Sequence record: MW394390.1
Length of the DNA: 64,000 nucleotides
Source of the DNA: Klebsiella phage vB_KpM_FBKp34
Strand: one strand, 5' to 3'
In this document: positions 1-64,000 of the stretch, one piece after another
Numbering within the stretch: the first letter of the stretch is position 1
Layout: every line of letters begins with the position of its first letter
The notes under the pieces: model-generated
Database searches by the model: none
Seen by the model: only the letters and a program-made list of their open reading frames with translations
What the model was told of the DNA's origin: nothing
Program-made: the position numbers and the translations under genes

Positions 1-19
1 TTTATGTTAAAATACTCAA

Positions 20-238
20 GTGATCACTAAAAAGGAAATAGTCATGTATTTTGAAGTTTGTTATATCGATGCTGGCTCTAGTAGCAGACGTGGCGTAGGA
101 GTTTATGCAGCCACGGAGGAACAGGCCAAGCAAGTTGCAGCACTGCTCTTACAGAGGGCTTTTGGTACAACGATTGATCCTAGCACGTTGACTGTAGTAG
201 AGACCACGCTAGAGTCTGATACACCAACGACAACCTAA
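20..238 (+). CDS. hypothetical small protein
   Basis: 72-aa ORF, followed by clear terminator hairpin. Confidence 0.4.
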   Translation: MITKKEIVMYFEVCYIDAGSSSRRGVGVYAATEEQAKQVAALLLQRAFGTTIDPSTLTVVETTLESDTPTTT

Positions 239-248
239 AACTCTATAC

Positions 249-275
249 AAGCACCTTCGGGTGCTTTTTCATTTT
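249..275 (+). terminator. rho-independent terminator (GCACC-TTCG-GGTGC + TTTTT)
   Basis: perfect 5-bp stem, tetraloop, T-run seen at 251-269. Confidence 0.6.
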
Positions 276-343
276 TAGGCTTGACAAAAGTCTGAGACTA
301 GGCCAAACTACATAACAAGAACAGAGCAAATCGGAGTTTTAAA

Positions 344-1012
344 ATGTCAGAGAAATTTGTAGTTTACAAACGTCTTTCTAAAGAAAAAGTTGAAGGGAAT
401 CAGTACGGTTTTGGTTCACAGGATCATGACATTCAATGCTTCCTTAAACAGATTCCTGGGGCGGAGGTGATTGCAGAATTTTCAGAAACGTACTCTGGTA
501 AGTCTATCTGGACTGAACGTAAAGAATTAGTCAAAGCAGTGAAACTCTGTGAGGAAACTGGAGCCACTCTTCTTGTTTCTAAAGTTGACCGTCTTGGTCG
601 TCAGGTAGAATCTGTTAGCCACCTGTTAAACAGAATCAATGTTCGAATTGCGACCATGCCAAGTGCTACTAACATGGTTATTCAGATCATGTCTGTAATG
701 GCAGAGGAAGAAGCACGAGCTATCTCATCCCGAACCAAAGCGGCACTGAGTGTTGCTAAGTCAAAAGGTGTTCTTATTGGTGCTGCGGTACACAGAAACA
801 AAAGTAGTAAAGTGTTTGGTCAACGTCTTGCCAAATCTGCTACAAATTTTGCAGAACAATATAAAGAAAAGCTTGACACTATGCGTTCTATTGGTTTAAC
901 CTATGCACAGATTGCAGATAACTTTAACAAAAAAGGGATCAAAGCACGTAATGGTGGTGAATATTCACCTATTCAAGTTCAGCGTATGTGTAAACGTTTA
1001 AATATTCAATGA
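344..1012 (+). CDS. serine recombinase (resolvase/invertase family)
   Basis: N-terminal VYKRLS nucleophile region, LLVSKVDRLGRQ motif typical of resolvase catalytic domain, C-terminal HTH-like region. Confidence 0.7.
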   Translation: MSEKFVVYKRLSKEKVEGNQYGFGSQDHDIQCFLKQIPGAEVIAEFSETYSGKSIWTERKELVKAVKLCEETGATLLVSKVDRLGRQVESVSHLLNRINVRIATMPSATNMVIQIMSVMAEEEARAISSRTKAALSVAKSKGVLIGAAVHRNKSSKVFGQRLAKSATNFAEQYKEKLDTMRSIGLTYAQIADNFNKKGIKARNGGEYSPIQVQRMCKRLNIQ

Positions 1013-1019
1013 GGCAATA

Positions 1020-1232
1020 ATGGAAATTATTAATCAACGAGAAGTTGTAGGGAAATTCTTTGATACAAGAAGTAAAGCACTTTCCACAATGTCTGCGTTA
1101 CTGGAAAGTAACTTTGAGATCAATAAGATGCAGGATAAGTGGTTAGTCGCTTACGAAAAAGAGACCTGTATCATTATGGATGGAGAATGTACGAGAATTG
1201 AACCAGAAGAAACTGAAAAATTAACAAGTTAA
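1020..1232 (+). CDS. hypothetical protein, tandem paralog of 1309..1554
   Basis: shared TRxxAxxTMxALL...DKWLVxYEK pattern with next ORF. Confidence 0.5.
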   Translation: MEIINQREVVGKFFDTRSKALSTMSALLESNFEINKMQDKWLVAYEKETCIIMDGECTRIEPEETEKLTS

Positions 1233-1308
1233 TAACAATAGAGATGATTCTTAACCTCTTAAAGTAAATGCTACGGTAAAATAGTAGTATAACACTTTAG
1301 GAGGTTTT

Positions 1309-1554
1309 ATGTTAACATGCACTATTAAATCTGAGAAAGATACAGTTGTAAAAGAGTTCAGTACTAGAAGACTTGCAGTTGACACAATGACAGCTTTACT
1401 CGGTTACACACCAATATGTAAGCCGTCCTGTGTAGATGATAAATGGTTGGTTATCTATGAAAAAGATGTAGCAATCATAGAAGGTATCGAGTATACTTTA
1501 ATCTCAACAGATCCTGGAGGTGATACATGGACTGGGAGACAGTTAATATCGTAG
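1309..1554 (+). CDS. hypothetical protein, tandem paralog of 1020..1232
   Basis: paralogous motif; RBS aggagg upstream. Confidence 0.5.
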   Translation: MLTCTIKSEKDTVVKEFSTRRLAVDTMTALLGYTPICKPSCVDDKWLVIYEKDVAIIEGIEYTLISTDPGGDTWTGRQLIS

Positions 1555-1615
1555 CTAGTGTAATTATCTTTCTGTTAATTATTTGGGCAACAGACGTTAT
1601 CTTTAAGAGGAAGAA

Positions 1616-1948
1616 ATGAGAGTACTAAATTTCTACCACATAGGTAAGGTTATTCCTGAGAATGCTGAATACATGGGGCGAGCAATGCCCCATCTTGGTT
1701 TGAAACAATCTAAGTTTGCTAATAAATTTAGATTGAATAAAGATGGTTCAAACCGTGAGGATGTTATATTCCAATACCGTGTTTGGTTATGGCAGCAAAT
1801 TCGTTCAGGGAAAATTACTATTCAAGATTTGCTTGACTTGGATGGTAAAGACCTTGTATGCTTCTGTAAACAGCCGAACAAAGAGGTAGCATGTCACTGC
1901 GATGTGATACTTGCGGTAATCGAATGGGCTAAACAAAGGAGCCAATAA
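1616..1948 (+). CDS. DUF4326 domain protein
   Basis: VxNxxH..GK...x.Y.GR...WGNPF-like core, REDVIxxYRxWL, CxCKQP..CHCDVIL signature. Confidence 0.55.
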   Translation: MRVLNFYHIGKVIPENAEYMGRAMPHLGLKQSKFANKFRLNKDGSNREDVIFQYRVWLWQQIRSGKITIQDLLDLDGKDLVCFCKQPNKEVACHCDVILAVIEWAKQRSQ

Positions 1949-2232
1949 TGTATAAAGAACAGTGGGAATATAAACAATTTGGTGATGAACATCGTGTTAT
2001 TCGCAAAGGAAGTTTTGAGCGCCTTGGTCCTGGCTTTACTTCATACCAAGGTATTTGTGAGGCAGAGACGAAAGAACTTGCCAAGGCCGTTGCGCTTACT
2101 CCTGAACTTGCAGATGTTCTTGAGCAAGCATTGCCTTATCTTCGAGAAGCTGCCAAGACAGATGGACATGCAAATGGTACTTATCAGTTAGCAATAAAAC
2201 TCATGAAAAAATGGGGGCAATATAATGATTAA
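1948..2232 (+). CDS. hypothetical protein
   Basis: 94-aa ORF, start overlaps upstream stop (ATGA-type coupling). Confidence 0.45.
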   Translation: MYKEQWEYKQFGDEHRVIRKGSFERLGPGFTSYQGICEAETKELAKAVALTPELADVLEQALPYLREAAKTDGHANGTYQLAIKLMKKWGQYND

Positions 2233-2470
2233 ACATAATCTACTGCGAATTCAAGTCCTACCTCATGGTTTGGTGATAGGCCATATTTTTCCTGATGCTC
2301 TTGGGAATGGTATTGAACCAGGAGATGTATTACAGATTGATGCAAATGTTTTAGATACAAAAACTGTATTTAAAGTTGGAAAAGCTGATTTTCCTATGGA
2401 TGAAATGATGGGAATTGACAGATTTTTAGTTGAAGCCAGAGGTGAGCACCTCGCAGTAGAGGGTAAATAA
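2225..2470 (+). CDS. hypothetical protein
   Basis: 81-aa ORF in operon-like array. Confidence 0.4.
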   Translation: MIKHNLLRIQVLPHGLVIGHIFPDALGNGIEPGDVLQIDANVLDTKTVFKVGKADFPMDEMMGIDRFLVEARGEHLAVEGK

Positions 2471-2718
2471 TGGGATTTCGTTTTAGACAGCGTATTAAGA
2501 TTTTGCCGGGTGTTTATATTAATCTGGGTAAGAAAGGTATTAATTCAACTAGCATCCGTGCTGGATGGTTTACTTCAAATATCAACAAAGATGGAGTAAA
2601 GAATACAATCGGTGCCCACGGAACTGGTCTTAGCTATGAAACTAAACGATCTAAAGTTTCTGGTAAGATTATTTGGACTTGTATTATTGTAATTTTTATC
2701 CTTTATCTAATTTTGTGA
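2470..2718 (+). CDS. DUF4236-like protein with C-terminal TM anchor
   Basis: MGFRFRxxIKIxPGVxxNLxKxG N-terminus typical of DUF4236; hydrophobic C-terminus. Confidence 0.5.
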   Translation: MGFRFRQRIKILPGVYINLGKKGINSTSIRAGWFTSNINKDGVKNTIGAHGTGLSYETKRSKVSGKIIWTCIIVIFILYLIL

Positions 2719-2931
2719 GGTGACATATGAGCTACGGCCTTTTAACAGAAGAACAAGCTAGAATTTTACGTGAAAGAATGCAGAAACAAAAAGAAGAAAA
2801 AGATAAGGAGAAAGGATGAGGATTTTAAAGATGATCCCACAATCTGCTCGGGATTGATTAGAATAAGATATAAAATAGAGTATCATATAGACCACAAGTT
2901 AGAACTTACATCATTTTAATAAGGAGTAAAC

Positions 2932-3402
2932 ATGTATCAGAACCGTAAAGGCATCCAATTTAGCGTGCGAGACACTTGGAGCTTAGATAGTACCCTTAAT
3001 CTAATTATACTCTCTGCACTGAAAAAATTTAAAGAAGTTATCACACACCCTTCTCGTAAAGATTGGGTAGGTGTACCAAGTCTTGTTTTAGGTGATCTCT
3101 ATCCAGAACATCAAGGAAATTATTCAGATGAAGAACTAGAAGCAGGTTCTAAACTTTGGATTGAAATTATTGATAAGATGATCTATGCTTTCGATATTAA
3201 GAATGAGCCTAATTTAAAAGATTACGCATTTGAATTTAATCATCTGACCCAAGAAAGAGAAGATGGTAATGTTTCAGTTAATATAAAAGCAACAAACGAG
3301 AATGAGTACTCACGTTATAAGGTTGACGAAGCTTTATATAGAACTAAAGTTGAAGAAGGTTTAGTTTTATTTGGTAAATATTATCAGTGTTTATGGTGGT
3401 GA
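2932..3402 (+). CDS. hypothetical protein
   Basis: 156-aa ORF, RBS aaggag upstream. Confidence 0.5.
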   Translation: MYQNRKGIQFSVRDTWSLDSTLNLIILSALKKFKEVITHPSRKDWVGVPSLVLGDLYPEHQGNYSDEELEAGSKLWIEIIDKMIYAFDIKNEPNLKDYAFEFNHLTQEREDGNVSVNIKATNENEYSRYKVDEALYRTKVEEGLVLFGKYYQCLWW

Positions 3403-3405
3403 CTT

Positions 3406-3729
3406 ATGAAAGTAGAGGTTGGTATTGTACGTTGGGAAGAGGTTGATTTAATAGAAGCTTTAGAAAAACACCTAATTTGTTGGGATTATGATATTGTCGC
3501 ATCGTATAATGCTGAGAGGTATTATCCAGCAGAAAAAGACGACATATTTATTGAAATTTATCAAGAAACAACAAATACTTGGGATGGCAGTATTGATTCT
3601 CACCCAATTGCTTGGTTAGAGTGTTCTTCTTATACTGATGAACTAAGTGTGAAGAAAAAAGTATTGCAGTATATAAAAGAAAATATTGATCGTGTGATAG
3701 ATATAAGCAAAACAGGAGGTTACTGGTGA
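3406..3729 (+). CDS. hypothetical protein
   Basis: 107-aa ORF. Confidence 0.5.
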   Translation: MKVEVGIVRWEEVDLIEALEKHLICWDYDIVASYNAERYYPAEKDDIFIEIYQETTNTWDGSIDSHPIAWLECSSYTDELSVKKKVLQYIKENIDRVIDISKTGGYW

Positions 3730-4265
3730 GAGTAACAGATAAGTATGTATTCTTCTTCACAGATAAAGATGTATTTAGTAACTGGTATATTGCACCATTC
3801 TTTGATTCGAATGCTAATAAATATAATCCAGAAGTTAGTTCCTCAGTAAAGTTCGACTGTGTAGAACAATATATGATGTGGAGAAAAGCCTCCCTATTTA
3901 AAGATTATGAAACTGCTTCAGCTATTCTTAATGGAACTCATAAACGTAAAGGGGAGAAGGATCAGGCTTACTATAAACGTATGGGACGTGCAGTTAAAGG
4001 TTATGATGATACTCTTTGGAAAGCTAACAGGGAATACATAGTAAAGCGTGGCATCTTTTTAAAATATACTCAAAATGAAAATCTTAATAAAGAGCTGCTT
4101 AAACATAAAGGTAAAACATTTGTTGAAGCCAGTCCATATGATGCTATCTATGGCATTAAGATGGGAATGTGGGATGTTGGAGTAGAAGATCCTAGTAATT
4201 GGAAAGGTGAGAATCTTCTTGGTAAGTGGCACACCCAATTATTACAACTTCTTAGTATTGGATAA
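3726..4265 (+). CDS. NADAR (DUF1768, YbiA-like) domain protein
   Basis: FFxxxxxFSNW..APF....F.CVEQYMMWRKAxLFxD...A..IL...VEASPYDAIYGIKMG - characteristic NADAR motifs. Confidence 0.8.
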   Translation: MRVTDKYVFFFTDKDVFSNWYIAPFFDSNANKYNPEVSSSVKFDCVEQYMMWRKASLFKDYETASAILNGTHKRKGEKDQAYYKRMGRAVKGYDDTLWKANREYIVKRGIFLKYTQNENLNKELLKHKGKTFVEASPYDAIYGIKMGMWDVGVEDPSNWKGENLLGKWHTQLLQLLSIG

Positions 4266-4278
4266 CTGTGAGACAAAC

Positions 4279-4458
4279 ATGAGTGAAAAGATGATTACTA
4301 TTCCTACCTCTCTTATTACAGAGTTGATTCCCTATATTAAATTTGGCCTAGATAAATCAGCCGAGGATATGGGCAAGGCAGGTTACTCGCCATCTGAAGA
4401 AATGGCAGATGATTATAATCGTTTCAAAATCTTAAAAAGCTTGTTAGAATATGAGTGA
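4279..4458 (+). CDS. hypothetical small protein
   Basis: internal ATG of track ORF 4207..4458 avoids overlap with NADAR gene. Confidence 0.35.
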   Translation: MSEKMITIPTSLITELIPYIKFGLDKSAEDMGKAGYSPSEEMADDYNRFKILKSLLEYE

Positions 4459-4592
4459 ATGAGACATTTTCTCATCTACAGAAAATGCTAGACAATGGAA
4501 GAAAGAGTAAAAGAGAGTCTTGACATTGTACAAAATTACTGGGATACTTCAGATTACGAGGAAATTTGTGAACTATTAAAGAGGTATACATA

Positions 4593-4805
4593 ATGAAAGG
4601 TGTTGTTTTTGCTCTGAAAAGCTTAGTGTTGATGTTCTTTGCTTCCTTCTTTGCTTGGGGAGTTACTTACATCGGATTGAAGTATCTTGTTGGACTTGAC
4701 CTTGTTTGGGAATGGCAAGGAGTTTTAGTTATGTCTCTTGTAATGGGTTGGTCTATTTCGTGGGTGCCTTTTGTAGTACTTATGTGGTTTGAGGAGAAAG
4801 AATGA
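4593..4805 (+). CDS. small integral membrane protein
   Basis: two long hydrophobic segments. Confidence 0.45.
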   Translation: MKGVVFALKSLVLMFFASFFAWGVTYIGLKYLVGLDLVWEWQGVLVMSLVMGWSISWVPFVVLMWFEEKE

Positions 4806-5152
4806 AATTAGAATATCATCCAAAAGATAAAAGTTGCTTTAAAGTTCCACCTTACTCTGCACTTTGTGCAAGACATCCAGGTTGGAAAGATGTTCTGTCT
4901 TTTGCTGAAAAAGGTAAAGTAATTGCATATTGCAAAAATAACCGTGGAGAGTATCATCATGGTACAACTGGAGTAGTTCATTATGTTGATCCTAAAGGTG
5001 CTTATGTAATTGTTGTAGTAAATACACATATTGATAGTTGGTTTGAAATGCTTCAACCAATCTGGGATTGTATTGCTCCTGATGCACAGACACTTGTTGA
5101 TGAAATGGAAAACAACATGCAAACTATGAGAAAATGGAGACAACAAGTATGA
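4802..5152 (+). CDS. hypothetical protein
   Basis: 116-aa ORF, start overlaps upstream stop. Confidence 0.45.
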   Translation: MKLEYHPKDKSCFKVPPYSALCARHPGWKDVLSFAEKGKVIAYCKNNRGEYHHGTTGVVHYVDPKGAYVIVVVNTHIDSWFEMLQPIWDCIAPDAQTLVDEMENNMQTMRKWRQQV

Positions 5153-5370
5153 TTAAAGAGTTGAATTTTGAAGATACTGGAGATCGTAAGCAGGTTAAGC
5201 AAGCACGAATGACAAGTAAGAGTTATTTTGCTGTTTTTGGTAGTAAAAGATCAAAACACAAGACGCATTCAGATTGCTACGACAATATTTTAACCGTGTA
5301 CCCTGATATGGACTATTCTAGTGTTCATGGGGTAATTGATGCTTACCTTGAAAATAAAGGTGCTTGGTAA
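5134..5370 (+). CDS. hypothetical protein
   Basis: 78-aa ORF. Confidence 0.4.
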   Translation: METTSMIKELNFEDTGDRKQVKQARMTSKSYFAVFGSKRSKHKTHSDCYDNILTVYPDMDYSSVHGVIDAYLENKGAW

Positions 5371-5397
5371 TATCTAAAAATAAAACAGGAGAACATA

Positions 5398-5973
5398 ATG
5401 TCTAATTTTAAAATTTTTGCAATACAACCTCGTGATCGTGGCGGTGAACGTAACTGGTATTCAGTTCCATTTAATAGTGTATACCTACCTGTAGCTATTA
5501 AAAAATTACCACTACCAAAAACGTATGTTACAGACCTGAGTGAACAGTTTCATGAGGAATTTTTGGAACGTTTAAGTCCATACCTTATAAAAGGCGATAA
5601 AATTTCATATTCTGATAGTGTTACTTATCATGAATTTTATCCATTAGATACTACTTATAAAGGTACGGATTTTACCATGTTTCTGCAAAAAGATACCCTA
5701 TCATGTTTTAGTGAAATTTTATATGTTGCCAATGAAGGTGTAATCTTAGAGGATGGTTATATTTCTGCGATGGTAGATTGTCACTTAAAAACTTTAATCC
5801 TAGAAATGGCAAAATATCGCCCAGGTAATATTGAGATCTCTTTTGCCCCACCTGATTTAGTAGATGCAACTAAATATGGTCAGAAAAGTTTATATGCTTT
5901 CTTGATGTTTGAACCTCGTCATGCTTGTCTTGAGACAGAAATATCTTTCTATGTAGATAGTATTAATGTTTAA
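5398..5973 (+). CDS. hypothetical protein
   Basis: 191-aa ORF, RBS aggaga upstream. Confidence 0.5.
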   Translation: MSNFKIFAIQPRDRGGERNWYSVPFNSVYLPVAIKKLPLPKTYVTDLSEQFHEEFLERLSPYLIKGDKISYSDSVTYHEFYPLDTTYKGTDFTMFLQKDTLSCFSEILYVANEGVILEDGYISAMVDCHLKTLILEMAKYRPGNIEISFAPPDLVDATKYGQKSLYAFLMFEPRHACLETEISFYVDSINV

Positions 5974-6415
5974 ACTTCTTCAAATTGAGTATGAAGAACA
6001 TCCACTCTATCATAGAACAAAAGCTGTGATAGAGTCTTTGGATGAAAGATTTCTCCAGTATGAAACTGATTGGCATAACAACGGTGCTATTGGTCTGTGG
6101 TGTTCGACGTATCCAAGAATGTGCAGTGGTTTTGGTCCAAATTGTTATGAGATAAAACTTAAACCAGAGACTAAAAGATACGGTATGAGTTTGGAAGACT
6201 TGAAGAAACTTAGCTATGAAAGGTCTTCAAGAGAATCTTACTCAGATTTAAGGAAGTATTGCCTTGACAACAGATTTGATGTTCTGTACATTAAAGATCG
6301 TTGGAATTTAGTTGGGGAGGTTATCATCGTTAACTATGACCAAGTAGAATCCATCTTACTTGTAGAACCACCTGAAGATAAACAATATAAACTACTTGAG
6401 GTAGAGAATGAATAA
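5966..6415 (+). CDS. hypothetical protein
   Basis: 149-aa ORF. Confidence 0.5.
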   Translation: MFKLLQIEYEEHPLYHRTKAVIESLDERFLQYETDWHNNGAIGLWCSTYPRMCSGFGPNCYEIKLKPETKRYGMSLEDLKKLSYERSSRESYSDLRKYCLDNRFDVLYIKDRWNLVGEVIIVNYDQVESILLVEPPEDKQYKLLEVENE

Positions 6416-6695
6416 TATAGTTTTACCACCATGGTCTGTTGCATACAATCCAGATAAAAATCTCTTTCCTGGTGTTCAACTTGCAACACGAGATGGTAGA
6501 GTGATGGGTAATGCTCATATAATTGCTAAAGGTAATTTCGCTGGATATAATATTTTTATAGTCTTAACTGATGCAGGAAATAAAGTTAGCCTTTTTGAAG
6601 CAGAACTGCATGAGATCTTCTATGTTACAGATTGGGTAAGTGATGTAGAAGAAGTTAAAAGAAGATTCTTGCGGAGTGGAGAGTATGAAGACTGA
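6408..6695 (+). CDS. hypothetical protein
   Basis: 95-aa ORF. Confidence 0.45.
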   Translation: MNNIVLPPWSVAYNPDKNLFPGVQLATRDGRVMGNAHIIAKGNFAGYNIFIVLTDAGNKVSLFEAELHEIFYVTDWVSDVEEVKRRFLRSGEYED

Positions 6696-7011
6696 TATTA
6701 AATATCGTGGAAGAAAAGACCTTTTAATGGAAATCTCTAAGACCAGACATAGTGGATTAGGTATTAATCGTTATTTTACCTATCATGTCATGCCGTATGG
6801 TAAAGAACGTAGAGAAGCCATTATGGCTCATCTTCGTGCAATTAGAAATGAGCCACATAACTATATTGTCATTAATAAAAAATATTGTCTTATTCTTAAG
6901 AAAGATCCTGATTTGAAACGTCTACTCAAACTTGGTAAACTTAAAATGGATAAGATTGGTGGAAATAAAAACACATACTCCGTACTGAGGTTAAACAATG
7001 AGAACATTTGA
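6676..7011 (+). CDS. hypothetical basic protein
   Basis: 111-aa ORF. Confidence 0.45.
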   Translation: MESMKTDIKYRGRKDLLMEISKTRHSGLGINRYFTYHVMPYGKERREAIMAHLRAIRNEPHNYIVINKKYCLILKKDPDLKRLLKLGKLKMDKIGGNKNTYSVLRLNNENI

Positions 7012-7525
7012 AGAAGTTTGGTTTACACCTGGTAATCCAAATTCATTAGAGGCAAGAGAACAAGCACAAAAAGGTTGGAACGATTGTCTAGGGGATGGAC
7101 TAAGATCTAAACTTAGAGGAACAGATTGGTATTGCCGTGGTTGGAATGCCCATATTGATGAGAAACTTAGTATCAAAACTCAATGGGATTTTGTGTCCTA
7201 TGGTGGACTGGGGGTAAGTGGTCAATATTTGGGTAAAAACTTTTCTGCCGAAGGTTGTGAAATTTTGGCTGATATTAATTCTAAGTTTAAAACTTCTCAC
7301 CAAGAAAAGCTTCTACTGAAATATGCTCCAGAATTATATGAAACTTTAAAATGGGCTGTTCCTCTTGCACTTGTCGCTATCGAAGATCACAGACTTGAAC
7401 GTATTAAATGCGGAATTACTGATATTAAAGGTACTTATAGTAATGGCGTAACTGTGTTAGGTATCTCCCAAGATGAAGTAGATCAAATTGAATATGCTAA
7501 CAAACTTTTGGCGGTGTTTAAATGA
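6998..7525 (+). CDS. hypothetical protein
   Basis: 175-aa ORF. Confidence 0.5.
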   Translation: MRTFEEVWFTPGNPNSLEAREQAQKGWNDCLGDGLRSKLRGTDWYCRGWNAHIDEKLSIKTQWDFVSYGGLGVSGQYLGKNFSAEGCEILADINSKFKTSHQEKLLLKYAPELYETLKWAVPLALVAIEDHRLERIKCGITDIKGTYSNGVTVLGISQDEVDQIEYANKLLAVFK

Positions 7526-7764
7526 GAATCTTTGTTGATGAAAGAGAGGGTACTCCTATTTCTTACGAAGAAAGACTTTATATTGCGGATGAAATAGCTA
7601 AACTTGAGGAGTACAAGAAGGATGAACAATCAATTCAGAAAAGTGTTGCGTCTTGGATAGATATCTTGGGATATTGGGATCGAGAAACAGAACTTCTATG
7701 TATTGATCATGACATTTATATGATGAAGAGAACATTAGAAACTGGTCGAGTTATAATTAGCTAA
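7522..7764 (+). CDS. hypothetical protein
   Basis: 80-aa ORF. Confidence 0.45.
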   Translation: MRIFVDEREGTPISYEERLYIADEIAKLEEYKKDEQSIQKSVASWIDILGYWDRETELLCIDHDIYMMKRTLETGRVIIS

Positions 7765-7772
7765 GGGGTCTT

Positions 7773-8141
7773 ATGGAATCTTTCATCGAAGTTGATATTG
7801 AAACAATCATAAAAGCTGTAGAACATCAAAAAATCTGTCAACAAAAAGCTGAAGATATTATTGACAGGTTTAAGAAAAAGAAAATTAAAGTAACAAGTTG
7901 GATTTTCTTTAAAAAGGAAATTTCCCTATTTGATTACTACAGAAAGAATGCAGGATATTACGATTGGAATTACTATGCCTGTCTTGATGGAGAGATTACA
8001 AAGTTGGAGAGCCGTATTATTGATGTATGGTACATTTACTTTGATTTTAATCGTAGCATTGAACATGGCAAAAGAGTCTTTCTCAGGAAGTCAGATTTTG
8101 ATAAAATGACAACAATCCTTGAAACTAAGTTGGATAATTAA
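7773..8141 (+). CDS. hypothetical protein
   Basis: 122-aa ORF. Confidence 0.45.
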   Translation: MESFIEVDIETIIKAVEHQKICQQKAEDIIDRFKKKKIKVTSWIFFKKEISLFDYYRKNAGYYDWNYYACLDGEITKLESRIIDVWYIYFDFNRSIEHGKRVFLRKSDFDKMTTILETKLDN

Positions 8142-8142
8142 T

Positions 8143-8370
8143 ATGGAAAATGAAACTTTACCAGCAGCTTACCGTTGTAACGATAAAAGTATTTGGGATA
8201 GAGATAACGTCGCAGAATTTTATCCAGAAATAGTTCAATACTGGTCTGAAAGGGGTATTACCAATATTCGTATAATGCCATGTGGTCCTGTGGATGAAGA
8301 TTGCCTCTATCTTAATGATAAATGGTATAGTTATTGTAGGCACCCTTATGAGTGGATGGAGAGGAGTTAG
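8143..8370 (+). CDS. hypothetical protein
   Basis: ATG immediately after upstream stop (TAATATG). Confidence 0.4.
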   Translation: MENETLPAAYRCNDKSIWDRDNVAEFYPEIVQYWSERGITNIRIMPCGPVDEDCLYLNDKWYSYCRHPYEWMERS

Positions 8371-8375
8371 ATTTT

Positions 8376-8687
8376 ATGTACACTAAAAGTGAGATGTATG
8401 GTATTGCAAGAAAAGTGTGTGAAGATAAACTGAGTAATATCTATTCTATTATTCATTCAACAGCAAATGATGGATTATTCGAATGTAGTATTTCCACTGA
8501 AAAAGATCTTGATTTGTTTGTTAAAGAAATTGAGGATGTAGAAAAGACACTTTGTAAAATTAAAGCCATTAGAAATGTACTAGAAGGATTAGGATTTAAT
8601 GTTTATTTAAACTCTGAGAACCGGGCATTGAAAGGCTCCAGAGAATGCTTTTCTGTCGTTACATCTATTAATGTATCTTGGTATTGA
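8376..8687 (+). CDS. hypothetical protein
   Basis: ATG preceded by aggag RBS. Confidence 0.4.
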   Translation: MYTKSEMYGIARKVCEDKLSNIYSIIHSTANDGLFECSISTEKDLDLFVKEIEDVEKTLCKIKAIRNVLEGLGFNVYLNSENRALKGSRECFSVVTSINVSWY

Positions 8688-8943
8688 GGTGAGTATGGAA
8701 AAACAAAAACTAATTTTTGTTGAAAGTTTTCCTGATAAACAAGACTTTACTGCCGTTTGGTTTACTAACTTTATGGGTAAACCTACTATGTTTAGTGCAA
8801 CTTTGTATTATAATGAGAAGGAAGATCAGTATTACACTTATGATCCCGAAGAGGACATCTTCTGGCCTGAATGTGATCATGGGTATGATAAGCAATTCTT
8901 TAATAAAGTTAATGCGAGTTATTTGGTTGAGGATAAAACATGA
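8671..8943 (+). CDS. hypothetical protein
   Basis: 90-aa ORF. Confidence 0.4.
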   Translation: MYLGIEVSMEKQKLIFVESFPDKQDFTAVWFTNFMGKPTMFSATLYYNEKEDQYYTYDPEEDIFWPECDHGYDKQFFNKVNASYLVEDKT

Positions 8944-9362
8944 TAAAGCATTTAACACAACCAACAAAAGATAGTTGTATGTCTACTTGTCTGGCTATGG
9001 TGGTAGGTATTTCTGCAAAAGAGTCTTATGACAAGTATCACACTAAACTTCAAAAATACGAAATTTGGTTTGATACTATTCTAGATGAATACAAGATACC
9101 TTACTACTACGGATCACCACGTTCTAGTAGACTTAGTGGTACTGTTCTGTGTTTTGCTACAGTCCCTTCTTTAAATATACAAGGAGTGTTTCATCAGATC
9201 CTAATTCAATATGAGGAAGGTAAGTTTACAGTATTCGATCCTGCACAAGGTAGAGGAGGTGCCAAGTACTATATTCCAAGTAATCAAGAAATAGATAATG
9301 AATTACAAGTGCACTTGGAGTCTTGGTTGATTGATTTGGTGATCCCATTAGTATATAAGTGA
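8940..9362 (+). CDS. putative papain-fold (C39-like) cysteine peptidase
   Basis: N-terminal Q-x5-C-MSTCLAMV resembles the Gln/Cys motif of C39 peptidases; weak. Confidence 0.3.
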   Translation: MIKHLTQPTKDSCMSTCLAMVVGISAKESYDKYHTKLQKYEIWFDTILDEYKIPYYYGSPRSSRLSGTVLCFATVPSLNIQGVFHQILIQYEEGKFTVFDPAQGRGGAKYYIPSNQEIDNELQVHLESWLIDLVIPLVYK

Positions 9363-9557
9363 GGTATTATGTCTAAACCAGATAGTGATTATACACCACA
9401 TGCAATATGCCTTGGAGGACTTCTTATGGGAATTTGGATGACTAAACATGGTGCTGAGGAAGTCGCAGAATTAGTTTACAAACATCGTGGATATGTTATA
9501 GTTAAAGCAACTCGCGAACACTACAGCATTATGAAAGCAATGCACTAAGAGGTTTAT

Positions 9558-9797
9558 ATGAAGGATATTAATTTATTACCTTGTCCATTTTGTGGTGGTA
9601 AGGCTCAGGAAGATTCTAGTGGGGTTTCAGAATATTATGGACATGACCACCAAGATATCTGGATAGAGTGCACGATTTGTGGTGCAGAAGTTGGTTGTTA
9701 TAGTGGAAATTTTTTAGGTGCTGATGTATCTTGTAGTTGTCATCATGATATCCGTAAGATTGCTTATGAAAAGTGGAATAAAAGAAAGATTTCTTAA
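9558..9797 (+). CDS. lar: Lar-family restriction alleviation protein
   Basis: LLPCPFCGG zinc ribbon N-terminus and C-terminal AYEKWNKR motif. Confidence 0.75.
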   Translation: MKDINLLPCPFCGGKAQEDSSGVSEYYGHDHQDIWIECTICGAEVGCYSGNFLGADVSCSCHHDIRKIAYEKWNKRKIS

Positions 9798-9862
9798 GAT
9801 AAACTTGAACATTTTATGTTGTCTAGGGTATAGTATAGATAGACTAATAATAGGGGTGTATA

Positions 9863-10240
9863 GTGAAGATAAATGATCATGAAGTAGATGAAACTGTAGG
9901 CGATGGTGGTGTTGTAGATTATAACTACTTTGCTTGCACCTGTGATCCAGAAGATGAACAGTATTGGAAATCAGCGTTACAAAATTACCTGTTGACATCT
10001 AACACAGATCCTGTTTCAATGTTGATTATGGATTTGCATCACACATATCATACTACAGTAGAATCCATTGGCTGTGATCTGTGGTTTGGAATTTCACTGA
10101 ATGCTTGCTCTGGACATTGGGATATGTTTAAGAACAGATTTGAAATTGAAAAAGAGTGCAGACTATTTATACAGTGTGATCAGGTTTCGCATGGTCTATT
10201 GGCAGCTACTATGATCCTAAAAGAATTAGAATATAACTAA
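9863..10240 (+). CDS. hypothetical protein (GTG start)
   Basis: 125-aa ORF downstream of TTGAAC-N17-TATAGT promoter-like sequence at 9809-9842. Confidence 0.4.
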   Translation: MKINDHEVDETVGDGGVVDYNYFACTCDPEDEQYWKSALQNYLLTSNTDPVSMLIMDLHHTYHTTVESIGCDLWFGISLNACSGHWDMFKNRFEIEKECRLFIQCDQVSHGLLAATMILKELEYN

Positions 10241-10330
10241 GATGAGTAACACAATAAACTTATCAGAGATATTGCTTTCCATCTGGGTTTTTATTATACT
10301 ACTTTGGTTGTTTATCACAGGAGGTAAGTT

Positions 10331-10585
10331 TTGAATGCTTTTGAATTTATTCAAATTGACCACTATAATAGAGTGGTCAACAGTGCAAAAGATTGTATAA
10401 AGCAGCATGGTAAACTACGTTGGTGCAACAGTAAGATTTGTGCTTGTATGGGATGTGCTAACAGGTTTATGTCAGAGGTAGATTATCATGAAGCAATTTC
10501 AATCCCAGAAATTCAAGCTATTACTCCTTTTCCATTCCCTATTGAAGTTTCTATCCCTAATATACTAAAGGAGTTAGACAAGTGA
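10331..10585 (+). CDS. hypothetical Cys-rich protein (TTG start)
   Basis: aggagg 6 nt upstream of TTG. Confidence 0.35.
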   Translation: MNAFEFIQIDHYNRVVNSAKDCIKQHGKLRWCNSKICACMGCANRFMSEVDYHEAISIPEIQAITPFPFPIEVSIPNILKELDK

Positions 10586-10863
10586 ATAACAAGAAAGCCT
10601 CTAAGTTAAAATCACAAGGACGATATAAACATTATAAGAAGTTTGGTTGGTTAGCTAAAATAGCTTATCGTCTACGTGGAGATAAGACTATTCGTCATTA
10701 CCTTAAGACTGGAAAGTATATTCAAATAGAGTCTCCTGAAGCTTATGAACTTGTACCGGGAATGTGGTTTAAAGATCTCTTCATCACGAGTAAGGTTAGG
10801 AAATCTCGTATTAAGAATATTCCCGACGGTGCCAGATTTGTTTGTTCTACGAGGTCAACATGA
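10582..10863 (+). CDS. hypothetical basic protein (GTG start)
   Basis: aaggag RBS. Confidence 0.4.
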   Translation: MNNKKASKLKSQGRYKHYKKFGWLAKIAYRLRGDKTIRHYLKTGKYIQIESPEAYELVPGMWFKDLFITSKVRKSRIKNIPDGARFVCSTRST

Positions 10864-11045
10864 CTATAGAGATAATTGTAATAATTGTATTTATTGTTGC
10901 TGTAGCTTTTATAATGTGAGGTGATATGGATATCATTTCGCTACTCTGGATATTCGTTCTAGTTTGCATCATAGTGATGATCGTGTTTGGGTGGAAGGTG
11001 CTTATTAAAGTACTCGATGTTGTTTTTGATATATTAGATTAGGAG

Positions 11046-11312
11046 ATGATAATGGAAAAACTTAGTGATGAAGATAATTTTAACTTAGTTGCAGATCGAA
11101 TTGAAGCAGAGTATCATGGTGATATTCGTATTCTCATTGAGTCCAACTACAAAGGTGAACTTCACATTGAGGTTCAGGAAGTTGCGGAAGAGGGTGACGA
11201 GGAAGGTGACAACTGGGAAGATATTACCAGTGATGGATGGTTTACCATTAATGAGAAATATCACCTTAAAGGTTATAAAGAAGCAACAGAGTGGCTTGAG
11301 AGACACTACTAG
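11046..11312 (+). CDS. hypothetical acidic protein
   Basis: 88-aa ORF. Confidence 0.45.
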   Translation: MIMEKLSDEDNFNLVADRIEAEYHGDIRILIESNYKGELHIEVQEVAEEGDEEGDNWEDITSDGWFTINEKYHLKGYKEATEWLERHY

Positions 11313-11321
11313 GAGTCCTAA

Positions 11322-11543
11322 TTGAAAGATATCGTTGATACGAATACGCGATGCTGCCCTTACTGTGGTGGCATCTCTGCCCATACAGTTATCACAGAAC
11401 GTTATAGTCTTATTGTAGACTTCACGGGTTTACCATACAGTCAAGCGGATAATAAGATTGTATCTGGAGGAAAGAGGTTTATTTGTGATACTTGTGGAAG
11501 GGATGTATCTAAACTTATTCCAACACTGGAGGTAATGAAGTGA
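11322..11543 (+). CDS. zinc-ribbon protein
   Basis: CCPYCGG ... CDTCG two Cys pairs. Confidence 0.45.
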   Translation: MKDIVDTNTRCCPYCGGISAHTVITERYSLIVDFTGLPYSQADNKIVSGGKRFICDTCGRDVSKLIPTLEVMK

Positions 11544-11974
11544 TAGATTATATGGATTGGGATGAAAAACTTACTGTGATGGATATCCCTAGGCTATTAG
11601 TTGTATATAAAGAGGGTACAAAAACCAGACAAGAGTTAATATCATTACATAAACTTAAAAGCTTTGTTTTCTATAGTGATGAATCAGAGCTGCGTATGCG
11701 GATCTGTGGTTTCCAGTTAGGTGGCATCATAGTTGAAGAAGGAGCTAATCTGAATTATTATAATTTTAGATATGCTCTTACTAGATTAGCCTCTCCAAGT
11801 GAACATTTTATATTTTCAATGAACAATCAACATTTGTCTAGACTTAATGATATCTATGAAGAGTATATTGCAAGTGCAGTAGATTATGACAAGATAGAAA
11901 GAATGAAGGCAAGAATCATGTTATACCGAGATGGTGAATTTAGGTCTATTAAATCAAGTGAATGGTGGGGATAA
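11540..11974 (+). CDS. hypothetical protein
   Basis: 144-aa ORF. Confidence 0.45.
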   Translation: MIDYMDWDEKLTVMDIPRLLVVYKEGTKTRQELISLHKLKSFVFYSDESELRMRICGFQLGGIIVEEGANLNYYNFRYALTRLASPSEHFIFSMNNQHLSRLNDIYEEYIASAVDYDKIERMKARIMLYRDGEFRSIKSSEWWG

Positions 11975-12144
11975 TTATGTACAAGATTTTAGTCGTCATT
12001 ACTAAGAAAGACGGTTACGCAGTGTCAGATCACTTCGCTATCACCAGCCAGGTTATAGACTTCGATACTAAAGAAGAAGCTGATATAGCGCACTCTTCTA
12101 TAGCATATCAAGAAGGTTATGAAGTGAATAAACTTTACAAATAA
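11962..12144 (+). CDS. hypothetical protein
   Basis: 60-aa ORF. Confidence 0.35.
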   Translation: MVGIIMYKILVVITKKDGYAVSDHFAITSQVIDFDTKEEADIAHSSIAYQEGYEVNKLYK

Positions 12145-12159
12145 CAAAAGGATTATAAC

Positions 12160-12567
12160 ATGAAATATCAACATATTAAAATTGACATGGATTATTGCGC
12201 TGATCCACTTTGGGTTAGTGTAGATGGGATACACTTTGTAAATGATAGTCTATCTGAATATGAAGACAGACTTTCAAAAGAGTTACTGCACGGTTTATCA
12301 CTCTATCGAGATATTTGGGAGTTGTCTAAGTGGTCAAAGTTTAAATCACCTTCAGATGAGTTTAAAGATGTTGGTTATGAGGATTCACTGGAAGATTTGA
12401 TTAAAGAAATGGAAATCCATTTGGCAGTTAGACTTAAAACTGAAATGCCTGATTACCATATCTATTATTGTAAGTATTACCCTGAAAGAGAGTGTGGTCA
12501 TCAATATGAGAATGTTGAGATCACTTTTGAGAAACCGACTGGCATCTATAGAACTTTAGTAAACTAA
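12160..12567 (+). CDS. hypothetical protein
   Basis: 135-aa ORF, last gene of + block. Confidence 0.5.
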   Translation: MKYQHIKIDMDYCADPLWVSVDGIHFVNDSLSEYEDRLSKELLHGLSLYRDIWELSKWSKFKSPSDEFKDVGYEDSLEDLIKEMEIHLAVRLKTEMPDYHIYYCKYYPERECGHQYENVEITFEKPTGIYRTLVN

Positions 12568-12577
12568 TTAATAAGTA

Positions 12578-12603
12578 GGTTGATCTTTATGGTCAACCTT
12601 GTT
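12578..12603 (+). terminator. hairpin GGTTGA-N9-TCAACC + T-rich tail
   Basis: 6-bp stem directly after stop of 12160..12567. Confidence 0.45.
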
Positions 12604-12811
12604 ATAGTCATATTAAGCAATAGGTGCTGATGCTGCACGAAACAACCACCAGTCTTGCCCGTGATACGGGTGAACTAAAGTTCATCACATTTGTGACAAA
12701 CCTGTTCGTTATTTATATTATTAGATTTATTTAATCAGCGTAGCGTATATCTTATTTTACTAATGATTAATAGTCAAATTAACCACTAATTAATAGTCAA
12801 TTTCACTAACC

Positions 12812-13083
12812 CCTATTTTCCACGCGATTTCACACCCCTCCCCCAAATTTCAGAATTAAAAATGGGGGCGTACCATTTAAAATATCCTCCCAGAAAATAT
12901 CCTTATCCTTATGATTTTATTAATAAAAGACACAACCCTCCCAGAAATCTTATCTTTCCTAGCTCTATATCCGAGGTGCTTAGTGGCCCAAGTTGTGCCA
13001 GATTTTGGATCATAATAATTTCAAAATATCAAGTAAAATAAAAAATATATTTCCTCGCAGTTTCTTGACATTTTCCACGAGTT
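12812..13083. repeat. iteron-like direct repeats (ATTTTCCACGxGxTTC at 12812-12832 and 13063-13083; CCCTCCCAGAAA at 12885-12897 and 12938-12950)
   Basis: seen directly; non-coding. Confidence 0.5.
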
Positions 13084-13488
13084 CTGCTCTAAAACAATTA
13101 CTGAATGATAATGCTTCTCATTCAAGGTTTATAACAGGTCAACCGCCTGTTTGATAACTGTTACACGTAGGATCCTCGCGCTTTCTGTCGGCTCTGCGAC
13201 ATCGCGCAATCAATAACAAATACGAATTATTATCAGATTTAGAATGATTCTCATTCATGATCAAGTGAGAATAAATCTCATTTGCGTTTACGCATAAGAA
13301 AAATTTTTTGAAAAGGTGCTTTGTCAAGTGAAAAGAGAAAATCTTGTTTAGTATTTTAATGGATTTGCACACATAAATTTTATTAAAAGTAAAGATATTT
13401 ATAACATTATCCATTATATTCTTGACAAATCATTATCGAACATATTTTATTACGTAGCAATTGATTGCAAGTCCAATCATTCAGAAAA

Positions 13489-13666
13489 CGAACATATATA
13501 GAGTAAAGGGAGACTTAAAGCTTTCAGTTGAAAGCTTTTAGGATCACTCTCTATATTGTTCGATAATTTATAAGGTGAGATATTCTCTCATAATGTTCTC
13601 AAGCGAACAATATAGAGAGGAACTCACGACCAAAGGGAGAGTGTTACTTTACTCTATATATGTTCG
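13489..13666. promoter_or_regulatory. nested inverted repeats: 20-bp arms 13489-13508/13647-13666 and 16-bp arms 13547-13562/13604-13619 (shared CGAACAaTATAGAG core); internal AAAGCTTTC-N5-GAAAGCTTT hairpin and TGAGA-N5-TCTCA palindrome at 13576-13590
   Basis: perfect complementarity verified by eye. Confidence 0.7.
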
Positions 13667-14289
13667 CTCCTCGTTAAAACTTCGTCGCGAACATTTTTAT
13701 TTGAAAAGAGAAATTAAAGTTTTTATTCTATTATTTAAAGCAAATATATTTAAATCTTTAAATGAATATAAAAGCATTCTCTCTATAGAATATGCAATAG
13801 ATCTTGATTTAATATTTAATGTTTTAATAATGTGATCTGTTTTCAATAGTGCCATAAATACCTCCTATTAGTTTTAATTGTTTATAATAACATAATTTAA
13901 ATAAATATTGCAATCGGGAACCGTTATTTATTGCTTCGCAATTTATAAGTAATGAATGATTAGTTTTCTAATTGGTTTATAGTTTATTATATAGAATTGA
14001 ATAGAGTTAGACAGATTAGAGTTAATGAGAATTGATCTTACTTATGCAATAAAGTGAATAATTATACATACTTAGATGAGAATAGTTATTATTTAACTTA
14101 TTTCAATCAAAAGTTGTAAAATAAGCTCTGTTTTATATAGTCATATAGGCTTTAAAGCTCCTGTAATCCATTCTAAGAGGTGCAAGTCTTACCCCTGGCA
14201 CTTGGTCAACCTTGCTTAGAAAACCTCATAACGCGATTTATTCATTTTTCTGCTGTGAATGATTTCAATAGATAAAAGCTATCAAGGAT

Positions 14290-14322
14290 CAGGAGACAAA
14301 AGAAAGGGCGCTTTGTGCGCCC
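14290..14322 (-). terminator. rho-independent terminator (GGGCGC-ACAAA-GCGCCC then T-rich on minus strand)
   Basis: downstream of 14339..14707. Confidence 0.6.
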
Positions 14323-14338
14323 TATTTGAAATGGTGTT

Positions 14339-14707
14339 TTATTTGTATGCTGGATCGTTTGTAATGTCGATCCAATGAGATAAATCAATAATTCCTTTTT
14401 CTTTCATCTTCTCTAACAAGCGTTCTGCGCGGGTAGTGTTATTGATATAATAATCAAAGGTTTCTCCGGTTTCTTCGTCCTCTAACGTTTCGATTCGACC
14501 GATGATCACGCGATCCATGGCGTAAACTTTGCCAGTGTACCAGTTTGTAAGATGAATTTCACACTTATAATCATCTGACCCGCTGTCAATGGTTACAACG
14601 TCGATTAAATCACCTTTGAAAACAGAAAGTGACCACATCGGATCATGATCTACTACGCCGCCAAAATCTTTACCTTTGATAGTAGTATTCAGATTGATGA
14701 TAGCCAT
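14339..14707 (-). CDS. hypothetical protein
   Basis: 122-aa ORF, protein-like composition. Confidence 0.5.
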   Translation of the reverse strand: MAIINLNTTIKGKDFGGVVDHDPMWSLSVFKGDLIDVVTIDSGSDDYKCEIHLTNWYTGKVYAMDRVIIGRIETLEDEETGETFDYYINNTTRAERLLEKMKEKGIIDLSHWIDITNDPAYK

Positions 14708-14775
14708 TTTCGTTTATCCTATGTAAGTTTATTGTCGGGGCGCTTATCACGCCCTGGATTGTTAGTCTATTTTAA

Positions 14776-15144
14776 TTAGAATGTTGCACGTTTAATTTTT
14801 AATACTTCTACTGTATAACCTAAACTTAAATACAGTTCTTTAACTTCTTTATAACGTCCAGGAAAATTACCGCATTTCATTGCAAAATCTGCGTTATTAG
14901 TCAATCGCCATTCTTTTGATCCTGGTGCTGTGCGGATATCTGATACAAACAAACGTTTGTTGTTTTTAGTCACAATCACCAGATCTTCGCCTGTTGGTTC
15001 CTCTTCGATCTCTACTACAGAATAGAAATTAACACGGGCACTATTAAGAATACGGCAAGCCTCTTTTGCTTGCTCTTTTGTTGTAAAACGTGAATCTAAA
15101 ATTGTTTCTTTAAAAGTTAAAGTAGTGCATTTAATAGCAAACAT
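14776..15144 (-). CDS. hypothetical protein
   Basis: 122-aa ORF. Confidence 0.5.
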   Translation of the reverse strand: MFAIKCTTLTFKETILDSRFTTKEQAKEACRILNSARVNFYSVVEIEEEPTGEDLVIVTKNNKRLFVSDIRTAPGSKEWRLTNNADFAMKCGNFPGRYKEVKELYLSLGYTVEVLKIKRATF

Positions 15145-15508
15145 GTTAGTTACCTCGTTAAGTTAATTTCGTATTCCTGCCCTACGAGATAAATAATAGC
15201 ATAACTGATATTTCATGCAAGAGTAGATTTGTAAAGAACTGTAAAGAAAACAATCATATGTGAATAGCACACTATAAAATCTTTGTCAAATTTATTTTCA
15301 AGTCCTGTATAAACATACATACCTTTAAAACGCTCTAGAATCGATTTTAAGCGCTTTTGTGTCCGGGCAATACCCTAGCTCATAAACAAATAGATCTCAC
15401 TAATAAGAATTTTTCTCATTTAGAAATTAAAGTTGGCACGATGTTTGTTGCGAGTAATTCTCATTTGAAGGGAGGCGTCCAGGTTCGGTTAGCTTCGCTG
15501 AATGGCAG

Positions 15509-15528
15509 GCAGGTTCGGTGTTTGTCTC
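15509..15528. repeat. 20-bp element GAGACAAACACCGAACCTGC (minus orientation); inverted partner at 25162-25181
   Basis: exact 20/20 match in inverted orientation; adjacent AACCGAACCTG half-copy at 15481-15491. Confidence 0.7.
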
Positions 15529-15559
15529 CCCCTGCATCAGGTGCCATAGCCTATAAAGA

Positions 15560-15593
15560 TAATAGCAAAACCAGGGCAAAAAGCAAGCCCTGG
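15560..15593 (-). terminator. rho-independent terminator (CCAGGGC-loop-GCCCTGG + TTTTGC on minus)
   Basis: downstream of 15605..15892. Confidence 0.6.
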
Positions 15594-15604
15594 AATTGTA
15601 AAGA

Positions 15605-15892
15605 TTAAATCTCTTCTTTGGCATTATTGAACTTTGAATCACCATAACCATCGCGATAATGGATATTTTCCCTTTGAGATTCATCAAAAGGTTTACCGTT
15701 TACAAAATCATTCCATCCATCATCGTAATATTTCATATTTACGGGGTTTATTTCTTCAACCTTTTTGATCAGTGAGTCAACCTCTTTTAAGTGCTGTTGA
15801 AATTCTCCATTCGTTTCAAATGGTTCTCTCATATTACGGGGATAATCTTTTAACACTTTTAACAACAATGCTTTTTCTTTTACTGTAAACAT
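15605..15892 (-). CDS. hypothetical protein
   Basis: 95-aa ORF. Confidence 0.5.
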   Translation of the reverse strand: MFTVKEKALLLKVLKDYPRNMREPFETNGEFQQHLKEVDSLIKKVEEINPVNMKYYDDGWNDFVNGKPFDESQRENIHYRDGYGDSKFNNAKEEI

Positions 15893-15902
15893 AATATTTA
15901 CC

Positions 15903-16088
15903 TCAAAAATAATAAACGTCGTCAGTTACATGGATGATAACCTGATTAGATTTAAAGTCAACCGAAAATTCACTTGCATAATAGTTCGCTGTTTCCGTTG
16001 TAATAGTGTGCGCCCCTATCGGATTGATGGGGGATGTGATTTCCTCTAACGTGTTGCCCTTTGCACTTACGATCAGAATGTTGAACAT
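15903..16088 (-). CDS. hypothetical protein
   Basis: 61-aa ORF. Confidence 0.4.
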   Translation of the reverse strand: MFNILIVSAKGNTLEEITSPINPIGAHTITTETANYYASEFSVDFKSNQVIIHVTDDVYYF

Positions 16089-16133
16089 GTTATCACCTCA
16101 AAGGTGGGGAACCGTAGCGGCTCCCCTTATTGG

Positions 16134-16493
16134 TTAAATGGCTGTTTCCAGGAGTTTAGCCAAATCACTAATTAAAGCGTAAGGCTTGACAATTTCGAAT
16201 TTACCGGATTTAAAGATTTCCGCTTTCATTTCGTCATGTTCTGCCTTTGTCAAGGTGAAACGCCCCTCGCTATGGTGCGCCCAATATTTACCGCTTACGC
16301 GCTCAAAAGATACGCTTTCAATGGTAATAATATTCATCATTTCCGCCGCTACGCTCTCTACGCGAACCATCAGATCAGCTAACGAGGATACGCACACCGC
16401 GCCGCTTTCGTTGTATGTGCCATTGTTGGCATCAGTGAAAGTGATCAGGGATTTACCTTCTTTGATGGTTACTGGAAAAGTTACGTTTTTCAT
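16134..16493 (-). CDS. hypothetical protein
   Basis: 119-aa ORF preceded on minus strand by promoter and 5'-UTR hairpin GCGGGA-N5-TCCCGC. Confidence 0.5.
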   Translation of the reverse strand: MKNVTFPVTIKEGKSLITFTDANNGTYNESGAVCVSSLADLMVRVESVAAEMMNIITIESVSFERVSGKYWAHHSEGRFTLTKAEHDEMKAEIFKSGKFEIVKPYALISDLAKLLETAI

Positions 16494-16544
16494 GATGTTA
16501 CCCTTTGAGGATTGAGCGGGAGAAGTTCCCGCCCTTCAAAGTAA

Positions 16545-16572
16545 CTATAGCAAACGGCGATCAGCGTTGCAA
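16545..16572 (-). promoter_or_regulatory. sigma70-like promoter TTGCAA-N17-TATAGT
   Basis: reads on minus strand toward 16134..16493. Confidence 0.5.
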
Positions 16573-16578
16573 GCGTTT

Positions 16579-16962
16579 TTAAAAATAAATAAAACCATCG
16601 TCGCCAACATAAACAGATAATTCTTTATATTCAGTAGCGCGATCTGTTAATGCATCACCGATAACGCCATAACCACGATCCCAGAATCCAGCCCCGTGAC
16701 CGTTTCGGGTAAGCCAAAAGTCATGCCCAGCGCTAGAATAACCATCTAGATTTTTATAAACCTGAGATAACAAAGCTTTGTTATCTCGAATAAAAGAGAG
16801 ACAATCTTTTCTTACTTGATCCATAGTGCAATCAGCTAAAGGGTAATTTACTAGATTGCCTATTTCGTTTTCTTCTCCACCTTCAGAATAGCTACTCCAT
16901 AACATACATTCAATGTAACCATTGATAAAGGCGCTTTCATTCATACCATAAAATTCTAACAT
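16579..16962 (-). CDS. hypothetical protein
   Basis: 127-aa ORF. Confidence 0.5.
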   Translation of the reverse strand: MLEFYGMNESAFINGYIECMLWSSYSEGGEENEIGNLVNYPLADCTMDQVRKDCLSFIRDNKALLSQVYKNLDGYSSAGHDFWLTRNGHGAGFWDRGYGVIGDALTDRATEYKELSVYVGDDGFIYF

Positions 16963-17184
16963 GATAACTATTCCTGTTAACGGTTTTTGTGAGAGTAAAC
17001 ATAACCATTCTGACCAGATCCGGCGCGGCTCTTACGTTTGCCTTTCTTGCCTTTACCGCCAAATAGAGCGCTTAAAACAACAAAGATAATAAAAGCTGTT
17101 ACAAGTCCCATTTTCTTCCCTCCGGTTAATTTTCTTTCTATAAAGATAATAACACAGAGAGATATTCTGTTTTAGCAAAAAGTG

Positions 17185-17535
17185 CTATTCATCACCACAA
17201 AATTCTATTCCACTGGATGACCCACAACGGTTACAATAGTAATCATTGCAATCGTGATCACGCTTAACATTATCAGGGTTAAGGCTTGCAATTGCATCCT
17301 GTAAAGCGAAAATTGTTTCCAGGTCGGCGCGGTTTTCCAAGATGAAACTATGACTTTTCATTTTATCACGAATAAAATTTCCAGTATGATCACTATGCAA
17401 ACGGTCAACAAAAGCCCCTAGCAGGTTTTCGCCATGCTCTTTAAGTTTGGCATAACCTTTGCACTCAATCACGCCGTGAGCGCTTTTAATGGTGTAAATT
17501 GTTACCGCTTCAATGTTGAATTTTTCCGCTGCCAT
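17185..17535 (-). CDS. hypothetical protein with Cys-rich C-terminus
   Basis: CNDYYCNRCG...CGDE tail. Confidence 0.45.
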   Translation of the reverse strand: MAAEKFNIEAVTIYTIKSAHGVIECKGYAKLKEHGENLLGAFVDRLHSDHTGNFIRDKMKSHSFILENRADLETIFALQDAIASLNPDNVKRDHDCNDYYCNRCGSSSGIEFCGDE

Positions 17536-17538
17536 TGT

Positions 17539-17832
17539 TTAGCCCTCTAAGGTTGGCAAGTGTTCCGGTGTAGGCTCTAACATAACACGGGTTACATACG
17601 CAAGCAAGCTATTTATTGCCCCTTTTGTTGTATTATATTTCTCTGCAATCTCTGCTGGCAACATGCCGCCATATTTATGTAAGGCGCGGATCTCTAACAC
17701 CTGCTGATCTGTCCAAGTTGTTTTGCGCCCTCGCATATCTTGCTTAGGCTCTTTTCGTTTGTACGGTTCAACACTGATCGCCATATTAACGAGGGATTGA
17801 CGTAATTTTAAATTTTTGTTAGATTGTAACAT
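17539..17832 (-). CDS. putative HTH DNA-binding protein
   Basis: basic N-terminus plus helix-turn-helix-like LPAEIAEKYNTTKGAINSLL. Confidence 0.4.
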   Translation of the reverse strand: MLQSNKNLKLRQSLVNMAISVEPYKRKEPKQDMRGRKTTWTDQQVLEIRALHKYGGMLPAEIAEKYNTTKGAINSLLAYVTRVMLEPTPEHLPTLEG

Positions 17833-17877
17833 TTTTCACCCGTTTAACATTGGCGGCATTGCTGCCGCCTTTGTAGC

Positions 17878-18177
17878 TCATCGTTTCATAAAGTCAATAG
17901 CGCTTGATAATTTATTTACGCCTTGCTTTATTTGTTCTGAGATAAGATAATAATTCTTATCTTTCATTGGTGCAAGCATTATTTTCTTAATCTCCGCTTT
18001 ATATTTCGCGTTAACCTTTGCACCCATATTGTAACCGCTGATTGCCTTCTCAATGGTGGCTAACTGCTGGTTATGATTCTTATAAATGAATTCAGGTTTA
18101 AACTCCTGGCGCTGGCAAGCGATCAAAGTGTTGTTGGCAATAGCGCGTAAAGTTGAAAGGAGTTGTAAAGGTTGCAT
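17878..18177 (-). CDS. hypothetical protein
   Basis: 99-aa ORF. Confidence 0.45.
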   Translation of the reverse strand: MQPLQLLSTLRAIANNTLIACQRQEFKPEFIYKNHNQQLATIEKAISGYNMGAKVNAKYKAEIKKIMLAPMKDKNYYLISEQIKQGVNKLSSAIDFMKR

Positions 18178-18267
18178 GTTAAATCCCCGTTATGTGTCGG
18201 GAACCATTCCCGCCCACAAAACAAGGATAGCAAAACGCCCCAGGGAGATCAAGCCCCAGGGCGCAAA

Positions 18268-18516
18268 TTAATTTAATCCGGCATTGTCCCATTCGTAGCG
18301 GTCGCCATGTAATTTCGTACCGCAACAATCACATTTGGCAATAGAAAAACCTTTATTCTCGCCCACTGATCCATATTTATAATGGCTTGTCAAGCGCTGC
18401 GCATGATATTTTATATGCTCTTCCTGCTCTTCCAGTACATCAGGCGGTAACTCCCCATTAGACAGGTAAAGGGCGCAATCCTCGCAGATCAGGATGTTTT
18501 CGATTTTCTCGCTCAT
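18268..18516 (-). CDS. zinc-finger protein (CxxC...CxCC)
   Basis: ICEDC ... CDCCG. Confidence 0.45.
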   Translation of the reverse strand: MSEKIENILICEDCALYLSNGELPPDVLEEQEEHIKYHAQRLTSHYKYGSVGENKGFSIAKCDCCGTKLHGDRYEWDNAGLN

Positions 18517-18545
18517 GAGTTATTCTCTTTTGTTGGTGTAGCGCC

Positions 18546-18575
18546 ATTATGCGCCCTTATCGGGCGCGTTGTCAA
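18546..18575 (-). promoter_or_regulatory. conserved promoter unit C: TTGACA-N18-CATAAT with GCGCCC/GGGCGC hairpin in spacer
   Basis: about 45-bp unit also at 18840-18895 and 23540-23600. Confidence 0.55.
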
Positions 18576-18577
18576 AT

Positions 18578-18802
18578 TTATTTAGCTTTACGCTTCATAA
18601 CCTTGATCGCTTTAATGCCTTTTTGTTCGAAAAATTCCGGGCTTCGCAGTTGCGCAGCGCTGCTACGGCTTTTCACTTTATTAGACAATACACCGTAGTA
18701 AGTACCATCAGGATATTGACCGATAAAGTAATGATCTTGGATGCCATACTTTGCATCACCTGCTTTTTCAATCGCTGTTGCCAGTCTGTCTAAATCGAAC
18801 AT
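18578..18802 (-). CDS. hypothetical basic protein
   Basis: minus-frame is more protein-like than the antisense track ORF 18569..18793. Confidence 0.4.
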   Translation of the reverse strand: MFDLDRLATAIEKAGDAKYGIQDHYFIGQYPDGTYYGVLSNKVKSRSSAAQLRSPEFFEQKGIKAIKVMKRKAK

Positions 18803-18853
18803 AATGGAATCTCTCTCATTTAGCGGGGAACCGCTCCCCGCTCTATGTGATGA

Positions 18854-18882
18854 ATTATGCGCCCTTTCCTTGGGCGCGTCAA
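18854..18882 (-). promoter_or_regulatory. conserved promoter unit A: TTGACG-N17-CATAAT, spacer = CGCCC-AAGGAAA-GGGCG hairpin
   Basis: 38-bp identical to unit B. Confidence 0.55.
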
Positions 18883-18891
18883 CTATTATTT

Positions 18892-19365
18892 TTAGTAGTT
18901 TGTCACATTTTCAGGGTTAAGGAATGGGAAGTGATGATCCAACGTTAGGCCGTCCCATTGTGATAAATTGTGCTCCGCTGTACGCTTCACCGCTAAACCC
19001 TGTTCAATTTTAGCGGCGGCGTTGTCGATCAACTCCTGGCACATAGTACGCGCTTTCATCAGGAAAGCGGATTCACCAGGATAAGACTGTAAATGATCCA
19101 TTTCCTCAAGTGCTGACATATAATCACGAAATGCTTCGCTTGCTAATTGTTGACCATCGCCAAATTTTGAATGATGGTAAAAAAAGCTTGTTTTATCTAA
19201 ATAGCGCTCTTGACATTGAACCCGATCAGTATAGGTAATTACACCGTTTTCAAGTTCGATTTGACCAGATTCAAAAGTTTTAACAACCGTTAACAGCTTA
19301 CGATCATTGAAACAATCAATAACTTTTTGACCTACGCAGAATTTATTCATGATAGCCATTCTCAT
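18892..19365 (-). CDS. hypothetical protein
   Basis: 157-aa ORF; TTGACT-N16-TATGAT upstream (about 19405-19440). Confidence 0.5.
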   Translation of the reverse strand: MRMAIMNKFCVGQKVIDCFNDRKLLTVVKTFESGQIELENGVITYTDRVQCQERYLDKTSFFYHHSKFGDGQQLASEAFRDYMSALEEMDHLQSYPGESAFLMKARTMCQELIDNAAAKIEQGLAVKRTAEHNLSQWDGLTLDHHFPFLNPENVTNY

Positions 19366-19846
19366 CTGTTGACGTTACGTTATTGTCTCGCCCTATGTGA
19401 TAAATCATAACAGATTGGGCCTGGTAGTCAATAGGCAAAACATAATCTTTACATTATTCAGAAAAATGAATAGAAATGCACCTGTATGCAAATAATCACA
19501 CGATGAAACTAAATTTAAGACGCTTTTAGCGTTTCGGGAAAAGTCAATACCCCGTAAAACGCTCTAAAACGCATTCTAAGAGGCTCTAACCGTTTGCCAT
19601 ACCCTTAATTATCTTGCGCGAGAAGTCCTTAAATTCACTTTTTTGCATAACGCAAAAATGAAAAATAATTCTGTAACTAGTTGACGTTTTAAATTTTGTA
19701 TGTTTTTACTAATTTCATTGTATCTTTTAAAAATACACCTAACATCATACCAGGTGCACGACCTTTTGACACTTTGTCAAGTGGTAAAATATTTCCTTTA
19801 TTATCGATCTCTCTTACAATAATTTTTGGAACATCGTTTTTATTTA

Positions 19847-20164
19847 TCATGCTACACTCTCATGTTGACAAGAAAAAACATCGTTCACAATATCACTAAT
19901 GACATAGAATAGATCTTTCGGGGGAATATTTTTCCCGCCATCCTGGGCTAATAATTGATTGTCTTGTGAAAGTTCATAATTTAAATCAAAACCGCCTTTT
20001 TCTTTCTTTGTAGTAATAGTTAATAATAGACCTTTGTCAACTATTCTTTCGCTTGTGAATCTAAAATTCATAGTATTAGAAAATGACCGAATGTCAACTA
20101 AAACATGATCTTTACATTCTGAAAAGAAAAAAGAATCATTCGCTTTCATTAGATTTTGCCCCAA
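19847..20164 (-). CDS. hypothetical protein
   Basis: 105-aa ORF. Confidence 0.4.
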   Translation of the reverse strand: MGQNLMKANDSFFFSECKDHVLVDIRSFSNTMNFRFTSERIVDKGLLLTITTKKEKGGFDLNYELSQDNQLLAQDGGKNIPPKDLFYVISDIVNDVFSCQHESVA

Positions 20165-20409
20165 CGTTTAAAACCTGTATTGGTATTAGATTTTAATTCA
20201 GTTTTAAGACGTTTGCAACGGCTTTTCATTGCAAAATGAAACGGGGTAACAATTGTTGATCCGGTGTTGGTGTGGATCTTCATTACATTTTGTTTCATAG
20301 TCAGACCTTTAAAAGTTAGAATAGCATAAATAATAGTTACAGGTGAAATAATTAACAGACCTATTAAATCAAAACAGAATCTATCATTTAAAATATTTAA
20401 TGTTTCCAT
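20149..20409 (-). CDS. small membrane protein
   Basis: hydrophobic segment LIGLLIISPVTIIYAILTF. Confidence 0.4.
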   Translation of the reverse strand: METLNILNDRFCFDLIGLLIISPVTIIYAILTFKGLTMKQNVMKIHTNTGSTIVTPFHFAMKSRCKRLKTELKSNTNTGFKRWGKI

Positions 20410-20676
20410 TTTGTAAATCTCTCTTTGTTTGCCTGATTAAGAGAATAGATCAACAAAATAGAAAAAGCAAGAAAAATTTAAAACAAATTTAAAGCCCCTA
20501 GAATCCATTCTAAGAGGCTTTAATCTTTCTCAATAGGTTTCCTTATTCTTCCCAATTAAAACGCTTGCGTTGCGGCTTGTTGCGTTTATTGCTACGCTCC
20601 CGGCGGTCGTCTGTCTCATTCCATTCTAAACGCTGTTTACTGCTCTTAATCTTTTCAAAATTTTTGCTTTGCATCT

Positions 20677-20967
20677 TTAATCTTCCAATGTTTGTTTAAT
20701 ATAATTTTCTTCGTGATATTTTTCTTCTGTTACTTCGTCTTCACCGCCTTGCGCAATAATTTCAAATGAAATTATTTCGTTTAAAACTTTCTTTTGTCTT
20801 AAACCTATTTCAAAGATCATTGCTTGCTCGTGGCACATAACAGAAGAAATTAAATAATCACCTTTGTTATCAAGTATTTTGTAACAGTAATAAGTTTTAT
20901 AAACTGGATCATTTAATACCCGTTTAATAAACTTACTTAATACATAAGTTTTCGCCTGTTGTAACAT
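20677..20967 (-). CDS. hypothetical protein
   Basis: 96-aa ORF. Confidence 0.45.
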   Translation of the reverse strand: MLQQAKTYVLSKFIKRVLNDPVYKTYYCYKILDNKGDYLISSVMCHEQAMIFEIGLRQKKVLNEIISFEIIAQGGEDEVTEEKYHEENYIKQTLED

Positions 20968-20984
20968 AAAGCTACCTTTAAGTT

Positions 20985-21377
20985 TTAAGCATTTGTTTCA
21001 ATTACAGAATATACCTCTAAACCTAAATATTTTGCAAGTTCTTCTAATAATGTTTGTTGATCGCACCAGCTAGGGACATCAATATTAAATTTTCTTGCTG
21101 CCTGAGAAATAGCTGCTTCAGATCTATCATAACCATAACCGCCAGCCTTTGCACCTACTTGGCCATATAAGCCTAAAATAGGGGAATGAATCCAGAAACA
21201 AACATAATTAGTTGCTTTTGTTGCATAGTGGCGGATCTCCGCAAATGATTTAATTTGATTATCATGTAACCCAACAAGTGACAACGATTTATAATAGCCG
21301 TTTTCTTTTCTAAATCCTTTCAAGGATTCAGTAGATTCAACAACCATTTTTGAAAAGTCAAAAGTAGATTTAGTCAT
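20985..21377 (-). CDS. hypothetical protein
   Basis: 130-aa ORF. Confidence 0.5.
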   Translation of the reverse strand: MTKSTFDFSKMVVESTESLKGFRKENGYYKSLSLVGLHDNQIKSFAEIRHYATKATNYVCFWIHSPILGLYGQVGAKAGGYGYDRSEAAISQAARKFNIDVPSWCDQQTLLEELAKYLGLEVYSVIETNA

Positions 21378-21455
21378 TTTAAATATTCCTAGTTAGGGTT
21401 ATTTCTTTTCTCTATGCCCTATATCTTAACAGGGCATAACGAAAAGTCAAATAAA

Positions 21456-21800
21456 TTATAAATCTTTTTTACGGTCTACATCAGAGCAATGATTATAAAC
21501 TACAATACCAGATTCTCTAAGAGCACGTGATAAATAGCAGTAGTCCTCTAATTTTTCATCTAATATAACAACTTCTTTAAATTCTTTTAAAGCTACAGAA
21601 TCATAATGATCCCCATAGCCATATTCAAAAGGCACATTAACAATATTAATAATCTGTCCGTTAACTTCTACGTCAACTTTTAAAGAAAAGTATGTATTAC
21701 CATATGAGCGTTGAAACCATCGGCGTGCATTAATATGTACGCATTCAACATCCGACAATTTAACAAGACTTTTTTCTGCTTTATTAATATTTTTAGCCAT
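21456..21800 (-). CDS. hypothetical protein
   Basis: 114-aa ORF. Confidence 0.5.
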   Translation of the reverse strand: MAKNINKAEKSLVKLSDVECVHINARRWFQRSYGNTYFSLKVDVEVNGQIINIVNVPFEYGYGDHYDSVALKEFKEVVILDEKLEDYCYLSRALRESGIVVYNHCSDVDRKKDL

Positions 21801-21802
21801 TT

Positions 21803-21952
21803 TTTAATTTCCTGCTTCAATGTTTGTGTAAGTAATAATAACACAAACTAAACCAATTGCAAGCGTTGTAAGACATAAAACAAAACATTTTCTTTTTTCT
21901 GTTTTATTGATGAAACGGCTTGCTTCCATCATCATTTTGTGTTTATGATTCA
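21803..21952 (-). CDS. small membrane peptide (49 aa, not in ORF track)
   Basis: MNHKHKMMMEASRF...LAIGLVCVIITYTN hydrophobic core. Confidence 0.3.
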
Positions 21953-22008
21953 TCTTGTTACTCTTTTGTGGTTATATAATGACAGGTTATCTGTTAACAA
22001 CAATAGTA

Positions 22009-22359
22009 CTAAATGATAGTTAGTGAACTTTCAGGATATCCGTTCAAAATTGCGCCACTAAAGCGATGATAAAATGATACATTAACCGAATGTTCAAATG
22101 TACCGGGAGTACTGGATAATAGATCGCGCTCCATTTTGTTACGTTCAACCACCGAATTTTTGTCAAACGACAAAGAATATAATGGAGTACCATCACAATC
22201 GCGGGTATGTTCTACAACAAAAAGGCGTAAAAATTTTCCACGATCATCGCTTTCCACTTCAACTATAGTGTAAAGTGGGATATTATGTTTCAATGCTTCG
22301 TTGTTTTCACGAACCGTCTTGCCATTTTCTTCAACCATATCAGCCAGATTCATAAACAT
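22009..22359 (-). CDS. hypothetical protein
   Basis: 116-aa ORF. Confidence 0.5.
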   Translation of the reverse strand: MFMNLADMVEENGKTVRENNEALKHNIPLYTIVEVESDDRGKFLRLFVVEHTRDCDGTPLYSLSFDKNSVVERNKMERDLLSSTPGTFEHSVNVSFYHRFSGAILNGYPESSLTII

Positions 22360-22448
22360 GATAGTATTCCTTAAAAGTGGGAGAGGCTATCTCTCCCTAT
22401 GAAAAACATTATACAATACTCAGCTTACTTTGCAAGTACTTTTAATAA

Positions 22449-22706
22449 TTACAATGCAATGATATGATCGATTGCATCCTGAACAGTGTAAAAATCGATC
22501 TCTTCTTTAGTAGAAAGATTGGTAACAAGTACAGGAGTTGGGCCAGCGGTGTTCATACCTTTTGCAGAATGAATCGCACCTGTACTGGCGGAAATTTCAA
22601 AACCTTTGTAATTGAACACAACGCATCCATGAATTTCGTCGCCGTAGTTGCTGGAAAAATCCATACCCAAAATTTTCATACCTGTATAATTATGTAAAAC
22701 TTTCAT
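22449..22706 (-). CDS. hypothetical protein
   Basis: 85-aa ORF. Confidence 0.45.
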   Translation of the reverse strand: MKVLHNYTGMKILGMDFSSNYGDEIHGCVVFNYKGFEISASTGAIHSAKGMNTAGPTPVLVTNLSTKEEIDFYTVQDAIDHIIAL

Positions 22707-22751
22707 GTGTGACCTCTATTTTGCTTAAGTAAGCATCATATCAGATGAAAT

Positions 22752-22973
22752 TTATTTTTCAACTACCAATTGATACCATTTTTCAACATTAGTAAATACA
22801 ATTGTTTTATCATCTCGCACACTCATCAGCATACAAGGTGATAACATACGTTCGGCGGCTTTACAATCTGCATAAACTGTGCTGATCTCGCCTGGCTTGC
22901 TATCATCCGCCGGGAAAGTATCATTGATAAACACGTTGCCAGCCACCAGGGAAATAATTGCAAATGTAACCAT
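22752..22973 (-). CDS. hypothetical protein
   Basis: 73-aa ORF. Confidence 0.4.
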   Translation of the reverse strand: MVTFAIISLVAGNVFINDTFPADDSKPGEISTVYADCKAAERMLSPCMLMSVRDDKTIVFTNVEKWYQLVVEK

Positions 22974-23048
22974 TTTATCACCTCGTTAGATTGTTTGGTT
23001 TCTCTCTTCAATGCCTCTTATTATAAAGAGGCATCACAGAAAGTCAAC

Positions 23049-23213
23049 TTATTTTTTCAGGCTCAAAGTACCTTTACCGTCAACATGAGACAAGCCAGGG
23101 AAGATCCAGCCGTTTTCGCCTTTCACTGGCGCTTTCAGCTTCGCGCCTGTATTGGCGCTATTCACTTTACGGGCTACGTTGCGAGCGGCTTCGCGAGTAT
23201 TCATTGTGATCAT
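23049..23213 (-). CDS. small basic protein (about 55 aa, not in ORF track)
   Basis: MITMNTREAARNVARKV...; aaagagagaaaatt RBS like neighbouring genes; the antisense track ORF 22995..23261 is less plausible. Confidence 0.35.
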   Translation of the reverse strand: MITMNTREAARNVARKVNSANTGAKLKAPVKGENGWIFPGLSHVDGKGTLSLKK

Positions 23214-23290
23214 AATTTTCTCTCTTTGTTTAGTAGCGATAACTATTACCGCTTTGATTAACAGTTTACTATCTTTTAGATGTTTGTCAA

Positions 23291-23533
23291 CTATCGAACC
23301 GTAATTTTTTCACCTTTTACAATAATGTAATAACTCCCCGCATTGCTGTATACATCGCAATATACACGGCGCAACCGCCCTTTATAGTTGACTTTATGGC
23401 TTGTTTCAATCTTTTTGCCGTAGCCGCTAGCGGTTTTTGATAAGCCTTTTCCGTGCCACCATAACGGGGCATGGATCAAAGTTGCTTCAACGTCAGTGTG
23501 ATCGTAGCCGTTGCCAATTAATACAGTTGCCAT
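23291..23533 (-). CDS. hypothetical protein (start at internal MATVLIGNG)
   Basis: the track ORF's N-terminal extension overlaps promoter unit B, so I shortened it. Confidence 0.45.
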   Translation of the reverse strand: MATVLIGNGYDHTDVEATLIHAPLWWHGKGLSKTASGYGKKIETSHKVNYKGRLRRVYCDVYSNAGSYYIIVKGEKITVR

Positions 23534-23564
23534 AATTTTTACTCTCTTCTGTTGGTGTAGGGGA

Positions 23565-23593
23565 ATTATGCGCCCTTTCCTTGGGCGCGTCAA
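23565..23593 (-). promoter_or_regulatory. conserved promoter unit B: TTGACG-N17-CATAAT with hairpin spacer
   Basis: identical core to unit A. Confidence 0.55.
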
Positions 23594-23596
23594 GTA

Positions 23597-24133
23597 TTAT
23601 TGCGCGTTTTCAACAATACTTTTCAACACATCCACACCTTCCAGGAGGTCACGCGCCGCCTTTGTTGCCTCTTCCAGGGCTTCGGCTTCTCCCTCGTGCT
23701 CTTTCCACACTTCCTGGGCGACGTCTAACAATTGCCCCTCATCATCATATGAATAATCGAAACCGCAACCGATCACCGCACCATCTAACAGGGTATGAGA
23801 TCCGGCGGTAGCGTCAACCGTGAAATAATAATCACTTGCGTTAATATCGCGTGACAATTGCCGCTGTAAACTTTCATAGGCTTCCCGGCTAGGATTTTCT
23901 CGACCCTGTGCAGCATAGTAGCTTGCCAGTTCCGCGAGGGTAGTTTGTTGGGGAATGGCATATTTATAACTATTCCACCCGGCGTCGGCATTTTTGATAG
24001 TCACGCCGCCCTCGTGCTTATCGGTCATTTTCCATTGATCATCGAATCCATCATAACATTGTGCGCATACAACATTAACAGTAAAGTCGATGTTATTACG
24101 GGAGAAGTTGAAAGTTTCAATGATGTCAGACAT
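23597..24133 (-). CDS. hypothetical acidic protein
   Basis: 178-aa ORF, acidic C-terminus. Confidence 0.5.
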   Translation of the reverse strand: MSDIIETFNFSRNNIDFTVNVVCAQCYDGFDDQWKMTDKHEGGVTIKNADAGWNSYKYAIPQQTTLAELASYYAAQGRENPSREAYESLQRQLSRDINASDYYFTVDATAGSHTLLDGAVIGCGFDYSYDDEGQLLDVAQEVWKEHEGEAEALEEATKAARDLLEGVDVLKSIVENAQ

Positions 24134-24187
24134 AATTTTAATCTCTTTGTATCGGCGCGGGAACCATTCCCGCTGCCTATGAAGTGA

Positions 24188-24215
24188 ATTATACGTTACT
24201 GTGCGAATCTGTCAA
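24188..24215 (-). promoter_or_regulatory. sigma70-like promoter TTGACA-N16-TATAAT followed by 5'-UTR hairpin GCGGGAA-CCA-TTCCCGC (24157-24173)
   Basis: near-consensus hexamers. Confidence 0.55.
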
Positions 24216-24222
24216 GCGGTTT

Positions 24223-24444
24223 TTATTCGATATCTAAAAGTTTTTTCAGGCGGTTGATCTTCGCTTCGCGCTGCTCATGAGTGATCACGCTCATTTCAAC
24301 CAGGGAGTCAAGGAAAGCACAAACAATACAATAACCGTTAAAATCGGCTTCTCTTTCCATCTCACAAAAGCCATTAACAAGCACTTGGATCATATCATCG
24401 CCCGTTACCGCATGTTTATAAACTACGACGTGTAATGTTGCCAT
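24223..24444 (-). CDS. hypothetical protein (start MATLHVVVYKH)
   Basis: internal Met chosen; upstream part of the track ORF is GC-rich non-coding. Confidence 0.4.
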   Translation of the reverse strand: MATLHVVVYKHAVTGDDMIQVLVNGFCEMEREADFNGYCIVCAFLDSLVEMSVITHEQREAKINRLKKLLDIE

Positions 24445-24636
24445 TTTCTTTTCTTCCTGGTGTGCGGTGCGCCTGTCGCCCCGCTCTCGCTCTATGTGAT
24501 ACACTTTAAACCCTGCCGATCCTGGCGTCAATACCCTGGCGCAAATAAATCAGAAAAAAGTTTTCTTGCGTTATTCCTTGGATGGTGTATCTTTATACGT
24601 AAGCCGCCACGGTGGAGGCATAAAGAGGAAAGCAAC

Positions 24637-24939
24637 ATGATCACAAATACCCTACATTTAATGCACGTTTTAAGCTGGCAAGGTGGAACCGTTCACCAGG
24701 TAGCCAGGGCAACGGGTTTAACAGTGAGCGAGATCCTCGACCTGGACACGATAACGGCGCAACATGCCGATCCCTATAAAACGGGCTATCTTGCCGTAAA
24801 ACACGGCTTGCCAAGTGTGGCGGCGCTGGGCTTACAGAAGTATGATCCGGCGGCGTATGGTGATCAGTCTCACCTTTTCCGCGCACGCCTGGTGTCGTAC
24901 TGGCGCGGGGCGCTGGATGCACAAAAAGCCAAAAAATAA
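24637..24939 (+). CDS. hypothetical protein (only + strand gene in island)
   Basis: MITNTLHLMHVLSWQGG...; GC-rich. Confidence 0.4.
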   Translation: MITNTLHLMHVLSWQGGTVHQVARATGLTVSEILDLDTITAQHADPYKTGYLAVKHGLPSVAALGLQKYDPAAYGDQSHLFRARLVSYWRGALDAQKAKK

Positions 24940-25161
24940 ATTTGACAGCCTGGCAAAAGCTGGGCTATACTTCCCCTATACAGAAAAGTGACAGCCACCC
25001 CACGGCGTAAAGGCGGGGCTAACGTACCAGGTGCGGGGCCAGGTCGGAAGGTGAATCGCCGGTAGCTCGCCTTAAGTAGTTTTGTAAAGAAGTGTAAAGA
25101 TGCTTGATCCTGGTGTTGGTTGTGTTATTATTTCTACATGGCGAGGGGTAACGGGAATCGC

Positions 25162-25181
25162 GAGACAAACACCGAACCTGC
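25162..25181. repeat. 20-bp element GAGACAAACACCGAACCTGC, inverted partner of 15509-15528
   Basis: exact match. Confidence 0.7.
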
Positions 25182-25203
25182 GCGTCATTCTGCAAATGAG
25201 AAT

Positions 25204-25275
25204 GAGTCTCATTTTGGTTTGTAGATGAGAATAATTATCATTCAACATATCAAACGAGAACCATTCTCATTTGAG
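25204..25275. promoter_or_regulatory. three tandem TGAGA-N5-TCTCA-type palindromes (operator-like array)
   Basis: AAATGAGAATGAGTCTCATTT, GATGAGAATAATTATCATTC, GAGAACCATTCTC; same motif at 13268-13282 and 13576-13590. Confidence 0.5.
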
Positions 25276-25327
25276 GATCTTCCCAAGAAACTGCCTGGAT
25301 AAAAACATGGGTATGACGTGAACCAGA

Positions 25328-25560
25328 AAATTATGGATTTTGAAAATAGGGATGTCCAAAATGCTACAAATTTTTCCCGATTTGCCACAAAAATTTTCAT
25401 AAAATTTAAAATAGTTTGAATATTAAATCTTTTGAATAAAAATCTGTATCTTGCTATACTACATTGCGTTGTAAATATCACTTTTAAAAACATGGAATTG
25501 ACTTTTCACTAAAAAATTATGGATTTTAAAATTAGAAGTGTCAAAAATGCTAGATCGAAC
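25328..25560. repeat. two copies of about 40-bp direct repeat AAAATTATGGATTTTgAAAATAGgGATGTCcAAAATGCTA (25328-25370, 25516-25558)
   Basis: 37/40 identity; each begins a tiny ORF MDF... Confidence 0.6.
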
Positions 25561-25704
25561 ATGGTTTTAACATAAAACTTTATTTAAATTGTGTGTGCAT
25601 CTGTTATAAAGAAAGCTCAACTATAATTTCTTAAAGATGTTAAGTCAAGCCTTCTCTTGTGCAGATTTTTAAGTCAAAATATAAAAGGTCTGATCAATAA
25701 AATA

Positions 25705-25800
25705 TCACAGTTCTGAGTTGCTTTCAAAAACAGCCTTCGCCCACCCACGTGGAGTTAGAGAACGTAATATTTTAGTTTTCTTACCCTTTCCACCAGTTAA
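25705..25800 (-). pseudogene. duplicated 3' end of the C5-MTase-like gene (orphan C-terminal fragment)
   Basis: translates LTGGKGKKTKILRSLTPRGWAKAVFESNSEL versus intact gene C-term KLGGKSEKTKIIRSLTPRGFSRAVYESNKG. Confidence 0.65.
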
Positions 25801-25811
25801 CAATAAATAGA

Positions 25812-26318
25812 TTACCAAATCTCCCTTTGTATTACTGCTTCTTCAAACGTCTCAAAATTTTTACAAAGCATCTTATTTTCAACTCTCATTCTTGCCCTCC
25901 ACGGCTTCTTTTTATATTTAGTATCTATAGAAACACCGCGCCGATTTGAAGATTTGTTGGTTTTATTGGGAATTGAGCCACTACCTTTCCTTATGTTCTT
26001 GCTCATATCTATCGCTTGTAGATTTTCAATTCTATCATCAGAGATACCGCCTGTTTCTTTTATAGATTTAATATGGTCTATGATACAACCTTCAGGTACT
26101 TCTTTATTAAATAACAACCAAACTACAACATGTCTTAAGTAGTGCCTATTTTTATAACTAAAGTGCCAATAACCTCCATTCTTACGAGCACCTACCTCTC
26201 TACCTTTTACAGCGGCTGGGAGATTATAACAACGCCCAGAAAATGTATCTATCTTCCAATATAATCTACCTTCTTTATACTCAACTATTTCTTCCCAATT
26301 AATCTTAGTGTCTTCCAT
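25812..26318 (-). CDS. HNH homing endonuclease with C-terminal AP2 domain
   Basis: IDHIKSIKETGGISDDRIENLQ HNH motif; GVSIDTKYKKKPWRARMRV...FETFEEA AP2-like. Confidence 0.75.
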   Translation of the reverse strand: MEDTKINWEEIVEYKEGRLYWKIDTFSGRCYNLPAAVKGREVGARKNGGYWHFSYKNRHYLRHVVVWLLFNKEVPEGCIIDHIKSIKETGGISDDRIENLQAIDMSKNIRKGSGSIPNKTNKSSNRRGVSIDTKYKKKPWRARMRVENKMLCKNFETFEEAVIQREIW

Positions 26319-26323
26319 TCCTT

Positions 26324-27016
26324 TTATCCTTTATTACTTTCATATACTGCACGTGAAAACCCTCGCGGGGTAAGTGAACGTATTATTTTTGTCTTTTCAC
26401 TCTTTCCACCTAACTTACTGTATTGGCTAGAATACCCGATGGGCATTGCAACCGGATGCTTGGTAGGTAATATAAAACCATTTCCAACCCATAAACATGT
26501 TTTCTTCGGGTATGCGTCTTGTGCTGGAATATAATCTGGATAGGCGGGGTGAATATCACTATCTTTCAAATAACCTCCATATTCATAAGGGTGAAAAATA
26601 AAATCCGGTTTTCGCCAAAATGTAGACAAGACACTTACAGGGTTTTCTATCATATATGGTACATCATATTTATTAGCTAATGTCTCAGCAGCGCGGGCGA
26701 TTTCTACTGCTTCTTCCTGGAATTGAGGGTTTTCGAGTCTTTTTTGTGCAAAATGGGCTGCTCCTGAAACTGCCAAGTCTGTGCATGGTGGAAAAGCAAA
26801 TATGATCTCTGGTGTTGGTAGATCTGGTACATACCCATTAAAGATCCAAGCATTGATAAACTTAATATTTTTGTGCGAAACTCTTGCTCCATATCTTTCA
26901 TATGTTCCATGGTCTGCTGCGTCGGCATTAATACAAAATACTTTGTTACCGTTTTCTGCCCATGGTATACCCATATATCCAGATCCATCAAACAGGCAGT
27001 AGATGACTTTATTCAT
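26324..27016 (-). CDS. short DNA cytosine-5 methyltransferase-like protein (PCT variant of PCQ motif)
   Basis: motif I FDGSGYMG, motif IV FPPCTDLAVSG, motif VI MIENPVSVL in canonical order; only 230 aa. Confidence 0.5.
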   Translation of the reverse strand: MNKVIYCLFDGSGYMGIPWAENGNKVFCINADAADHGTYERYGARVSHKNIKFINAWIFNGYVPDLPTPEIIFAFPPCTDLAVSGAAHFAQKRLENPQFQEEAVEIARAAETLANKYDVPYMIENPVSVLSTFWRKPDFIFHPYEYGGYLKDSDIHPAYPDYIPAQDAYPKKTCLWVGNGFILPTKHPVAMPIGYSSQYSKLGGKSEKTKIIRSLTPRGFSRAVYESNKG

Positions 27017-27360
27017 TTATAGTTAATATCTCCAGACATTGATTTAGCTTTACCATGAATTGTCTTAGCATTGATATCCCCTGACATAGTGCTTGCATCT
27101 CCTTTAACTGTTTCACAAAAAAGATCTCCGCTCATGGTCGAAGCACTCTCAACATTTCCGTAAATAGTAGCATCTCCTGAACCCGTCTCAAGCTTATCGA
27201 CGTCTCCATGAATAGTGATATTTAGGTCTCCAACAAGACTATCCATGATAACTTTTCCATCTATCACAACTTTATCACCATTAATATACATATTACCACC
27301 AATATAATCCTGTCCATTGATAGTAATCTTACCAGTACCTGACTTAAAATTAAAATTCAT
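27013..27360 (-). CDS. beta-helix repeat protein (bactofilin-like?)
   Basis: repeating I-x-G-D/N-V and MSGD motifs. Confidence 0.3.
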   Translation of the reverse strand: MNFNFKSGTGKITINGQDYIGGNMYINGDKVVIDGKVIMDSLVGDLNITIHGDVDKLETGSGDATIYGNVESASTMSGDLFCETVKGDASTMSGDINAKTIHGKAKSMSGDINYK

Positions 27361-27751
27361 TTGTCAGACCCTCACGCAGATGTTTTGCAAAATTAATCGC
27401 ATGATGTTTAGCACCGCTATTATAGAGTGAGATGTACTTTGCAAACTCCTCTACCCCATCAGCCTTAATCCCGGCTAGGATCCGATCGGTGGCGGGGGTT
27501 TCGATGTCGCACATGAACTCAATAGCTTCGTAGCCATCACAGTTATTAAACTCCCACGATGATGAGTAGAATTCGATGCCGGGCCAGATAGCTAATTTAT
27601 CTATCTTCTCCTTCAGCGCCATATTCTCCGCAGCCAACTGTCGCAGATGGTCCTGCAAATCTATACCCTTCGGACAGTTGACAATTTCACGACACTTATC
27701 GATAGTTGCTACTAACTCATTATTCACTTCAATTAATATTTCATTACTCAT
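27350..27751 (-). CDS. hypothetical protein
   Basis: 133-aa ORF. Confidence 0.45.
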   Translation of the reverse strand: MSNEILIEVNNELVATIDKCREIVNCPKGIDLQDHLRQLAAENMALKEKIDKLAIWPGIEFYSSSWEFNNCDGYEAIEFMCDIETPATDRILAGIKADGVEEFAKYISLYNSGAKHHAINFAKHLREGLTNEF

Positions 27752-27997
27752 TTAATTCACCTTAAGATTTATCATTGACCCAACAGAAATTTCAATATTA
27801 TTAGATTTTCCTGCTATAGAAAATTGAACCTTTCCTGTCTGTCTATAAACGACTACACTTTCAACAATCCCTCCATAGCGGAGGGTATCCCCAATTGCCA
27901 AATCTTCTGCATAAACCATAATACAATCTTTATACACAGATTCATAGTAGGCTCTACCTAGCTTTTGTGGCCTTGGGTATGGGGGAATTAATCGCAT
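27752..27997 (-). CDS. hypothetical protein
   Basis: 81-aa ORF. Confidence 0.4.
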   Translation of the reverse strand: MRLIPPYPRPQKLGRAYYESVYKDCIMVYAEDLAIGDTLRYGGIVESVVVYRQTGKVQFSIAGKSNNIEISVGSMINLKVN

Positions 27998-28000
27998 TTT

Positions 28001-29545
28001 TTATTGCTCCTCAGTAACAAAAAATTGGTCAATACTTTCGCTATCTCCTACACCAAAATGTGCAATTTTATAAGGGATAGGAATTCCTTTTAACAGGAAC
28101 TTTTCTTCAACAACACTGTTTGGTTTCAGGACTTTACGTGCACGAGTACAAGCTACATAAAGTAGGTTATCTTCTTCTTGGTCAACTTTCTGAAGTTTAC
28201 CTTTACTGTCATAACAAGACTTAAAATCATCTGCAAGGACAACCTGATCCCATTCAAGACCCTTCGCTTTATGGCTAGTTGTCAAAATAACATCAGCAGT
28301 CGCTTCACTCTTTTCACTAAAGTTTAAATTGTTAATAACTTCTTGAGCACGACCTTCCTGGACAATTTTAACGAGCTTACCCATACTTGGATCAGATTGT
28401 GCTTCATTGACTAAATCTCCCCATGTGGCATACGGTACAATAAGCTCATGTTTAACCTTCTTAATTTGTTTATTGTGAAGATGTAGAGCAGATTCGAGCA
28501 TAGAGACAAAGTCCCTTACATCAATATTCAGGAAGATTTTCTCACCTCTTGCAATCATCTCAAGTGCTTCAAAAATTAAGGTCACATTCTTACGATAAAG
28601 GACAGTATAAGGCTTATTAGGATCAATCTCACCAACAATTGACTTAATAGATTCCAGTCCTGTTACCTCTTCATCAATAATCAATTTTGCTACATCTGCA
28701 ATATCTTTACCAAATCGGAATGATTGAGTTAATTTAACTTCTGGTGCACTGATTTTCTCCATAGCGTTAACTGATCCACGCCAACCGTAAATTGCCTGGT
28801 GTTTATCACCAACATAGACTATTTTAGGTTTAATATTAGAGAAAAGTGAAATCATTACATCACTAGTATCCTGTGCTTCGTCAATCAGAACACAGTCATA
28901 AGTTTCAAACTTAGGTTTACTCATCTGATACAGTTTTAGATAAGTATCGTGTGTGCAAAGGATTCGTTCCTCTTTGTCACAACGATCTTCCCAAAGTTTT
29001 TTAGCAACACTCAAAATTTCCTTTTTAACTTTAGATTCTTTAAGAGCAAATCGACGCTTAATATCATCCATATGAAATTTAGGTATATGGGATTCTGCAA
29101 TTTTATCTTTGTCTGACCTTTCAAACGTGTTAACTGTATCTTTTACAATTAAGCCAAGATAATTTTTAGTCAAGACCGCCCCATTATGGTCTTTCATATC
29201 AAAAATACCGTAATGTTGTGCAATCTCAGATCCTGTCCCAGCCATATTAATATAACGACCAGTTGGGCGAGTCAATTTATGAGCATAGTGCTTACCAATG
29301 TTACGATATGCCAGTGAATGAATGGTCATAACATGCACGTTATCTGGGAACTTCTTGGCTGCATCGTTTGCCATACTCTTATTAAAAGCTACATATAAGA
29401 AAGTCAACTCAGGATGAGATTCAGCAATAAATTTAAGTGTTGAGGTCTTACCTGTACCTGCCTTTGCTGAAATCTTTAGAATCTGTTCAATTTCAAAAAC
29501 ATTTAAAGATTCTTTTTGCTCTTTTGTAGGTGAAAATTTGGTCAC
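28001..29545 (-). CDS. UvrD/Rep-like superfamily 1 DNA helicase
   Basis: Walker A AKAGTGKTSTL, TIHSLAYR, VLIDEAQD, GDKHQAIYGWRG, TSHKAKGLEWD. Confidence 0.8.
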   Translation of the reverse strand: MTKFSPTKEQKESLNVFEIEQILKISAKAGTGKTSTLKFIAESHPELTFLYVAFNKSMANDAAKKFPDNVHVMTIHSLAYRNIGKHYAHKLTRPTGRYINMAGTGSEIAQHYGIFDMKDHNGAVLTKNYLGLIVKDTVNTFERSDKDKIAESHIPKFHMDDIKRRFALKESKVKKEILSVAKKLWEDRCDKEERILCTHDTYLKLYQMSKPKFETYDCVLIDEAQDTSDVMISLFSNIKPKIVYVGDKHQAIYGWRGSVNAMEKISAPEVKLTQSFRFGKDIADVAKLIIDEEVTGLESIKSIVGEIDPNKPYTVLYRKNVTLIFEALEMIARGEKIFLNIDVRDFVSMLESALHLHNKQIKKVKHELIVPYATWGDLVNEAQSDPSMGKLVKIVQEGRAQEVINNLNFSEKSEATADVILTTSHKAKGLEWDQVVLADDFKSCYDSKGKLQKVDQEEDNLLYVACTRARKVLKPNSVVEEKFLLKGIPIPYKIAHFGVGDSESIDQFFVTEEQ

Positions 29546-29949
29546 AGATACTCCTTAGTCATATTGTATACTTCTGTTTCCAAGTCAGAATATTTAAGCT
29601 TCCAACCTACATAATATTTTTGAAGTAATTGATCTTTTTTGAAGAGGTTGTCTAATGCTTTAATAGCATACTTGGCATCTTCAAGAAATTTATCTTTAAC
29701 CTTTTGAAGATATTCTTTCTTCATTCCCTCAAAACCAAGAATATAAGCTACTTCAAGTTCTCGATATGATTGAGAAAGATCTGATAATGGATTCTTCTCT
29801 CCTTCAGGGAAGCAAAACCGATAAACTTCTTCACAAAGATCCTGGATTCTTTTCTCTGATTTGGCCTCTTTTCCATACTTTTCAAAGAAGATCTCAGCAG
29901 GAGGGTATGTTTTTACATTTTTAATCCAAGTTTCAATGATTTTATTCAT
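29542..29949 (-). CDS. hypothetical protein
   Basis: 135-aa ORF. Confidence 0.45.
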   Translation of the reverse strand: MNKIIETWIKNVKTYPPAEIFFEKYGKEAKSEKRIQDLCEEVYRFCFPEGEKNPLSDLSQSYRELEVAYILGFEGMKKEYLQKVKDKFLEDAKYAIKALDNLFKKDQLLQKYYVGWKLKYSDLETEVYNMTKEYL

Positions 29950-30263
29950 TTATTTGTTACCTTTTTCCAAGCTTCATGGGCTGCACAGGCTAAAACTTCA
30001 CTATCTGGTAGGTTAAAATTACCTTCATCTCGCCTAGCGATCATATCATTAAATTCATAATCAGTATTAAGTACCATATCTAACACAGTAAAATTCATCA
30101 TTGTCATAAGATAATCTTTAAACTGAATTGGATCAACACCATTTTCATATGCATCAAGGATCATGTCAGCTAAGATGTTATTAAAATTTTTACATTTAAT
30201 GATATTATCAGCATAAGAAACGAATTCTTGTGTATTATGACCAGTGAAAGTTTTAGTTATCAT
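29946..30263 (-). CDS. hypothetical protein
   Basis: 105-aa ORF. Confidence 0.45.
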   Translation of the reverse strand: MITKTFTGHNTQEFVSYADNIIKCKNFNNILADMILDAYENGVDPIQFKDYLMTMMNFTVLDMVLNTDYEFNDMIARRDEGNFNLPDSEVLACAAHEAWKKVTNK

Positions 30264-30378
30264 TTTAAAGCTCCTATGAGAGATTATGAGACGTTTTATT
30301 TTTAAGCTATAGGGTAACTCATTTTTAGATATTAAACACCTCAGATTTGATTCTAGACGTGTTATTTTGCATTCTAAT

Positions 30379-30888
30379 TTATAACCCTGGGATAGCTTTC
30401 TTGATTTTCTCTGCTACAGCCTGATCGATGATTGAAGCAAAGCTCTGGTTAACACGATCAACAATGATTTTCTCAATACGTTGAGTAGCAGCTTCGATTT
30501 TGTATTCAATATCTTTCATTGCTCTATCAGTAGCGGTTTTAATTACATCACTGATAACAGCGTCAATAGTTGCACGTGCTTCACGATCTGCTGCTTCTTG
30601 CATACGTCCTTTAAAAACATTTGACACATTATAATAAACAGAGCCATAACCACGGGATTCGAACCAAGTATCGACTTCTTTCTTGACAATGTCTGATACA
30701 TCAGGAACAACTAGCCCATAAGCATTGATTTCCTCTTGAATCAGTTTACGAACTTTGTTGCCAGTATCCTTAATGATAAGGTCTTTAGCAATATTTGAAA
30801 TAACTGATTGTTGCAAATCTACATAAGCTTGAGTCCCTTCTGGGAACAATTGACGAACTGCATATGTATCTAATTTAATACTCACCAT
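30379..30888 (-). CDS. hypothetical protein
   Basis: internal Met start avoids 52-nt overlap. Confidence 0.45.
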   Translation of the reverse strand: MVSIKLDTYAVRQLFPEGTQAYVDLQQSVISNIAKDLIIKDTGNKVRKLIQEEINAYGLVVPDVSDIVKKEVDTWFESRGYGSVYYNVSNVFKGRMQEAADREARATIDAVISDVIKTATDRAMKDIEYKIEAATQRIEKIIVDRVNQSFASIIDQAVAEKIKKAIPGL

Positions 30889-30898
30889 AGTAAATACC

Positions 30899-32182
30899 TC
30901 ACTTAATCTTAGTTGTACAATGAACATGCCACTTTTCAAAGAAACTGTCAAGCATGATTTGATTGACTTCTCTTACATGTTCTTCCATGCAGACAACACT
31001 ATCATGAATTGGTAGAACAGGCAACTCGTTTTCTACACATTTTCTTAAAATCTCTGCCATAACCTCGGATTCTTGTTTCATCAACGTCATAGAGAAGCCA
31101 GGGACATAGAATAAATCAGAGATCTCATGGTGGATCATTTCCAGAGCAAGGAGGATATTGCTATAGAAGGTATGACCTTTCCCATACTTATAACTCAAAG
31201 ATTCCTCGTTTGCAAGTGCTTTGATAGCAGAAGTATGAGATTTACAATTGATCATCATCATCATGACAAAGGTTTTAAGATCTTTTCTGGTGAGACTACA
31301 ACCATTGAAGTCCACTTCATCCAAGTTAATATTTGCCATAACCTTTTGAGGATCATAAGGATCTGAATCAGTGATCTGAAGACCTTTCATAGCATACATA
31401 ATGGTGATGTGGCTAGCCTGAAAGTCAATCTCTTTAGTAGGATTTAAATCAAACGTTATATCCTGCCGTTGTTCAGAAGGAATAATCTGGAATTCACCAT
31501 GCCATCTTGCATAGTAATCCATAGAGTCCAGAAAGAGACGATAAATGTCACTGTTGATAGGGACACCATTGAGTTCAACATTCCATTGTTCCATCATCTG
31601 GTTATACTCACGAGTCAATTTTATCATTTCAATGACTTCATCTGTTTCCTTAAAGATCATATATTCTCCTGTTTTTCTGTTTCTCATCCTAACTAAATTC
31701 TTTTCTAGAAGGATCTCTACAAGGTCATATTCTCCAACTTCTCTTTTGAACTTATCAGTGAAAAGTACATAACCAGGTTTGTATCCATGTACACCTAAAC
31801 TCCCACCTGGGGCTGAAGTTAGGTATCCTAGGTTTTTCATCTTGTCCAAGAATCTTCTGGATCCATCATAATAAATTTTAGTTTTATGTTTAGTTCCATT
31901 CAGTACATAATAACTCTTAAAATTATTTTTATTAGAAGAAAAAACTATACCTTCATAACCTTTGTAACAATAAGAATAAACTAGATTATAAAGTAAAGTT
32001 CTGTAACACTCAATCTCTTTCTGCTTAGTAGTATGATCTGTAATTAACTCTAAGATATTTTCTACAATATCATGACACCCATCTTTTCTTCCTCTGAAGA
32101 TTATAGGGTACATCTGACCAATTCTTTTATTATCTAATCTTAGGATCCTTTCATAAGATGTTTCATATTTTATCTTACTCAT
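30899..32182 (-). CDS. large hypothetical protein (427 aa)
   Basis: long ORF; PVLPIHDSVV acidic motif, function unclear. Confidence 0.5.
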   Translation of the reverse strand: MSKIKYETSYERILRLDNKRIGQMYPIIFRGRKDGCHDIVENILELITDHTTKQKEIECYRTLLYNLVYSYCYKGYEGIVFSSNKNNFKSYYVLNGTKHKTKIYYDGSRRFLDKMKNLGYLTSAPGGSLGVHGYKPGYVLFTDKFKREVGEYDLVEILLEKNLVRMRNRKTGEYMIFKETDEVIEMIKLTREYNQMMEQWNVELNGVPINSDIYRLFLDSMDYYARWHGEFQIIPSEQRQDITFDLNPTKEIDFQASHITIMYAMKGLQITDSDPYDPQKVMANINLDEVDFNGCSLTRKDLKTFVMMMMINCKSHTSAIKALANEESLSYKYGKGHTFYSNILLALEMIHHEISDLFYVPGFSMTLMKQESEVMAEILRKCVENELPVLPIHDSVVCMEEHVREVNQIMLDSFFEKWHVHCTTKIK

Positions 32183-32377
32183 CTAACTCCTTACTTAATA
32201 TTAATATGATTAATTATAATTATTATAATTTCTGGGAGGGTACTATACTCCATCCTAATACTGTTTTGCTTCCAGGCCAGATATACCAAGGCTTGCAGCC
32301 AGATCAGAGTTCATGACTTTTATAGTGTCTGTAAAAGACAAAACACACAACATATAGGTATAGTGGTTACTAACTTT

Positions 32378-32614
32378 TTAATCAAGATTTTTACCTTCAA
32401 CAGTCACACTACGATCATTTTTAGAAACATAGTAATCCGCAGTTCTATAATTCCATAACTCTAAAGCAGATTGAGGTTTGTAATCACCCTCAACTTCAGC
32501 ACAGCAACCTAAACAGCTTACCCGATCAGTTATCTTAGTTTCTTTGTTACCTTTTGTCCAGTGTGCTCTTTCACCACAAAACGGGCAACCTTTTAAGATT
32601 AATATTTTTGCCAT
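32378..32614 (-). CDS. lar: Lar-family restriction alleviation protein (second copy)
   Basis: LKGCPFCGE ... ELWNYR. Confidence 0.7.
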   Translation of the reverse strand: MAKILILKGCPFCGERAHWTKGNKETKITDRVSCLGCCAEVEGDYKPQSALELWNYRTADYYVSKNDRSVTVEGKNLD

Positions 32615-32751
32615 AATATACCCTAAAATCGTGAATCAAATTTAAGACACCTAGAAACGATTCTGAGAGGTTTTAGTTTAAAGTAACCCATACGGATATC
32701 TTCTCTCTAAAAACCTCTCATATTGCTTTCTAGACCGCTAATTTTTGATTA

Positions 32752-34104
32752 TCAAAACATTGGTCCGGTTACACTGACGGGTTCAACAGCACTCCCTTCA
32801 TTTTCTTCAGGCAAATCTTCCAAATCCAGTTCTTCATTTCGACAATGATTCTCTGAGACTTTGATATTAAATTTACTACTAATATCTACAGTAGACAGGT
32901 CAGGAGATTTGACATAAGGCTCATTAACAACACTCAGAACTTTAACCTTAGTGAAACGAAGTTCATTAGATCTGTGAGCCGTGCGATCTTTAATTTCTGC
33001 AAGACACATCAACATAACAACGCCTTCACGATTTGCAAAGTAGTGGTCTTTAATATCTGTATCCTTGCAGAAGAATAAGCCAGATTGCTCATCTACGGCA
33101 TCTTTACCAAGTTCGTATAAGAAAGAATCTCGGTGAATAGATTTAAAGATATTTGGATTCTCTGTTTTATGCACCCATTTATAAAACATTCCACTAGTAG
33201 GCTCTTCTGGGTTTACATTTTCAAAGACTTCATTTTGAGGTGCAAACAGCAAAGCAATATTTAGTGGAACGGATTGACGAGCATATTCAGACCTGTAATG
33301 AGCTACATCTCCATCTCGATACCAACCACCATCTAATGGATTATCAGAGTGAATAAGACGAGCAAGCTGATGAACAGCAAGTGTAGGTTCATTTGGCTTT
33401 GAAATAACTTTGTTAATTTCTGGTTTACTTCCTTCAGAAGATTCATTTAAGACCTTCAGACCTTTTTCAAGATCAAAATCTTTATCATCCAGCTTGGAAA
33501 GCGCTGCCAAAGCACTGTTACCATAGAAACCACCAACCTGCTCAATAAACTGACGAGGTGTTTTAATTTCAAGCTGTGAAACAGTTAAAAGAAGTTTAAT
33601 CATTTCACTACGAGAAATTTGATAACCACGCTCTTTAAATTTATTTACTCGCAAAGCACTAACCAAAGGATATGCTGTATTTTTATTAAAACTCAGACGG
33701 CGCTGTGATAAATCACTAAAGAAGTCAGGATGATATTCTAGCTTTTCAGTTTTGAAATCATATCCACACATAGAGATTGTGAAGTCAAAAGTGTTGAAAA
33801 CATCCTGAAGATCTTCAAAATACTTAAAATAGATTAATTGAATTGGTACACTTCCACCAATCAACGTCACAGATTTATCAGTAATAGAGATACAAAAACG
33901 CTTGTCGCCGTACTCCGAAATATAATTCAGAAAGCGAACAAGATCAGCTTTAGATCGAAAATAGCAATCAACATCATTTACTTCTTTCTTGGTAAAAAGG
34001 GAAGTAAAAACTCCGCCTGCAATCATCATATTACACTCTTTGAAAAGAGCTTTTTCATATTTAAATGTATTAAGTACAGTCTCAATAACAAATTCTTTAC
34101 TCAT
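32752..34104 (-). CDS. pol-beta superfamily nucleotidyltransferase (CCA-adding/poly(A) polymerase head-like)
   Basis: IAGGVFTSLFTKKEVNDVDCYF (GG-x-DxD) and later FDFTISMCGYD resembling the RDFTINA motif. Confidence 0.45.
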   Translation of the reverse strand: MSKEFVIETVLNTFKYEKALFKECNMMIAGGVFTSLFTKKEVNDVDCYFRSKADLVRFLNYISEYGDKRFCISITDKSVTLIGGSVPIQLIYFKYFEDLQDVFNTFDFTISMCGYDFKTEKLEYHPDFFSDLSQRRLSFNKNTAYPLVSALRVNKFKERGYQISRSEMIKLLLTVSQLEIKTPRQFIEQVGGFYGNSALAALSKLDDKDFDLEKGLKVLNESSEGSKPEINKVISKPNEPTLAVHQLARLIHSDNPLDGGWYRDGDVAHYRSEYARQSVPLNIALLFAPQNEVFENVNPEEPTSGMFYKWVHKTENPNIFKSIHRDSFLYELGKDAVDEQSGLFFCKDTDIKDHYFANREGVVMLMCLAEIKDRTAHRSNELRFTKVKVLSVVNEPYVKSPDLSTVDISSKFNIKVSENHCRNEELDLEDLPEENEGSAVEPVSVTGPMF

Positions 34105-34116
34105 TTAATTCTCCTG

Positions 34117-34437
34117 TTAAGATAAAACACACATTGATTTTTTAAAAAGGTATTGCGAATGACGGTCTCCACAACCATTATCACCATCTACAACTAAGTA
34201 TTTCTCAGATTCATATACAATCCAATTAACTTCCACACTATAAGTATTCCCTTCTCGCCATTCAAGATCCTCTATACTGGCATCTTCATTCCAAGCAATA
34301 GAGTACTGATCTTGTTCATAAGGATATTTAGTTAAATCTATTAATCCAATATGTAAATCAGGGTACTGACCTTGACTAAATTCCTCAAGTACCCCATTTA
34401 ACTCAATAATTTTCTCAATAACTTTATCTGCTTCCAT
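34117..34437 (-). CDS. hypothetical protein
   Basis: 106-aa ORF. Confidence 0.45.
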   Translation of the reverse strand: MEADKVIEKIIELNGVLEEFSQGQYPDLHIGLIDLTKYPYEQDQYSIAWNEDASIEDLEWREGNTYSVEVNWIVYESEKYLVVDGDNGCGDRHSQYLFKKSMCVLS

Positions 34438-34443
34438 AATTCC

Positions 34444-34692
34444 TCACTTATTGTTTTTGAATAAAACATCTACAGCATGTTGAATTTTATTCCATGTTTC
34501 AAGATCAAAAGAGATCTCACCATTACTTACATAGTCTTTTAAGTTTTCATTAAATTCTTCATATGAAAGGACGACAACATCAGGAAAATCTGGAGAAGTT
34601 TTAACTGAATAACGCCAGGCATCAAAATGTGGACTATCATAGATGTGTGCAGAGAAGTCAATGGTATTCTCTTGAATATTTTCTTTAGTCAA
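34444..34692 (-). CDS. hypothetical protein
   Basis: 82-aa ORF. Confidence 0.45.
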   Translation of the reverse strand: MTKENIQENTIDFSAHIYDSPHFDAWRYSVKTSPDFPDVVVLSYEEFNENLKDYVSNGEISFDLETWNKIQHAVDVLFKNNK

Positions 34693-34700
34693 ATTTCCTC

Positions 34701-34895
34701 CTAATCCTTGCTCAATGTAATTTTAGTCTCAATAGACAAACCTTGTGTAGTATGCTCAATTTGCTCTAAGATAGCAATTGCTGAATCTAAACCACGCATT
34801 GCATTATGATATTTGTTTTCATAATAGGTTCCAGCTAAAGCATCTGAACGTTTTTTCTTAATATAATCAAGTGTCTCTTTGCTAACAATACTCAT
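34701..34895 (-). CDS. hypothetical protein
   Basis: 64-aa ORF. Confidence 0.4.
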   Translation of the reverse strand: MSIVSKETLDYIKKKRSDALAGTYYENKYHNAMRGLDSAIAILEQIEHTTQGLSIETKITLSKD

Positions 34896-35089
34896 TTTAT
34901 CTCCTTAACTTCTAATTTGACGGGCTTACCTTCAATATAAAAACAATCATATGAAGCTTTATCTCCTTGAGTAGTAGGCCAATGCAAAGCTACATAACAT
35001 TCTGCAGGAGTTTTATAAATTTGTGCTTGGTCTATTTCTTGCTTACCATTCAAAGTAGCAACTACAACCCAACCAGATAAAGTTATCAT
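34892..35089 (-). CDS. hypothetical protein
   Basis: 65-aa ORF. Confidence 0.4.
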   Translation of the reverse strand: MITLSGWVVVATLNGKQEIDQAQIYKTPAECYVALHWPTTQGDKASYDCFYIEGKPVKLEVKEIK

Positions 35090-35328
35090 ACTTTAGCCAC
35101 CCAGCCTTTTTCAATTAAGATTTCAAAGATTGGCATATGTTCATTGTATTCTAAAATATCACCAACAGAATATGCACCTAAGCAGGATAAAGCAGCACCG
35201 TAATTTTCAAATGCACGGATATCAGTAATACGTAATTTCATTATTTCCCCTCATTCATAAGCTTTTGTTTAGCAAGGATTAAATCCATTGCTGTGTAAGG
35301 TTTATTCGTCCCATGATACTCTAAAGGT

Positions 35329-35550
35329 TTAATCATCCCATTTTTCCTTATAACTATAGCCAATTAATTCACCGTGTTGCCTAAGTGAAGAAATGTCAAT
35401 AGGGAAAATATTTCGTGTTTTAAGATTTTCCATATCAACTGTATATCTAAAAACTTGAATAACTACACAGTGAGCATACACTACGGAATCACCTAGCTTA
35501 TATGGTAGTTTTACAATCATTCCCGGACAAACAAAAGTATTTTGATTCAT
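35329..35550 (-). CDS. hypothetical protein
   Basis: 73-aa ORF. Confidence 0.4.
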   Translation of the reverse strand: MNQNTFVCPGMIVKLPYKLGDSVVYAHCVVIQVFRYTVDMENLKTRNIFPIDISSLRQHGELIGYSYKEKWDD

Positions 35551-35918
35551 TATTTTCTACTCTTCAACTTATGAACGATGTCTAAATCCCCTTTAGAAAG
35601 ATAATACACACCAAAACGAGTGTCAATATAAAATTGACGTTTAGTGTGGTCCATGCAAAGTTTTGCTTCTTGTTTGCATAAGACTTCTTTGTAAGGTGTA
35701 CCTTGACCACCATCCCTGAAGAAAGAAACAGTAAGGATTTGTTCATCATCTTCATTCATAAAGAAACTATCAATTTTGACAAATTTCCCAGAAGTAACAC
35801 CAGGGAATAATTCATTTAAACTATAACGCCCATCTGGGTTAATGGAATCAAACTCTTGTTTAATCAGATCTTTATCTTGTACAATCTGAACTTTAATTGG
35901 TACATAGTAACCATTCAT
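35550..35918 (-). CDS. hypothetical protein
   Basis: 122-aa ORF. Confidence 0.45.
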   Translation of the reverse strand: MNGYYVPIKVQIVQDKDLIKQEFDSINPDGRYSLNELFPGVTSGKFVKIDSFFMNEDDEQILTVSFFRDGGQGTPYKEVLCKQEAKLCMDHTKRQFYIDTRFGVYYLSKGDLDIVHKLKSRK

Positions 35919-35945
35919 AATAAACTCCTGAAATTTAAATAAAAA

Positions 35946-36413
35946 TCAATCTTCGTGAATAGATTTTAATTTATCTAAGATTGTGTTGACGTCATCTAAA
36001 GTTTCAGCTTCTTGGAGACGACGAGTCAGAGTATTAATTAAACCCTTAATCACAGCAGGATTTGTTTTAGGTTTACGTTCTAAAAGTAGTTCCATTTCTT
36101 TTTGATGATTGCTTATCAATGTAGCTTGTTCTTGTTGCCAAGCTTCTTCATCCATAGCACCTTTACATACACAAGTATAACCGTAAACCTGATAATCACC
36201 TTCTTCAATATAAGGTTGTAAAGGTAAACCTTCATGACCACAATATGCACAAATTGGAGCACCTGAGCTAAAGACCATCTTAGTTGGTTGTGCGTTACAT
36301 TCAGGACTCCAATACATCCTATAACTACTGCCATTTTCACCATGAAAACTACCTACAAAACTTTTACGAAAACGATTGTAGGAACGTTCATCTGCATAAC
36401 TTGGGATAGCCAT
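35946..36413 (-). CDS. putative zinc-binding protein
   Basis: CAYCGH ... CVCKG; start at MAIPSY. Confidence 0.45.
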   Translation of the reverse strand: MAIPSYADERSYNRFRKSFVGSFHGENGSSYRMYWSPECNAQPTKMVFSSGAPICAYCGHEGLPLQPYIEEGDYQVYGYTCVCKGAMDEEAWQQEQATLISNHQKEMELLLERKPKTNPAVIKGLINTLTRRLQEAETLDDVNTILDKLKSIHED

Positions 36414-36570
36414 TTTAGTTTCCTTATAGACTATAAACAACAGATTTAATATCTTGAACGTTTAACTCAGTCAAAGAGATAAAACGTTCAATAGCTAAAC
36501 AGATATTTGATGCTGAAATTCTCAATGAAGTGCCATTGAAAGCAGTAATGTTATACATAATCTTTTCTCC

Positions 36571-36858
36571 TCAGAATGCAAGTACACGTTTGATGTCTTT
36601 TGGTGCATTTTCGAACAACTCAATTACAAAGTCAAGCATTTTTATTAGATCATTCGTCACACTATACTCTTTGTAAGACCTCAAGCATGTTTTCTGTTCA
36701 CCAACTTGATGCAAAACCTTGATTGGTGCATCCAGGCGGATGTTACGGTCTTCGTCCTCCTCAAAAGAAGCTAACCACTTTTCATTGTCACCATGGACAG
36801 CAATTATGATCCCATAACCGTCAACAGTTTCTGAAATGTTTTTAGTTGCCTTTATCAT
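36571..36858 (-). CDS. hypothetical protein
   Basis: 95-aa ORF. Confidence 0.45.
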   Translation of the reverse strand: MIKATKNISETVDGYGIIIAVHGDNEKWLASFEEDEDRNIRLDAPIKVLHQVGEQKTCLRSYKEYSVTNDLIKMLDFVIELFENAPKDIKRVLAF

Positions 36859-37396
36859 TCAAGAGTTCCTCAATGTGACTAACACGATGTTCATAATAAT
36901 CCCCAAGAGAAAAGTAAGCTGCTGGGCTATGCAAAACATCCCATTCAAGCATCATCTCAATAGTTTTGTACATCTTAAGATACTTTTGCATTCTTGCAAA
37001 GTCTTTTTCTCGCAAACCTTTTAAACGACGAATATCTGTGTTGTGACGAAGATCAGCCAGCTTCACACGACACGTATCAGAAGAATACAAAATGCCTGAA
37101 AGGTACTCATTATGAGATTGACCTGCTTTCTTGGTTAAACGATTGATGCCATCCACTACCCGCTCTGAAAAACCGTAGGCAGCAAGTTCGATAAAAGTCA
37201 CATCACAATCTTCAACCAAATCATGACCGACAGCAATGCAGTTAAGTTCATCATCATCCGATTTGAGATAGTGCATAACCTTTAGTACATGCAAAATGTA
37301 AGGTCTTCCACCTTTATCAAATTGATCTTTATGGCCTTCTGCTGCTAACTTAATCATAAGGGAGAGTTGTTGTGCTGGAGTAAGTTCAAATTTCAT
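36842..37396 (-). CDS. HD-domain small alarmone hydrolase (RelA/SpoT-type (p)ppGpp hydrolase domain)
   Basis: HKDQ...RPYILHVLKV...AVGHDLVED...YGFSERVVDGINRLTK...VKLADLRHNT closely tracks SpoT/Mesh1 HD motifs. Confidence 0.7.
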   Translation of the reverse strand: MKFELTPAQQLSLMIKLAAEGHKDQFDKGGRPYILHVLKVMHYLKSDDDELNCIAVGHDLVEDCDVTFIELAAYGFSERVVDGINRLTKKAGQSHNEYLSGILYSSDTCRVKLADLRHNTDIRRLKGLREKDFARMQKYLKMYKTIEMMLEWDVLHSPAAYFSLGDYYEHRVSHIEELLNDKGN

Positions 37397-37515
37397 TTGT
37401 ATGTCCTTCTTGGTTAAGATAACTCCATCTTACTCTAAAAATATTTCATGTCAAGGGTTGACTTTCTTTTTCGGTTTGATAAGATTGTTGCATACCAAAC
37501 GAGAGGAGAAAAAAG

Positions 37516-37878
37516 ATGCCTATTTACCATGTAACTACTGAAGGTGATGATGAAGGTCGTAGCACTCGCGACCTGGGATATGTTGAAGCAAATAGCCCTG
37601 AACATGCTGTCAAATACTTGAAAAGTATTGGTATCCATGAATATTATGATTACTATGTGGACGTAGCACTGAATGTTGTTCGTAAAGCCGCCCCAGAAGA
37701 AACTCTGAATATGTGGGTAGCCGAACTATCCCTGCGGCCTTACAGCAAAGATTCTTACAAAGGTAAGGTAGTTGAAAACACAGAAGTACGTAAGCGTTGT
37801 CAACAAACTGTTCGAGAAGCAATGAAACGTGCAGGGCTTTCTTATGAAGACGTAGTTAACTTTGGTAAAGGAGAATAA
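37516..37878 (+). CDS. hypothetical protein
   Basis: 120-aa ORF; first gene of + block after TTGAC-containing divergent region. Confidence 0.45.
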   Translation: MPIYHVTTEGDDEGRSTRDLGYVEANSPEHAVKYLKSIGIHEYYDYYVDVALNVVRKAAPEETLNMWVAELSLRPYSKDSYKGKVVENTEVRKRCQQTVREAMKRAGLSYEDVVNFGKGE

Positions 37879-37880
37879 CA

Positions 37881-38252
37881 ATGTATAACCTCACCTGGAC
37901 GCAAGCCCAAGAAGCAATGCGTGAAGGTAAACGTGTAAAAAACTGTCACTTTACTGATGATGAGTGGTTTACAATGCAGGGTTGCTCTATTATAGATGAA
38001 GCTGGATATTCAATGGAAGGTTGGTATCGTGGTGAGCCTTGGCAAGATGTTGGTTGGACAGTTATTGCTGATGAAATAGCAGAACTTACAAAAGATGTAG
38101 AGTTTGTTCTGGACTTTACTAATCTTGAAAAGTATACTCTTAAAAGTATGATAGCTACAACAACTAAAGATAGATCTGATAGTGACTATGCCACTACAAA
38201 AATCTATAAAGGTAAAGGTCATAACAAGCTCCAGAAGAGGAAGAAGAAATGA
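37881..38252 (+). CDS. DUF2829-like phage protein
   Basis: N-terminal W-x-QAQEAMREGKRVKN pattern resembling DUF2829; weak. Confidence 0.35.
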   Translation: MYNLTWTQAQEAMREGKRVKNCHFTDDEWFTMQGCSIIDEAGYSMEGWYRGEPWQDVGWTVIADEIAELTKDVEFVLDFTNLEKYTLKSMIATTTKDRSDSDYATTKIYKGKGHNKLQKRKKK

Positions 38253-38477
38253 AAATATTATATATTGAAGATGTTATGTGCGAGAAATGTTATGGTAGTA
38301 TTTTCTCTGGTGGGTGTATTTGTAAATGACTATCTATCAAAACATGTTTCGTGCTATCATGCGTAAGTATATCGGAAGTAAGGGGTATGCATCCCTTGAT
38401 GGTGGAAACACTTGGTCAGAAAGTGGAACACCAGAGGAGTTGATCAAACGTCTACCTTACTATGTGGAGATTAAATA

Positions 38478-38801
38478 ATGTTTTTATATTTTATTGGAGT
38501 TTTGGTTAGTGGTCTGCTATGGTTTGGTTTAATTAAGCTTCGACAGAAAGGTTTTGGTATAAAGATGCCAAAGTCTTTTGGTGAAGATTCCTTTTTCTTA
38601 GAACCTCTGGATAATAGAAGTGTGAACTATTCTTTAGTTATGATAGGGTTACTGCTATTCTCAATTCTATGGCCTATTGCTTGGGTCTTTCTTTTTTGGT
38701 TATATCTAATGGCATATATAATCGAGTTTGTTCAGTGGTTGTGGAAGAACTCAGTAGGAAATGAGAAATTTGTCAAGAAATTTTTTGGAGTAAGCAAGTG
38801 A
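38478..38801 (+). CDS. integral membrane protein
   Basis: three hydrophobic helices. Confidence 0.45.
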   Translation: MFLYFIGVLVSGLLWFGLIKLRQKGFGIKMPKSFGEDSFFLEPLDNRSVNYSLVMIGLLLFSILWPIAWVFLFWLYLMAYIIEFVQWLWKNSVGNEKFVKKFFGVSK

Positions 38802-39007
38802 CTGACTGGGTTAAAATTAAAGCTACTAAAGAAATTCCTGTAGGAAAGTGGTTAGTCTACATGGAAGATGGAGAATATGGCTATTGTGAAGTAAACAAAA
38901 CTAAAAGTGGTACAATCGCTGTTATAAACGGTCGTTTTTACTTTGACATAGCTAGTGTAGTAGCATACACTTCATTTAACCACTATGAAGGAGGTAAAAA
39001 TGTTTAG
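38798..39007 (+). CDS. hypothetical protein
   Basis: 69-aa ORF. Confidence 0.4.
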   Translation: MTDWVKIKATKEIPVGKWLVYMEDGEYGYCEVNKTKSGTIAVINGRFYFDIASVVAYTSFNHYEGGKNV

Positions 39008-39341
39008 TAACACAGTTCTGGATTCATTGGGAATCTTGCTTAATGCTGGGATCGAGGTCTCAATGCATTATGATCGTGAGAAAAAATTGTGGTATGCTGA
39101 CCTTAACACTGGGGCAAAAAGTCACATGCATTTGTATGATGATGGAAAAATCATCACATTAGAAAAACGTTATAATGAAAAAGATCAATTAAATTATGAG
39201 TTTGATAATTCGATGGAAGATATCTTGAACTTTTATTGTTGTAATTTTGTATCATGTATCAAAGGACGATCTTTTGCTAATGAAAATTGGGTTGCTTTTG
39301 CAAAAGAACGAGGTTATACTGCTGTCTTCGGAATTAATTAA
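38985..39341 (+). CDS. hypothetical protein
   Basis: 118-aa ORF. Confidence 0.45.
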   Translation: MKEVKMFSNTVLDSLGILLNAGIEVSMHYDREKKLWYADLNTGAKSHMHLYDDGKIITLEKRYNEKDQLNYEFDNSMEDILNFYCCNFVSCIKGRSFANENWVAFAKERGYTAVFGIN

Positions 39342-39350
39342 GGAGACCAA

Positions 39351-39587
39351 ATGTTAAATTCATTATATGTAAAAGACTATAATGACAATGTTTATACAAA
39401 AGTTGTAGCTGTCCTTCTGATCAATAATGTACCAACCTATATCGACGCCTACGGTGAAGGATATGAAGTGGGTGTTGCACATGTTATTGATATTGATCAC
39501 ATAGTTGATCCATATTTAGGTATTGAATGGCATGATAATGGGTTAACTTTTAAAACTTATGAACGGAAATATCCAAGGGAGCTTTAA
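39351..39587 (+). CDS. hypothetical protein
   Basis: 78-aa ORF. Confidence 0.4.
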   Translation: MLNSLYVKDYNDNVYTKVVAVLLINNVPTYIDAYGEGYEVGVAHVIDIDHIVDPYLGIEWHDNGLTFKTYERKYPREL

Positions 39588-39589
39588 TA

Positions 39590-40288
39590 ATGCAAGTTAA
39601 AAATTTAAAACCTTTAATCACAGAAAGTTCACATGCAGGGGATGTTTCACAAAAGATTAGTCATCCTGCATATGGACTAATTTCTGTTACACGTCCGATG
39701 GGTGGCAGAAAAGAAATGTTTGGTTCTGATTTACGTCATGACAACACTGTGACAATCCGAATATCTAATGCTATTGAAGAACGTTCATTAGGACGTTCCT
39801 GGTACTATGAGAAAGGTCAAATCATTGAATTGGATATGACTGAAGCACAGTGGGCTAAGTTTGTCTCCTCACATGGTATGTCGGGAACACCGGTTACTTT
39901 ACGATATATCCGCGAAGAAGGTCAAATTCCTTGGATTGAATCTCAGAATAGCAAAGCAGATTACTCAGAAAAAGAATTTGAACGTGTTATTAAGAACAAT
40001 ATGCAGTACGCTCAAGATGCTTTAAATGAAGTTAAAGAACTCATTGCCAAGGGTAAAGCAGGTAAAAAGGATTTAGAGAATCTTGAAAAGGTTCTTTGGC
40101 GTATTGTTGAACGTTTCCCAGATAGTGCAGCGTTTGCAGTAAGAGCTTTCAAAGAAGAAACTGAAGAAATGGTAGAAGGTGCTAAAATTGAGATTGAAGC
40201 CTCTTTATCAGCTTTGGTGCAAAATACAGGTATTGAAGCTTTAGGTATTAAAAACTGGAATAAACTTGAGGATAAATCTGATGAGTAA
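39590..40288 (+). CDS. hypothetical protein
   Basis: 232-aa ORF. Confidence 0.5.
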   Translation: MQVKNLKPLITESSHAGDVSQKISHPAYGLISVTRPMGGRKEMFGSDLRHDNTVTIRISNAIEERSLGRSWYYEKGQIIELDMTEAQWAKFVSSHGMSGTPVTLRYIREEGQIPWIESQNSKADYSEKEFERVIKNNMQYAQDALNEVKELIAKGKAGKKDLENLEKVLWRIVERFPDSAAFAVRAFKEETEEMVEGAKIEIEASLSALVQNTGIEALGIKNWNKLEDKSDE

Positions 40289-41237
40289 GATTGTAATGGA
40301 AACCATCTTTGGTTCACATTTATATGGTCTGAATACCCCTAACAGTGATACAGATTACAAAGGAATTTTTATTCCTGATGCAAAAGATATTCTCTTAGGA
40401 AAAGCTCCTAAAACAATTCAATCATCTACAGGTGATAAACACTCAAAGAATACAAAAGATGACATTGATCGCTAAATGTTTAGTTTGAGTAAATTCATCA
40501 GTCTTGCTTGTGAAGGTGATACAGTAGCTATCGACATGATTCATGCTGATGATAGTAAGCTCGTAACCAATTCTGAAACGTGGCAATATATTCGTGACAA
40601 TCGTCACCGTTTTTATACTAAAAAGCTGACAGGACTTTTTGGTTATGTAAGGAAACAAGCATCTAAGTATGGAATTAAAGGCTCCAGGCTTGCAGCATTA
40701 CGTGAAGTTGTAGAATATATTAAGACAATAGATGATTCTAAAAAGGTTGGTGATTTCAAAGAATATTTTCCACTCAATGAGTTTGCATATTGGATCTTTG
40801 CTACGGATAAAAATGGTGTAAATCAAATCTTTTATGAAGTTCTTGGAAGAAAGTTTCAACAAACAGTCTCAGTAAAAGAAATGAAAACATCTTTATTTAA
40901 ACTGTGGGAAGAATATGGTGATAGAGCACGTTTGGCTGAGGCTAATCAAGGTGTGGATTGGAAAGCTCTGAGCCACGCTCTTCGTGGTGGATATCAACTT
41001 ATTAACATTTATAAGCATGGTGATCTTGTTTATCCTATGGAACAAAATCCCTTGATTTTATCTGTTAAGACTGGTAACATGCCTTTCAATGAGGTTCAGG
41101 AAGAACTTGAGAAGGTTGTACAGGAAGTTGAAATTTTAGCAGAAAACTCTCATTATCCTTCTTCAGTAGATAAGGAATTTTGGGAAGATTTTCTAGAAGA
41201 GGTTTATTCAGAACATATTCTTGGAGCATATTTGTGA
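40281..41237 (+). CDS. nucleotidyltransferase-like protein interrupted by an in-frame TAA (40473-40475)
   Basis: N-terminal ETIFGSHLYGLNTPNSDTDYKGIF (GS-x9-DxD minimal NTase motif) continues in the same frame after TAA into a 253-aa C-terminal part. Confidence 0.5.
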
Positions 41238-41251
41238 CTAATGAATACCAG

Positions 41252-41515
41252 ATGCCTTACAGAATTCATGAGATTGTCTTAGTAGATGGGATAGAAGCTA
41301 CTATCCGGGATATCTATAATAAGACTGTTAGAATCAAAGGAGAAGGCACTGAAGAAGACTCTTTCATGACAGTCTGGAGTTATCGTATTCATGAAAAGCC
41401 TTGGTGGGGCCAGGATGTTCTCCCACATAGAATTGAAAAACTTAACGGCGAACTGAGATTTGAGGAAAAGACCTATGCTAAACCCACAACAAAAGCATTT
41501 CTTCCTTACGAATGA
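41252..41515 (+). CDS. hypothetical protein
   Basis: internal ATG of track ORF 41180..41515. Confidence 0.4.
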   Translation: MPYRIHEIVLVDGIEATIRDIYNKTVRIKGEGTEEDSFMTVWSYRIHEKPWWGQDVLPHRIEKLNGELRFEEKTYAKPTTKAFLPYE

Positions 41516-41699
41516 GGATTATAGTGATACTAAAACTTTTAACCTTGAGCAGTTACTATTAGAGCAATCTAATAATAACGTAGGTGAGATGTTTGTTTTG
41601 CTGGTTACAAATTTGTTTGAAAGAAAATTGTTGACAAAAGACGATCTGGCAGATATGATGGGCATCTCCCATTCCCAATTAGAAGAGGCACCTTGGTAA
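41460..41699 (+). CDS. hypothetical protein
   Basis: 79-aa ORF. Confidence 0.35.
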   Translation: MRKRPMLNPQQKHFFLTNEDYSDTKTFNLEQLLLEQSNNNVGEMFVLLVTNLFERKLLTKDDLADMMGISHSQLEEAPW

Positions 41700-42076
41700 T
41701 GAATAAAAATAAAAAACTAATTAAAGCTTTGAACACTTTTAGAAATGAACTTATTAGAGATTTGCATTCCTTTCGAAAATGTTCGGTGAACAGGAAAAAG
41801 ATGGATCAAAGTTATTTCAGTAAAACTTGTAATAAGATTAAACTTGAAATTAAAGAAGTTGATAAGTTAATCGAAGAAGCAAAGTTACAGAAAGAAAAGA
41901 ATTTCTTCGACTTGCGCCCGCAATGTTCAAGTATTGAAAGTGGACCAGAGCCAAGCATCACGATGCTTCTTGAAGACTACTATCGGGAATACTTTCCTGA
42001 AGATTATAAGAAGATGGCAAAAGATTATTTAGATAAACTTATGGAGATGAAGGATGCAGAACAAGTTAGTCTATAA
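41693..42076 (+). CDS. hypothetical protein
   Basis: 127-aa ORF. Confidence 0.45.
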   Translation: MVMNKNKKLIKALNTFRNELIRDLHSFRKCSVNRKKMDQSYFSKTCNKIKLEIKEVDKLIEEAKLQKEKNFFDLRPQCSSIESGPEPSITMLLEDYYREYFPEDYKKMAKDYLDKLMEMKDAEQVSL

Positions 42077-42090
42077 AGTTGGAGATTTGA

Positions 42091-42753
42091 TTGAAACAAA
42101 AACTTGTACATAACTATGGCATTAATGATAGTGTAGACCCTGTCTCTATAAATAGATTTGAAGATGGTAAATGGAAGCAAATTTGGCTCTGTCCGATATA
42201 TAGCCGATGGAAAGACATTCTTAGAAGATGTTATAATTTAAAACAAAAAGATCCATATTATTTTGTCTATGAAGGTTGTACTGTAAGTGAAGAGTGGAAA
42301 TACTTTTCAAATTTTAAAGCTTGGGCCATATCTAAGGATTTTGATAATTTATGCATTGATAAGGATATATTAATTAAAGGTAATAAGCTTTATAGTAAAG
42401 AGACTTGCGTTATGGTTCCGAACTATATTAACTGCCTATTAACAGATAGTAGATCTGCAAGAGGACACCTCCCACTAGGGGTAAGTCTTAAAAAGAAGAA
42501 AAAGCCTCATCATAGGGATAGGTTCCAAGCTTATTGTCATGTATCTGGTAAGATTGTTTATCTAGGTTATCATAACTCACCAGACCTTGCTCATAAACAG
42601 TGGCAAGATTATAAAATTATTGCAATCAAGGAAAGCTTACAAAAATATAAAGAATCTGCACACTTTAATAAGGTTGTTGAAACTGCCTTACTTGATAGGA
42701 TCCAAGATATAAAAGAAGATATAAGTTTAAATAGAGAGACATTAAAATTATAG
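42091..42753 (+). CDS. putative homing endonuclease with AP2 DNA-binding domain
   Basis: GVSLKKKKKPHHRDRFQAYCHVSGKIVYLGYHNSPDLAHKQW = AP2-type domain. Confidence 0.5.
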   Translation: MKQKLVHNYGINDSVDPVSINRFEDGKWKQIWLCPIYSRWKDILRRCYNLKQKDPYYFVYEGCTVSEEWKYFSNFKAWAISKDFDNLCIDKDILIKGNKLYSKETCVMVPNYINCLLTDSRSARGHLPLGVSLKKKKKPHHRDRFQAYCHVSGKIVYLGYHNSPDLAHKQWQDYKIIAIKESLQKYKESAHFNKVVETALLDRIQDIKEDISLNRETLKL

Positions 42754-42761
42754 GGGGTAAT

Positions 42762-43277
42762 ATGTTGAAATATAAAGTGATGGATTTGTTATTGGCTGCA
42801 AAAAGTGGAGAAGTAAATGTTATTGCACAACAATGTAACTGTTTTAATGCACGTAAACGTGGGATTGCCCCACTTTTAGATAAAGCTTTCCCGGAAGTCG
42901 CTATTGCAGATGATTCAACTATTAAAGGAGACCCTAAAAAATTTGGAGATTTCTCATATGCCCATTCTCCATTGTATAATTTAAGTATTTATAATTTATA
43001 CGGACAGTGGGGTTGGTGGAAACGTGAGGATGGAAAACCAAATACAGATTTAGATAAGCTTGAATCTTCTTTCAAAGCTATGTCTAAACAGCTAATGCTT
43101 TTTGAAAATCAGGATCTTAAAATTGGACTTCCCAAACTTGGTGCAGGTCTTGGAGGAGCAGAGTGGTCTTCTGTTGAAGATATTATCAAAAAGACATTGT
43201 GTGAAGCCGGGTACAATGTTACCATCTATGTACTTGATGAAGCTGAAATCCCTGAAAATGCCACTGTGATCAAATAA
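42762..43277 (+). CDS. macro domain protein (ADP-ribose binding/hydrolase)
   Basis: VIAQQCNCFNARKRGIAPLL and GLPKLGAGLGGAEW motifs. Confidence 0.65.
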   Translation: MLKYKVMDLLLAAKSGEVNVIAQQCNCFNARKRGIAPLLDKAFPEVAIADDSTIKGDPKKFGDFSYAHSPLYNLSIYNLYGQWGWWKREDGKPNTDLDKLESSFKAMSKQLMLFENQDLKIGLPKLGAGLGGAEWSSVEDIIKKTLCEAGYNVTIYVLDEAEIPENATVIK

Positions 43278-43286
43278 GAGGTCTAT

Positions 43287-44216
43287 ATGAAGTTAGACGA
43301 ACAAGAACTCAAAAAACGTTTTGAATCTAAGAAAAAAGATGCCAGGAAGCGTGGTATTGATTTCAAATTAACCATTGAAGATATGAAAGCACTTTTCTTA
43401 CGTAATGAGGGTAAGTGTGATTATACTGGTGTTACCTTTGATGAGGATAAACATAAGATATCCATTGAACGTTTAGATGATAAACTCGGTTATGAACGAG
43501 GAAATGTTTGTTTAACTTCAGTAGCAGTAAATAGAATAAAAGATTATGCTCTTGACAAAACCGAAGTACAAGTAGTAAGGATCAATGAAACTTCTGAAGC
43601 AATTTTACGAGTAGTTCAAGAGAAAGTTACACCAGAGTATAAAAGGTTTTTATCTTATAAATACAACCATTTAATTAAATTTGAATCTAATGTTTATAAA
43701 AATTATTTTAAAGGTATTGACTATACAAATTTTTATGATAACTTGAATGGTGTCTTAACACAAAAAATTGAACTATCACGTAATGATCAAGGAGTCCTGA
43801 AGATGTCAGATAAACAGATTGCCCCAGATGTACGCATTGCCTCTTACTATTCTGATATGGCTAAACATGCCTCTGCGGAAAAGAAAGAGTTTACAGTTAG
43901 TTTTGCAGAGTTTAAAGCTAAGTTTTCAGGAACTAAGTGCAAATTAACAGGAGAGACAATTGAACTGTCTCAAAAAGTCTTTATCCTGTTAGACCAAACC
44001 CAGGGTTATACTAAAGATAACATAGTGCTTGTAGGTAAAGAGGTGGGTTCAAAGATGGTAGAAGCTAGTAAGCTCTTAGGAATGTCTATTCCAGAGATGG
44101 CTAAGAATCTTAATCCTTTTGTCAAGAACTATGTACCAAAAAAGAAACCTGTACCCAAAACCCCGCTTGTATCTTTAAGCTCTATTATGAAAAGTAAAAG
44201 TGGAGATAAGAAGTGA
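43287..44216 (+). CDS. protein with two tandem degenerate HNH-like (His-Me finger) repeats
   Basis: CDYTGVTF...IERLDDKLGYERGNVCLTSVAVNRIK and CKLTGETI...LDQTQGYTKDNIVLV. Confidence 0.45.
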   Translation: MKLDEQELKKRFESKKKDARKRGIDFKLTIEDMKALFLRNEGKCDYTGVTFDEDKHKISIERLDDKLGYERGNVCLTSVAVNRIKDYALDKTEVQVVRINETSEAILRVVQEKVTPEYKRFLSYKYNHLIKFESNVYKNYFKGIDYTNFYDNLNGVLTQKIELSRNDQGVLKMSDKQIAPDVRIASYYSDMAKHASAEKKEFTVSFAEFKAKFSGTKCKLTGETIELSQKVFILLDQTQGYTKDNIVLVGKEVGSKMVEASKLLGMSIPEMAKNLNPFVKNYVPKKKPVPKTPLVSLSSIMKSKSGDKK

Positions 44217-44392
44217 TTACAGTAATTAGTTATATTGTCTTAAGACACTTATTTCAAGAAGATTATCCTGGATGGTTGTTATTCCTTCCGGTGGTATTGG
44301 ACTTAACTTTAATTGATCGTATAGGTAAATAGCATATGTATAGAGGTTATGTTTTAAAAAATGAATTTGTTAATAAAATTTTAGGAGAAGAA

Positions 44393-44746
44393 ATGAATAA
44401 AGAAATTAAAGTAGCAAAACCACGTTTTCACAAGAAGCGTAAACCAGTCCCAGTTCGTAAGAAAACTGACATTACCGTTTACTATTCCACAGGGGAAAAA
44501 TATACCATTAAAAATGTAAAAGCTTTATGTGTTAAAGGTGATACTATCTGCATTGGTTTGACTCCAGAGGTTAAAAATGGATATTTTGAGGGAAATTCTT
44601 TTGGTTTCACTACTGGAAATGTGGATTCTTTCCTTGTAAAAACACCAAAAGGAAGTTATACTCTTGATTCTGTTGGAGACAATGAGTTTATTCTGACTCA
44701 AGAAGGTTCTGTTATGACTCTGACGGAGCTAAATCAGACCTTTTAA
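44393..44746 (+). CDS. hypothetical protein
   Basis: ATG with aggaga RBS (track ORF starts earlier at 44336). Confidence 0.45.
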   Translation: MNKEIKVAKPRFHKKRKPVPVRKKTDITVYYSTGEKYTIKNVKALCVKGDTICIGLTPEVKNGYFEGNSFGFTTGNVDSFLVKTPKGSYTLDSVGDNEFILTQEGSVMTLTELNQTF

Positions 44747-44758
44747 GGGAGGTATATT

Positions 44759-45196
44759 GTGAGTGTTGATCATAAAGTGTTTGTTTGTTGTTCAAAAGAT
44801 AAAGCCCTTGAAGTATATGGGGCTGTATTAACAGCACTGAGAGAATTTTATCGAAATAGGATTGCAAAGTTACGTTCTCAGTATAATTGCAATACTGTAC
44901 ATGAACTTCCAGAAGAAATTAAGTCAAAACTAAATAATGTTGACATAACCTCTTCTGATTTTAAGCACTTTTGGATCTATTTTAGTACAGAGGAAGAATC
45001 TAGGAACATCTTTATGTCACACTCGTGTTCTTCAGATTATAAAGAGATTTATGATGGGGAGAAGATTATCTTTAGTATAGGTCACTGGGGAGACCACCAA
45101 ATCTATATGGATATTATTAAAGATGCAATTAAAGACTTTGGTGACGTTTATGAAGATGTCAACGATTGCGATGATATTGATTTTGAAAAGGTATAA
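44759..45196 (+). CDS. hypothetical protein (GTG start)
   Basis: aagggagg RBS. Confidence 0.45.
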   Translation: MSVDHKVFVCCSKDKALEVYGAVLTALREFYRNRIAKLRSQYNCNTVHELPEEIKSKLNNVDITSSDFKHFWIYFSTEEESRNIFMSHSCSSDYKEIYDGEKIIFSIGHWGDHQIYMDIIKDAIKDFGDVYEDVNDCDDIDFEKV

Positions 45197-45223
45197 TTGT
45201 AGTACTAATTAGAGGAGTAATTT

Positions 45224-45661
45224 ATGAATCCACTGTTTGATAAAATTAATGATTGGTTTGAAGATCTTAAGGAATATGCTGAAAACTCTCCCAAAGAGTT
45301 TCTTAAAGATATGGAATATATTTTAGATTCTAGCTTCTTTGAAGAAGTTTATGAGAAACTTGATACTGTTCGAAGCTCTTTGGATGACCTCCGTGAAGAA
45401 GTTGAAGCTAAAGTAGCACCTGAGTTTCGTGTTGAAAAACTTCATAAGTTGATTAAGCTTGTTGAAATTACAGATTTGAAAGGGAAATATGTTCGAGATG
45501 GATTTGAAGAAGATCTTTTTCTGAACCACAAAGATAAGATCCGTCCTCCAGTCAATACCCACCAAGTTGGAGACGTATTCCAAATTGAAGAGGTCGAAGC
45601 ACTCCTCGGTTCAACTGTTCTTAATAAAGAAGCTGTGTTGAAACTTCTGGAAAAACTTTAA
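45224..45661 (+). CDS. hypothetical acidic protein
   Basis: 145-aa ORF. Confidence 0.45.
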   Translation: MNPLFDKINDWFEDLKEYAENSPKEFLKDMEYILDSSFFEEVYEKLDTVRSSLDDLREEVEAKVAPEFRVEKLHKLIKLVEITDLKGKYVRDGFEEDLFLNHKDKIRPPVNTHQVGDVFQIEEVEALLGSTVLNKEAVLKLLEKL

Positions 45662-45680
45662 GGGCGAAAGCCCTTTTATT
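45661..45680 (+). terminator. rho-independent terminator AGGGC-GAAA-GCCCT + TTTTATT
   Basis: seen. Confidence 0.6.
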
Positions 45681-45698
45681 CACTTAACAGGGGGTGAA

Positions 45699-46985
45699 AT
45701 GTCTGAGAGTAAAATGCTAATCATGTTTGATTCAAAGAATAATAACAATAAATTCTATGAAGCAACCTTAGATGACGTTGGAAATATTGCAGTTCGTTTT
45801 GGTCGGGTAGGTGGCGGGGTTCAAACTACCTCCTACTCTGGTGGTAAAAAGAAGTTTGACAGTCTTGTTGCATCTAAAATCAAGAAAGGTTATAAAGAAG
45901 CACAACTAGAAGCTGTCTCTGGTGAAACTGGGTTGACTCAAAAAGTTAACGTAGTAGACATTGCACTTAAGCAAATTGATTGTAAAGACGACACAAGTCG
46001 TAATCTTATTCAAGCAATTGCTAAAGCAAACATTCATAATATCACCAGTTCTACCAACATTAAATATGATGAAAAAGATGGTCTGTTTAAGTCTCCTTTA
46101 GGAGTTGTAAAGAAAGCTGCTGTGGAAGAAGCAATGATCCATCTTGGTAATATTGAATCCCTTTTGGATGAATATGAAAAGAGTGGTAAAGGTGAAGATG
46201 AGATCTTAACTTTAAATGATTCTTATTTTGTTCTTATTCCTAATAAAGTTGCAACTACACGTGATAAACGTCACTTGTTGTTTAGTCAGAAAAAGATTGA
46301 TGAACAACGTGAAATTTGTAAAGCACTTCTGGAAACCTTAGACCTTATTGAAGAACTTAAGAAGAATCAGGAAGATAAACCTAAAGAAGAAGTTGAAGTA
46401 GAAAAAATCTTTAATTTTGGTATCTCTCATGTTGAAGATTCTGCTACAATTGATCGTATTGTTAAGTACTACAATGAAAGTAAAAATGCCCAACACGGCG
46501 GTCGCATCATGGGTTCTAAGGTTAAAAATATCTATAAAATTAATCTTGGAAATCAACAAGCACCATTTGATAAAGCCATTACTAAGTATGGAAATGTTCA
46601 TGAACTGTGGCATGGAACACGTGTAGCTAATTTGTTATCTATTTTCTGTAAAGGTTTGATGATGCCTAAGCAATCACCAGGGCAGAAAGCTGGTGCAATG
46701 TTTGCAGACGGTATATATTTCGCTAACCAAAGTTCTAAGAGCATCAACTATTGTGACGGCGGGTACTGGACAGGCGGTTCTGGTAGTGGTAAGGTATACA
46801 TGTTCCTAGCTTCAGTGGCTGTCGGAAATGCTTATACACCTAGAGGTCCAACGAGTCAATTGCCTCCGAAAGGTTATCATTCATATTGGGCGAAGGCTGG
46901 TTACTCTGGAGTCAGAAATGATGAAATCATTGTTTTTGATCTGAGTCAGATTCGTTTAGATTACTTACTTGAAATTGAATATTAA
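45699..46985 (+). CDS. WGR domain + poly(ADP-ribose) polymerase catalytic domain protein
   Basis: N-terminal KFYEATLDD...FGRVGGGVQ...KIKKGY (WGR); C-terminal ELWHGTR, GIYFANQ, NDEIIVFDLSQIRLDYLLEI = PARP H-Y-E triad. Confidence 0.85.
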   Translation: MSESKMLIMFDSKNNNNKFYEATLDDVGNIAVRFGRVGGGVQTTSYSGGKKKFDSLVASKIKKGYKEAQLEAVSGETGLTQKVNVVDIALKQIDCKDDTSRNLIQAIAKANIHNITSSTNIKYDEKDGLFKSPLGVVKKAAVEEAMIHLGNIESLLDEYEKSGKGEDEILTLNDSYFVLIPNKVATTRDKRHLLFSQKKIDEQREICKALLETLDLIEELKKNQEDKPKEEVEVEKIFNFGISHVEDSATIDRIVKYYNESKNAQHGGRIMGSKVKNIYKINLGNQQAPFDKAITKYGNVHELWHGTRVANLLSIFCKGLMMPKQSPGQKAGAMFADGIYFANQSSKSINYCDGGYWTGGSGSGKVYMFLASVAVGNAYTPRGPTSQLPPKGYHSYWAKAGYSGVRNDEIIVFDLSQIRLDYLLEIEY

Positions 46986-47002
46986 AATATAAGGAGTGAT
47001 AG

Positions 47003-47470
47003 ATGGGTAAAGCCATTAAAAGTATAGAGTTTGTTTTTGAAAACTGTGAATCCTTGGTGTTTAATTACCCAGATGTCTTTATGTTTAATATTTGGGGTGA
47101 AAAAGAATCTTACCACTCTTACTCTAATTGTATACTGCTTGAGAAAAGTATCTCAGGTTTTTATGCAGGCATTAATAAAGATGCAAAACCCACACATGAA
47201 AGTTGCTACTGGGGAAATGAAGGGCAAGAACCAAATTTATATCACTTATTACAATATAAGGATGTTACTCAGGTTCTTATTAATTTCGAAAATTCTGGCT
47301 CATGTTGTTACTTTGTTGAATGGCCCGAGGGGGATTCAACAAGCCATAGTGGGCAATCTTGGCAAAAAACAGAAGAAGGTCATATCTTCTATTTGAGTAC
47401 TATGAAAGATAGTCCTCAAGAGATTCCATCTATAGAAGACGTTGATAGTTTTGCATATATGGCACTTTAA
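47003..47470 (+). CDS. hypothetical protein
   Basis: 155-aa ORF. Confidence 0.45.
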   Translation: MGKAIKSIEFVFENCESLVFNYPDVFMFNIWGEKESYHSYSNCILLEKSISGFYAGINKDAKPTHESCYWGNEGQEPNLYHLLQYKDVTQVLINFENSGSCCYFVEWPEGDSTSHSGQSWQKTEEGHIFYLSTMKDSPQEIPSIEDVDSFAYMAL

Positions 47471-47482
47471 AAGGAAACTAAA

Positions 47483-47890
47483 ATGATTATTGAAAAAATG
47501 AAACAAGACCAACTTGCTTTTCGTAAATCCGGTGATAAAGAAAAGGCTGCTACTCTAACCTTTCTTTTAGGAAAATTGTCACAAGATAAAAATTCAACTG
47601 ACGAAGATGCTATTGCCTTAATTAAGTCTACTGTAAAATCTACTCGTGCAAGTCTTGAAGGTCATGAAGCACAACTGAAACAGTATGAAGAAGAAATTGC
47701 TTTTATGGAAAGTTATCTTCCTGCACAGTTGAGTGAAGAAGAGATTCGTGATTTCTTGGATACTGCGGTACAGAATGGTGATAAAATCACTATGAGTTTC
47801 ATGGGTAAAATTAACATGGTTGCTAAAGCTGCTGGTAAAACAGTAGACAACCAATTAGCAAAAACTATTCTTCAAGCTTATCTGATTTAA
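47483..47890 (+). CDS. GatB/YqeY domain protein
   Basis: ESYLPAQLSEEEIRDFL ... KAAGKTVDNQLAKTIL pattern. Confidence 0.7.
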   Translation: MIIEKMKQDQLAFRKSGDKEKAATLTFLLGKLSQDKNSTDEDAIALIKSTVKSTRASLEGHEAQLKQYEEEIAFMESYLPAQLSEEEIRDFLDTAVQNGDKITMSFMGKINMVAKAAGKTVDNQLAKTILQAYLI

Positions 47891-47937
47891 ATCAAGATCT
47901 GAAATCAGAATAAAAGCTAAAATAAGGATCTACTTTT

Positions 47938-47965
47938 AAGCCAGTTAACGCTGGCTTCTTATTTT
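47938..47965 (+). terminator. rho-independent terminator AAGCCAG-TTAAC-GCTGGCTT + CTTATTTT
   Basis: immediately upstream of nrdD RBS. Confidence 0.55.
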
Positions 47966-47974
47966 GGAGGAATA

Positions 47975-50900
47975 ATGCACCACCCATACAAAATTATAAA
48001 ACGTGATGGACGCACTGAACAATTTGATGAACGTAAAGTTTACAATGCAGTATATCAAGCAGCACTAGCTAACTCTTCATTATCAATCACAGCAGAACAT
48101 GTTGCTGATCAAATCACAGAACACGTTATTAAAAATCTCAAAGAGAATAAGTCAGTCTCAAATGTTCAAAAAATGATTGAAGATTTCCTTATGTCTAATC
48201 CAAAGACATATGATATAGCCAGAACCTATATTGAGTACAGACATGATAGAGATAAAATTCGTGAAGGAAATGGGAAACTTTATAATGACATCTCTGGCTT
48301 CTTAGAACAAACAGCAGAAGAATTTACTCGTGAGAACGCTAATAAACCCAGCAATGTTGTAAACACGCACAGAGACCTCTTAGCAGGGATTTTAAGTAAG
48401 CATGTAGCATTAACTCAAATACTACCTAAAAACCTCTCAGAATGGCATACAAGCGGTTTTGGGCATATTCATGACCTAGATTATCTAATCAGTCCTCTTA
48501 CAAATTGTCTAGGAAGAGAAACAGCTTTTATCACAAAAGAAGGAACAAAAACGTTTTTCGATTTTAATAGTGGAGATGATGTCCTAGCCTTAACCCATAC
48601 AGGTACTTTTAAGAAGGCAAAAGTTTACAATTATGGGTACGGACTTTTAAATGAAATTACATTAAAACGTGGACGTCTAAGAAAAACAATACGTGCAACA
48701 GCTAATCACAGGTGGTTATTAGAGGATGGCACAGTCACTACTAACCTTAAGGTAGGTGATAAACTACTGAAAACTCCTACAACATATAATAGAGATTGGG
48801 CCACATTGAGCAACTCTGAAAAAAGAGCTTGGTGTTTTGGTTTTGGATATGCAGATGGTGTGAGTAGGATTACACAATGGGGTAATTTTTTTACTATACC
48901 CCTTATTGGTAAAAAACAGGATTATCAAGAATTATTTGAAGATGCTGGATTTAGAGTTACTAAAACAAAGTTGTACTCTGTAGTACATTTAGGTAAATTA
49001 GAAAAATTTTTACCTACAACATTAACCCATACAGAAAATGAGATTTTTTGTTTTGTTGATGGGCTTATAGCAGCAGACGGACATAAAAAATATAGACCTA
49101 AGCTAAATAAAAATATTCCAGCGTCGATTCAGATGACTGGAGAAGAAATAAATGACTTTATACAAACTTGGTTTGAACCTGCTGGGTATTATTTGGGGGC
49201 AACGTTAGATCTTTCCTGTCAAGAAACAAATTATGGTAAAAGAAACGGAAAAACTATAGAATATAAATTAAACCCAGAACAGAACCATATGGCATGGACT
49301 GTCACTGAAATTATCAACACAGGCAAAGAAGAGGAGGTGTGGTGTTTGGAGGTGGAAGAAGATGCAAGTTTTATTCTTTCTAATGGAGTAGTCACAGGTA
49401 ACTGTTGTCTTGTTAACTATCAAGATATGTTAGAAAATGGTTTCCATATTGGAAATGCTTTCATTGAAAAACCTAAATCAATTGGTGTTGCTACTACAGT
49501 GTTGACACAAATTATTCAGGCGGTGGCCTCTAGTCAATATGGTGGACAAACTTGCGCACATATTGATACAGGATTAAAACAGTATGTAGAGTCAACATAC
49601 TATAGGAATGAAGGTTTATTTAATCAATATAATATCTCAGAATATAAAGTAGATGCTTTTAGGAAAACAGAACAAGATGTCTATGATGCAATGCAAACCC
49701 TTATTTATCAGGTTAATACATTAATGAGTGTAAATGGTCAGTCTCCATTCATCACTATTAGTCTTGGTTTAGATACTTCAGAATTTGGTAGAATGATCAC
49801 TCGTAACTATCTAAAAATTCATAAAGAAGGTCTGGGTAAAGATAAAGTAACACCTGTGTTCCCGAAAGTGATTTTCTTTCTTGAAGAAGGTGTAAACATG
49901 CACCCTGATGATCCTAATTATGACCTGAAACAACTAGCAATGGAGTGTTGTGCAGAAAGAATTTATCCAGATTTTATTTCAGTTCCTAGAAATAAACTAG
50001 TTACAAAATCTTCAAAAGGTCATGTTACTAGCATGGGCTGTCGTAGCTTCCTTTCTTATTTTGCTACAGAACAAGGTGAGAAATATGATGGCAGATTTAA
50101 TCTTGGGGTAGTGTCTTTAAACCTACCGATGATTGCCAAGGATTGTACCACCAACGGAAAACTTTTTCTTGAAGAACTTTATAAGCATATGCAAACAGCA
50201 TATGAAGCACATATGCTGAGGATTAATCGCCTTAAGGGAACTAAAGCAAAACAAAATCCTGTGATGTTCGTTGAAGGAGCATTAGCTAGACTCGATCCTG
50301 AAGAAACTATTGACAAACTTTTTTACAAAGGTTATGCTTCAGCAAGTTTTGGTTATGTAGGGCTTTACGAATGTGTAAAAATCCTTTATCCAGAGGTAAC
50401 TTTAGACGAGTACAAGGATTTTGGACAAAAAATTCTTAAATTTATGTCTAATATGGCAGAAGATTATAAAAAGAAAACAGGTGTAGGTTTTGGTCTTTAT
50501 GGAACCCCAGCAGAATCACTTTGCTATAAGTTTGCTAATAAAATTAATGAGAAATTCCCAGGAACTATCGAGAAAGATTACTTGACCAACTCTTTCCATG
50601 TTCCAGTAGACCAAGAAGTAGACCCTTTTACTAAATGGAATGTTGAATCAGGGTTTGACTTTATCAGTTCAGGTGGTAATATAGGTTATGTTGAGACACC
50701 AAATCTGAAACACAACATGCAAGGACTGGAAGCATTAATCAACTATGGATATGAAAATATTCATTACTTTGGGATTAATCAACCTGTTGATAAATGTCTG
50801 AAGTGTGGCTTTCATGGAGAGTTTAAAGCAACAGCAGAAGGCTTTGAATGTCCTGATTGTGGCAATACTGAGGAAGGAACGATCAACGTGATTCGGAGAG

Positions 50901-50992
50901 TCTCAGGTTACTTATCTGCACCTAACAGCAGACCTTTTAATAAGGGTAAGATGCAGGAAGTTGTTCAACGTGTAAAACATACAAATTTATGA
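47975..50992 (+). CDS. nrdD: anaerobic ribonucleoside-triphosphate reductase, intein-containing
   Basis: ATP-cone-like N-term, HIHDLD, C-terminal CLKCG...CPDCG zinc ribbon and glycyl-radical RVSGYL; 1005 aa because of 299-aa insertion. Confidence 0.9.
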   Translation: MHHPYKIIKRDGRTEQFDERKVYNAVYQAALANSSLSITAEHVADQITEHVIKNLKENKSVSNVQKMIEDFLMSNPKTYDIARTYIEYRHDRDKIREGNGKLYNDISGFLEQTAEEFTRENANKPSNVVNTHRDLLAGILSKHVALTQILPKNLSEWHTSGFGHIHDLDYLISPLTNCLGRETAFITKEGTKTFFDFNSGDDVLALTHTGTFKKAKVYNYGYGLLNEITLKRGRLRKTIRATANHRWLLEDGTVTTNLKVGDKLLKTPTTYNRDWATLSNSEKRAWCFGFGYADGVSRITQWGNFFTIPLIGKKQDYQELFEDAGFRVTKTKLYSVVHLGKLEKFLPTTLTHTENEIFCFVDGLIAADGHKKYRPKLNKNIPASIQMTGEEINDFIQTWFEPAGYYLGATLDLSCQETNYGKRNGKTIEYKLNPEQNHMAWTVTEIINTGKEEEVWCLEVEEDASFILSNGVVTGNCCLVNYQDMLENGFHIGNAFIEKPKSIGVATTVLTQIIQAVASSQYGGQTCAHIDTGLKQYVESTYYRNEGLFNQYNISEYKVDAFRKTEQDVYDAMQTLIYQVNTLMSVNGQSPFITISLGLDTSEFGRMITRNYLKIHKEGLGKDKVTPVFPKVIFFLEEGVNMHPDDPNYDLKQLAMECCAERIYPDFISVPRNKLVTKSSKGHVTSMGCRSFLSYFATEQGEKYDGRFNLGVVSLNLPMIAKDCTTNGKLFLEELYKHMQTAYEAHMLRINRLKGTKAKQNPVMFVEGALARLDPEETIDKLFYKGYASASFGYVGLYECVKILYPEVTLDEYKDFGQKILKFMSNMAEDYKKKTGVGFGLYGTPAESLCYKFANKINEKFPGTIEKDYLTNSFHVPVDQEVDPFTKWNVESGFDFISSGGNIGYVETPNLKHNMQGLEALINYGYENIHYFGINQPVDKCLKCGFHGEFKATAEGFECPDCGNTEEGTINVIRRVSGYLSAPNSRPFNKGKMQEVVQRVKHTNL
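48506..49402 (+). mobile_element. intein with LAGLIDADG homing endonuclease domain inside nrdD
   Basis: starts CLGRETAFITKEG after extein ...PLTN, ends ...VVTGN followed by +1 Cys (NCCLVNY); internal GFGYADG and VDGLIAADG motifs. Confidence 0.75.
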
Positions 50993-51001
50993 GGATAAAT
51001 T

Positions 51002-51253
51002 ATGACAACAGTAAGTAAATTGCCAGAAGTTGGTACTAAGGAGTGGGGTAACTTAGTGGAGAATGAGTTTGCTATAGTTGAAACCTCTAAAAGACCTGTA
51101 TCATCTTATGAAGAAATTATGACAGCGCTTGCTTGGTACTTTGGGGACGATGGGTATTATGCAAGTGCAGAAAGTATCTATGAGATTATTAATCAAGAAC
51201 ATGATCCTATTGAGACTATTGCAAAGGCATTGGATGACTATCGGGAGCAGTAA
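51002..51253 (+). CDS. hypothetical protein
   Basis: 83-aa ORF between nrdD and nrdG. Confidence 0.45.
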   Translation: MTTVSKLPEVGTKEWGNLVENEFAIVETSKRPVSSYEEIMTALAWYFGDDGYYASAESIYEIINQEHDPIETIAKALDDYREQ

Positions 51254-51732
51254 TGAACTATTCAGGTTACATTTTTGGTGACTTGGTTAATGGAGAGGGA
51301 GCCAGGTGCTCCCTTTTTGTTTCTGGGTGTTCACAAGGTTGTGAAGGATGCTTTAACAAAGAGACATGGAACTATAACCATGGTCAACCTTTTACTAAAG
51401 ATTTTCAAGACAAACTGTTGAAAGATTTGAAGAAAACTTTCATTAATGGGTTAAGCATCTTGGGAGGAAACCCTTTAGAAAGAAAAAATTTTGACACAGT
51501 ATTAAAGCTTTGCTATTCTGTTAAACAAGAGATGCCAGAGAAGACAATCTGGTTATGGTGTGGGCAGACAATGCAAGAGATAAAAAATAACTTGCTTTAT
51601 GCTCAAATACTGGATATAGTGGATGTCATCATAGATGGGAAGTTTGTGAAAGACCTTCCTACAAAGAAACCTTTTAGGGGATCTGATAACCAAGTTTTAT
51701 GGAGAAAAGTTAATGGTAAGTGGGAAAGCTGA
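51253..51732 (+). CDS. nrdG: anaerobic RNR activating protein (radical SAM)
   Basis: GxGxRCSLFVSGCSQGCEGC cluster. Confidence 0.85.
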   Translation: MNYSGYIFGDLVNGEGARCSLFVSGCSQGCEGCFNKETWNYNHGQPFTKDFQDKLLKDLKKTFINGLSILGGNPLERKNFDTVLKLCYSVKQEMPEKTIWLWCGQTMQEIKNNLLYAQILDIVDVIIDGKFVKDLPTKKPFRGSDNQVLWRKVNGKWES

Positions 51733-52096
51733 TTTAGAAATCCATGTACTGAACAATATTTACAATTTTAACATTGTTCTTGGTGGTTATGAAGATTTGA
51801 AGAGAGGGAATACATATTTTCTTATCCAACATGTAAATGGAAATAATGGTGCACATTCATTTTATGAACCGTTGCAAAAGATGAGTGAAGTGGAATGGTT
51901 ATCTTGCCACTATGAAATGTTAAACCATTTCCATGATACCACCAATCTTTTTGGAGTTTACAAGGTTATTAAGAAAGTCAAAAATGAGATTTTATCTTTT
52001 AACCCTTGGAATAAGAAATATTTGCTTCAGAGATATGAAAATGGTTGGTGCATACATGCAGAAGTAATAAAATCACAATCAAATTCAATAAATTAA
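51713..52096 (+). CDS. hypothetical protein
   Basis: 127-aa ORF. Confidence 0.4.
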   Translation: MVSGKADLEIHVLNNIYNFNIVLGGYEDLKRGNTYFLIQHVNGNNGAHSFYEPLQKMSEVEWLSCHYEMLNHFHDTTNLFGVYKVIKKVKNEILSFNPWNKKYLLQRYENGWCIHAEVIKSQSNSIN

Positions 52097-52105
52097 GGTG
52101 ATATA

Positions 52106-52288
52106 ATGAAAGAGGCATGGCAAGAGGTCTGTTACTACTATGGTGCCTGTGTTGCGATTAAATTGTGGTTGCCGGAATATGTTGATACACTTTTTCGTTG
52201 TAAGAGATTGGTAATAAAAGCTAAAACAAAAACCCTAATCGTACAAGATAGGGTCTTAACTTACAGAGAAGATGAAGCTTATGAATAA
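52106..52288 (+). CDS. hypothetical protein
   Basis: 60-aa ORF. Confidence 0.35.
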   Translation: MKEAWQEVCYYYGACVAIKLWLPEYVDTLFRCKRLVIKAKTKTLIVQDRVLTYREDEAYE

Positions 52289-52703
52289 TACTGATTATAG
52301 TAAGATGAGTGATCTGGAAATAAACATCAATGTGGCTGAATTACTGCATCCTGGTAAAAAATTTACCGCAGCGTATTCATTCTTCCAGCCAGAAGGTCCG
52401 GCTGTTCAGTGGATTTGTGGTTACGCTGAGTATATTAAGGCAGATTACTGCAATAACCCAGAAGATGCATGGCCTGTAATTACAAAATATAAAATAAATA
52501 TAGAATTTCACCAGTGGAAAAATGACATAACAAAACCATATTCATTAAGCAATAAGACTGGGTTATCTGCTTATAGTGATAATCCGCTTCGTGCAGCAAT
52601 GATTGTCTTTCTGAAAATGCAGGATAGTAAAAATGTTTCTGAAAGAATGTTAAACAATTTAGAAAACACTTTAAAGACAGAAAATTTTGATACTTATGAA
52701 TGA
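52272..52703 (+). CDS. hypothetical protein
   Basis: 143-aa ORF. Confidence 0.45.
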   Translation: MKLMNNTDYSKMSDLEININVAELLHPGKKFTAAYSFFQPEGPAVQWICGYAEYIKADYCNNPEDAWPVITKYKINIEFHQWKNDITKPYSLSNKTGLSAYSDNPLRAAMIVFLKMQDSKNVSERMLNNLENTLKTENFDTYE

Positions 52704-52929
52704 GGTAAATATGATCCATTATACAAATCAAAAACGTGTTATTAAACTTCCACGATTGGCTTATCACCTTCTCTTGGAAAAAGTTTGTGAGAATGTCACA
52801 ACTTGGGTTGTTACTCAAAAAGAGCCAGCATACAAAGGCGATACCCGGTCATTTGAGTTCATGGGTGTTATCTACGTTGAGGAAGATGAGAGTTCCATGA
52901 ATGGTAACTCAGGGTGGCTTAACCCATGA
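52687..52929 (+). CDS. hypothetical protein
   Basis: 80-aa ORF. Confidence 0.4.
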   Translation: MILMNEVNMIHYTNQKRVIKLPRLAYHLLLEKVCENVTTWVVTQKEPAYKGDTRSFEFMGVIYVEEDESSMNGNSGWLNP

Positions 52930-53258
52930 ATAAGGTAAGCTTTTGTTATACTTTGTTAGATAAAATACATAAGATAGTGGAATCTCATTACGAGAACGAT
53001 TGGGATTTAGATGTCTTAAAAATTTGTCTATCCATAGAGGATTGGTATGAACTGATCCGCGATGAGAACTCACTGATATATCTGAATAAATTTACTGGTT
53101 ATAATAACTTAAAGTTTTCAAACTTTAAATTGGAAATTTATTCAACTATTAAGAAGTCATATATTCTTGTAGACAGATATCGGGTATGTGAGTTTCTTAA
53201 TGTGGAAATGACCAGCGATGAATTTAATCTGTGGGGTGAACATAAGATTGAACTATAG
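52926..53258 (+). CDS. hypothetical protein
   Basis: 110-aa ORF. Confidence 0.45.
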   Translation: MNKVSFCYTLLDKIHKIVESHYENDWDLDVLKICLSIEDWYELIRDENSLIYLNKFTGYNNLKFSNFKLEIYSTIKKSYILVDRYRVCEFLNVEMTSDEFNLWGEHKIEL

Positions 53259-53266
53259 GTGACAAC

Positions 53267-53458
53267 ATGTTTATATGTCTTTGTAATAAAATTAATGACA
53301 AAATGCTACAAAAAGTTATAAAAGATTTTTCTTGTAAGTCATTGGAAGATGTGCAAAGATATATACCAGTCGCCACTTGTTGTGGTAAATGTAAACAAAC
53401 GATAGTTGAGGTGTTAAATGAAAATAATGATAGCTCTTTGTCTGATCCTGTTTTGTAG
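53267..53458 (+). CDS. Bfd-like [2Fe-2S]-binding domain protein
   Basis: MFICLCNKINDKMLQKVI ... ATCCGKCKQTIVEVL (CxC ... CxxC). Confidence 0.55.
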   Translation: MFICLCNKINDKMLQKVIKDFSCKSLEDVQRYIPVATCCGKCKQTIVEVLNENNDSSLSDPVL

Positions 53459-53624
53459 TTTGACAATGGCTGAAGATAGCGTTACAGTTAAACGAGTGTA
53501 CAACGGCTACACTGCTGTTAACAAGATTTACATCATGAAGGACGATATTAATGGAAAATTCTGTTATATTGTGTATAATGATGCAGGTAGTAACGCAATG
53601 TACTGTTTTGATAAGCAAAAATAA
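53418..53624 (+). CDS. small secreted protein (signal peptide)
   Basis: MKIMIALCLILFCSLTMA then hydrophilic domain. Confidence 0.4.
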   Translation: MKIMIALCLILFCSLTMAEDSVTVKRVYNGYTAVNKIYIMKDDINGKFCYIVYNDAGSNAMYCFDKQK

Positions 53625-53652
53625 TTTATTTTAAACTGAGGAGAGTAAAATA

Positions 53653-54630
53653 GTGACACATCATTTTGGGTTCCCCCTTCTGGATATTGCAGTTCTTGTT
53701 GGAGTTCTTGCACTATCAATCCTTGTAGATTTCTTTGGACACAAGGAAAATAAAGAGATCGGTATTAAGTCTGCATTGGCTTGGTCTGCATTTTGGATCG
53801 CATTAGCATTTGCATACTATGGTTTTATTTGGGTAGAGTATGGCAAAGAATTTGCCTCTTTGTTTCTGAGTGGGTATGTGCTAGAAAAATCATTGTCTGT
53901 GGATAACTTGATGGTGTTCATGGCAATCTTCGCTAGCTTCGGGATCAAATCGACACACTTACAGCATAAGATTCTTCTTTGGGGTATTGCTGGTGCCATT
54001 GTATTTCGAGGTATCTTTGTGGCAGCAGGTACGGCAATCTTTAATTTACACTGGTTTTTCCAAGTGCTGTTCGGTCTGATTGTAGCATGGTCTGCACTGG
54101 CTATTATCAAAGGCGGCGATGATGAGGAAGATGAAGTTGATTACTCTAAACACTGGGCGACTCGTCTGGTTGGTAAGATTCTTCCTGTTCATCCGGCTCT
54201 AGATGGCGAGAAATTTATCACCATTAAGAATGGGATCAAGTATGCAACTCCGGCTTTGTTGTGTGTCTTTGTAGTGGAGTTTACTGATGTAATTTTCTCC
54301 TTTGACTCTGTCCCGGCTGTAATTGGTGTGACGCAAGAACCTCTGCTGGTTTACTCTGCAATGTTATTTGCAATTCTTGGTCTCCGTGCACTGTTCTTTG
54401 TACTGAGTGTAGCAGTTAAATACTTGGTTCATCTGGAAAAAGCCGTTGCTGTAGTTCTAGTGTTTGTAGGTGCTAAACTGATTTACCATCCTTTTGGTGA
54501 GACACTAAATGCAAAATGGTCTTTCCTGCCACATGATATCTCAGCAAACGTAAGTCTTTGTATTGTACTTGGAACGCTGGCCTTGGGTATTATTGCAAGT
54601 CTGGTTTTTCCTGAGAAAAAAGAAGCTTGA
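53653..54630 (+). CDS. TerC family integral membrane protein (GTG start)
   Basis: multi-TM, YVLEKSLSVDNLMVF signature, second repeat VVEFTDVIFSFDSVPAV. Confidence 0.75.
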   Translation: MTHHFGFPLLDIAVLVGVLALSILVDFFGHKENKEIGIKSALAWSAFWIALAFAYYGFIWVEYGKEFASLFLSGYVLEKSLSVDNLMVFMAIFASFGIKSTHLQHKILLWGIAGAIVFRGIFVAAGTAIFNLHWFFQVLFGLIVAWSALAIIKGGDDEEDEVDYSKHWATRLVGKILPVHPALDGEKFITIKNGIKYATPALLCVFVVEFTDVIFSFDSVPAVIGVTQEPLLVYSAMLFAILGLRALFFVLSVAVKYLVHLEKAVAVVLVFVGAKLIYHPFGETLNAKWSFLPHDISANVSLCIVLGTLALGIIASLVFPEKKEA

Positions 54631-54634
54631 GAAT

Positions 54635-54657
54635 AGCCCCGAAAGGGGCTTTAGTTT
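54635..54657 (+). terminator. rho-independent terminator AGCCCC-GAAA-GGGGCT + TTAGTTT
   Basis: seen. Confidence 0.6.
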
Positions 54658-54674
54658 AAAGAGGAAACTTTAAC

Positions 54675-55037
54675 ATGAATGATATTTTTGATGAAATGGA
54701 AGAATATGCTTGGGCTTTGGGTGATAATGTAAATGCAATGGCTTTACTCCAAGAAAGATACCCACAAACAAACATTCAGATCTTAGAAGTTTCCGATCTA
54801 ATTCTTCCTAAAGGTGTTGTAGCTTGTTGTGGTACGGGCGCAGGGGAAGTAACACCTGTAAAACGTTTAGAAATGGCTTTTGGCTCCAGTTTAAATGGTG
54901 AAATGGAAAATGCTACCTTTGTCCAATTCTGGACTTCACCAAATGCTAAATTATTTGACAACACAACTTGGGAACTTTTCTTCTGGGATCAGGTGAAGGA
55001 TCGAGAGGTACAGTTTGAAGTTCCTGTTGTAGAATAA
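54675..55037 (+). CDS. hypothetical protein
   Basis: 120-aa ORF. Confidence 0.45.
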   Translation: MNDIFDEMEEYAWALGDNVNAMALLQERYPQTNIQILEVSDLILPKGVVACCGTGAGEVTPVKRLEMAFGSSLNGEMENATFVQFWTSPNAKLFDNTTWELFFWDQVKDREVQFEVPVVE

Positions 55038-55146
55038 TGTTGACTTTTGCTAAGACAAGCTTTATAGTTTGTCTTGTTGAAAGAAACAAACCAGTAAGGA
55101 GTAAAAATGTTTGCTGAAGAAGATATTCATTCAGAGATAGAATGGC

Positions 55147-55353
55147 TTGAATTTATTACAGAAAATTGGGAAGGTTAAAATGTTTGATTTGACTTATCAG
55201 TTTGACCCTGAGAGAGTATGTCTATGCCCAATTTGTGATCAACCAATGTTTACTTACGAAGCAGTAACAACTATCGTAGTCGATGATTGTCAATGTATGG
55301 CACACAATTTTTGTGCAATCAATTTCGACGAGGAAGAAGACGATGAAGATTGA
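55147..55353 (+). CDS. Cys-rich small protein with acidic tail
   Basis: CLCPICDQ ... CQCMAHNFC ... EEEDDED. Confidence 0.4.
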   Translation: MNLLQKIGKVKMFDLTYQFDPERVCLCPICDQPMFTYEAVTTIVVDDCQCMAHNFCAINFDEEEDDED

Positions 55354-55528
55354 GATCATTCACTCAGCAGGAACACCTTTTGAGGAAGGTAAACAATATG
55401 ACTTGGTCTACGATAGATATCTTCGTACCTATATGATCCAAGAGTGGGAACATGGTGAGTTATTGGAAACGTGGCTCAATGATTTGATTCATGATGCAGT
55501 TGAGTTTAAAATTATTAAGGAGAGTTAA
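55343..55528 (+). CDS. hypothetical protein
   Basis: ATGA overlap with upstream stop. Confidence 0.4.
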   Translation: MKIEIIHSAGTPFEEGKQYDLVYDRYLRTYMIQEWEHGELLETWLNDLIHDAVEFKIIKES

Positions 55529-55732
55529 ATGCCCAACATGAGCTATTGCCAATTTAGAAATACAGAAGGTGATTTTCGTCAATGTCTTGATGCAATTGGC
55601 AACGCAGAGTCAATTGAAGATTTTTCACAAAGTGAGCAAAACTCTGCGGAAAATTTATATGAAATGGCGAAAGATTATGTCAATTGGTATGAACAATTAT
55701 TAGATCAAGAGGTTGAAGATGAAGATTGTTGA
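55529..55732 (+). CDS. hypothetical acidic protein
   Basis: 67-aa ORF. Confidence 0.45.
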   Translation: MPNMSYCQFRNTEGDFRQCLDAIGNAESIEDFSQSEQNSAENLYEMAKDYVNWYEQLLDQEVEDEDC

Positions 55733-55976
55733 ACAATATGTTTTTGAAGTTGGGGATGTCTTTACAGGTAAAGGTGATGGTTGTTGGTTAGTGCCAAATC
55801 AACGAAGACTCCTTTCAGCACCAGATCACTATCTTTTTGTAAAAGAAGTTGGGATCAATGCAGTTTATCTTTGTGGTGTAGGGTATGCTTATAATTTTTC
55901 ACCAGAAGAGTTGACAGACCATATTAAAAAAGATAATCTCATTTATCTTGGTAATGTTTACAAAGGTAAAAACTAA
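55713..55976 (+). CDS. hypothetical protein
   Basis: 87-aa ORF. Confidence 0.45.
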   Translation: MKMKIVEQYVFEVGDVFTGKGDGCWLVPNQRRLLSAPDHYLFVKEVGINAVYLCGVGYAYNFSPEELTDHIKKDNLIYLGNVYKGKN

Positions 55977-56308
55977 TGAAAATTTTAATTATCTATGAAA
56001 ATATTCCAGAAACAACAGATCTTTTTGTTCTTGAAACTTCTGATTCTGAAGAGATCAAAAATCTGAGCGTCATTCATGGACACTATATTAATGCAGAAGA
56101 GAATGAAAAAATTCTTGACAATTGTACACGGTGGTACTATAAGCTATACGGTGAGACTACTTGGGCTGACAAGGAAGAGTATAGTAAATATGGTGTGCAG
56201 GATAGTGAAGTAGGAAAATATCTTAAAAATAAGATTGACTATCAAGATATCTTAGATGTAAAATCTTTAGATATTGATTATGTAGTTGTAACAGGATTTA
56301 TTTGTTAA
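55976..56308 (+). CDS. hypothetical protein
   Basis: 110-aa ORF. Confidence 0.45.
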   Translation: MKILIIYENIPETTDLFVLETSDSEEIKNLSVIHGHYINAEENEKILDNCTRWYYKLYGETTWADKEEYSKYGVQDSEVGKYLKNKIDYQDILDVKSLDIDYVVVTGFIC

Positions 56309-56328
56309 TTTAGAGGAGAAACACTAAT

Positions 56329-57042
56329 ATGAGTAATAAACTATCACTTGAGAAACGTACTGAGACTGTAAAACTGTCCCTGGAAAAAGCTGGTGTTCAA
56401 CGCAAGGATATTTGTCTCCGTGTAGCGCTTGCACTGGATAAAAGTGGATCAGCAGAAGATTTCTATCGTAATGGTCAATTTGAAGAGTTGGTTGATCGAC
56501 TCCTACCAGTCTCTGCAAATATGGATGATGACGGTACTATTGACACTTGGCTATTCCATACTCGCTCAATGGAGGTTGAACCTGCAACACCTAAAAACTA
56601 TGGCGGATACATCTCTAACGTCATCATGAAGGGTAAATATAAAAACGAGTGGGGTGGTACTAATTATGCTCCAGTGATGAAAGACATTCATCATCATTAC
56701 TTTGGAAAAGAAGAGAAGAAAGGTCTGTTTGGTTTTGGTAAAGCCAAAACTGTCCCTGTAACAGATTCAGATATTCCCGCACTTGTTTTCTTTATTACCG
56801 ATGGTTCTAATAGTGATCGGGTTGAGACTTTGCGACTACTTGACAGTATCAAAGATGAGCCTGTATATTGGATGACAGTAGGTGTTGGTCCAGATAGCTA
56901 CTTCACTTTCCTTCGTGAGATTGCTGAACGTTATGATAATGTAGGATTTGTTAATTTTAACAATCTAAATATTAGTGATGAGCAAATGTATAATGCAATC
57001 ATTGATGGTGAACTTGCAGCATGGATTAATAAGGTCTCCTAA
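56329..57042 (+). CDS. vWA domain protein (TerY-like)
   Basis: MIDAS-like LALDKSGS; FFITDGSNSD; agaggag RBS. Confidence 0.6.
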   Translation: MSNKLSLEKRTETVKLSLEKAGVQRKDICLRVALALDKSGSAEDFYRNGQFEELVDRLLPVSANMDDDGTIDTWLFHTRSMEVEPATPKNYGGYISNVIMKGKYKNEWGGTNYAPVMKDIHHHYFGKEEKKGLFGFGKAKTVPVTDSDIPALVFFITDGSNSDRVETLRLLDSIKDEPVYWMTVGVGPDSYFTFLREIAERYDNVGFVNFNNLNISDEQMYNAIIDGELAAWINKVS

Positions 57043-57109
57043 AAGAGTTGACTTTAAATTTTACTTTGAATATAATATTTAAACTGAATAACTAAGAGAG
57101 GAAATAAAT

Positions 57110-57691
57110 ATGTCACTTAATCTGGAAAAAGGTTCTTCATTGCCAATGGTTAAAGAAGATGGCAAAACTCCACTAAAACGAGTTCGTGTAGAGTTATCCT
57201 GGAATCCTAATACCAATTCATCTTCACATGATTTTGATCTGGATGTTCTTGGCGCAGTCTGTAAGAATGAAAATCTGCAAGCTGTATCAGTTAGTGAAGT
57301 TGCATACTGGGGGCAAAAACAGACTAAAGCAATTAACGTCTCCCCTGATAATCAAACTGGTATTGGTGATGGTGTTGATGAGTTCCTGGATATTAATCTT
57401 GAAAATGTGTCTTCAGACGGAGATCGTATTCCAGTTTTGGTTTATATCTACAATGCACGACCACGAAATCAGAGTTTTGCTCAGGTAGATGGTGCTAGTG
57501 TTGTTCTTCGTGACCTTGACTCAGGTAAAACTATTGGTTCTTGTAATATCTCTGAGAAAGGTTCTTCTATAGATGAGTCGCTTCTTGTTGGTGTATTTGA
57601 GAAACAAGCAGATGGAACTTTTATTTACAACCAAGTGAATGAGTTTTATGATAAGAGTTTTCAAGAATGGGTAGGTGTTTTTACTAACTAA
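57110..57691 (+). CDS. TerD domain protein
   Basis: LEKGSSL...VRVELSWNP...HDFDLDVLG...PDNQTGIGDGVDE...QSFAQVDGASVVLRD matches TerD core. Confidence 0.85.
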   Translation: MSLNLEKGSSLPMVKEDGKTPLKRVRVELSWNPNTNSSSHDFDLDVLGAVCKNENLQAVSVSEVAYWGQKQTKAINVSPDNQTGIGDGVDEFLDINLENVSSDGDRIPVLVYIYNARPRNQSFAQVDGASVVLRDLDSGKTIGSCNISEKGSSIDESLLVGVFEKQADGTFIYNQVNEFYDKSFQEWVGVFTN

Positions 57692-57752
57692 TTAGTTAAA
57701 GGCACTATTGGAGATAGTGCCACTTTTAATCTCGAAAACAGGAGAAAATATT

Positions 57753-58334
57753 ATGGTTTTAAGTCTGGATAAAGGTTCTAAGCTGTCACTAGATAAATTT
57801 CAAGCATCTGATCTGAAAGTATTGCGTGTTGAAATGACTTGGGACGCACCAGAGAAAACGAGTTCTTTCTTTAAGAGCTATGATTATGATCTTGATGTAA
57901 TTGCAGTTATTGTAGACAAAGATAATAAGGCTGTGGATGGCTCTAAACACTTTTGTTTCTTCAACCAACAGGAAACTCCAGCAATCAAAAGTTCTGGAGA
58001 TGATTTAAATGGGGAGGATGGCGGTGAATCTCTCCTGATTACCCTGGATAAAGTTCCTGAAAAAGGTAAACATATTCCAATTATTGTTGACCTTCATAAG
58101 GCTAAGGAACGTAAACAGAACCTTTCTCAAATGAAAGATGGTACGGTTCGTATTCTTAATCATGAAACAGACGAACTTCTTGCAGAAATTAAGATGAATA
58201 CTTTCTCAAGTAATGATACATCTATCTTGTTTGTGGTTGTTAATCGCACGGATACGGGTTTTGAAGTAGAGAACGTTAGTACAGCATACCCTAAGAGTAT
58301 TGTTGACTGGATTGAACTTTACCAAGTACAATAA
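57753..58334 (+). CDS. TerD domain protein (second paralog)
   Basis: MVLSLDKGSKLSL...VEMTWDA...YDYDLDVIA...; aggag RBS; track ORF starts 45 nt earlier. Confidence 0.8.
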   Translation: MVLSLDKGSKLSLDKFQASDLKVLRVEMTWDAPEKTSSFFKSYDYDLDVIAVIVDKDNKAVDGSKHFCFFNQQETPAIKSSGDDLNGEDGGESLLITLDKVPEKGKHIPIIVDLHKAKERKQNLSQMKDGTVRILNHETDELLAEIKMNTFSSNDTSILFVVVNRTDTGFEVENVSTAYPKSIVDWIELYQVQ

Positions 58335-58351
58335 GATCATTTTAAACTGTT

Positions 58352-58377
58352 AGGTGGGCCGATGCCCACCTTTTATT
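58352..58377 (+). terminator. rho-independent terminator GGTGGGC-CGAT-GCCCACC + TTTTATT
   Basis: seen; track ORF 58354 begins inside this hairpin. Confidence 0.6.
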
Positions 58378-58392
58378 AGGAAGGAGATTAAA

Positions 58393-59271
58393 ATGAGTGC
58401 AGACTATAAAAACCTTTTCAATAAACAAAAAGATTATTCTAATCTGTTCTCTGACAGTCAAAAACAAACTAAACAGGAATCAAACATGTCATATAAAAAT
58501 ATATTTGGCAATTCGGTATCTGTTCCCGAAGTTACTAAAATAAAATCAGTTTTCCCTGAAAAACAAATTGATGCACGAGTAAAAGATATTCAAACTATAG
58601 ATGCTAAAATTAGTACCCATGCTGTGATAAGCTGGATAGATAATTTTGATAATAACTTCAAGAAACTCACTACCATCAACCAGGAAGTTTCTCAATGTGA
58701 GTTAGATTTAGCAATGGAATTTACTAGTGGCAGACTTCAAGTACAAACCCTCTTCAATGATATAAAACAGGCTGTTTCCAAGTTAAAGGGACCGCAAAAG
58801 AAGCCTGGGCTACTATCACGTATTTTAGGTTCTAATGAGGAGTTTAAGTTAACTCAGGAAATTATTACCGAAGTTATCCAAGAGATTAAATTAAACTTGG
58901 AACAATTTAAGAACAAGGCCAAATATAACACTAGCATGTTTTTAAAATCAGAAATGAGGGCTATAGAAGCTAAAATTTTGGATTTAAAAAGTGACCTGGA
59001 GTGTGCTATTGTTGCTGCAACTTACATGATAAATAGTGATGATTTTAAGGGAACTGTTAGATTAGAGAAATTAAAACAAGTAAGTGGTTTAACAAATATT
59101 TCAGAATTGCAATTAAAAAATACTTACCAACTTCTTGAGAAAGATCTTGAAGCATACGAGAACTTAAAAAACATGACAATTCCATTTTTGTATGCTAAGA
59201 TCCAAACCTTAATGAGTAGCACTTTAGATTCTGAAGCGCTTAACGTGATTAATGATATTGATAAACTTTGA
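58393..59271 (+). CDS. TelA/KlaA-like toxic-anion-resistance family protein (paralog 1)
   Basis: MSADYKNLFNKQ N-terminus paralogous to next gene; long helical/coiled-coil body; assignment inferred. Confidence 0.4.
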   Translation: MSADYKNLFNKQKDYSNLFSDSQKQTKQESNMSYKNIFGNSVSVPEVTKIKSVFPEKQIDARVKDIQTIDAKISTHAVISWIDNFDNNFKKLTTINQEVSQCELDLAMEFTSGRLQVQTLFNDIKQAVSKLKGPQKKPGLLSRILGSNEEFKLTQEIITEVIQEIKLNLEQFKNKAKYNTSMFLKSEMRAIEAKILDLKSDLECAIVAATYMINSDDFKGTVRLEKLKQVSGLTNISELQLKNTYQLLEKDLEAYENLKNMTIPFLYAKIQTLMSSTLDSEALNVINDIDKL

Positions 59272-59281
59272 GGATTAAATT

Positions 59282-60358
59282 ATGTCATATGGTAATCTAT
59301 TCAATAAAACACAAGCTGCTGAAAATGTTGCAAACAAAAACTCTACAACATTTACTCAACCTGTAAAATCTTTACCTATTTTAAAAGATGCAGAAGGCAA
59401 TACTTATGCAATGGAATTGAGTGAAATTCAAAATTTTGGTATTGTTAAAAATTCAAAACAATCTGAAATTAATAATCAAATCTTATCTAAAACTCTTGTT
59501 GCAGATAGTGGTGTAATGGCACAAGGCTTTACTCAAATTATGGCTCTATCTGAAAAAGTAGATATTGGTTCTTTAACTGATGGCAAAGTTGGTTTCTTAA
59601 AAAGTTTACGTAATAAGTTTATTGATCGTAAAGCTGAAGTGAAAGCTCAATTTACTACTGTGCGTAAACAAATTACAGATGTCGCAGCTAACCTTAAGAC
59701 GAAACTTATTGAAATGGAAGAAGAAGGTAAGTGGTTAGAATCTATGTATAAGGCAAACCTTGAAGAAGTTCGTATGTGGGAGCAAAATAAAATTCTTGTT
59801 AATGATGCACTTGAACAAGCTGAGAGTTACCTACAAAACTTAATTAATACAGATGCCTCCGTAGATCAAATCGAAGAAACTCGAATGAAAGTTAATGCAC
59901 TAAGTAAACAAGCAGATAAAGTAAATAAAATGCACCAACTGAGTGCTATTGCTGCACCAGAGATACGTATGATGCAAGTTACCAACTTCAATAATGTGAA
60001 TAAGTTCAATGATATTCTTGAGTTAACAATCCCATACTGGGAAAAGAAAATGTCCCTGGCATTAAACGCAGAAAATCAGCGACAACAAATTGCTCAAGCA
60101 AAAGTTATGGATGATTTTACTAACAACTTAATTCAAGAAACCGCTAAACAGGTAGGACAAAATATGGTAGATTCGGCTAAAGCAAATCAAAGAGGGATTG
60201 CTGATGTAGATATTATGGTAGAAGCTACTAATGTCATTATCAATTCTATAAAAGAAGTTGTAGAGATTGATAAGAATGGTAATAATGTACGTAAAGAAAA
60301 TGCCAAAAAGATTGAAAAATCTTTGGTAGATATGCAGGATGCATTACGTAGTGTATAA
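59282..60358 (+). CDS. TelA/KlaA-like toxic-anion-resistance family protein (paralog 2)
   Basis: MSYGNLFNK...; helical 358-aa protein with the size and composition typical of TelA; inferred. Confidence 0.45.
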   Translation: MSYGNLFNKTQAAENVANKNSTTFTQPVKSLPILKDAEGNTYAMELSEIQNFGIVKNSKQSEINNQILSKTLVADSGVMAQGFTQIMALSEKVDIGSLTDGKVGFLKSLRNKFIDRKAEVKAQFTTVRKQITDVAANLKTKLIEMEEEGKWLESMYKANLEEVRMWEQNKILVNDALEQAESYLQNLINTDASVDQIEETRMKVNALSKQADKVNKMHQLSAIAAPEIRMMQVTNFNNVNKFNDILELTIPYWEKKMSLALNAENQRQQIAQAKVMDDFTNNLIQETAKQVGQNMVDSAKANQRGIADVDIMVEATNVIINSIKEVVEIDKNGNNVRKENAKKIEKSLVDMQDALRSV

Positions 60359-60374
60359 AATTTTATGTTGACTA

Positions 60375-60406
60375 AAAGGGGCTAATTGCCCCTTTACTAT
60401 TTTTAA
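60375..60406 (+). terminator. rho-independent terminator AAAGGGGC-TAAT-GCCCCTTT + T-run
   Basis: seen. Confidence 0.6.
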
Positions 60407-60422
60407 AATATAAGGAGGACTT

Positions 60423-60932
60423 TTGCTAAAGAAACTGCCAATGATTTTGTTGACAGCGATACTAGCGCTTCAGAACGCTGCTGCGAGCACTTCAAGTAAA
60501 GATAAGCCATTACATACCTGTACTAAGAAAGATTCAACCACGCTCGTTTTGGCGTGCTCTATGTATGCTGAGGCACGTGGAGACGGTGAAAAAGGTATGT
60601 TGATGGTAGGTAATGTAATTTTAAACAGGAAAAATCATGAAGATTACCCCTCTAAAATCAAAAAAGTAGTTTATCAGAAGAATCAATTTTCATACTTAAC
60701 AGGAAGTCCTGTAAGAATTTATGAAAAAGACACCTGGAATAAAGCTAAAAACTTAGCTAAATTTTTGATTTTATTAGAGAATGAAGATCCTTCTCTGAGG
60801 GTATTGCACGACCGAACTAAAGGTGCTATCTTTTATGTCAAGAGAGGTACAAGAGTAGCTTGGTTAAAATCAATGAAAAAGGTTGCAAGCTATAAAGACC
60901 ATGATTTCTATGTTCCAAAATCAGATACATAA
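60423..60932 (+). CDS. SleB-family cell wall hydrolase with signal peptide (TTG start)
   Basis: signal peptide; ACSMYAEARGDG...VGNVILNR...PSKIKKVVYQKNQFS. Confidence 0.65.
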   Translation: MLKKLPMILLTAILALQNAAASTSSKDKPLHTCTKKDSTTLVLACSMYAEARGDGEKGMLMVGNVILNRKNHEDYPSKIKKVVYQKNQFSYLTGSPVRIYEKDTWNKAKNLAKFLILLENEDPSLRVLHDRTKGAIFYVKRGTRVAWLKSMKKVASYKDHDFYVPKSDT

Positions 60933-60944
60933 TGGAGATTAAAA

Positions 60945-61196
60945 ATGGCTGGTTATCACATTAAAGAAATTGAAAAACGTCGTTATGGATCATTAGGTAA
61001 GATTCAGGAGGAAGTAGAAGAACTTCTAGATGCACATCAACAAGGTAGCTACATTATGATGTTGGTAGAACTCTCTGATTTATACGGTGCTATTGAAGGT
61101 TTCATGGAAGAAAACTTTCCTGACATGAAGATTGCAGATCTTAAAAAGTTCTCAGATATCACAAAACGTGCGTTTAAAGAAGGTCATCGATCATGA
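60945..61196 (+). CDS. MazG/HisE-like all-alpha nucleotide pyrophosphohydrolase
   Basis: EEVEELLDA...LVELSDLYGAIEGF two-helix EExxE / E..D pattern; weak. Confidence 0.35.
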   Translation: MAGYHIKEIEKRRYGSLGKIQEEVEELLDAHQQGSYIMMLVELSDLYGAIEGFMEENFPDMKIADLKKFSDITKRAFKEGHRS

Positions 61197-61783
61197 ACAT
61201 AAATCTTGACTTGATCCAAAAAGCTATTGATTGGTATAGCACAGATTGTGTTTTATCAAGCGTACCATACTTAGTGGACCAAGATATTATGAAGTGGACT
61301 TGTCCACCTGGTGTTGTAGATCGTAGAATGACACACTACAATGATAAACAATACGTTGCCAGTGCAGAACAATCTTTCCTTCAGCTAGAGAAAGATGGAG
61401 AGATAACAGATGGGATTAAACCGCTTATTGCATTGACGCCTTGTTATAGAGACGAACCAATTCTTGATGAGACTCATTTTAACATCTTTTTAAAATTAGA
61501 AATTTTTGATTATAACCCTAAAGGTCCAGTAGATTATTCAGTTTTCTGGGCTAAAAGAATGTCTCTATTTTTCCTAGAGTTTGATCTAAAAACAGACATC
61601 ATTCAAACAGATATTGGTTATGATGTGATGTACGGAGACTTAGAGTTAGGAAGTTTTGGAGAAAGAATCTCACCAAAAGGTATCCCTTACGTGTATGGTA
61701 CAGGTCTTGCAGAACCCAGGGCATCTTTAGCATTACAAAGAAATTCTAAAAAGTTGTTGCTTTCTGACTCAAGTGTGTCATAA
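61193..61783 (+). CDS. class II aminoacyl-tRNA synthetase-like catalytic core fragment
   Basis: LTPCYRDEP...ETHFNIFLKLEIF (motif-2-like) and GTGLAEPRASLAL (motif-3-like); inferred. Confidence 0.35.
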   Translation: MNINLDLIQKAIDWYSTDCVLSSVPYLVDQDIMKWTCPPGVVDRRMTHYNDKQYVASAEQSFLQLEKDGEITDGIKPLIALTPCYRDEPILDETHFNIFLKLEIFDYNPKGPVDYSVFWAKRMSLFFLEFDLKTDIIQTDIGYDVMYGDLELGSFGERISPKGIPYVYGTGLAEPRASLALQRNSKKLLLSDSSVS

Positions 61784-61814
61784 TTAGCTCATCAAAACAT
61801 GAGAGGGCTTATTA

Positions 61815-62117
61815 ATGAAACGTACATTAGGTTTTCAAGCAGAAGATTTGATTTTCAAAAGTGAAGAATTCAATATCTTTAATGAGTTCACTACTGAAAT
61901 CTCTGCTACAAAGATATTTGAATACGCCAATGAGATTAAGAATAACTGTTCAGAAGATCAGTATGCGATAGCTTGGGCTTGTGCACTTAAAGGTGCTAGG
62001 GCTGGTCTTGATAATTGGGAAGAGGATGGTGCTCTAGGTGGTATTGAGGATTATATGGATGATGGAATCATAGCCGAACTCTATGACTTTTTCTTTACCT
62101 GTAATGGAGCAGCTTAA
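61815..62117 (+). CDS. hypothetical protein
   Basis: 100-aa ORF. Confidence 0.4.
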   Translation: MKRTLGFQAEDLIFKSEEFNIFNEFTTEISATKIFEYANEIKNNCSEDQYAIAWACALKGARAGLDNWEEDGALGGIEDYMDDGIIAELYDFFFTCNGAA

Positions 62118-62119
62118 TA

Positions 62120-62395
62120 ATGAAATTATCAGATGCACAAATCTACACTTTACGTAGAATGAATTCTGGTACAAGATACTTCATGAGAGGTGATGGTCTC
62201 AAAGGTGAAGAAGATCGAAGTGTAAGATACTCCGTAGACAGGGTAAACTGTAAATCAATCCCTGTGCTCTATGAAAAAGGTCTAGTAGAATTTTGTAGTG
62301 ATTGTTTGAAACTTAAATCTAGTTGGTATAGTATAAGACTTTCATTACTAGGCAAAGAAATCTTACAAGATCTTAAAACATCTGGAGAAAAATAA
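62120..62395 (+). CDS. hypothetical protein
   Basis: 91-aa ORF. Confidence 0.4.
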   Translation: MKLSDAQIYTLRRMNSGTRYFMRGDGLKGEEDRSVRYSVDRVNCKSIPVLYEKGLVEFCSDCLKLKSSWYSIRLSLLGKEILQDLKTSGEK

Positions 62396-63045
62396 TGATT
62401 AAGCATATCTCTTTTGACGTATGGAATACTTTGATCACTGCAAATCCTTTATATAGTGAAATTCGTACTAAAATAATTGCAAAGTATGCAAATGTAACTG
62501 ATCGTGAAGCAGGTACAATGTATCGGAAAGTAAAGAAATATTTAGACCAAAACGCAGAAAAAGGTATTTGTAGTTTTACCTCGACTGCTTGGTATGTTTT
62601 AGGTAAAAATTTAAACATGGAACCAAAAGCAATTACTCAAATGCAACGCGAATGTGAAGAAGCTTTTCTTGCATTCTCACCACGTTTAAATGAAGATTTA
62701 GTTGACCAATTAATAAGCCTTGATGACAAGTATGAACTGAGTATTAAAAGCAATACTAACTTTATTTCAGGAAGGATCTTGTCTGAAGCTGTAGGCTTTG
62801 ATAGAATGCCATGGTGTAGTTTTATGCATTTCTCGGATGAACATCTGCTTTGTAAACCAGACATTTTATTCTTTGCTAAAACTCTGCTTTCTAGTAAGCT
62901 GTCTAACCTAGCAAACTACGAAATTTTGCACATTGGGGATAGTGAAGTTTTTGATGGAAAATGTGTTGACTTAGGATTTAAGTTCTGCCATATTAAAAAC
63001 CCTGAAGACCTTTTAAACAAACTCATTAATGGAGAAGTAATCTAA
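62395..63045 (+). CDS. HAD superfamily hydrolase (dehalogenase-like subfamily)
   Basis: motif I ISFDVWNTLI, motif II LSIKSNTN, motif IV HIGDSEVFDG. Confidence 0.55.
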   Translation: MIKHISFDVWNTLITANPLYSEIRTKIIAKYANVTDREAGTMYRKVKKYLDQNAEKGICSFTSTAWYVLGKNLNMEPKAITQMQRECEEAFLAFSPRLNEDLVDQLISLDDKYELSIKSNTNFISGRILSEAVGFDRMPWCSFMHFSDEHLLCKPDILFFAKTLLSSKLSNLANYEILHIGDSEVFDGKCVDLGFKFCHIKNPEDLLNKLINGEVI

Positions 63046-63869
63046 TGCGTAATGAAACTCAATTCTTTACTCACGCTTTTTCTGAACTGAAATCTGCACC
63101 ATTTTCACCTGAGAAATATTCTCGTTTGAAGTTTGGTAGTGATAAAGTAGCTAAAGAATTTGGTTATGATCTTGCAGACTCATTCTTCAAGCATTATGGT
63201 GATGATTTTATTGAACACAAAGGTGTAGTTATTCCATCACCTTATAATCAAGTTAAGAATGCTGCAACAATCATGTCTGAACATTTCATGGATCGTATGA
63301 ATGACCTGTTGGTTTCTCATGGTGGTTCAAATCTCGAATGGTCCGTCATTAATCGTAAAGTTTCTTATATTAACGACTATGGTTTCCTCGATAAAGAGAA
63401 GCGTAAAGCTTTGATTGATGGAGATGTGTTCCATTTGAACAAAGGTTTTCTTGAAGGTAAGAAACTCATTTTTATCGACGACGTCAATATCACTGGGACG
63501 CATGAAGACAAACTGATTGAAATCTTGGATCATAATGAAATTAAAAATGATGCATATTTCCTGTACTATGCTAAGTACACAAAAGGTGCAGTAGATGCTA
63601 ATATTGAAGCAGCATTGAACTTTGCCGGGATCCGTGATGCACGAGATTATGTTGCATTGACAGCAGAAAAGAACCACCATCTGATTGTGCGTCCTATTAA
63701 GTTTCTGATGAGCCGGGATCCTGCGGAATTTGAAAAAGTTATTAAAGACCTTGACATTGAGTTCATCCAGAAATTATACTATGGTTGCTTAAGTGAAGGT
63801 TATCATAAGATTAAAGAATATCAGATTAACTTTAAATTTCTGATGTGGTATCTTGGTAAAAATAAATAA
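63045..63869 (+). CDS. phosphoribosyltransferase (PRTase) domain protein
   Basis: PRPP-binding loop KLIFIDDVNITGTHED. Confidence 0.7.
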   Translation: MRNETQFFTHAFSELKSAPFSPEKYSRLKFGSDKVAKEFGYDLADSFFKHYGDDFIEHKGVVIPSPYNQVKNAATIMSEHFMDRMNDLLVSHGGSNLEWSVINRKVSYINDYGFLDKEKRKALIDGDVFHLNKGFLEGKKLIFIDDVNITGTHEDKLIEILDHNEIKNDAYFLYYAKYTKGAVDANIEAALNFAGIRDARDYVALTAEKNHHLIVRPIKFLMSRDPAEFEKVIKDLDIEFIQKLYYGCLSEGYHKIKEYQINFKFLMWYLGKNK

Positions 63870-63878
63870 GGAGTCATT

Positions 63879-64000
63879 GTGAAATCATTAATTATCTCTC
63901 TGAAACAAATCCTGTCAGAATCAAAAGAAGAATTATCTACGGTAGGATTGCAACTGGCAAGTCTGGGAATGTTCATGGATTCTCTAAACTATGTTTACAA
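63879..64000 (+). CDS. hypothetical protein, 3'-partial (GTG start)
   Basis: aaggag RBS; runs off window. Confidence 0.3.
   Translation, partial: MKSLIISLKQILSESKEELSTVGLQLASLGMFMDSLNYVY

Follow-up and report, generated by a model that had tools for sequence, protein, structure and literature searches.

In the present study, we analysed a window of 64,000 nt from Klebsiella phage vB_KpM_FBKp34 (record MW394390.1), in which the gene for an anaerobic ribonucleotide reductase, nrdD, lies upstream of nrdG and is interrupted in frame by a 299-aa insert. The locus comprises the following features:

47975..50992, + strand: nrdD precursor open reading frame, 1005 aa, 114.2 kDa, stop codon included
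47975..48505, + strand: N-extein, aa 1-177, with the ATP-cone at approximately nt 47990-48256 and the C-terminal end ...HIHDLDYLISPLTN
48506..49402, + strand: predicted intein, 299 aa, 34.0 kDa, from Cys1 to Asn299
49403..50989, + strand: C-extein, aa 477-1005, beginning with Cys477 and Cys478 and carrying the glycyl-radical domain and the zinc ribbon
51253..51732, + strand: nrdG, activating enzyme, intact (Fer4_12 at 1.1e-45 and Radical_SAM)

The NrdD barrel, the C-terminal glycyl-radical domain, the zinc ribbon, the active-site Cys, and the partner NrdG identify the host protein as a class III reductase. The Pfam model NRDD matched the precursor at 2e-162 in two segments, one on either side of the insert, with additional matches to ATP-cone and Gly_radical, and the NCBIfam model PRK09263 matched at 7.5e-240, again split in two around the insert; the T4 NrdD structure 1H78 was recovered with E=7e-165. 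The joined exteins amount to 706 aa with a computed mass of 80.2 kDa, in agreement with the spliced product of approximately 80 kDa predicted in an earlier reading of the DNA that was made from the letters alone (hereafter, the sequence-only reading). That reading had also given the length of the interrupted protein correctly, whereas its figure of approximately 600 aa for the uninterrupted enzyme does not hold for the window NrdD because the latter carries an ATP-cone; T4 NrdD (approximately 600 aa) has no cone. The order of nrdD and nrdG is the same in Klebsiella phage KP13-16, and the intact nrdG supports the presence of a functioning NrdDG system. Regarding database entries, the identical protein at NCBI (QQV91744.1) is described as 'ribonucleotide reductase of class III (anaerobic), large subunit [Klebsiella phage ...]', and an intein is not mentioned. 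The intein-bearing nrdD genes of Morganella phage MP1 and Vibrio phage V6Aob are likewise annotated as plain NrdD large subunits, and that of Vibrio phage PVo5 as a hypothetical protein.

The limits of the insert were set by an exact coordinate and codon comparison with KP13-16, the nrdD of which is 89% identical and lacks exactly nt 48506-49402 (897 nt). The KP13-16 gene measures 2121 nt against 3018 nt in the window, and the two window exteins add up to the same 2121 nt. The insert itself (residues 178-476, CLGRETAF...SNGVVTGN) comes after ...HIHDLDYLISPLTN and before CCLVNYQD; the junction reads ...PLSN-CCLV... in KP13-16 against ...PLTN/intein/CCLV... in the window, and the DNA at the intein-less junction of KP13-16 is ...TATCTAATCAGCCCTCTCAGCAAC/TGTTGTCTCGTTAATTACCAAGAC.... 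The sequence-only reading had placed the interruption at the same coordinates, with Cys as the first residue after ...PLTN and ...VVTGN as the last before Cys-Cys, and the intein-free allele bears out these boundaries to the residue. In the alignment with T4 NrdD (1H78), residues 5-79 correspond to residues 104-178 of the window NrdD, and T77-N78-C79-C80 to residues 475-478. Judged by this alignment, the insertion falls in the active site, between the equivalents of T4 Asn78 (Asn177) and Cys79 (Cys477); further equivalents of Cys477, the +1 residue, are Cys175 in E. coli and Cys125 in T. maritima. The mutation of Asn78 abolished the activity of T4 NrdD, and the Cys equivalent to T4 Cys79 is present in all RNRs, with a role in the reductive half-reaction (PMC4493059). 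Since the insertion splits this catalytically essential pair, an active NrdD would need splicing.

The features assigned within the insert are as follows:

48506..48535, + strand: splicing block A, CLGRETAFIT, holding the Cys1 nucleophile
48698..48715, + strand: block B core, TANHRW, with Thr65 (B:7), His68 (B:10), and Trp70 (B:12), aligning to TANHRF in 1MI8, the Ssp DnaB mini-intein
48803..49255, + strand: predicted LAGLIDADG homing-endonuclease domain, approximately intein aa 100-250, an alpha-beta-beta-alpha-beta-beta unit occurring twice
48839..48859, + strand: LAGLIDADG motif 1, GFGYADG, intein residues 112-118, with the putative catalytic Asp117
49055..49081, + strand: LAGLIDADG motif 2, VDGLIAADG, intein residues 184-192, with the putative catalytic Asp191
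49334..49378, + strand: block F, EVWCLEVEEDASFIL, with Cys280 (F:4) and Ala287 (F:13)
49382..49402, + strand: block G, NGVVTGN, with Thr297 (G:5), Gly298 (G:6), and Asn299 (G:7), matched by TIGR01443

The intein models that had been proposed as a check recognized the insert: TIGR01443 (intein_Cterm) scored 24.5 bits, above its cut-off of 15.6, and PF14890 (Intein_splicing) matched with E=1.2e-8 and 35.3 bits, 0.5 bit under its curated cut-off of 35.8. Within block F, VWCLEV and ASF aligned to VFDLTV and HNF, respectively, in Ssp DnaB. An AlphaFold model of the intein, for which two family rows from phage records were left out, reached a pLDDT of 96.3 and a pTM of 0.92; its top Foldseek matches were PI-SceI (E=2.9e-8), PI-PfuI (2.9e-7), and PI-TkoII, and further matches to the NpuDnaB, Ssp DnaB, MchDnaB-1, Msm DnaB-1, and gp41-1 inteins indicate a HINT fold. 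The absence of a penultimate His before the +1 Cys, which had been noticed from the letters, was seen again here (Gly298, Asn299), and with Ala287 at F:13 and Gly298 at G:6 the window intein is without both of the usual His helpers of the C-terminal Asn.

Regarding the central domain, the Pfam and NCBIfam LAGLIDADG models gave no match to the window copy at E<=1, so that its assignment had to rely on a profile of the family and on a model of the structure; Pfam LAGLIDADG_3 (PF14528) matches 10 of 42 relatives, with a best E of 8e-5. The profile built from the 42-sequence family matched I-DmoI (E=0.008) and PI-PfuI (E=0.03) over a span that includes both LAGLIDADG helices, and its alignment to I-DmoI placed motif 1 on LGLIIGDG and motif 2 on FIKGLYVAEG. 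In the structure model, helices 103-117 and 177-191 terminate in ...YADG and ...AADG, and the endonucleases matched by Foldseek were I-DmoI, E-DreI, and I-Tsp061I. Gly112 and Gly118 are invariant in both family alignments, Asp117 is invariant in one and conserved in at least 90% of the other, Gly186 is invariant, and Ala190, Asp191, and Gly192 are each conserved in at least 90%. The two LAGLIDADG-like blocks of the sequence-only reading were recovered by both the profile and the model, and these results support the assignment of the domain to the LAGLIDADG endonucleases, with cleavage activity as a prediction. We conclude that the insert is very probably a full-length intein, consisting of a HINT splicing domain with a nested LAGLIDADG endonuclease in frame in nrdD, for which both splicing and homing are predicted. 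Selfish splicing elements with their own endonuclease are already known, and the present copy is an added family member with an unusual catalytic signature.

Relatives of the intein numbered three in a word-indexed protein search and 900 in an exhaustive search of representatives. The family, which comprises at least 116 clusters at E<=1e-30, is large and mostly metagenomic, and its members are inserted at Asn/Cys sites of class III and class II reductases and of other, unrelated enzymes. A tblastn search of the intein against 50,697 phage records returned six hits, and the intein was found in the window phage, a Straboviridae phage, a Demerecviridae phage, and one phage unclassified in its record; KP13-16, the closest relative of the window phage, is filed under Stephanstirmvirinae. 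Such a scattered occurrence over differing taxa speaks for mobility of the intein. Conservation was counted over 149 family members. His at B:10, Trp at B:12, Cys at F:4, and Cys at +1 are present in all of them (149/149 each), Asn at G:7 in 148, Thr at B:7 and Thr at G:5 in 146 each, and Gly at G:6 in 142, while position 1 is Cys in 144 and Pro in five. Position F:13 is occupied by His in 91 members (61%), Lys in 20, Gln in 12, Asn in 7, Arg in 7, Glu in 6, and Ala in 4. According to these alignments, the penultimate Gly is the family consensus and would not represent a defect. The family combines class 1 features (Cys1, TxxH, and Cys+1) with the Trp-Cys-Thr triplet of class 3, and all three members without Thr at B:7 sit in a single Pro1 clade, which was taken from a neighbour-joining tree without bootstrap and stands for one evolutionary event.

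The intein of the window and that of the relative L007 differ with a dN of 0.028 and a dS of 0.304 (dN/dS 0.09), and, taken separately, the HINT part has a ratio of 0.13 and the endonuclease part one of 0.067; purifying selection acts on both domains. For the exteins, dN/dS was 0.12 between the window and KP13-16, and values of 0.01-0.13 were also obtained. In the metagenomic relative L008, the intein shows 2 mismatches in 897 nt to that of the window (99.8% identical, dS 0), against 93.2% identity for the N-extein and 87.3% for the C-extein, the latter being 98.6% identical to that of the intein-less KP13-16. Wherever the sequences of the window and KP13-16 disagree, L008 matches the window only from nt 519 of the gene to approximately nt 1452-1551, and the co-conversion tracts flanking its intein are at most 29 and at most 119 nt long, with the rest of the gene resembling KP13-16. 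This mosaic shows that the intein, with short flanks, moved recently between related phage backgrounds and is consistent with a homing footprint, while ordinary homologous recombination, and not endonuclease-driven homing, could in principle also have generated it. The signal is visible only once L008 is added to the comparison between the window and KP13-16: the sliding identity between these two ranged from 0.88 to 0.97 with no clear co-conversion signal around the junction, and 8 differences lie within the 39 nt nearest to it. The sequence-only reading had missed this evidence for recent mobility, as well as the position at Asn78/Cys79, the Gly consensus, and the occurrence of the triplet together with Cys1.

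Large insertions are frequent in RNRs, and T4 nrdD has a group I intron encoding I-TevII (PMC2988022), both of which would suit an insert of another kind than an intein: an NrdD domain peculiar to this lineage, or an RNA-level group I intron that contains an ORF in frame. A genuine NrdD domain was rejected on the grounds that the alignment is contiguous across the junction in KP13-16, T4, and E. coli-type NrdD, and the insert, the presence of which in intein-free homologues had been named beforehand as the observation against an intein, is absent from the NrdD of KP13-16 and T4. A group I intron was rejected because an Rfam search of 47500-51500 gave no group I intron match at E<=1 and because the reading frame is open and continuous; together with the presence of blocks A, B, F, and G, this agrees with the protein-level element described in the sequence-only reading. 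The HINT/LAGLIDADG fold and the occurrence of the same element at Asn/Cys sites in unrelated enzymes also speak against a non-intein insert, to which we assign next to no probability. Decay of the intein, such that it no longer splices or cuts DNA and the phage depends on the host NrdD, might be read from Ala at F:13 in the window copy, where the phage homologues in MP1, PVo5, and V6Aob have His, from Gly at G:6 in place of the penultimate His, and from the lack of a Pfam LAGLIDADG match. Enterobacterial hosts carry their own nrdDG genes, and the loss of the phage NrdD might, therefore, be tolerated. However, F:13 is variable across the family, Gly at G:6 is its consensus, and Ala287 is also found in L007 and L008. 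Furthermore, the dN/dS values of the intein and its endonuclease part, besides those of the exteins, the retention of the putative catalytic residues Asp117 and Asp191, the near-identical intein in another backbone as a sign of recent transfer, and the intact nrdG all argue against decay, which we consider very unlikely.

Considering the intein as active, the 114-kDa precursor is expected to be enzymatically dead because the intein splits the active-site strand, and it would self-splice to yield the 80-kDa NrdD and a free 34-kDa intein. Purifying selection on exteins and intein alike, and a position that has to be rejoined before the enzyme can act, support such splicing indirectly. On the conservation patterns, splicing probably starts by the class 1 route, in which Cys1, aided by Thr65 and His68, would form the first thioester. 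The acyl group would then move from the Cys1 thioester to Cys477, Asn299 would cyclise without a penultimate His, and an S-to-N shift would remake the Asn-Cys peptide bond. Cys280 at F:4, together with Trp70 and Thr297, may take a helping part or may itself carry the thioester, as an intermediate or an alternative; the formation of a branched intermediate at block F is conceivable, but not what we expect. In mixed infections, the free intein would cut the intein-less nrdD at ...AAC/TGTTGT..., and double-strand-break repair would then copy the intein into the cut allele. Regarding the penultimate Gly, the intein in gp51 (RDF) of mycobacteriophage Bethlehem and other phage class 1 inteins also carry this residue and splice efficiently, and the Gly-to-His mutant splices worse (PMC5050341); the gp51 intein belongs to a different host protein and family and is not known to carry the Trp-Cys-Thr triplet.

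Instead of this class 1 start, Cys280 might attack the N-terminal junction directly, as in class 3 inteins, or take the acyl group from Cys1 in a three-cysteine relay; a block F branched thioester would arise, from which the acyl group passes to Cys477, and the pure version needs no Cys1. The Trp-Cys-Thr triplet, which defines class 3 (PMC2807308), is kept in more family members than Cys1 by the counts given above. The five Pro1 cluster representatives have diversified, so that the scaffold can evidently work without Cys1, and Pro1 is also found in the class 3 prototype MP-Be DnaB; Bvi IcmO shows that the chemistry is compatible with Cys+1 (PMC5222942). However, Cys1 (97%) and Thr B:7 (98%) are kept down to approximately 30% identity and are relaxed together only in the Pro1 clade. 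Their retention across distant relatives argues that both are used, and the loss of Thr B:7 only within this clade suggests that the two act together where both are kept. In addition, Tori and Perler, according to the account in PMC3196547, placed inteins with Cys1 and Cys at F:4 in class 1 and regarded them as polyphyletic. When a genuine class 3 intein was given a Cys1, its splicing was disturbed. Conversely, the triplet grafted onto a class 1 intein gave no class 3 splicing (PMC7664689). The basis for dividing class 1 from class 3 is here the pattern of conservation plus a single Pro1 clade, seen in a neighbour-joining tree without bootstrap, and Foldseek identities do not discriminate between the two (24% to class 3 structures, 20-26% to class 1). 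We regard the class 3 route or the relay as a tentative alternative, and retain the class 1 start as the probable one.

Among known systems, PI-SceI (yeast VMA1) and PI-PfuI (Pyrococcus RNR) have the same arrangement of a HINT domain split by a two-motif LAGLIDADG endonuclease, and the host of PI-PfuI, similar to that of the window intein, is a ribonucleotide reductase. Both have Cys1, TxxH, the terminal Asn, and Cys+1 in common with the window intein, whereas their identity to it is only 10-11% by Foldseek, and the window intein has 299 aa against 405-454 residues in their structure chains. It also differs from them by a Cys in place of Asp at F:4, a Trp at B:12, a Thr at G:5, and a Gly in place of the penultimate His, and, unlike theirs, its host is a class III NrdD of an enterobacterial phage. 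The usual class 1 nucleophile and TxxH are, thus, present, while Cys280 and Gly298 stand in place of the usual Asp at F:4 and His at G:6, deviations that are both known from splicing inteins. The triplet of the class 3 inteins, represented by the prototype MP-Be DnaB, Msm DnaB-1, and Bvi IcmO, is shared in the form of Trp70, Cys280, and Thr297, and the association with phages is a further likeness. Most class 3 inteins have a LAGLIDADG endonuclease, as does the window intein (PMC7891396); Cys+1 is common to the window intein and Bvi IcmO, the sole published exception to Ser/Thr at +1 in class 3 (PMC5222942); and one sub-clade of the family begins with Pro, as does MP-Be DnaB. In contrast to class 3, the window intein retains Cys1 and Thr B:7 and has Cys at +1 and a penultimate Gly, and it is hosted by a reductase, whereas class 3 inteins are hosted by the P-loops of helicases and ATPases.

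A more speculative joint reading, which we think rather unlikely, is that the family represents an extant intermediate that stands between the splicing of class 1 and that of class 3, with splicing perhaps also gated by disulfides. The acyl group would then travel from Cys1 via Cys F:4 to Cys+1, or either nucleophile would be used redundantly, and the Pro1 sub-clade would represent the completed switch. Since Cys1, Cys280, Cys477, and Cys478 cluster at the splice site, disulfide-gated splicing is possible, and the oxygen-sensitive NrdD would then mature only under reducing, anoxic conditions; a redox switch acting through the F:4 Cys has been reported for the class 3 intein Msm DnaB-1 (PMC6195587). 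The locus is a candidate case of splicing that depends on redox state, and its enzyme is active only without oxygen. The coexistence of Cys1 and the class 3 triplet in at least 116 clusters, with one clade without Cys1, provides a natural series with which the proposal that class 3 inteins arose in phages from a class 1 ancestor can be tested. The compact 299-aa intein and its predicted natural target in the sequenced KP13-16 also offer a homing model in virulent Klebsiella phages. If the homing, class-origin, and redox prospects all fail, an ordinary, well-behaved intein is still left. Current nrdD annotations give no sign of the mobile element or of the predicted maturation after translation.

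The closest parallel within the same gene is the group I intron with I-TevII in T4 nrdD (sunY), which also brings a selfish element with a homing endonuclease into this essential gene of a virulent enterobacterial phage, and the mobility of which likewise involves co-conversion of the flanks (PMC2988022). In contrast to the intein, it is spliced at the RNA level and encodes a GIY-YIG endonuclease, and the two elements are unrelated. A survey of RNR genes in phages listed putative nrdD inteins in Clostridium phage c-st, D-1873, and Lactococcus phage 949 (PMC3653736); these are outside the six tblastn hits among the phage records searched, and thus presumably represent different intein alleles.

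The nrdD gene of the window is interrupted by an in-frame insert of 299 residues, and the overall finding of the sequence-only reading, that of an intein within an essential reductase gene, was correct. The positions are as follows.

47975-50992, + strand: nrdD, a single long open reading frame of 1005 aa
48506-49402, + strand: the insert, residues 178-476, reading CLGRETAF...NGVVTGN

On re-reading of the ORF, the insert and its flanks (upstream ...HIHDLDYLISPLTN, downstream CCLVNYQD...) were identical to those first reported, and the two blocks regarded as LAGLIDADG-like, GFGYADG and VDGLIAADG, were located at intein residues 112-118 and 184-192. Pfam recognized an ATP-cone, an NRDD barrel in two stretches (2e-162), and a glycyl-radical domain in the ORF, and NCBIfam PRK09263 also matched in two stretches (7.5e-240), the second beginning at residue about 475. 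The exact protein is NCBI QQV91744.1, the annotation of which names only the NrdD large subunit; nrdG, downstream of nrdD, is intact. A 6-bp imperfect direct repeat bounds the insert, AAT|TGT (48500-48511) and AAC|TGT (49397-49408), both Asn-Cys. Because Asn-Cys occurs at both junctions, the DNA sequence fixes the boundaries only to within one or two residues; Cys1...Asn299 is the only register compatible with intein chemistry.

The nearest sequenced phage is Klebsiella phage KP13-16, assigned to Stephanstirmvirinae in its record; identity was 96% across 65% of a 20-kb sample taken from the window. Its nrdD aligned with the window gene in two pieces (89% identity, 69% query coverage), and its 2121-nt CDS equals the summed exteins of the window (2121 nt), the sole length difference being an 897-nt block. 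KP13-16 reads ...PLSN-CCLVNY... at the junction, and the window ...PLTN|299 aa|CCLVNY...; T4 NrdD (PDB 1H78) aligned without gaps on either side of the insert, with T77-N78-C79-C80 corresponding to T176-N177 | C477-C478. A genuine NrdD domain is thus ruled out by these two insert-less proteins, and the presence of the insert in intein-free homologues, which the sequence-only reading had named as the result that would overturn it, was not what we found. An RNA intron is ruled out by the frame, which is open throughout, and by the Rfam scan of 47500-51500, which gave no intron at E<=1 and a chance-level sRNA as its sole match. Two C-extein patches (about 49592-49681 and 50372-50461) showed only 52% and 63% identity to KP13-16, against about 90% in the rest of the gene; they represent mosaic recombination within nrdD, unconnected with the intein junction.

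The identity of the insert as a protein-level intein was confirmed by intein profiles, block alignments, and a structure model, in addition to the open frame. TIGR01443 (intein C-terminal region) scored 24.5 bits, above its cut-off of 15.6, and PF14890 matched at E=1.2e-8, 0.5 bit below its curated cut-off. In HMMER alignments with the Ssp DnaB mini-intein, block B (TANHRW) was placed on TANHRF and block F (VWCLEV...ASF) on VFDLTV...HNF. An AlphaFold2 model built from 37 family sequences (mean pLDDT 96.3, pTM 0.92) had PI-SceI (E=2.9e-8), PI-PfuI, and PI-TkoII as its top PDB matches, followed by mini-inteins and the free-standing LAGLIDADG enzymes I-DmoI, E-DreI, and I-Tsp061I. Pfam LAGLIDADG models did not match the window copy, and the endonuclease assignment held through the family profile and the model instead: PF14528 matched 10 of 42 relatives, the family profile aligned with both motif helices of I-DmoI (E=0.008) and of PI-PfuI (E=0.03), and Asp117, Asp191, and Lys167 are kept across the family. 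The intein resembles PI-SceI and PI-PfuI in architecture and predicted function.

The insertion lies within the active site. The +1 residue, Cys477, is equivalent to T4 Cys79, E. coli Cys175, and T. maritima Cys125, a cysteine that acts in the reductive half-reaction and is conserved throughout the RNRs (PMC4493059), and the -1 Asn is equivalent to T4 Asn78, the mutation of which abolished activity (PMC4493059). Since the catalytic Asn and Cys are separated by the insert, the unspliced 114-kDa precursor should be inactive, and exact splicing alone would restore the enzyme, with computed masses of 80.2 kDa for NrdD and 34.0 kDa for the free intein.

When 1.84 billion cluster representatives were searched exhaustively, 900 relatives were identified at E<=1e-3, of which 333 passed E<=1e-10 and 116 passed E<=1e-30. 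Among the best 149, NrdD hosts 59 of the 136 full-length members; class II B12-dependent reductases are also hosts, as are isocitrate lyase, AAA_24 and AAA ATPases, a DNA methylase (N6/N4), a DegT-type aminotransferase, and DnaB. In the best 149 of the 900 relatives, the junctions are nearly always ...N|C(F/L)xx(D/E)TxF ... G(I/V)xTGN|C.

Conservation at splicing positions among the best 149 of 900 relatives
Position 1: Cys, 144/149 (Pro in 5)
B:7: Thr, 146/149
B:10: His, 149/149
B:12: Trp, 149/149
F:4: Cys, 149/149
G:5: Thr, 146/149
G:6: Gly, 142/149
G:7: Asn, 148/149
+1: Cys, 149/149

Nearly all 149 members have Asn at -1 regardless of the host protein, and close relatives occupy Asn|Cys sites in non-reductase proteins (P0024, P0040, P0105, P0107, P0071, P0069, and P0046); the isocitrate lyase insertion falls within a ...YN|CSPSFNW motif. 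The penultimate Gly, remarked on earlier for the lack of the usual His, was present and is the family consensus, and in another phage intein that has this residue, its replacement by His made splicing worse (PMC5050341). F:13, a variable position that is His in 61% of relatives, is Ala287 in the window copy and in its two close relatives, L007 (144-kb contig) and L008 (9.7-kb metagenomic scaffold). Several metagenomic reductases and other hosts (P0001, P0012, P0013, P0015, P0017, and P0071) seem to contain two or three inteins: P0001 has a putative restart with GCFVSGTLVEMGDGS past its first intein, P0015 and P0071 an additional LAGLIDADG_3/Intein_splicing region, and P0012 and P0013 three matched stretches apiece.

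Class 3 inteins are defined by the triplet Trp(B:12)-Cys(F:4)-Thr(G:5), in which it is the F:4 Cys, in place of residue 1, that attacks the N-terminal junction (PMC2807308); they lack an N-terminal nucleophile, and their +1 residue is Ser or Thr in all but one, Bvi IcmO (PMC5222942). The window intein has the triplet, but departs from class 3 in having Cys1 and Cys+1, and from class 1, where F:4 is usually Asp and G:6 usually His. Tori et al. described no more than three inteins that combine the triplet with Ser1 or Cys1 (PMC2807308). In an unbootstrapped neighbour-joining tree, the five Pro1 members (P0062, P0072, P0101, P0114, and P0116) grouped into a single clade, surrounded by Cys1 members from class II reductases. 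All three family members without Thr at B:7 belong to this clade, whose five sequences have Thr, Thr, Cys, Cys, and Ser there; two of the five carry Ser at G:5, and the F:4 Cys, B:12 Trp, and Cys+1 are kept clade-wide. The clade thus shows a class 3 pattern arisen within a Cys1 family and, like the class 3 prototype MP-Be DnaB, starts with Pro.

One evolutionary event and the conservation patterns form the basis for a mechanism. Cys1 and the B:7 Thr are probably in use where Cys1 is kept, which would give the window copy a class 1 start, and the Pro1 clade suggests that the invariant F:4 Cys lets the scaffold work without Cys1. We propose more tentatively, and with some doubt, that a block F branched thioester may also be formed in the window copy. 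Since four thiols (Cys1, Cys280, Cys477, and Cys478) meet at the splice site, splicing may, speculatively, be disulfide-gated and hence coupled to the reducing, anoxic conditions in which NrdD is useful; the F:4 Cys of the class 3 Msm DnaB-1 intein is a precedent as a redox switch (PMC6195587).

Regarding mobility, the inteins of the window and L008 differ at 2 of 897 nt (dS 0), whereas the N- and C-exteins are 93.2% and 87.3% identical, and the C-extein of L008 shares 98.6% identity with nrdD of KP13-16, which lacks the intein. At sites distinguishing the window from KP13-16, L008 agrees with the window only at gene nt 519-1452 and again at 1551; this window-like span comprises the intein with <=29 nt upstream and <=119 nt downstream, beyond which, downstream, L008 follows KP13-16 almost everywhere. 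Repair of an endonuclease-initiated double-strand break, with short tracts of co-conversion, would be expected to leave such a pattern. A similar mosaic could arise by ordinary recombination, but its limits would then not be expected to fall so close to the intein. Same-site homologous inteins, which are consistent with mobility, were found in Morganella phage MP1 (Straboviridae, 48% identity), Vibrio phage PVo5 (Demerecviridae, 52%), Vibrio phage V6Aob (43%), and two faecal phage contigs, with no further match among 50,697 phage records.

Both intein domains are under purifying selection as strong as that on the exteins: against L007, dN was 0.028 and dS 0.304 (ratio 0.09; splicing part 0.13, endonuclease part 0.067), and dN/dS for the exteins against KP13-16 was 0.12. 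GC and GC3 are the same in intein and exteins. Phage RNR genes, nrdD among them, were already reported to contain inteins (PMC3653736), and the selfish element of T4 nrdD is of a different kind: a group I intron that encodes I-TevII, a GIY-YIG enzyme (PMC2988022). Three features set the present case apart from the routine: a large family keeps the hybrid class 1/class 3 signature, a Pro1 clade is nested within that family, and there is a clean apparent homing footprint among Klebsiella phages.

Two genes upstream of nrdD were also recognized.

45699-46985, + strand: WGR/PARP protein, 428 aa (Pfam: WGR 2.9e-7, PARP regulatory 2.7e-8, PARP catalytic 9.7e-25)
47483-47890, + strand: YqeY-like (GatB/YqeY-type) protein, 135 aa (Pfam E=1.5e-13)

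The former, three genes upstream of nrdD, and the latter, directly upstream, are both present in L007 and L008; a KP13-16 ORF annotated as hypothetical (L001 1573-2862) matches the PARP-domain gene by size and position alone. The small genes between nrdD and nrdG differ among the phages compared: the spacer holds one 83-aa ORF in the window (spacer 50993-51252), two of 96 and 51 aa in KP13-16 (spacer L001 6107-6565) and L008 (spacer 4519-4977), and three of 123, 64, and 51 aa in L007 (spacer 4516-5260).

Follow-up and report, generated by a model that had tools for sequence, protein, structure and literature searches.

The helical protein gp134 is an obligate, divergent partner of TelA in the Ter-like cluster of phiKp34 (vB_KpM_FBKp34), a virulent Klebsiella myovirus. 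The cluster as such is already known: the available part of a 2021 publication lists terC (gp124), a vWA gene (gp131), terD (gp132 and gp133) and telA (gp135) (PMC8386662). What is new here is small, namely the facts on the gp134 family, the motifs that gp134 and TelA share, and the identity of a block of genes also present in the Xanthomonas phage XaC1. The function of the phage Ter cluster can only be inferred; a literature search found no phage Ter cluster that had been studied experimentally. It is possible, and we put this forward tentatively, that the phiKp34 set excludes superinfecting phages, with membrane assembly and ligand binding as steps of the proposed mechanism.

An ORF check of the window (the whole stretch of 64,000 nucleotides analysed) recovered all six cluster ORFs, all on the + strand (Table 1). 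The window belongs to phiKp34, whose proteins gp133, gp134 and gp135 are exact matches to window proteins, and the published numbering, with terC as gp124 and the vWA gene as gp131, fits the six small ORFs found between TerC and the vWA gene. The GC content of the region (0.33–0.38) resembles that of the remainder of the window, the complete genome of phage KP13-16 has the same arrangement at 97.8% nucleotide identity, and the same cluster proteins are encoded on numerous independent contigs, each ∼140 kb long; the region is therefore phage DNA, as the sequence-only reading had supposed, and not mis-assembled host DNA. That reading had also regarded such an ensemble in a lytic phage as unusual, which does not hold, given that the phiKp34 cluster, the PhiPsa374-like phages and the systems of Iyer et al. 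2021 were already published, comparable clusters are known from many large lytic phages and PHROG families are available for every cluster member. The genes appear to lie in an early/middle nucleotide-metabolism region, a timing suggested by their position and by consensus promoter matches. The cluster adjoins the metallo-/radical enzymes NrdD and NrdG.

Table 1. Features of the phiKp34 Ter-like cluster and its surroundings (window coordinates)
Feature	Coordinates	Strand	Support
TerC family inner-membrane protein, Alx subfamily (gp124)	53653..54630	+	Pfam TerC E 5e-41
Predicted hairpin after TerC	54635..54650	+	-12.1 kcal/mol, z -3.3
Stand-alone vWA protein, TerF C-terminal type, MIDAS motif (gp131)	56329..57042	+	Pfam vWA-TerF-like E 2.6e-38
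Sigma-70-like promoter upstream of TerD1, TTGACT-17-TATAAT	57048..57076	+	11/12 consensus positions, consensus match only
TerD paralog 1 (gp132)	57110..57691	+	Pfam TerD E 4.6e-25
Predicted hairpin after TerD1	57701..57721	+	-12.4 kcal/mol, z -3.9
TerD paralog 2 (gp133, QQV91804.1)	57753..58334	+	Pfam TerD E 7.6e-32
Predicted hairpin after TerD2	58352..58371	+	-14.9 kcal/mol
Helical TelA partner gp134 ('X')	58393..59271	+	Exact match QQV91776.1, vBKpMFBKp34_134
TelA family protein (gp135, QQV91763.1)	59282..60358	+	Pfam TelA E 1e-34
Predicted hairpin after TelA	60375..60395	+	-14.1 kcal/mol, z -3.2
Atypical HAD-fold hydrolase, motif I D-V-W-N-T	62395..63045	+	phrog_14393 E 1.7e-86
ComF-like phosphoribosyltransferase (PRTase_3)	63045..63869	+	Pfam PRTase_3 E 1.5e-52

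Two TelA-like proteins had been proposed from the sequence alone. The second, gp135, is a true TelA (120.6 bits against a Pfam cut-off of 30; E 1.4e-61 to phrog_5890, 'tellurite resistance'), with homologues in 124 phage records, while gp134 matches no Pfam family, TelA and TerB-type domains included, and no NCBIfam family, and belongs to a PHROG of unknown function (phrog_13312). Aligned with a TelA profile by hhalign, gp134 gives a probability of 72%, an E-value of 3.4e-5 and a score of 44.4, compared with scores of at most 24.7 for 21 reversed or block-shuffled controls; the match to a KlaA-like plasmid protein is weak (probability 21%). It is thus probable that gp134 is a divergent, shorter TelA paralog, its likeness to TelA being detectable at the profile–profile level only. 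The family is rare (27 representatives in 1.84 billion proteins) and so far confined to phage or phage-like contigs, and at each of the 12 loci examined gp134 is the gene immediately 5′ of TelA. In the AF2 model (pLDDT 73.5) residues 60–292 are all-helical and residues 1–55 disordered. The disordered N-terminus carries three Y-x-N-[LI]-F motifs; the same motif is found in the N-terminus of gp135 (MSYGNLF), and the N-terminal aromatic motifs of gp134 and TelA are either both present or both absent. All gp134 homologues start MS[AT]DYKNLF. A GTG at 58354 falls within the TerD2 hairpin, so that the true start of gp134 is the ATG at 58393.

The two TerD paralogs, gp132 and gp133, share 30% identity (E 1e-23) and have homologues in 29 phage records. 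Both proteins, confidently named from their letters, match Pfam TerD and align to the K. pneumoniae TerD structure 2KXT/2KXV with E ∼1e-15 (for 2KXT, 8.1e-16 for gp132 and 1.1e-15 for gp133). In gp132 the stretches DFDLD and PDNQTGIGDGVDE are matched in the alignment by DFDLD and GDNRTGEGDGDDE in K. pneumoniae TerD, acidic motifs that we take to be its Ca2+-binding motifs; judged by alignment, most of the corresponding stretches are kept in TerD1 and part of them in TerD2. The vWA protein gp131 scores 132.6 bits against a cut-off of 29.4 for Pfam vWA-TerF-like and E 1.8e-62 to phrog_5359, has homologues in 198 phage records and shows, in its translation, a MIDAS-type DKSGS...T...TDG pattern. 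The MIDAS vWA assignment of the sequence-only reading thus stands; the TerY subtype given with it is wrong, gp131 being of the TerF C-terminal type. PADLOC (TerY-P) gave no match.

TerC, as had been read, is confirmed, gp124 exceeding the cut-offs of both Pfam TerC (140.8 against 27.8 bits) and NCBIfam TIGR03718 TerC/Alx (321.8 against 246.4 bits). It is 33% identical over its full length to the E. coli Mn2+ exporter Alx and retains the Alx motifs EKSLSVDN and DVIFSFDSVPA. This placement in a Mn2+-exporter subfamily above a curated cut-off, with transporter motifs kept, favors a reading in which other phages are not the target: a TerC/Alx-type Mn2+/cation exporter, together with TerD, vWA and TelA as accessories, would act as an auxiliary metabolic or stress module and keep metal and envelope homeostasis, or oxidative-stress resistance, sustaining replication and burst in the dying host. 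It is consistent with the part that terC plays in the resistance of K. pneumoniae to Zn(II) and Mn(II) (PMC12054061), with the protection of B. anthracis from H2O2 by yceGH, as cited in PMC11994780, and with the metallo-/radical enzymes next to the cluster. In addition, the 95% identity of gp124 to TerC of KP2025, an otherwise divergent Klebsiella phage, suggests that TerC is useful alone. However, this reading leaves unexplained why the TerD-TerD-gp134-TelA block travels without a fixed TerC, the type of which varies (Alx in phiKp34; DUF475 in XaC1 and contigs L006 and L013), and no metal-responsive riboswitch, yybP-ykoY included, or regulator was seen in the window. We consider it rather unlikely, if a serious contender.

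Several cluster genes are bracketed by their own predicted hairpin terminators with imperfect T-runs. Terminator-like hairpins are enriched in the region (11 versus 4.8 ± 2.6 in shuffles), and four stable + strand intergenic hairpins (-12.1 to -14.9 kcal/mol, z -2.8 to -3.9) stand directly 3′ of TerC, TerD1, TerD2 and TelA; the imperfect T-runs make the sequence-only description of the terminators as strong somewhat generous. Promoter-like sites are not enriched across the region (49 versus 42.9 ± 5.7 in shuffles).

For the exclusion of superinfecting phages, we propose that the cluster proteins would come together on the inner side of the cytoplasmic membrane in the infected cell, where TerC, as a TerC/Alx-type inner-membrane cation transporter, would alter ion flux, TerD and vWA may bind metals or ligands as sensors or adaptors, and TelA with gp134 may form a sub-membrane helical scaffold. 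The phage set would reproduce the phage- and colicin-exclusion phenotype of Ter determinants on plasmids and chromosomes, and until lysis the phage already in the cell would keep out superinfecting phages and perhaps also agents that damage the membrane. Ter determinants confer phage and colicin resistance according to Whelan 1995, as cited in PMC12054061, and deletion of terC in K. pneumoniae leads to larger plaques (PMC12054061). The presence of functional residues (the TerC motifs, the vWA MIDAS pattern and the TerD acidic loops) argues for this proposal, as does the gene order TerD-TerD-gp134-TelA next to vWA and TerC, which is kept in the very divergent phage contigs XaC1, L006/L007, L008 and L013 and points to selection on the set. 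Counted against it are the absence of TerB (none by Pfam in any ORF scanned) and of the TerD proteins of TerA/TerZ/TerE/TerF type that the classical operon encodes, and the lack of any match to a PADLOC defence model. The function under selection is not tellurite resistance itself. 'Tellurite resistance' is what the names and annotations of the families say, and TelA and TerC/TerD do contribute to it in bacteria (PMC12054061, PMC11994780), but the operon is incomplete, without TerB, and phiKp34 is virulent and kills its host cell, as stated in the available part of PMC8386662. That the cluster truly confers resistance to tellurite or toxic anions on the host cell is thus highly improbable, a negative view shared by the authors of the PhiPsa374 study (PMC9796965).

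The weakest step of the exclusion proposal is that a nucleoside-like ligand may come from the nearby HAD/PRTase_3 pair. The PRTase_3 protein (179 bits, Pfam cut-off 28.7) starts in overlap with the HAD stop codon, and in every neighbourhood examined among its homologues (156 phage records) the HAD gene lies directly upstream. The HAD protein matches Pfam Hydrolase and NCBIfam HAD models weakly, under their cut-offs, and is 93.5% identical to its KP2025 counterpart; D8, W10, T12, S119, N120, K154, G181, D182 and D187 are invariant in six homologues, and the general acid that HAD phosphatases have at Asp+2 is missing. It is the upstream member of a fixed HAD/PRTase pair that is possibly linked to Ter. 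The pair follows TelA directly in contig L008, is ∼2 kb from TelA in phiKp34 with five unrelated genes between, and in KP2025 lies within 1.2 kb of TerC, with a macro domain gene after it. Nevertheless, PRTase_3 records far outnumber TerD-homologue records (156 versus 29), and the usual placement in other phage contigs is outside Ter loci, as in L009, L010 and L011, among nucleotide or NAD-related genes. This placement and the missing Asp+2 residue count against the exclusion proposal.

In K. pneumoniae many strains have a ter operon, and phage proteins might instead mimic or poison the host Ter system or another nucleotide-signal defence, with TerD sequestering a nucleoside-like signal or the HAD/PRTase pair altering it. 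We regard such counter-defence as improbable. It accords with the smaller plaques caused by the host ter operon in K. pneumoniae (PMC12054061), with a component subset that could act as dominant-negative subunits, and with NAD/ADP-ribose-type neighbours, namely a PARP-like gene (45699–46985), a macro-like gene (42762–43277) and the macro domain gene in KP2025. Yet the modest similarity of the phage TerDs to K. pneumoniae TerD (∼61 bits) implies that they are not close mimics, and the cassette is found in phages of Xanthomonas, Pseudomonas, Caulobacter and Rhizobium, not all of which are known to have ter operons.

The sequence-only comparison with bacterial Ter/yce loci and their nucleoside-like-metabolite module was apt, a PRTase_3 and a HAD-fold protein closing the interval. 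The terZABCDEF loci of R478 and K. pneumoniae and Bacillus yceCDEFGH, which also has a variant with a biosynthetic module, share TerD paralogs, TerC, TelA (YceH) and PRTase/HAD with phiKp34, and in Bacillus ter clusters PRTase and HAD lie between terC and yceG-yceH/telA (PMC11994780). A non-TelA gene directly precedes TelA in each case: yceG in Bacillus, klaA in kilA operons and gp134 in phiKp34. In contrast, bacterial TerB, the ATP-grasp enzyme, the C-C lyase and the PP2C/kinase TerY module have no counterpart in phiKp34.

Among phages, Iyer et al. 2021 catalogued Ter systems with PRTase and HAD, TerD, TerC, TerF-vWA and TelA, in Acinetobacter phage ME3, Caulobacter jumbo phages and some related smaller tailed phages, along with GAP32-like jumbo phages in which TelA stands alone, and suggested as their role superinfection exclusion or competition with superinfecting phages (PMC7824862). 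The component list and the carriers, large virulent tailed phages, are shared with phiKp34, which differs in being below jumbo size (141 kb) and in having HAD/PRTase five genes from TelA. In PhiPsa374-like phages terC/terD/terF/telA have been reported (PMC9796965). Stephanstirmvirinae-type phages (phAPEC8/VEcB/KP2025-like) hold a partial set of TerC, TerF-type vWA (37–40%; 40% between gp131 and KP2025) and HAD/PRTase_3 in the same genome region; in KP2025, the only relative compared gene by gene, the region has no TerD or gp134 homologue, and its TelA, at 18% identity, belongs to another and highly divergent lineage (188 phage records). TelA and vWA homologues (∼190–200 phage records each) are widespread in related Phapecoctavirus/Justusliebigvirus phages. 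The available part of the published phiKp34 account (PMC8386662) leaves gp134 without assignment and is silent on the HAD/PRTase_3 pair, on the terminators that punctuate the cluster and on the XaC1-like origin of the block.

The closest counterpart is the cassette XaC1_429-434 of the 349 kb Xanthomonas jumbo phage XaC1 (vWA, TerC/DUF475, TerD, TerD, X, TelA). The order TerD-TerD-X-TelA is common to both phages, with identities of 76% (75.6% for gp132 against the first XaC1 TerD), 70% (gp133 against XaC1_432), 55% and 66% (gp135), and the N-terminal Y-x-N-L-F motifs are the same, whereas the vWA proteins are only 28.5% identical and TerC is of another subfamily (DUF475 type in XaC1-like phages, Alx type in phiKp34). 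Since host and phage backbone are unrelated, the four-gene block was transferred horizontally, and its 55–76% amino-acid identity between a Klebsiella and a Xanthomonas phage shows that the block moves and is kept as a unit.

The stretch from 53653 to 63869 holds 19 ORFs, all co-directional, and the gene set that the sequence-only reading had proposed, namely TerC, a vWA protein, two TerD proteins and TelA, is borne out by Pfam assignments, with a PHROG family existing for every protein of the cluster. Four GC-rich hairpins (−12 to −15 kcal/mol) lie in the gaps 3' of the TerC, TerD1, TerD2 and TelA genes, and TerD1 is preceded by a near-consensus sigma-70-type promoter.

Features of the Ter-like cluster of phage phiKp34 and its neighbours, with the nearest of the compared phages (protein identity) and the number of phage records matched by tblastn in a 50,697-record phage collection
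Feature	Coordinates	Strand	Assignment	Nearest compared phage	Phage records matched
ORF, 42% identical to KP2025 macro-domain protein	42762-43277	+			
PARP1-like protein	45699-46985	+	WGR, PARP regulatory and PARP catalytic domains; catalytic E 9.7e-25		8
NrdD, anaerobic ribonucleotide reductase	47975-50992	+			
TerC, Alx subfamily	53653-54630	+	Pfam E 5e-41; TIGR03718 321.8 bits, cut-off 246.4	KP2025, 95%	
vWA-TerF-like	56329-57042	+	Pfam E 2.6e-38	KP2025, 40%	198
TerD1	57110-57691	+	Pfam TerD E 4.6e-25	XaC1, 76%	
TerD2 (QQV91804.1)	57753-58334	+	Pfam TerD E 7.6e-32	XaC1, 70%	29
gp134 (vBKpMFBKp34_134)	58393-59271	+	no family in Pfam/NCBIfam	XaC1, 55%	25
Aromatic-motif stretch of gp134	58393-58510	+	motif read		
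TelA (gp135, QQV91763.1)	59282-60358	+	Pfam TelA E 1e-34	XaC1, 66%	124
Aromatic-motif stretch of TelA	59282-59305	+	motif read		
SleB-type cell-wall hydrolase, predicted N-terminal signal peptide	60423-60932	+	Hydrolase_2, E 3.9e-19		
SerRS-like core	61193-61783	+	nearest SerRS, PDB 2DQ3, E 8.5e-6		264
HAD-fold protein	62395-63045	+	PHROG, Pfam and NCBIfam profile comparisons	KP2025, 93.5%	
PRTase_3	63045-63869	+	Pfam E 1.5e-52	KP2025, 54%	156

The TerC protein (gp124) scores 140.8 bits against the Pfam PF03741 cut-off of 27.8, and its TIGR03718 match spans residues 12–321. BLASTP aligns it with E. coli Alx at 33% identity, and both signature motifs shared with that protein are kept, namely the acidic re-entrant motifs E-K-S-L-S-x-D-N and D-x-I-F-x-x-D-S-x-P-A, with LEKSLSVDN and TDVIFSFDSVPAV aligned opposite IEKSLAVDN and SDVIFAVDSIPAI of Alx. 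A yybP-ykoY Mn2+ riboswitch commonly regulates bacterial alx genes, though it is no hallmark of the TerC protein family; no Rfam family, yybP-ykoY included, reached the gathering threshold across the whole window, and riboswitch control of this Alx-type TerC was rejected on that ground. The two TerD proteins (gp132 and gp133), 30% identical to each other, score 88.6 and 110.7 bits against the PF02342 cut-off of 25.3. We take K. pneumoniae TerD to bind Ca2+ through DxDLD and GDN(R/L)TG(E/A)GDGDDE. TerD1, carrying DFDLD and PDNQTGIGDGVDE, keeps most positions of these acidic motifs, and TerD2, with DYDLD and GDDLNGEDGG--E, keeps them in part and with a gap. Both align with solved structures (PDB 2KXT/2KXV, of which 2KXT is K. 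pneumoniae TerD, and 3IBZ) at E 1e-12 to 1e-15.

The vWA protein (gp131) scores 132.6 bits against PF10138 (vWA-TerF-like, cut-off 29.4), and its translation shows DKSGS, GGTNY and ITDGS, the DxSxS...T...D pattern of a MIDAS. The name TerY attached to it by the sequence-only reading is the wrong subtype, because the domain is of the TerF C-terminal type, has no TerY_C and finds no TerY-P match in PADLOC. A TerY-P system combines a TerY-type vWA bearing a TerY_C domain with PP2C phosphatase and Ser/Thr kinase partners; no kinase or phosphatase partner was found among the scanned ORFs, and none of the ten proteins submitted to PADLOC was matched by any defence model, and TerY-P and other catalogued defence systems were rejected. 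The cluster also falls short of the classical terZABCDEF set (TerB with TerZ/A/D/E/F and TerC): it has two TerD, one TerC and one vWA, and a domain scan found no TerB in any ORF between 53653 and 63869.

TelA (gp135) scores 120.6 bits against PF05816 (cut-off 30), covering model positions 14–330 of 332. No solved structure is related to it by sequence, and its AF2 model was not usable for structure searches because the pLDDT of 62.1 is too poor. Two TelA-like proteins had been read from the sequence; this holds for the gene at 59282, which lies above the Pfam cut-off, whereas gp134, encoded at 58393, fails Pfam TelA and resembles TelA at the profile–profile level. None of 34 members of the gp134 family matches Pfam TelA even at E 0.1. 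The family is small (nine close homologues; 27 representatives among 1.84 billion proteins), has so far been found only in phage or phage-like contigs, and gave no relative in a scan of 185,579 bacterial and archaeal species genomes (one genome per species).

In BLASTP the alignment of gp134 with gp135 is colinear and not significant (E 0.12), and hhalign probabilities were 40%, 20% and 72% with changing profiles. The comparison with deeper profiles of both proteins (72%, E 3.4e-5, 172 colinear columns) scores 44.4, against a top score of 24.7 in 21 reversed or block-shuffled controls. For gp134, AF2 predicts (pLDDT 73.5) an elongated bundle, helical throughout, that starts at residue 60, and disorder over residues 1–55; a Foldseek search of viral models ranks the gp134 homologues of jumbo phages first, and phage TelA models are matched at E about 0.05 with TM-scores of 0.2–0.4. 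We consider gp134 a probable TelA paralog, much diverged and C-terminally shorter. A gp134 homologue immediately precedes TelA, at a distance of 2–94 nt, in all 12 loci examined (the window, Klebsiella phage KP13-16, the Xanthomonas jumbo phage XaC1, GAP32, and the compared phage or phage-like contigs L006, L007, L008 and L013–L017). A weak match to a KlaA-like protein encoded upstream of plasmid TelA (hhalign probability 21%) provides a lead that gp134 may be a KlaA homologue; no YceG was found at the Jeotgalibacillus plasmid locus.

The two proteins share an N-terminal aromatic motif. The first 38 residues of gp134 contain YKNLF, YSNLF and YKNIF, and TelA begins with MSYGNLF. A six-frame translation of the 64-kb window contains eight instances of Y-x-N-[LIM]-F, four of them in the gp134 and TelA genes. 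The motif is invariant among close homologues; a degenerate form, W/Y/F-x-N/D-L/M/I-F, recurs in gp134-family members only about 20% identical. The family carries 2–4 copies in the disordered N-terminus and TelA one copy at its extreme N-terminus. Where gp134 bears the motif, a similar one or a weakened form of it is found at the N-terminus of the adjoining TelA (six lineages), and in L015, L016 and GAP32, where gp134 is without it, so is TelA. The motif was also seen in L003, L006, L008, L013, L014 and L017. Adjacency of TerD tracks the motif imperfectly, because L015 has TerD without it. Such co-occurrence suggests that gp134 and TelA may dock to the membrane or share a docking partner. A bolder reading, which we regard as rather unlikely when all its parts are taken together, is that gp134-family proteins are strongly diverged TelA paralogs and obligate TelA hetero-partners, that both would be tethered through co-evolving aromatic motifs to one shared partner or to the membrane, and that TerD-TerD-gp134-TelA would form a self-contained mobile module, swapped among unrelated phages, that remodels the inner-membrane surface of the infected cell.

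Downstream of TelA, the PRTase_3 protein scores 179 bits against a Pfam cut-off of 28.7, and its gene overlaps that of a HAD-fold partner. The latter keeps the nucleophile Asp, the Lys and motif IV; however, its function as a plain phosphatase is doubtful because, in an invariant motif I (S-x-D-V-W-N-T), Trp takes the place of the Asp+2 general acid in 6/6 aligned homologues. Published work describes a PRTase and a HAD-fold enzyme as the invariable components of the biosynthetic module associated with Ter (PMC7824862, PMC11994780), and the two are encoded together here. The pair adjoins TelA in L008, a 153-kb metagenomic relative, and lies near Ter genes in the window and in phage KP2025. In 156 phage records the two genes form a fixed, overlapping unit. 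In phages of Brevundimonas and Rhizobium this unit stands apart from Ter genes, and in the Rhizobium phage it lies near an NMN adenylyltransferase/Nudix gene. We regard the pair as possibly linked to the Ter cluster. A link of PRTase_3 to Ter in bacteria was rejected, the sole locus from the species-genome scan (Fibrobacterota) being TauE-HAD-PRTase without Ter genes. In L008 a Band_7 (SPFH/stomatin-like) membrane-scaffold gene (12622–13566) directly follows TelA-HAD-PRTase_3; its product has no homologue in the window.

Three further ORFs look like neighbours and not members. The SerRS-like gene at 61193 lies 5–7 kb from the PRTase elsewhere, and neither the SleB-like hydrolase nor a weak MazG-like ORF at 60945 is kept beside TelA in XaC1 or L006. 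At 196 aa, the SerRS-like protein amounts to a minimal class II aminoacyl-tRNA-synthetase-like core with TPCYRDE and GTGLAEPR motifs and without a tRNA-binding domain; annotations of its homologues vary between histidyl- and seryl-tRNA synthetase. The gene of the SleB-type hydrolase lies after TelA and before the HAD/PRTase pair, and its product may be either an endolysin or an enzyme that modifies the envelope; L008 has a 46%-identical homologue 1.4 kb downstream of its PRTase. Upstream of the cluster, NrdD measures 1005 aa as against 706 aa in KP13-16, from which a 298-aa insertion (residues 178–475, starting with Cys and ending ...TGN|C; flanks 90–92% identical) is absent. Its match to Pfam Intein_splicing is weak (31.6 bits, under the cut-off of 35.8), and the insertion is most likely an intein. 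The few phages with PARP1-like homologues include Xanthomonas and Stenotrophomonas jumbo phages, and the PARP1-like gene and the macro-like ORF together hint that the region upstream of the Ter genes has an ADP-ribose theme.

Ter determinants are widespread and, in Klebsiella and E. coli O157, associated with virulence plasmids; to our knowledge they are still without a mechanism. Virulent phages repeatedly retain a compact subset consisting of TerC, vWA, two TerD, gp134 and TelA, to which PRTase and HAD are sometimes added. This subset may mark a minimal functional core, for the testing of which a phage would offer an easy genetic system. Its products could form a membrane-associated complex in which TerC would act as transporter, TerD and vWA as metal- or ligand-binding adaptors and TelA–gp134 as a helical scaffold, and through which the infected cell would gain the ability to exclude phages and colicins that has long been connected with Ter determinants. 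We favor this proposal tentatively, giving it as a whole slightly under an even chance. Use of phage Ter systems against superinfecting phages has been proposed by Iyer et al. (PMC7824862), and the phiKp34 genome paper discusses a possible anti-viral function of its Ter genes (PMC8386662). Alternatively, the cluster may serve host homeostasis during infection, which we think unlikely, though less so than the counter-defence role that the sequence-only reading had also entertained and that we consider improbable. For the related gene set of the PhiPsa374-like Pseudomonas phages (terC, terD, terF and telA) tellurite resistance was judged unlikely by the authors (PMC9796965), and we give it very little credence as the function here.

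The phiKp34 genome paper names terC (gp124), a TerF-type vWA (gp131), terD (gp132 and gp133) and telA (gp135) (PMC8386662). Both the phiKp34 cluster and the general phenomenon are already known, and the sequence-only interpretation, supported in part, finds no support in its claim to novelty; no experimental test of a phage Ter cluster was found in the searchable literature. Our additions, the gp134–TelA pairing, the shared motif and a clearer mosaic origin, are modest and amount to a refinement of annotation.

The source is a virulent phage, Klebsiella phage vB_KpM_FBKp34 (phiKp34), to whose QQV91804.1, vBKpMFBKp34_134 and QQV91763.1 the proteins encoded at 57753, 58393 and 59282 are identical. 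Mis-assembly of host DNA into a phage contig, the objection that the sequence-only reading had raised against itself, is ruled out by composition (window GC 0.33–0.38, which fits the published 36.0% of the 141,376-bp phiKp34 genome), by the same layout in the complete genome of KP13-16 (subfamily Stephanstirmvirinae), to which the cluster region is 97.8% identical, and by the recurrence of the same proteins across over ten independent contigs, each about 140 kb long. Between these 98%-identical phages there is an indel: KP13-16 has a 416-aa RNA ligase gene (PHA02142 OB-fold and RNA_ligase; 7455–8705 of the compared sequence) between TerC and vWA, where the window has two small ORFs at about 55040–55530.

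Among the compared phages, TerD1, TerD2, gp134 and TelA are nearest to XaC1, and TerC, vWA, HAD and PRTase to KP2025. The contiguous order in L008 is TerC, three small ORFs, vWA, one small ORF, TerD, TerD, gp134, TelA, HAD, PRTase_3 and Band_7, and that in L013 is TerD-TerD-gp134-TelA-vWA-TerC. From these identities and orders it follows that the cluster is a mosaic, in which a horizontally mobile TerD-TerD-gp134-TelA block is joined to lineage-typical TerC, vWA and HAD/PRTase genes. Protein identity to KP2025 is high for TerC and HAD but far lower for the neighbouring PRTase and vWA, which suggests that Klebsiella phages that are otherwise divergent have recently recombined gene-sized segments. 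TelA of the KP2025/phAPEC8 type matched 188 phage records, and the homologue counts therefore indicate that a partial Ter set is widespread in related Phapecoctavirus/Justusliebigvirus phages, the TerD-bearing form being rarer. The KP2025 region yielded no homologue of TerD or gp134, and its TelA is unrelated at the BLAST level. XaC1 has the gene order of phiKp34, with a TerC of the DUF475 type and a vWA protein adjoining the block.

Follow-up and report, generated by a model that had tools for sequence, protein, structure and literature searches.

Downstream of the Ter genes of Klebsiella phage vB_KpM_FBKp34, four enzyme genes follow one another on one strand, and we asked whether they encode a single Ter-attached pathway. 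The window, by which we mean the whole 64,000-nucleotide stretch of record MW394390.1 that was analysed, carries the following features in this region:

53653–54630, plus strand: TerC-family membrane protein (Pfam TerC, 5e-41)
56329–57042, plus strand: vWA-TerF-like protein (Pfam PF10138, 2.6e-38; 79% identical to its counterpart in contig L072)
57110–57691, plus strand: TerD domain protein 1 (Pfam TerD, 4.6e-25)
57753–58334, plus strand: TerD domain protein 2 (Pfam TerD, 1e-31)
58393–59271, plus strand: helical TelA-partner protein, always paired upstream of TelA
59282–60358, plus strand: TelA, toxic anion resistance family (Pfam TelA, 1e-34)
60375–60395, plus strand: terminator-like hairpin with a T-rich tail, separating TelA from the block that follows (consensus scan, pattern match only)
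60423–60932, plus strand: SleB/Hydrolase_2-type cell-wall hydrolase (Pfam PF07486, 3.9e-19; PHROG endolysin, 1.6e-20)
60945–61196, plus strand: MazG/HisE-like all-alpha NTP pyrophosphohydrolase candidate, 83 aa (phrog_6408, 1.2e-41); module A, part 1
61193–61783, plus strand: minimal class II aaRS catalytic core, SerRS-like, 196 aa, without tRNA-binding domain; module A, part 2
61815–62117, plus strand: accessory ORF, 100 aa (no Pfam match)
62120–62395, plus strand: accessory ORF, 91 aa (phrog_26489)
62395–63045, plus strand: HAD-fold hydrolase of a Ter-linked subfamily, 216 aa (phrog_14393, 1.7e-86); module B, part 1
63045–63869, plus strand: PRTase_3, a ComF-like type I phosphoribosyltransferase, 274 aa (Pfam PF15610, 1.5e-52); module B, part 2

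A preliminary description had treated the four enzymes as one biosynthetic cassette directly downstream of TerD and TelA. All four open reading frames are present and the Ter genes do lie upstream, but the hairpin and the SleB-like gene intervene after TelA, and what looked like a four-enzyme cassette is two separate conserved phage gene pairs that stand side by side at the MW394390.1 locus. We consider it probable that 60945–63869 is a composite of two independent modules, and one pathway shared by all four enzymes is not the best reading. Folds, motifs, gene linkage, fusions and distributions form the basis of this reading, and from them we infer chemical steps, substrates and a biological role. 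Module A, the MazG/HisE-like protein and the mini SerRS-like core, does not appear to be part of the Ter-linked pathway. Module B, the HAD protein and PRTase_3, would be the conserved, predicted metabolite-making dyad of Ter systems, and together with TerC, vWA-TerF, the two TerD proteins, the TelA-partner protein and TelA (53653–60358) it is predicted to constitute a complete phage-borne Ter system.

The Ter genes of the window have close counterparts in other phages. TerC is 91–95% identical to the TerC proteins of two Klebsiella-type relatives (L074 and L078), and the second TerD gene likely starts at the ATG at 57753 rather than at the mechanically listed TTG at 57708, as judged from the KP13-16 annotation (582 bp). 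The TelA-partner protein holds the same position in XaC1 and L072 and has no Pfam match; it is collinear with TelA at 25% identity and may be a divergent TelA paralogue, a relationship not demonstrable at the E value of only 0.12. The SleB-like hydrolase carries a signal-like segment at its N-terminus and belongs to neither enzyme pair. Homologues of the 100-aa ORF are limited to Klebsiella and Cronobacter myoviruses, a distribution unrelated to either module, and those of the 91-aa ORF occur in unrelated 40–95 kb phages. As homologues of these two small ORFs (61815–62395) sit in unrelated phages, both were set aside as pathway members. A PADLOC scan of ten locus proteins gave no defence-system match and nothing better than E 0.008, an Rfam scan of 52500–64000 at E values up to 1 gave no riboswitch or other RNA family, and no tRNA gene was found anywhere in the window.

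The PRTase_3 protein contains KLIFIDDVNITGTHED and matches PF15610 over profile positions 5–264 of 264 (179 bits against a cut-off of 28.7); no standard PRTase model in Pfam or NCBIfam matched it. Its PRPP loop, DDVNITGT, is intact, with D145, D146, T150, G151 and T152 invariant among 23 homologues. In the structure model (pLDDT 90.8) the core matches HGPRT, ComF and PyrR, and the likeness to HGPRT and ComF is one of core fold only (Foldseek TM about 0.37, none higher). PDB profile matches were at E 0.29 or weaker. An ordinary salvage or orotate PRTase, as several GenBank records have it, was rejected on the exclusive match to PF15610, these PDB profile values and the TM scores, and the earlier view of a Ter-associated enzyme distinct from ordinary salvage enzymes was thus borne out. 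Literature searches on PF15610 returned no functional study.

The HAD protein reached only E 0.016 against Pfam Hydrolase, under the cut-off, but was assigned by phrog_14393 ('hydrolase') and by NCBIfam HAD-IA models (1e-6), and motifs I–IV are recognisable in the alignment. Motifs II (S-N-T), III (K-P) and IV (H-I/V-G-D-x(3-4)-D) are conserved and agree with the S/T, K and GDxxxD of canonical HAD phosphatases. Motif I, in contrast, reads F-D-V-W-N-T-L, with Trp in place of the Asp+2 general acid/base of the canonical DxDx(T/V). This D-x-W occurs in 24 of 25 phage sequences and in all 16 sequences of a mixed phage and bacterial set. The absence of Asp+2 weakens a simple nucleotide-to-nucleoside phosphatase step; in the accessible literature we found no mention of the missing residue in Ter systems.

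HAD and PRTase_3 form a tight pair. The HAD gene lies immediately upstream of PRTase_3 in 16/16 viral (IMG/VR) and 20/21 bacterial loci, and a 1-nt overlap joins the pair in the window. Ter genes were found within 10 kb of the dyad in 10 of the 16 viral loci, and 5 of the 21 bacterial loci, from three phyla, are linked to TerD, TerC, vWA-TerF or TelA, so that the earlier proposal of a Ter-linked biosynthetic dyad stands. The dyad lies inside Ter clusters of phages, Bacteroidota and Actinomycetota, including Ter operons of Tannerella (TerD x3-vWA x2-TerY-PP2C-kinase-HAD-PRTase_3) and Pedococcus (TerC-vWA_TerF-TerD-TerD-HAD-PRTase_3 x2). In phi92-type contigs, TerD, TelA and vWA genes lie downstream of TerC, as found by blastp with TerD1; an apparent near-absence of TerD in Stephanstirmvirinae (tblastn with TerD2, E 1e-5) was discarded as a product of low sensitivity, since the TerD1-based search does find TerD. 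Contig L072, whose Ter proteins are 67–81% identical to those of the window, has a contiguous TerC-vWA-TerD-TerD-partner-TelA-HAD-PRTase_3 array in which the TelA stop (9293) and the HAD start (9314) have nothing between them. In the phage lineage of the window, genome rearrangement has probably separated TelA from the dyad by bringing in module A, the SleB-like hydrolase and the two accessory ORFs.

A Ter 'biosynthetic arm' of PRTase and HAD was predicted by Anantharaman, Iyer & Aravind in 2012, as summarised in citing papers, and Iyer et al. 2021 (PMC7824862) described, in silico, phage versions that include both enzymes. As more than 150 sequenced phages carry the arm and that paper had already described it, its presence in a phage is not the novelty that was first supposed. 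The dyad of the window resembles the arm in its PF15610 protein, in HAD-PRTase gene order, in linkage to TerC, TerD, vWA-TerF and TelA, and in its predicted PRPP-dependent nucleoside- or nucleotide-like product. It differs in being a minimal two-enzyme version, with no ATP-grasp or other extra enzyme beside the dyad in the loci examined, in being cut off from TelA by an unrelated 2-kb block, and in its HAD protein, which is without the Asp+2 residue expected of a phosphatase.

Turning to module A, the 83-aa protein has an EExxE...ExxD signature in which E22, E23, E26, E42 and D45 are invariant among 29 sequences. In this metal-binding signature, EExxE(12-28)ExxD, and in its small helical size it is like phage MazG-like and other all-alpha NTP pyrophosphohydrolases, whereas its family falls below Pfam thresholds and is specifically coupled to the mini-aaRS. 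Against PRA-PH the protein scored 15.5 bits, under the cut-off of 21.3 (family members, 0.0012–0.09), and the best PDB profile matches of the family are weak (HisE, E 0.25; MazG-like SSO3215, E 0.59). Single-sequence PDB searches with the 83-aa and 196-aa proteins gave no useful match, and profiles were needed. The MazG/HisE assignment is plausible from the sequence signature, if statistically weak: the evidence is compatible with the earlier claim, and the family and PDB matches are sub-threshold or weak (E 0.25–0.6). The MazG-like domain comprises 836 representative clusters and is fused also to Nuc_deoxyri_tr2, radical SAM and HD-like domains.

The 196-aa protein has the class II aaRS fold and motifs 1–3, as the preliminary description had proposed. 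Its invariant residues R86, F99, E103, E151, S154, T170 and R176 align with TPCFRSE, FDKVE, EISSCS and GSGLAVGR of E. coli SerRS, and it shares with this class IIa enzyme the catalytic fold and the SerRS-type ATP- and serine-site residues. In contrast to SerRS, it begins at a position equivalent to about residue 186 of the E. coli enzyme, and its structure model has no N-terminal coiled-coil domain for the long variable arm of tRNA-Ser. The motif-2 loop is also shorter by ~6 residues, the hairpin ahead of the E-x-x-S motif is deleted, and a MazG-like domain is its partner or fusion part. Identity to amino acid:[carrier protein] ligases, which are SerRS-like aaRS homologues (for example Bll0957, PDB 3mey), is about 10%; the mini-aaRS differs from them in having an NTP-pyrophosphohydrolase-like partner and no adjacent carrier-protein gene. 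The mini-SerRS/MazG-like pair is currently mislabelled 'histidyl/seryl-tRNA synthetase'.

The two parts of module A travel together. Phage records number 268 for the MazG-like protein and 264 for the mini-aaRS, with matching taxon counts, which places the module in about 265 phage genomes. The MazG-like gene abuts or is fused to the mini-aaRS gene in 29 of 31 viral loci, and where the genes are separate the stop codon of one usually overlaps the start codon of the next. Among the 150 best cluster representatives, 8 are fusions in the order aaRS-MazG, and such fusions also occur in a Microcystis phage and contig L040. Across 29 dereplicated locus groups no third conserved neighbour was found, a carrier-protein gene included, and literature searches on the pair returned no functional study.

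Could the two modules nonetheless serve one pathway attached to Ter? In such a scheme PRTase_3 would make a ribonucleotide-like compound, the MazG/HisE-like protein would trim pyrophosphate as HisE does on phosphoribosyl-ATP, the aaRS-like protein would ligate an amino acid to the product or act HisZ-like on the PRTase, and HAD would dephosphorylate the product. The genes from SleB to PRTase_3 do form a tight same-strand array without a predicted terminator in 60423–63869 (consensus scan); with this packing, modules A and B are probably co-transcribed here. Both pairs were also found in all Stephanstirmvirinae and Brevundimonas phages sampled, and co-occurrence, non-adjacent, in Stephanstirmvirinae and Dolichocephalovirinae, which are unrelated to each other, counts against the two-module reading. 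However, 28 of 31 viral module A loci are without HAD or PRTase_3 within 10 kb, which speaks against the aaRS-like and MazG-like proteins as members of the Ter-linked pathway. The three exceptions are all phi92-type Stephanstirmvirinae, in which the pairs stand 5–6 kb apart; in Brevundimonas phage Kabachok they are ~120 kb apart. Conversely, module B is without module A in 13/16 viral and 21/21 bacterial loci, and module A was not found at any of these 21 bacterial loci. Module A alone is carried by Acinetobacter, Cronobacter, Pectobacterium and Erwinia phages, and module B alone by Rhizobium phages. Fusions of the aaRS are with the MazG-like domain only, no recognisable HAD or PRTase domain was seen in the MazG-like representatives checked, and the uninterrupted TelA-HAD-PRTase_3 order of L072 also argues against a joint pathway. 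The locus formally resembles HisG/HisZ/HisE in bringing together a PRTase, a protein of class II aaRS type and one like HisE, and structural or profile comparisons do detect HisZ and HisE as neighbours. HisZ has lost the aaRS catalytic residues. The mini-aaRS, in contrast, keeps every one of them and scores higher against SerRS than against HisZ, and the PRTase is of type I and ComF-like, not HisG. On these catalytic-residue grounds and on distribution, with the aaRS/MazG pair occurring independently of PRTase_3 (uncoupled in 28/31 loci), the analogy was rejected. One pathway of all four enzymes is, in sum, very unlikely.

For each module taken alone, a further reading has to be weighed. HAD and PRTase_3 might be a Ter-independent nucleotide/cofactor salvage or counter-defence pair, for example one that rebuilds a nucleotide from a base freed by host immune nucleosidases or NADases, with Ter proximity being historical and not functional. 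Six of the 16 viral loci and the rhizobial loci have no Ter gene within 10 kb, which indicates that the dyad may work without Ter proteins; Rhizobium phage RHph_TM61 has an NMN adenylyltransferase/Nudix gene, DHFR and PurA next to the pair, and PRTase_3 is unusually conserved, at 50–60% identity across phages of very different hosts. Yet the dyad is embedded in Ter operons of three bacterial phyla and many phages, the genomes of the Rhizobium phages and XaC1, in which the dyad is remote from Ter genes, do encode TerD at another place, likeness to known salvage PRTases is limited to the core fold, and a phosphatase-type partner would undo the salvage product; we regard this reading as unlikely. 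Module A, for its part, might be a tRNA-centred repair or protection device against host toxins that hit tRNA acceptor ends, in which the mini-SerRS (re-)charges tRNA 3' ends, perhaps aided by a tRNA-binding protein that acts in trans, and the MazG-like enzyme removes inhibitory pyrophosphate or nucleotide. Some recurrent neighbours fit this idea: CR9 has a CCA-adding enzyme and another nucleotidyltransferase, L038 has PolyA_pol+HD and RlaP, L040 has Archease beside the fused aaRS-MazG, phi92 has a YqeY-like protein immediately downstream, and in CcrSC the pair sits within a cluster of 16 tRNA genes. This reading is nevertheless rather doubtful: a CCA-adding-type neighbour occurs in only 4 of 29 locus groups and only 5 of 41 loci have tRNA genes within 10 kb, other contexts are of a nucleotide-metabolic kind (a Providencia phage with DHFR and thymidylate synthase, Acj61 with nrdC), the other fusions of the MazG-like domain point away from tRNA, and the mini-aaRS has neither the SerRS tRNA-binding arm nor a full-length motif-2 loop.

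The two-module reading suggests a course of events for each pair. PRTase_3 would move phosphoribose from PRPP onto a base-like acceptor, and HAD would then process the product, the usual assumption being that it takes off the 5'-phosphate. The nucleoside-like compound so formed may act with the membrane-associated TerD/TelA/TerC proteins during infection, possibly in superinfection exclusion or in envelope and ion-stress control. Module A is probably an autonomous two-component enzyme common in large phages. Its aaRS core would most likely form the adenylate of serine or of a similar small amino acid and hand the aminoacyl group on to an acceptor, without the canonical arm by which SerRS recognises tRNA, while the MazG-like partner would hydrolyse a nucleoside-triphosphate-type substrate in the same process. 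We propose, tentatively, an uncharacterised, tRNA-arm-less, aminoacyl-adenylate-forming enzyme that makes, edits or destroys an aminoacylated nucleotide, or acts on the tRNA 3' end, in phage metabolism or counter-defence. As a less likely extension of this proposal, module A may in this lineage have been recruited beside the Ter dyad, such that the Ter metabolite becomes aminoacylated.

Ter systems occur widely among pathogens and phages alike, and in the accessible literature we found no identification of their small-molecule product, predicted more than ten years ago. Splitting off the mini-SerRS/MazG-like module keeps a wrong pathway out of annotation and draws attention to a phage enzyme pair, fused or operonic, that is very common and that would, if the proposal holds, represent a novel activity in phage metabolism or counter-defence. 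The near-invariant D-x-W of the HAD protein means that its assumed 'phosphatase' step needs re-examination. Overall, the phage Ter versions of L072 and of this window (TerC-vWA-TerD-TerD-TelA-HAD-PRTase_3) would reduce the predicted biosynthetic arm to a minimum of two enzymes, the form easiest to reconstitute.

A MazG/HisE-like protein, a class II aminoacyl-tRNA synthetase (aaRS)-like core, a HAD protein and a phosphoribosyltransferase (PRTase) are encoded downstream of the tellurite-resistance-like (Ter) genes, and the preliminary description had read them as a single four-enzyme biosynthetic cassette joined to Ter.

Genes of the Ter locus and of the region downstream
53653-54630, plus strand, TerC
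between TerC and the vWA-TerF-like gene, plus strand, several small ORFs
56329-57042, plus strand, vWA-TerF-like
57110-57691, plus strand, first TerD (TerD1)
57753-58334, plus strand, second TerD (TerD2)
58393-59271, plus strand, helical protein (TelA partner)
59282-60358, plus strand, TelA
60423-60932, plus strand, SleB/Hydrolase_2 cell-wall hydrolase
60945-61196, plus strand, 83-aa ORF (MazG-like)
61193-61783, plus strand, 196-aa ORF (mini-SerRS)
61815-62117 and 62120-62395, plus strand, two small ORFs
62395-63045, plus strand, HAD
63045-63869, plus strand, PRTase

Positions 60400-64000 are 98.5% identical to Klebsiella phage KP13-16 (Stephanstirmvirinae), in which all nine matching genes are annotated 'hypothetical'. 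For TerD2 and the TelA partner, the longest-ORF starts (TTG 57708 and GTG 58354) are probably incorrect; on the KP13-16 annotation and the hairpin position, ATG 57753 and ATG 58393 are preferred. An annotated 1251-bp gene separates TerC from the vWA gene in KP13-16 (locus L001, 5447-6697) where the window has only small ORFs of 68-110 aa (55100-56300), indicating an indel or replacement between phages otherwise 98-99% identical. The GC skew reverses sign twice, near 12-14 kb (window 12000-14000) and near 37-38 kb (window 36000-38000), consistent with coding-strand switches between large gene blocks.

The vWA-TerD-TerD-partner-TelA cassette (56329-60358) shares 54-76% identity with that of XaC1, a 349-kb Xanthomonas jumbo phage (L030, 9118-14726), and 67-81% with the IMG/VR contig L072 (4988-9293). 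Compared with the Klebsiella-type relatives L074 and L078, TerC is 91-95% and HAD 59-68% identical. Given these differing identities, the Ter locus looks mosaic, with the cassette apparently traded between distant phages. Terminator-like GC hairpins lie directly 3' of TerC (54635-54650), TerD1 (57701-57721), TerD2 (58352-58371) and TelA (60375-60395), and eleven terminator-like sites were counted in 11 kb versus 4.6 +/- 1.9 in shuffles, suggesting that the Ter genes are transcribed in a punctuated or attenuated manner. The SleB/Hydrolase_2 hydrolase has a signal-peptide-like N-terminus and recurs within a few kb of the Ter cluster in the related phage contigs L072 (12205-12678) and L078 (12516-12998), at 42-44% identity; it may serve as an endolysin or as a Ter accessory.

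The sequence features ascribed to the four enzymes proved real. The PRTase is a clear member of PF15610 ('PRTase_3, ComF-like'; E 1.5e-52) and carries the PRPP loop quoted in the preliminary description, and the HAD protein, weak in Pfam, matches PHROGs strongly (1.7e-86), with HAD motifs visible in the alignment. An ordinary salvage enzyme was ruled out for the PRTase, which matched no other family: its profile found nothing in the PDB better than E 0.29, and its model (pLDDT 90.8) resembles HGPRT, ComF and PyrR in the type I core alone (TM no higher than about 0.37) and has an additional C-terminal helical region.

The HAD-PRTase_3 pair belongs to Ter systems. A tblastn search located the PRTase in 156 phage genomes, and the match almost always coincides with or neighbours a 'hydrolase/HAD' entry. 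Scanning bacteria at one genome per species recovered 21 PRTase_3 loci; HAD is immediately upstream of PRTase_3 in 20 of these, and in Bacteroidota, one Peribacteria MAG and the actinobacterium Pedococcus the dyad has TerD, TerC or vWA genes beside it. The gene order is TerD x3-vWA x2-TerY-PP2C-kinase-HAD-PRTase_3-P-type ATPase in Tannerella and TerC/DUF475-vWA_TerF-TerD-TerD-HAD-PRTase_3-PRTase_3 in Pedococcus. Among the IMG/VR loci, HAD abuts PRTase_3 in 16 of 16, and Ter genes are within 10 kb of PRTase_3 in ten. The 153-kb contig L072 reads TerC-163aa-vWA-TerD-TerD-partner-TelA-HAD-PRTase_3, TelA and HAD lying just 20 nt apart, and phi92-type phages have HAD-PRTase_3-phosphatase-TerC-...-TelA-vWA-TerD. 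Such linkage fits the 'biosynthetic arm' that Anantharaman et al. 2012 proposed for Ter, according to summaries in later papers. Already in 2021, Ter genes had been noted in a related Klebsiella phage, and Iyer et al. 2021 (PMC7824862) explicitly reported that Ter systems of phages can include PRTase and HAD enzymes, suggesting a role against superinfecting phages. The proposed tie of the PRTase/HAD arm to Ter is thus upheld, whereas its novelty in a phage is not: the arm here adds one more example to a system that computational work had already described for phages. In the Brevundimonas jumbo phage Kikimora (L006, 1-1120), a full-length seryl-tRNA synthetase is encoded ~7 kb upstream of HAD-PRTase_3; the Brevundimonas phages sampled also have the mini-SerRS module, seen directly in the Kikimora relative Kabachok.

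In HAD phosphatases, the leaving group is protonated by Asp+2, a residue that dehalogenase-type and P-type ATPase members of the superfamily lack. Motif I of the Ter-linked HAD is D-x-W-x-T (F-D-V-W-N-T-L in the window), Trp replacing this general acid/base in 24 of 25 phage sequences and in all 16 of a mixed set, while motifs II-IV are intact in the alignment. The observation covers the window (62395-63045) and loci L002, L005-L008, L010-L029 and L072-L087; we found no mention of the Asp+2 loss in the accessible literature. The replacement makes the 5'-phosphatase step assumed for HAD uncertain and suggests that the Ter-linked HAD is not a standard phosphatase. The PRTase would join PRPP and an acceptor into a nucleotide-like product, which HAD would then process into a putative ligand or effector for the TerD/TelA/TerC apparatus.

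The other two proteins did show the expected likeness to aaRS and, more weakly, to MazG enzymes. In the 196-aa protein, each of the three class II motifs is invariant, and so are R86, F99, E103, E151, S154, T170 and R176, which correspond to the ATP- and serine-binding residues of Thermus thermophilus SerRS-seryl-adenylate structures; it has no tRNA-binding N-terminal arm. The 83-aa protein carries an invariant EExxE...ExxD, the signature of all-alpha NTP pyrophosphohydrolases, with only weak family-model and PDB matches. Phage genomes encoding the MazG-like protein number 268 and those encoding mini-SerRS 264, and the two tallies match from taxon to taxon (Escherichia 113/112, Acinetobacter 59/61, Pectobacterium 10/10, Cronobacter 8/8, Brevundimonas 7/7). 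Their genes sit side by side, the stop codon of one usually overlapping the start codon of the next, in phi92 (gp197/gp196), CR9 and phages of Providencia, Pseudoalteromonas, Brevundimonas and Caulobacter. A MazG-like domain gene is present in 29 of 31 IMG/VR mini-aaRS loci, nearly always abutting the aaRS. Among the best 150 of 836 MazG-like representatives (E 1e-3 or better), eight join a full-length mini-aaRS at the N-terminus to the MazG-like domain at the C-terminus. Since the operon has the opposite order, read-through between neighbouring genes does not account for the fusions. Microcystis phage and L040 proteins also join the two domains.

Obligate pairing and fusion argue for a single process. 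The aaRS core would form seryl-AMP or a similar adenylate and, with the tRNA arm missing, hand the aminoacyl group to a putative acceptor, and the MazG-like partner would hydrolyse an NTP-like pyrophosphate bond. Across 29 dereplicated locus groups, no third conserved gene was found around the pair, and the context clues conflict: tRNA/RNA-repair neighbours (CCA-adding enzyme, RlaP, Archease, a YqeY-like protein, a tRNA cluster) versus nucleotide-metabolism neighbours (DHFR/thymidylate synthase, nrdC). Loci adjoining Archease, RlaP and CCA-adding-enzyme genes include L040 (254-2122), L038 (2147-7606) and L004 (2990-8582). Other MazG-like relatives (P0256, P0306, P0379, P0380, P0389) are fused to radical-SAM-like, nucleoside 2-deoxyribosyltransferase-like (Nuc_deoxyri_tr2) or weak HD-like domains, which points to nucleotide-directed chemistry. 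The phi92 YqeY-like gene gp195 is directly downstream of mini-SerRS; its weak match in the window (47486-47749, E 3e-4) is ~14 kb from mini-SerRS.

The MazG-like/mini-SerRS pair is a module separate from HAD-PRTase_3. Only three of the 31 IMG/VR mini-aaRS loci have HAD/PRTase_3 within 10 kb, all of them Stephanstirmvirinae with a spacing of 5-6 kb downstream; the remaining 28 have none within that distance. About 120 kb separate the two pairs in Brevundimonas phage Kabachok, and the MazG-like/mini-SerRS pair was not found in the 21 bacterial dyad loci examined. The two ORFs between the pairs here (61815-62395) have homologues only in unrelated phages, and a terminator-like hairpin follows TelA. 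With distributions this independent, the adjacency is best explained by rearrangement in a lineage where both modules happen to be present, so that the proposed aaRS-containing Ter variant gives way to a juxtaposition. Two concrete leads come out of the region: the HAD with its D-x-W motif, and the enzyme in which mini-SerRS and MazG are fused.
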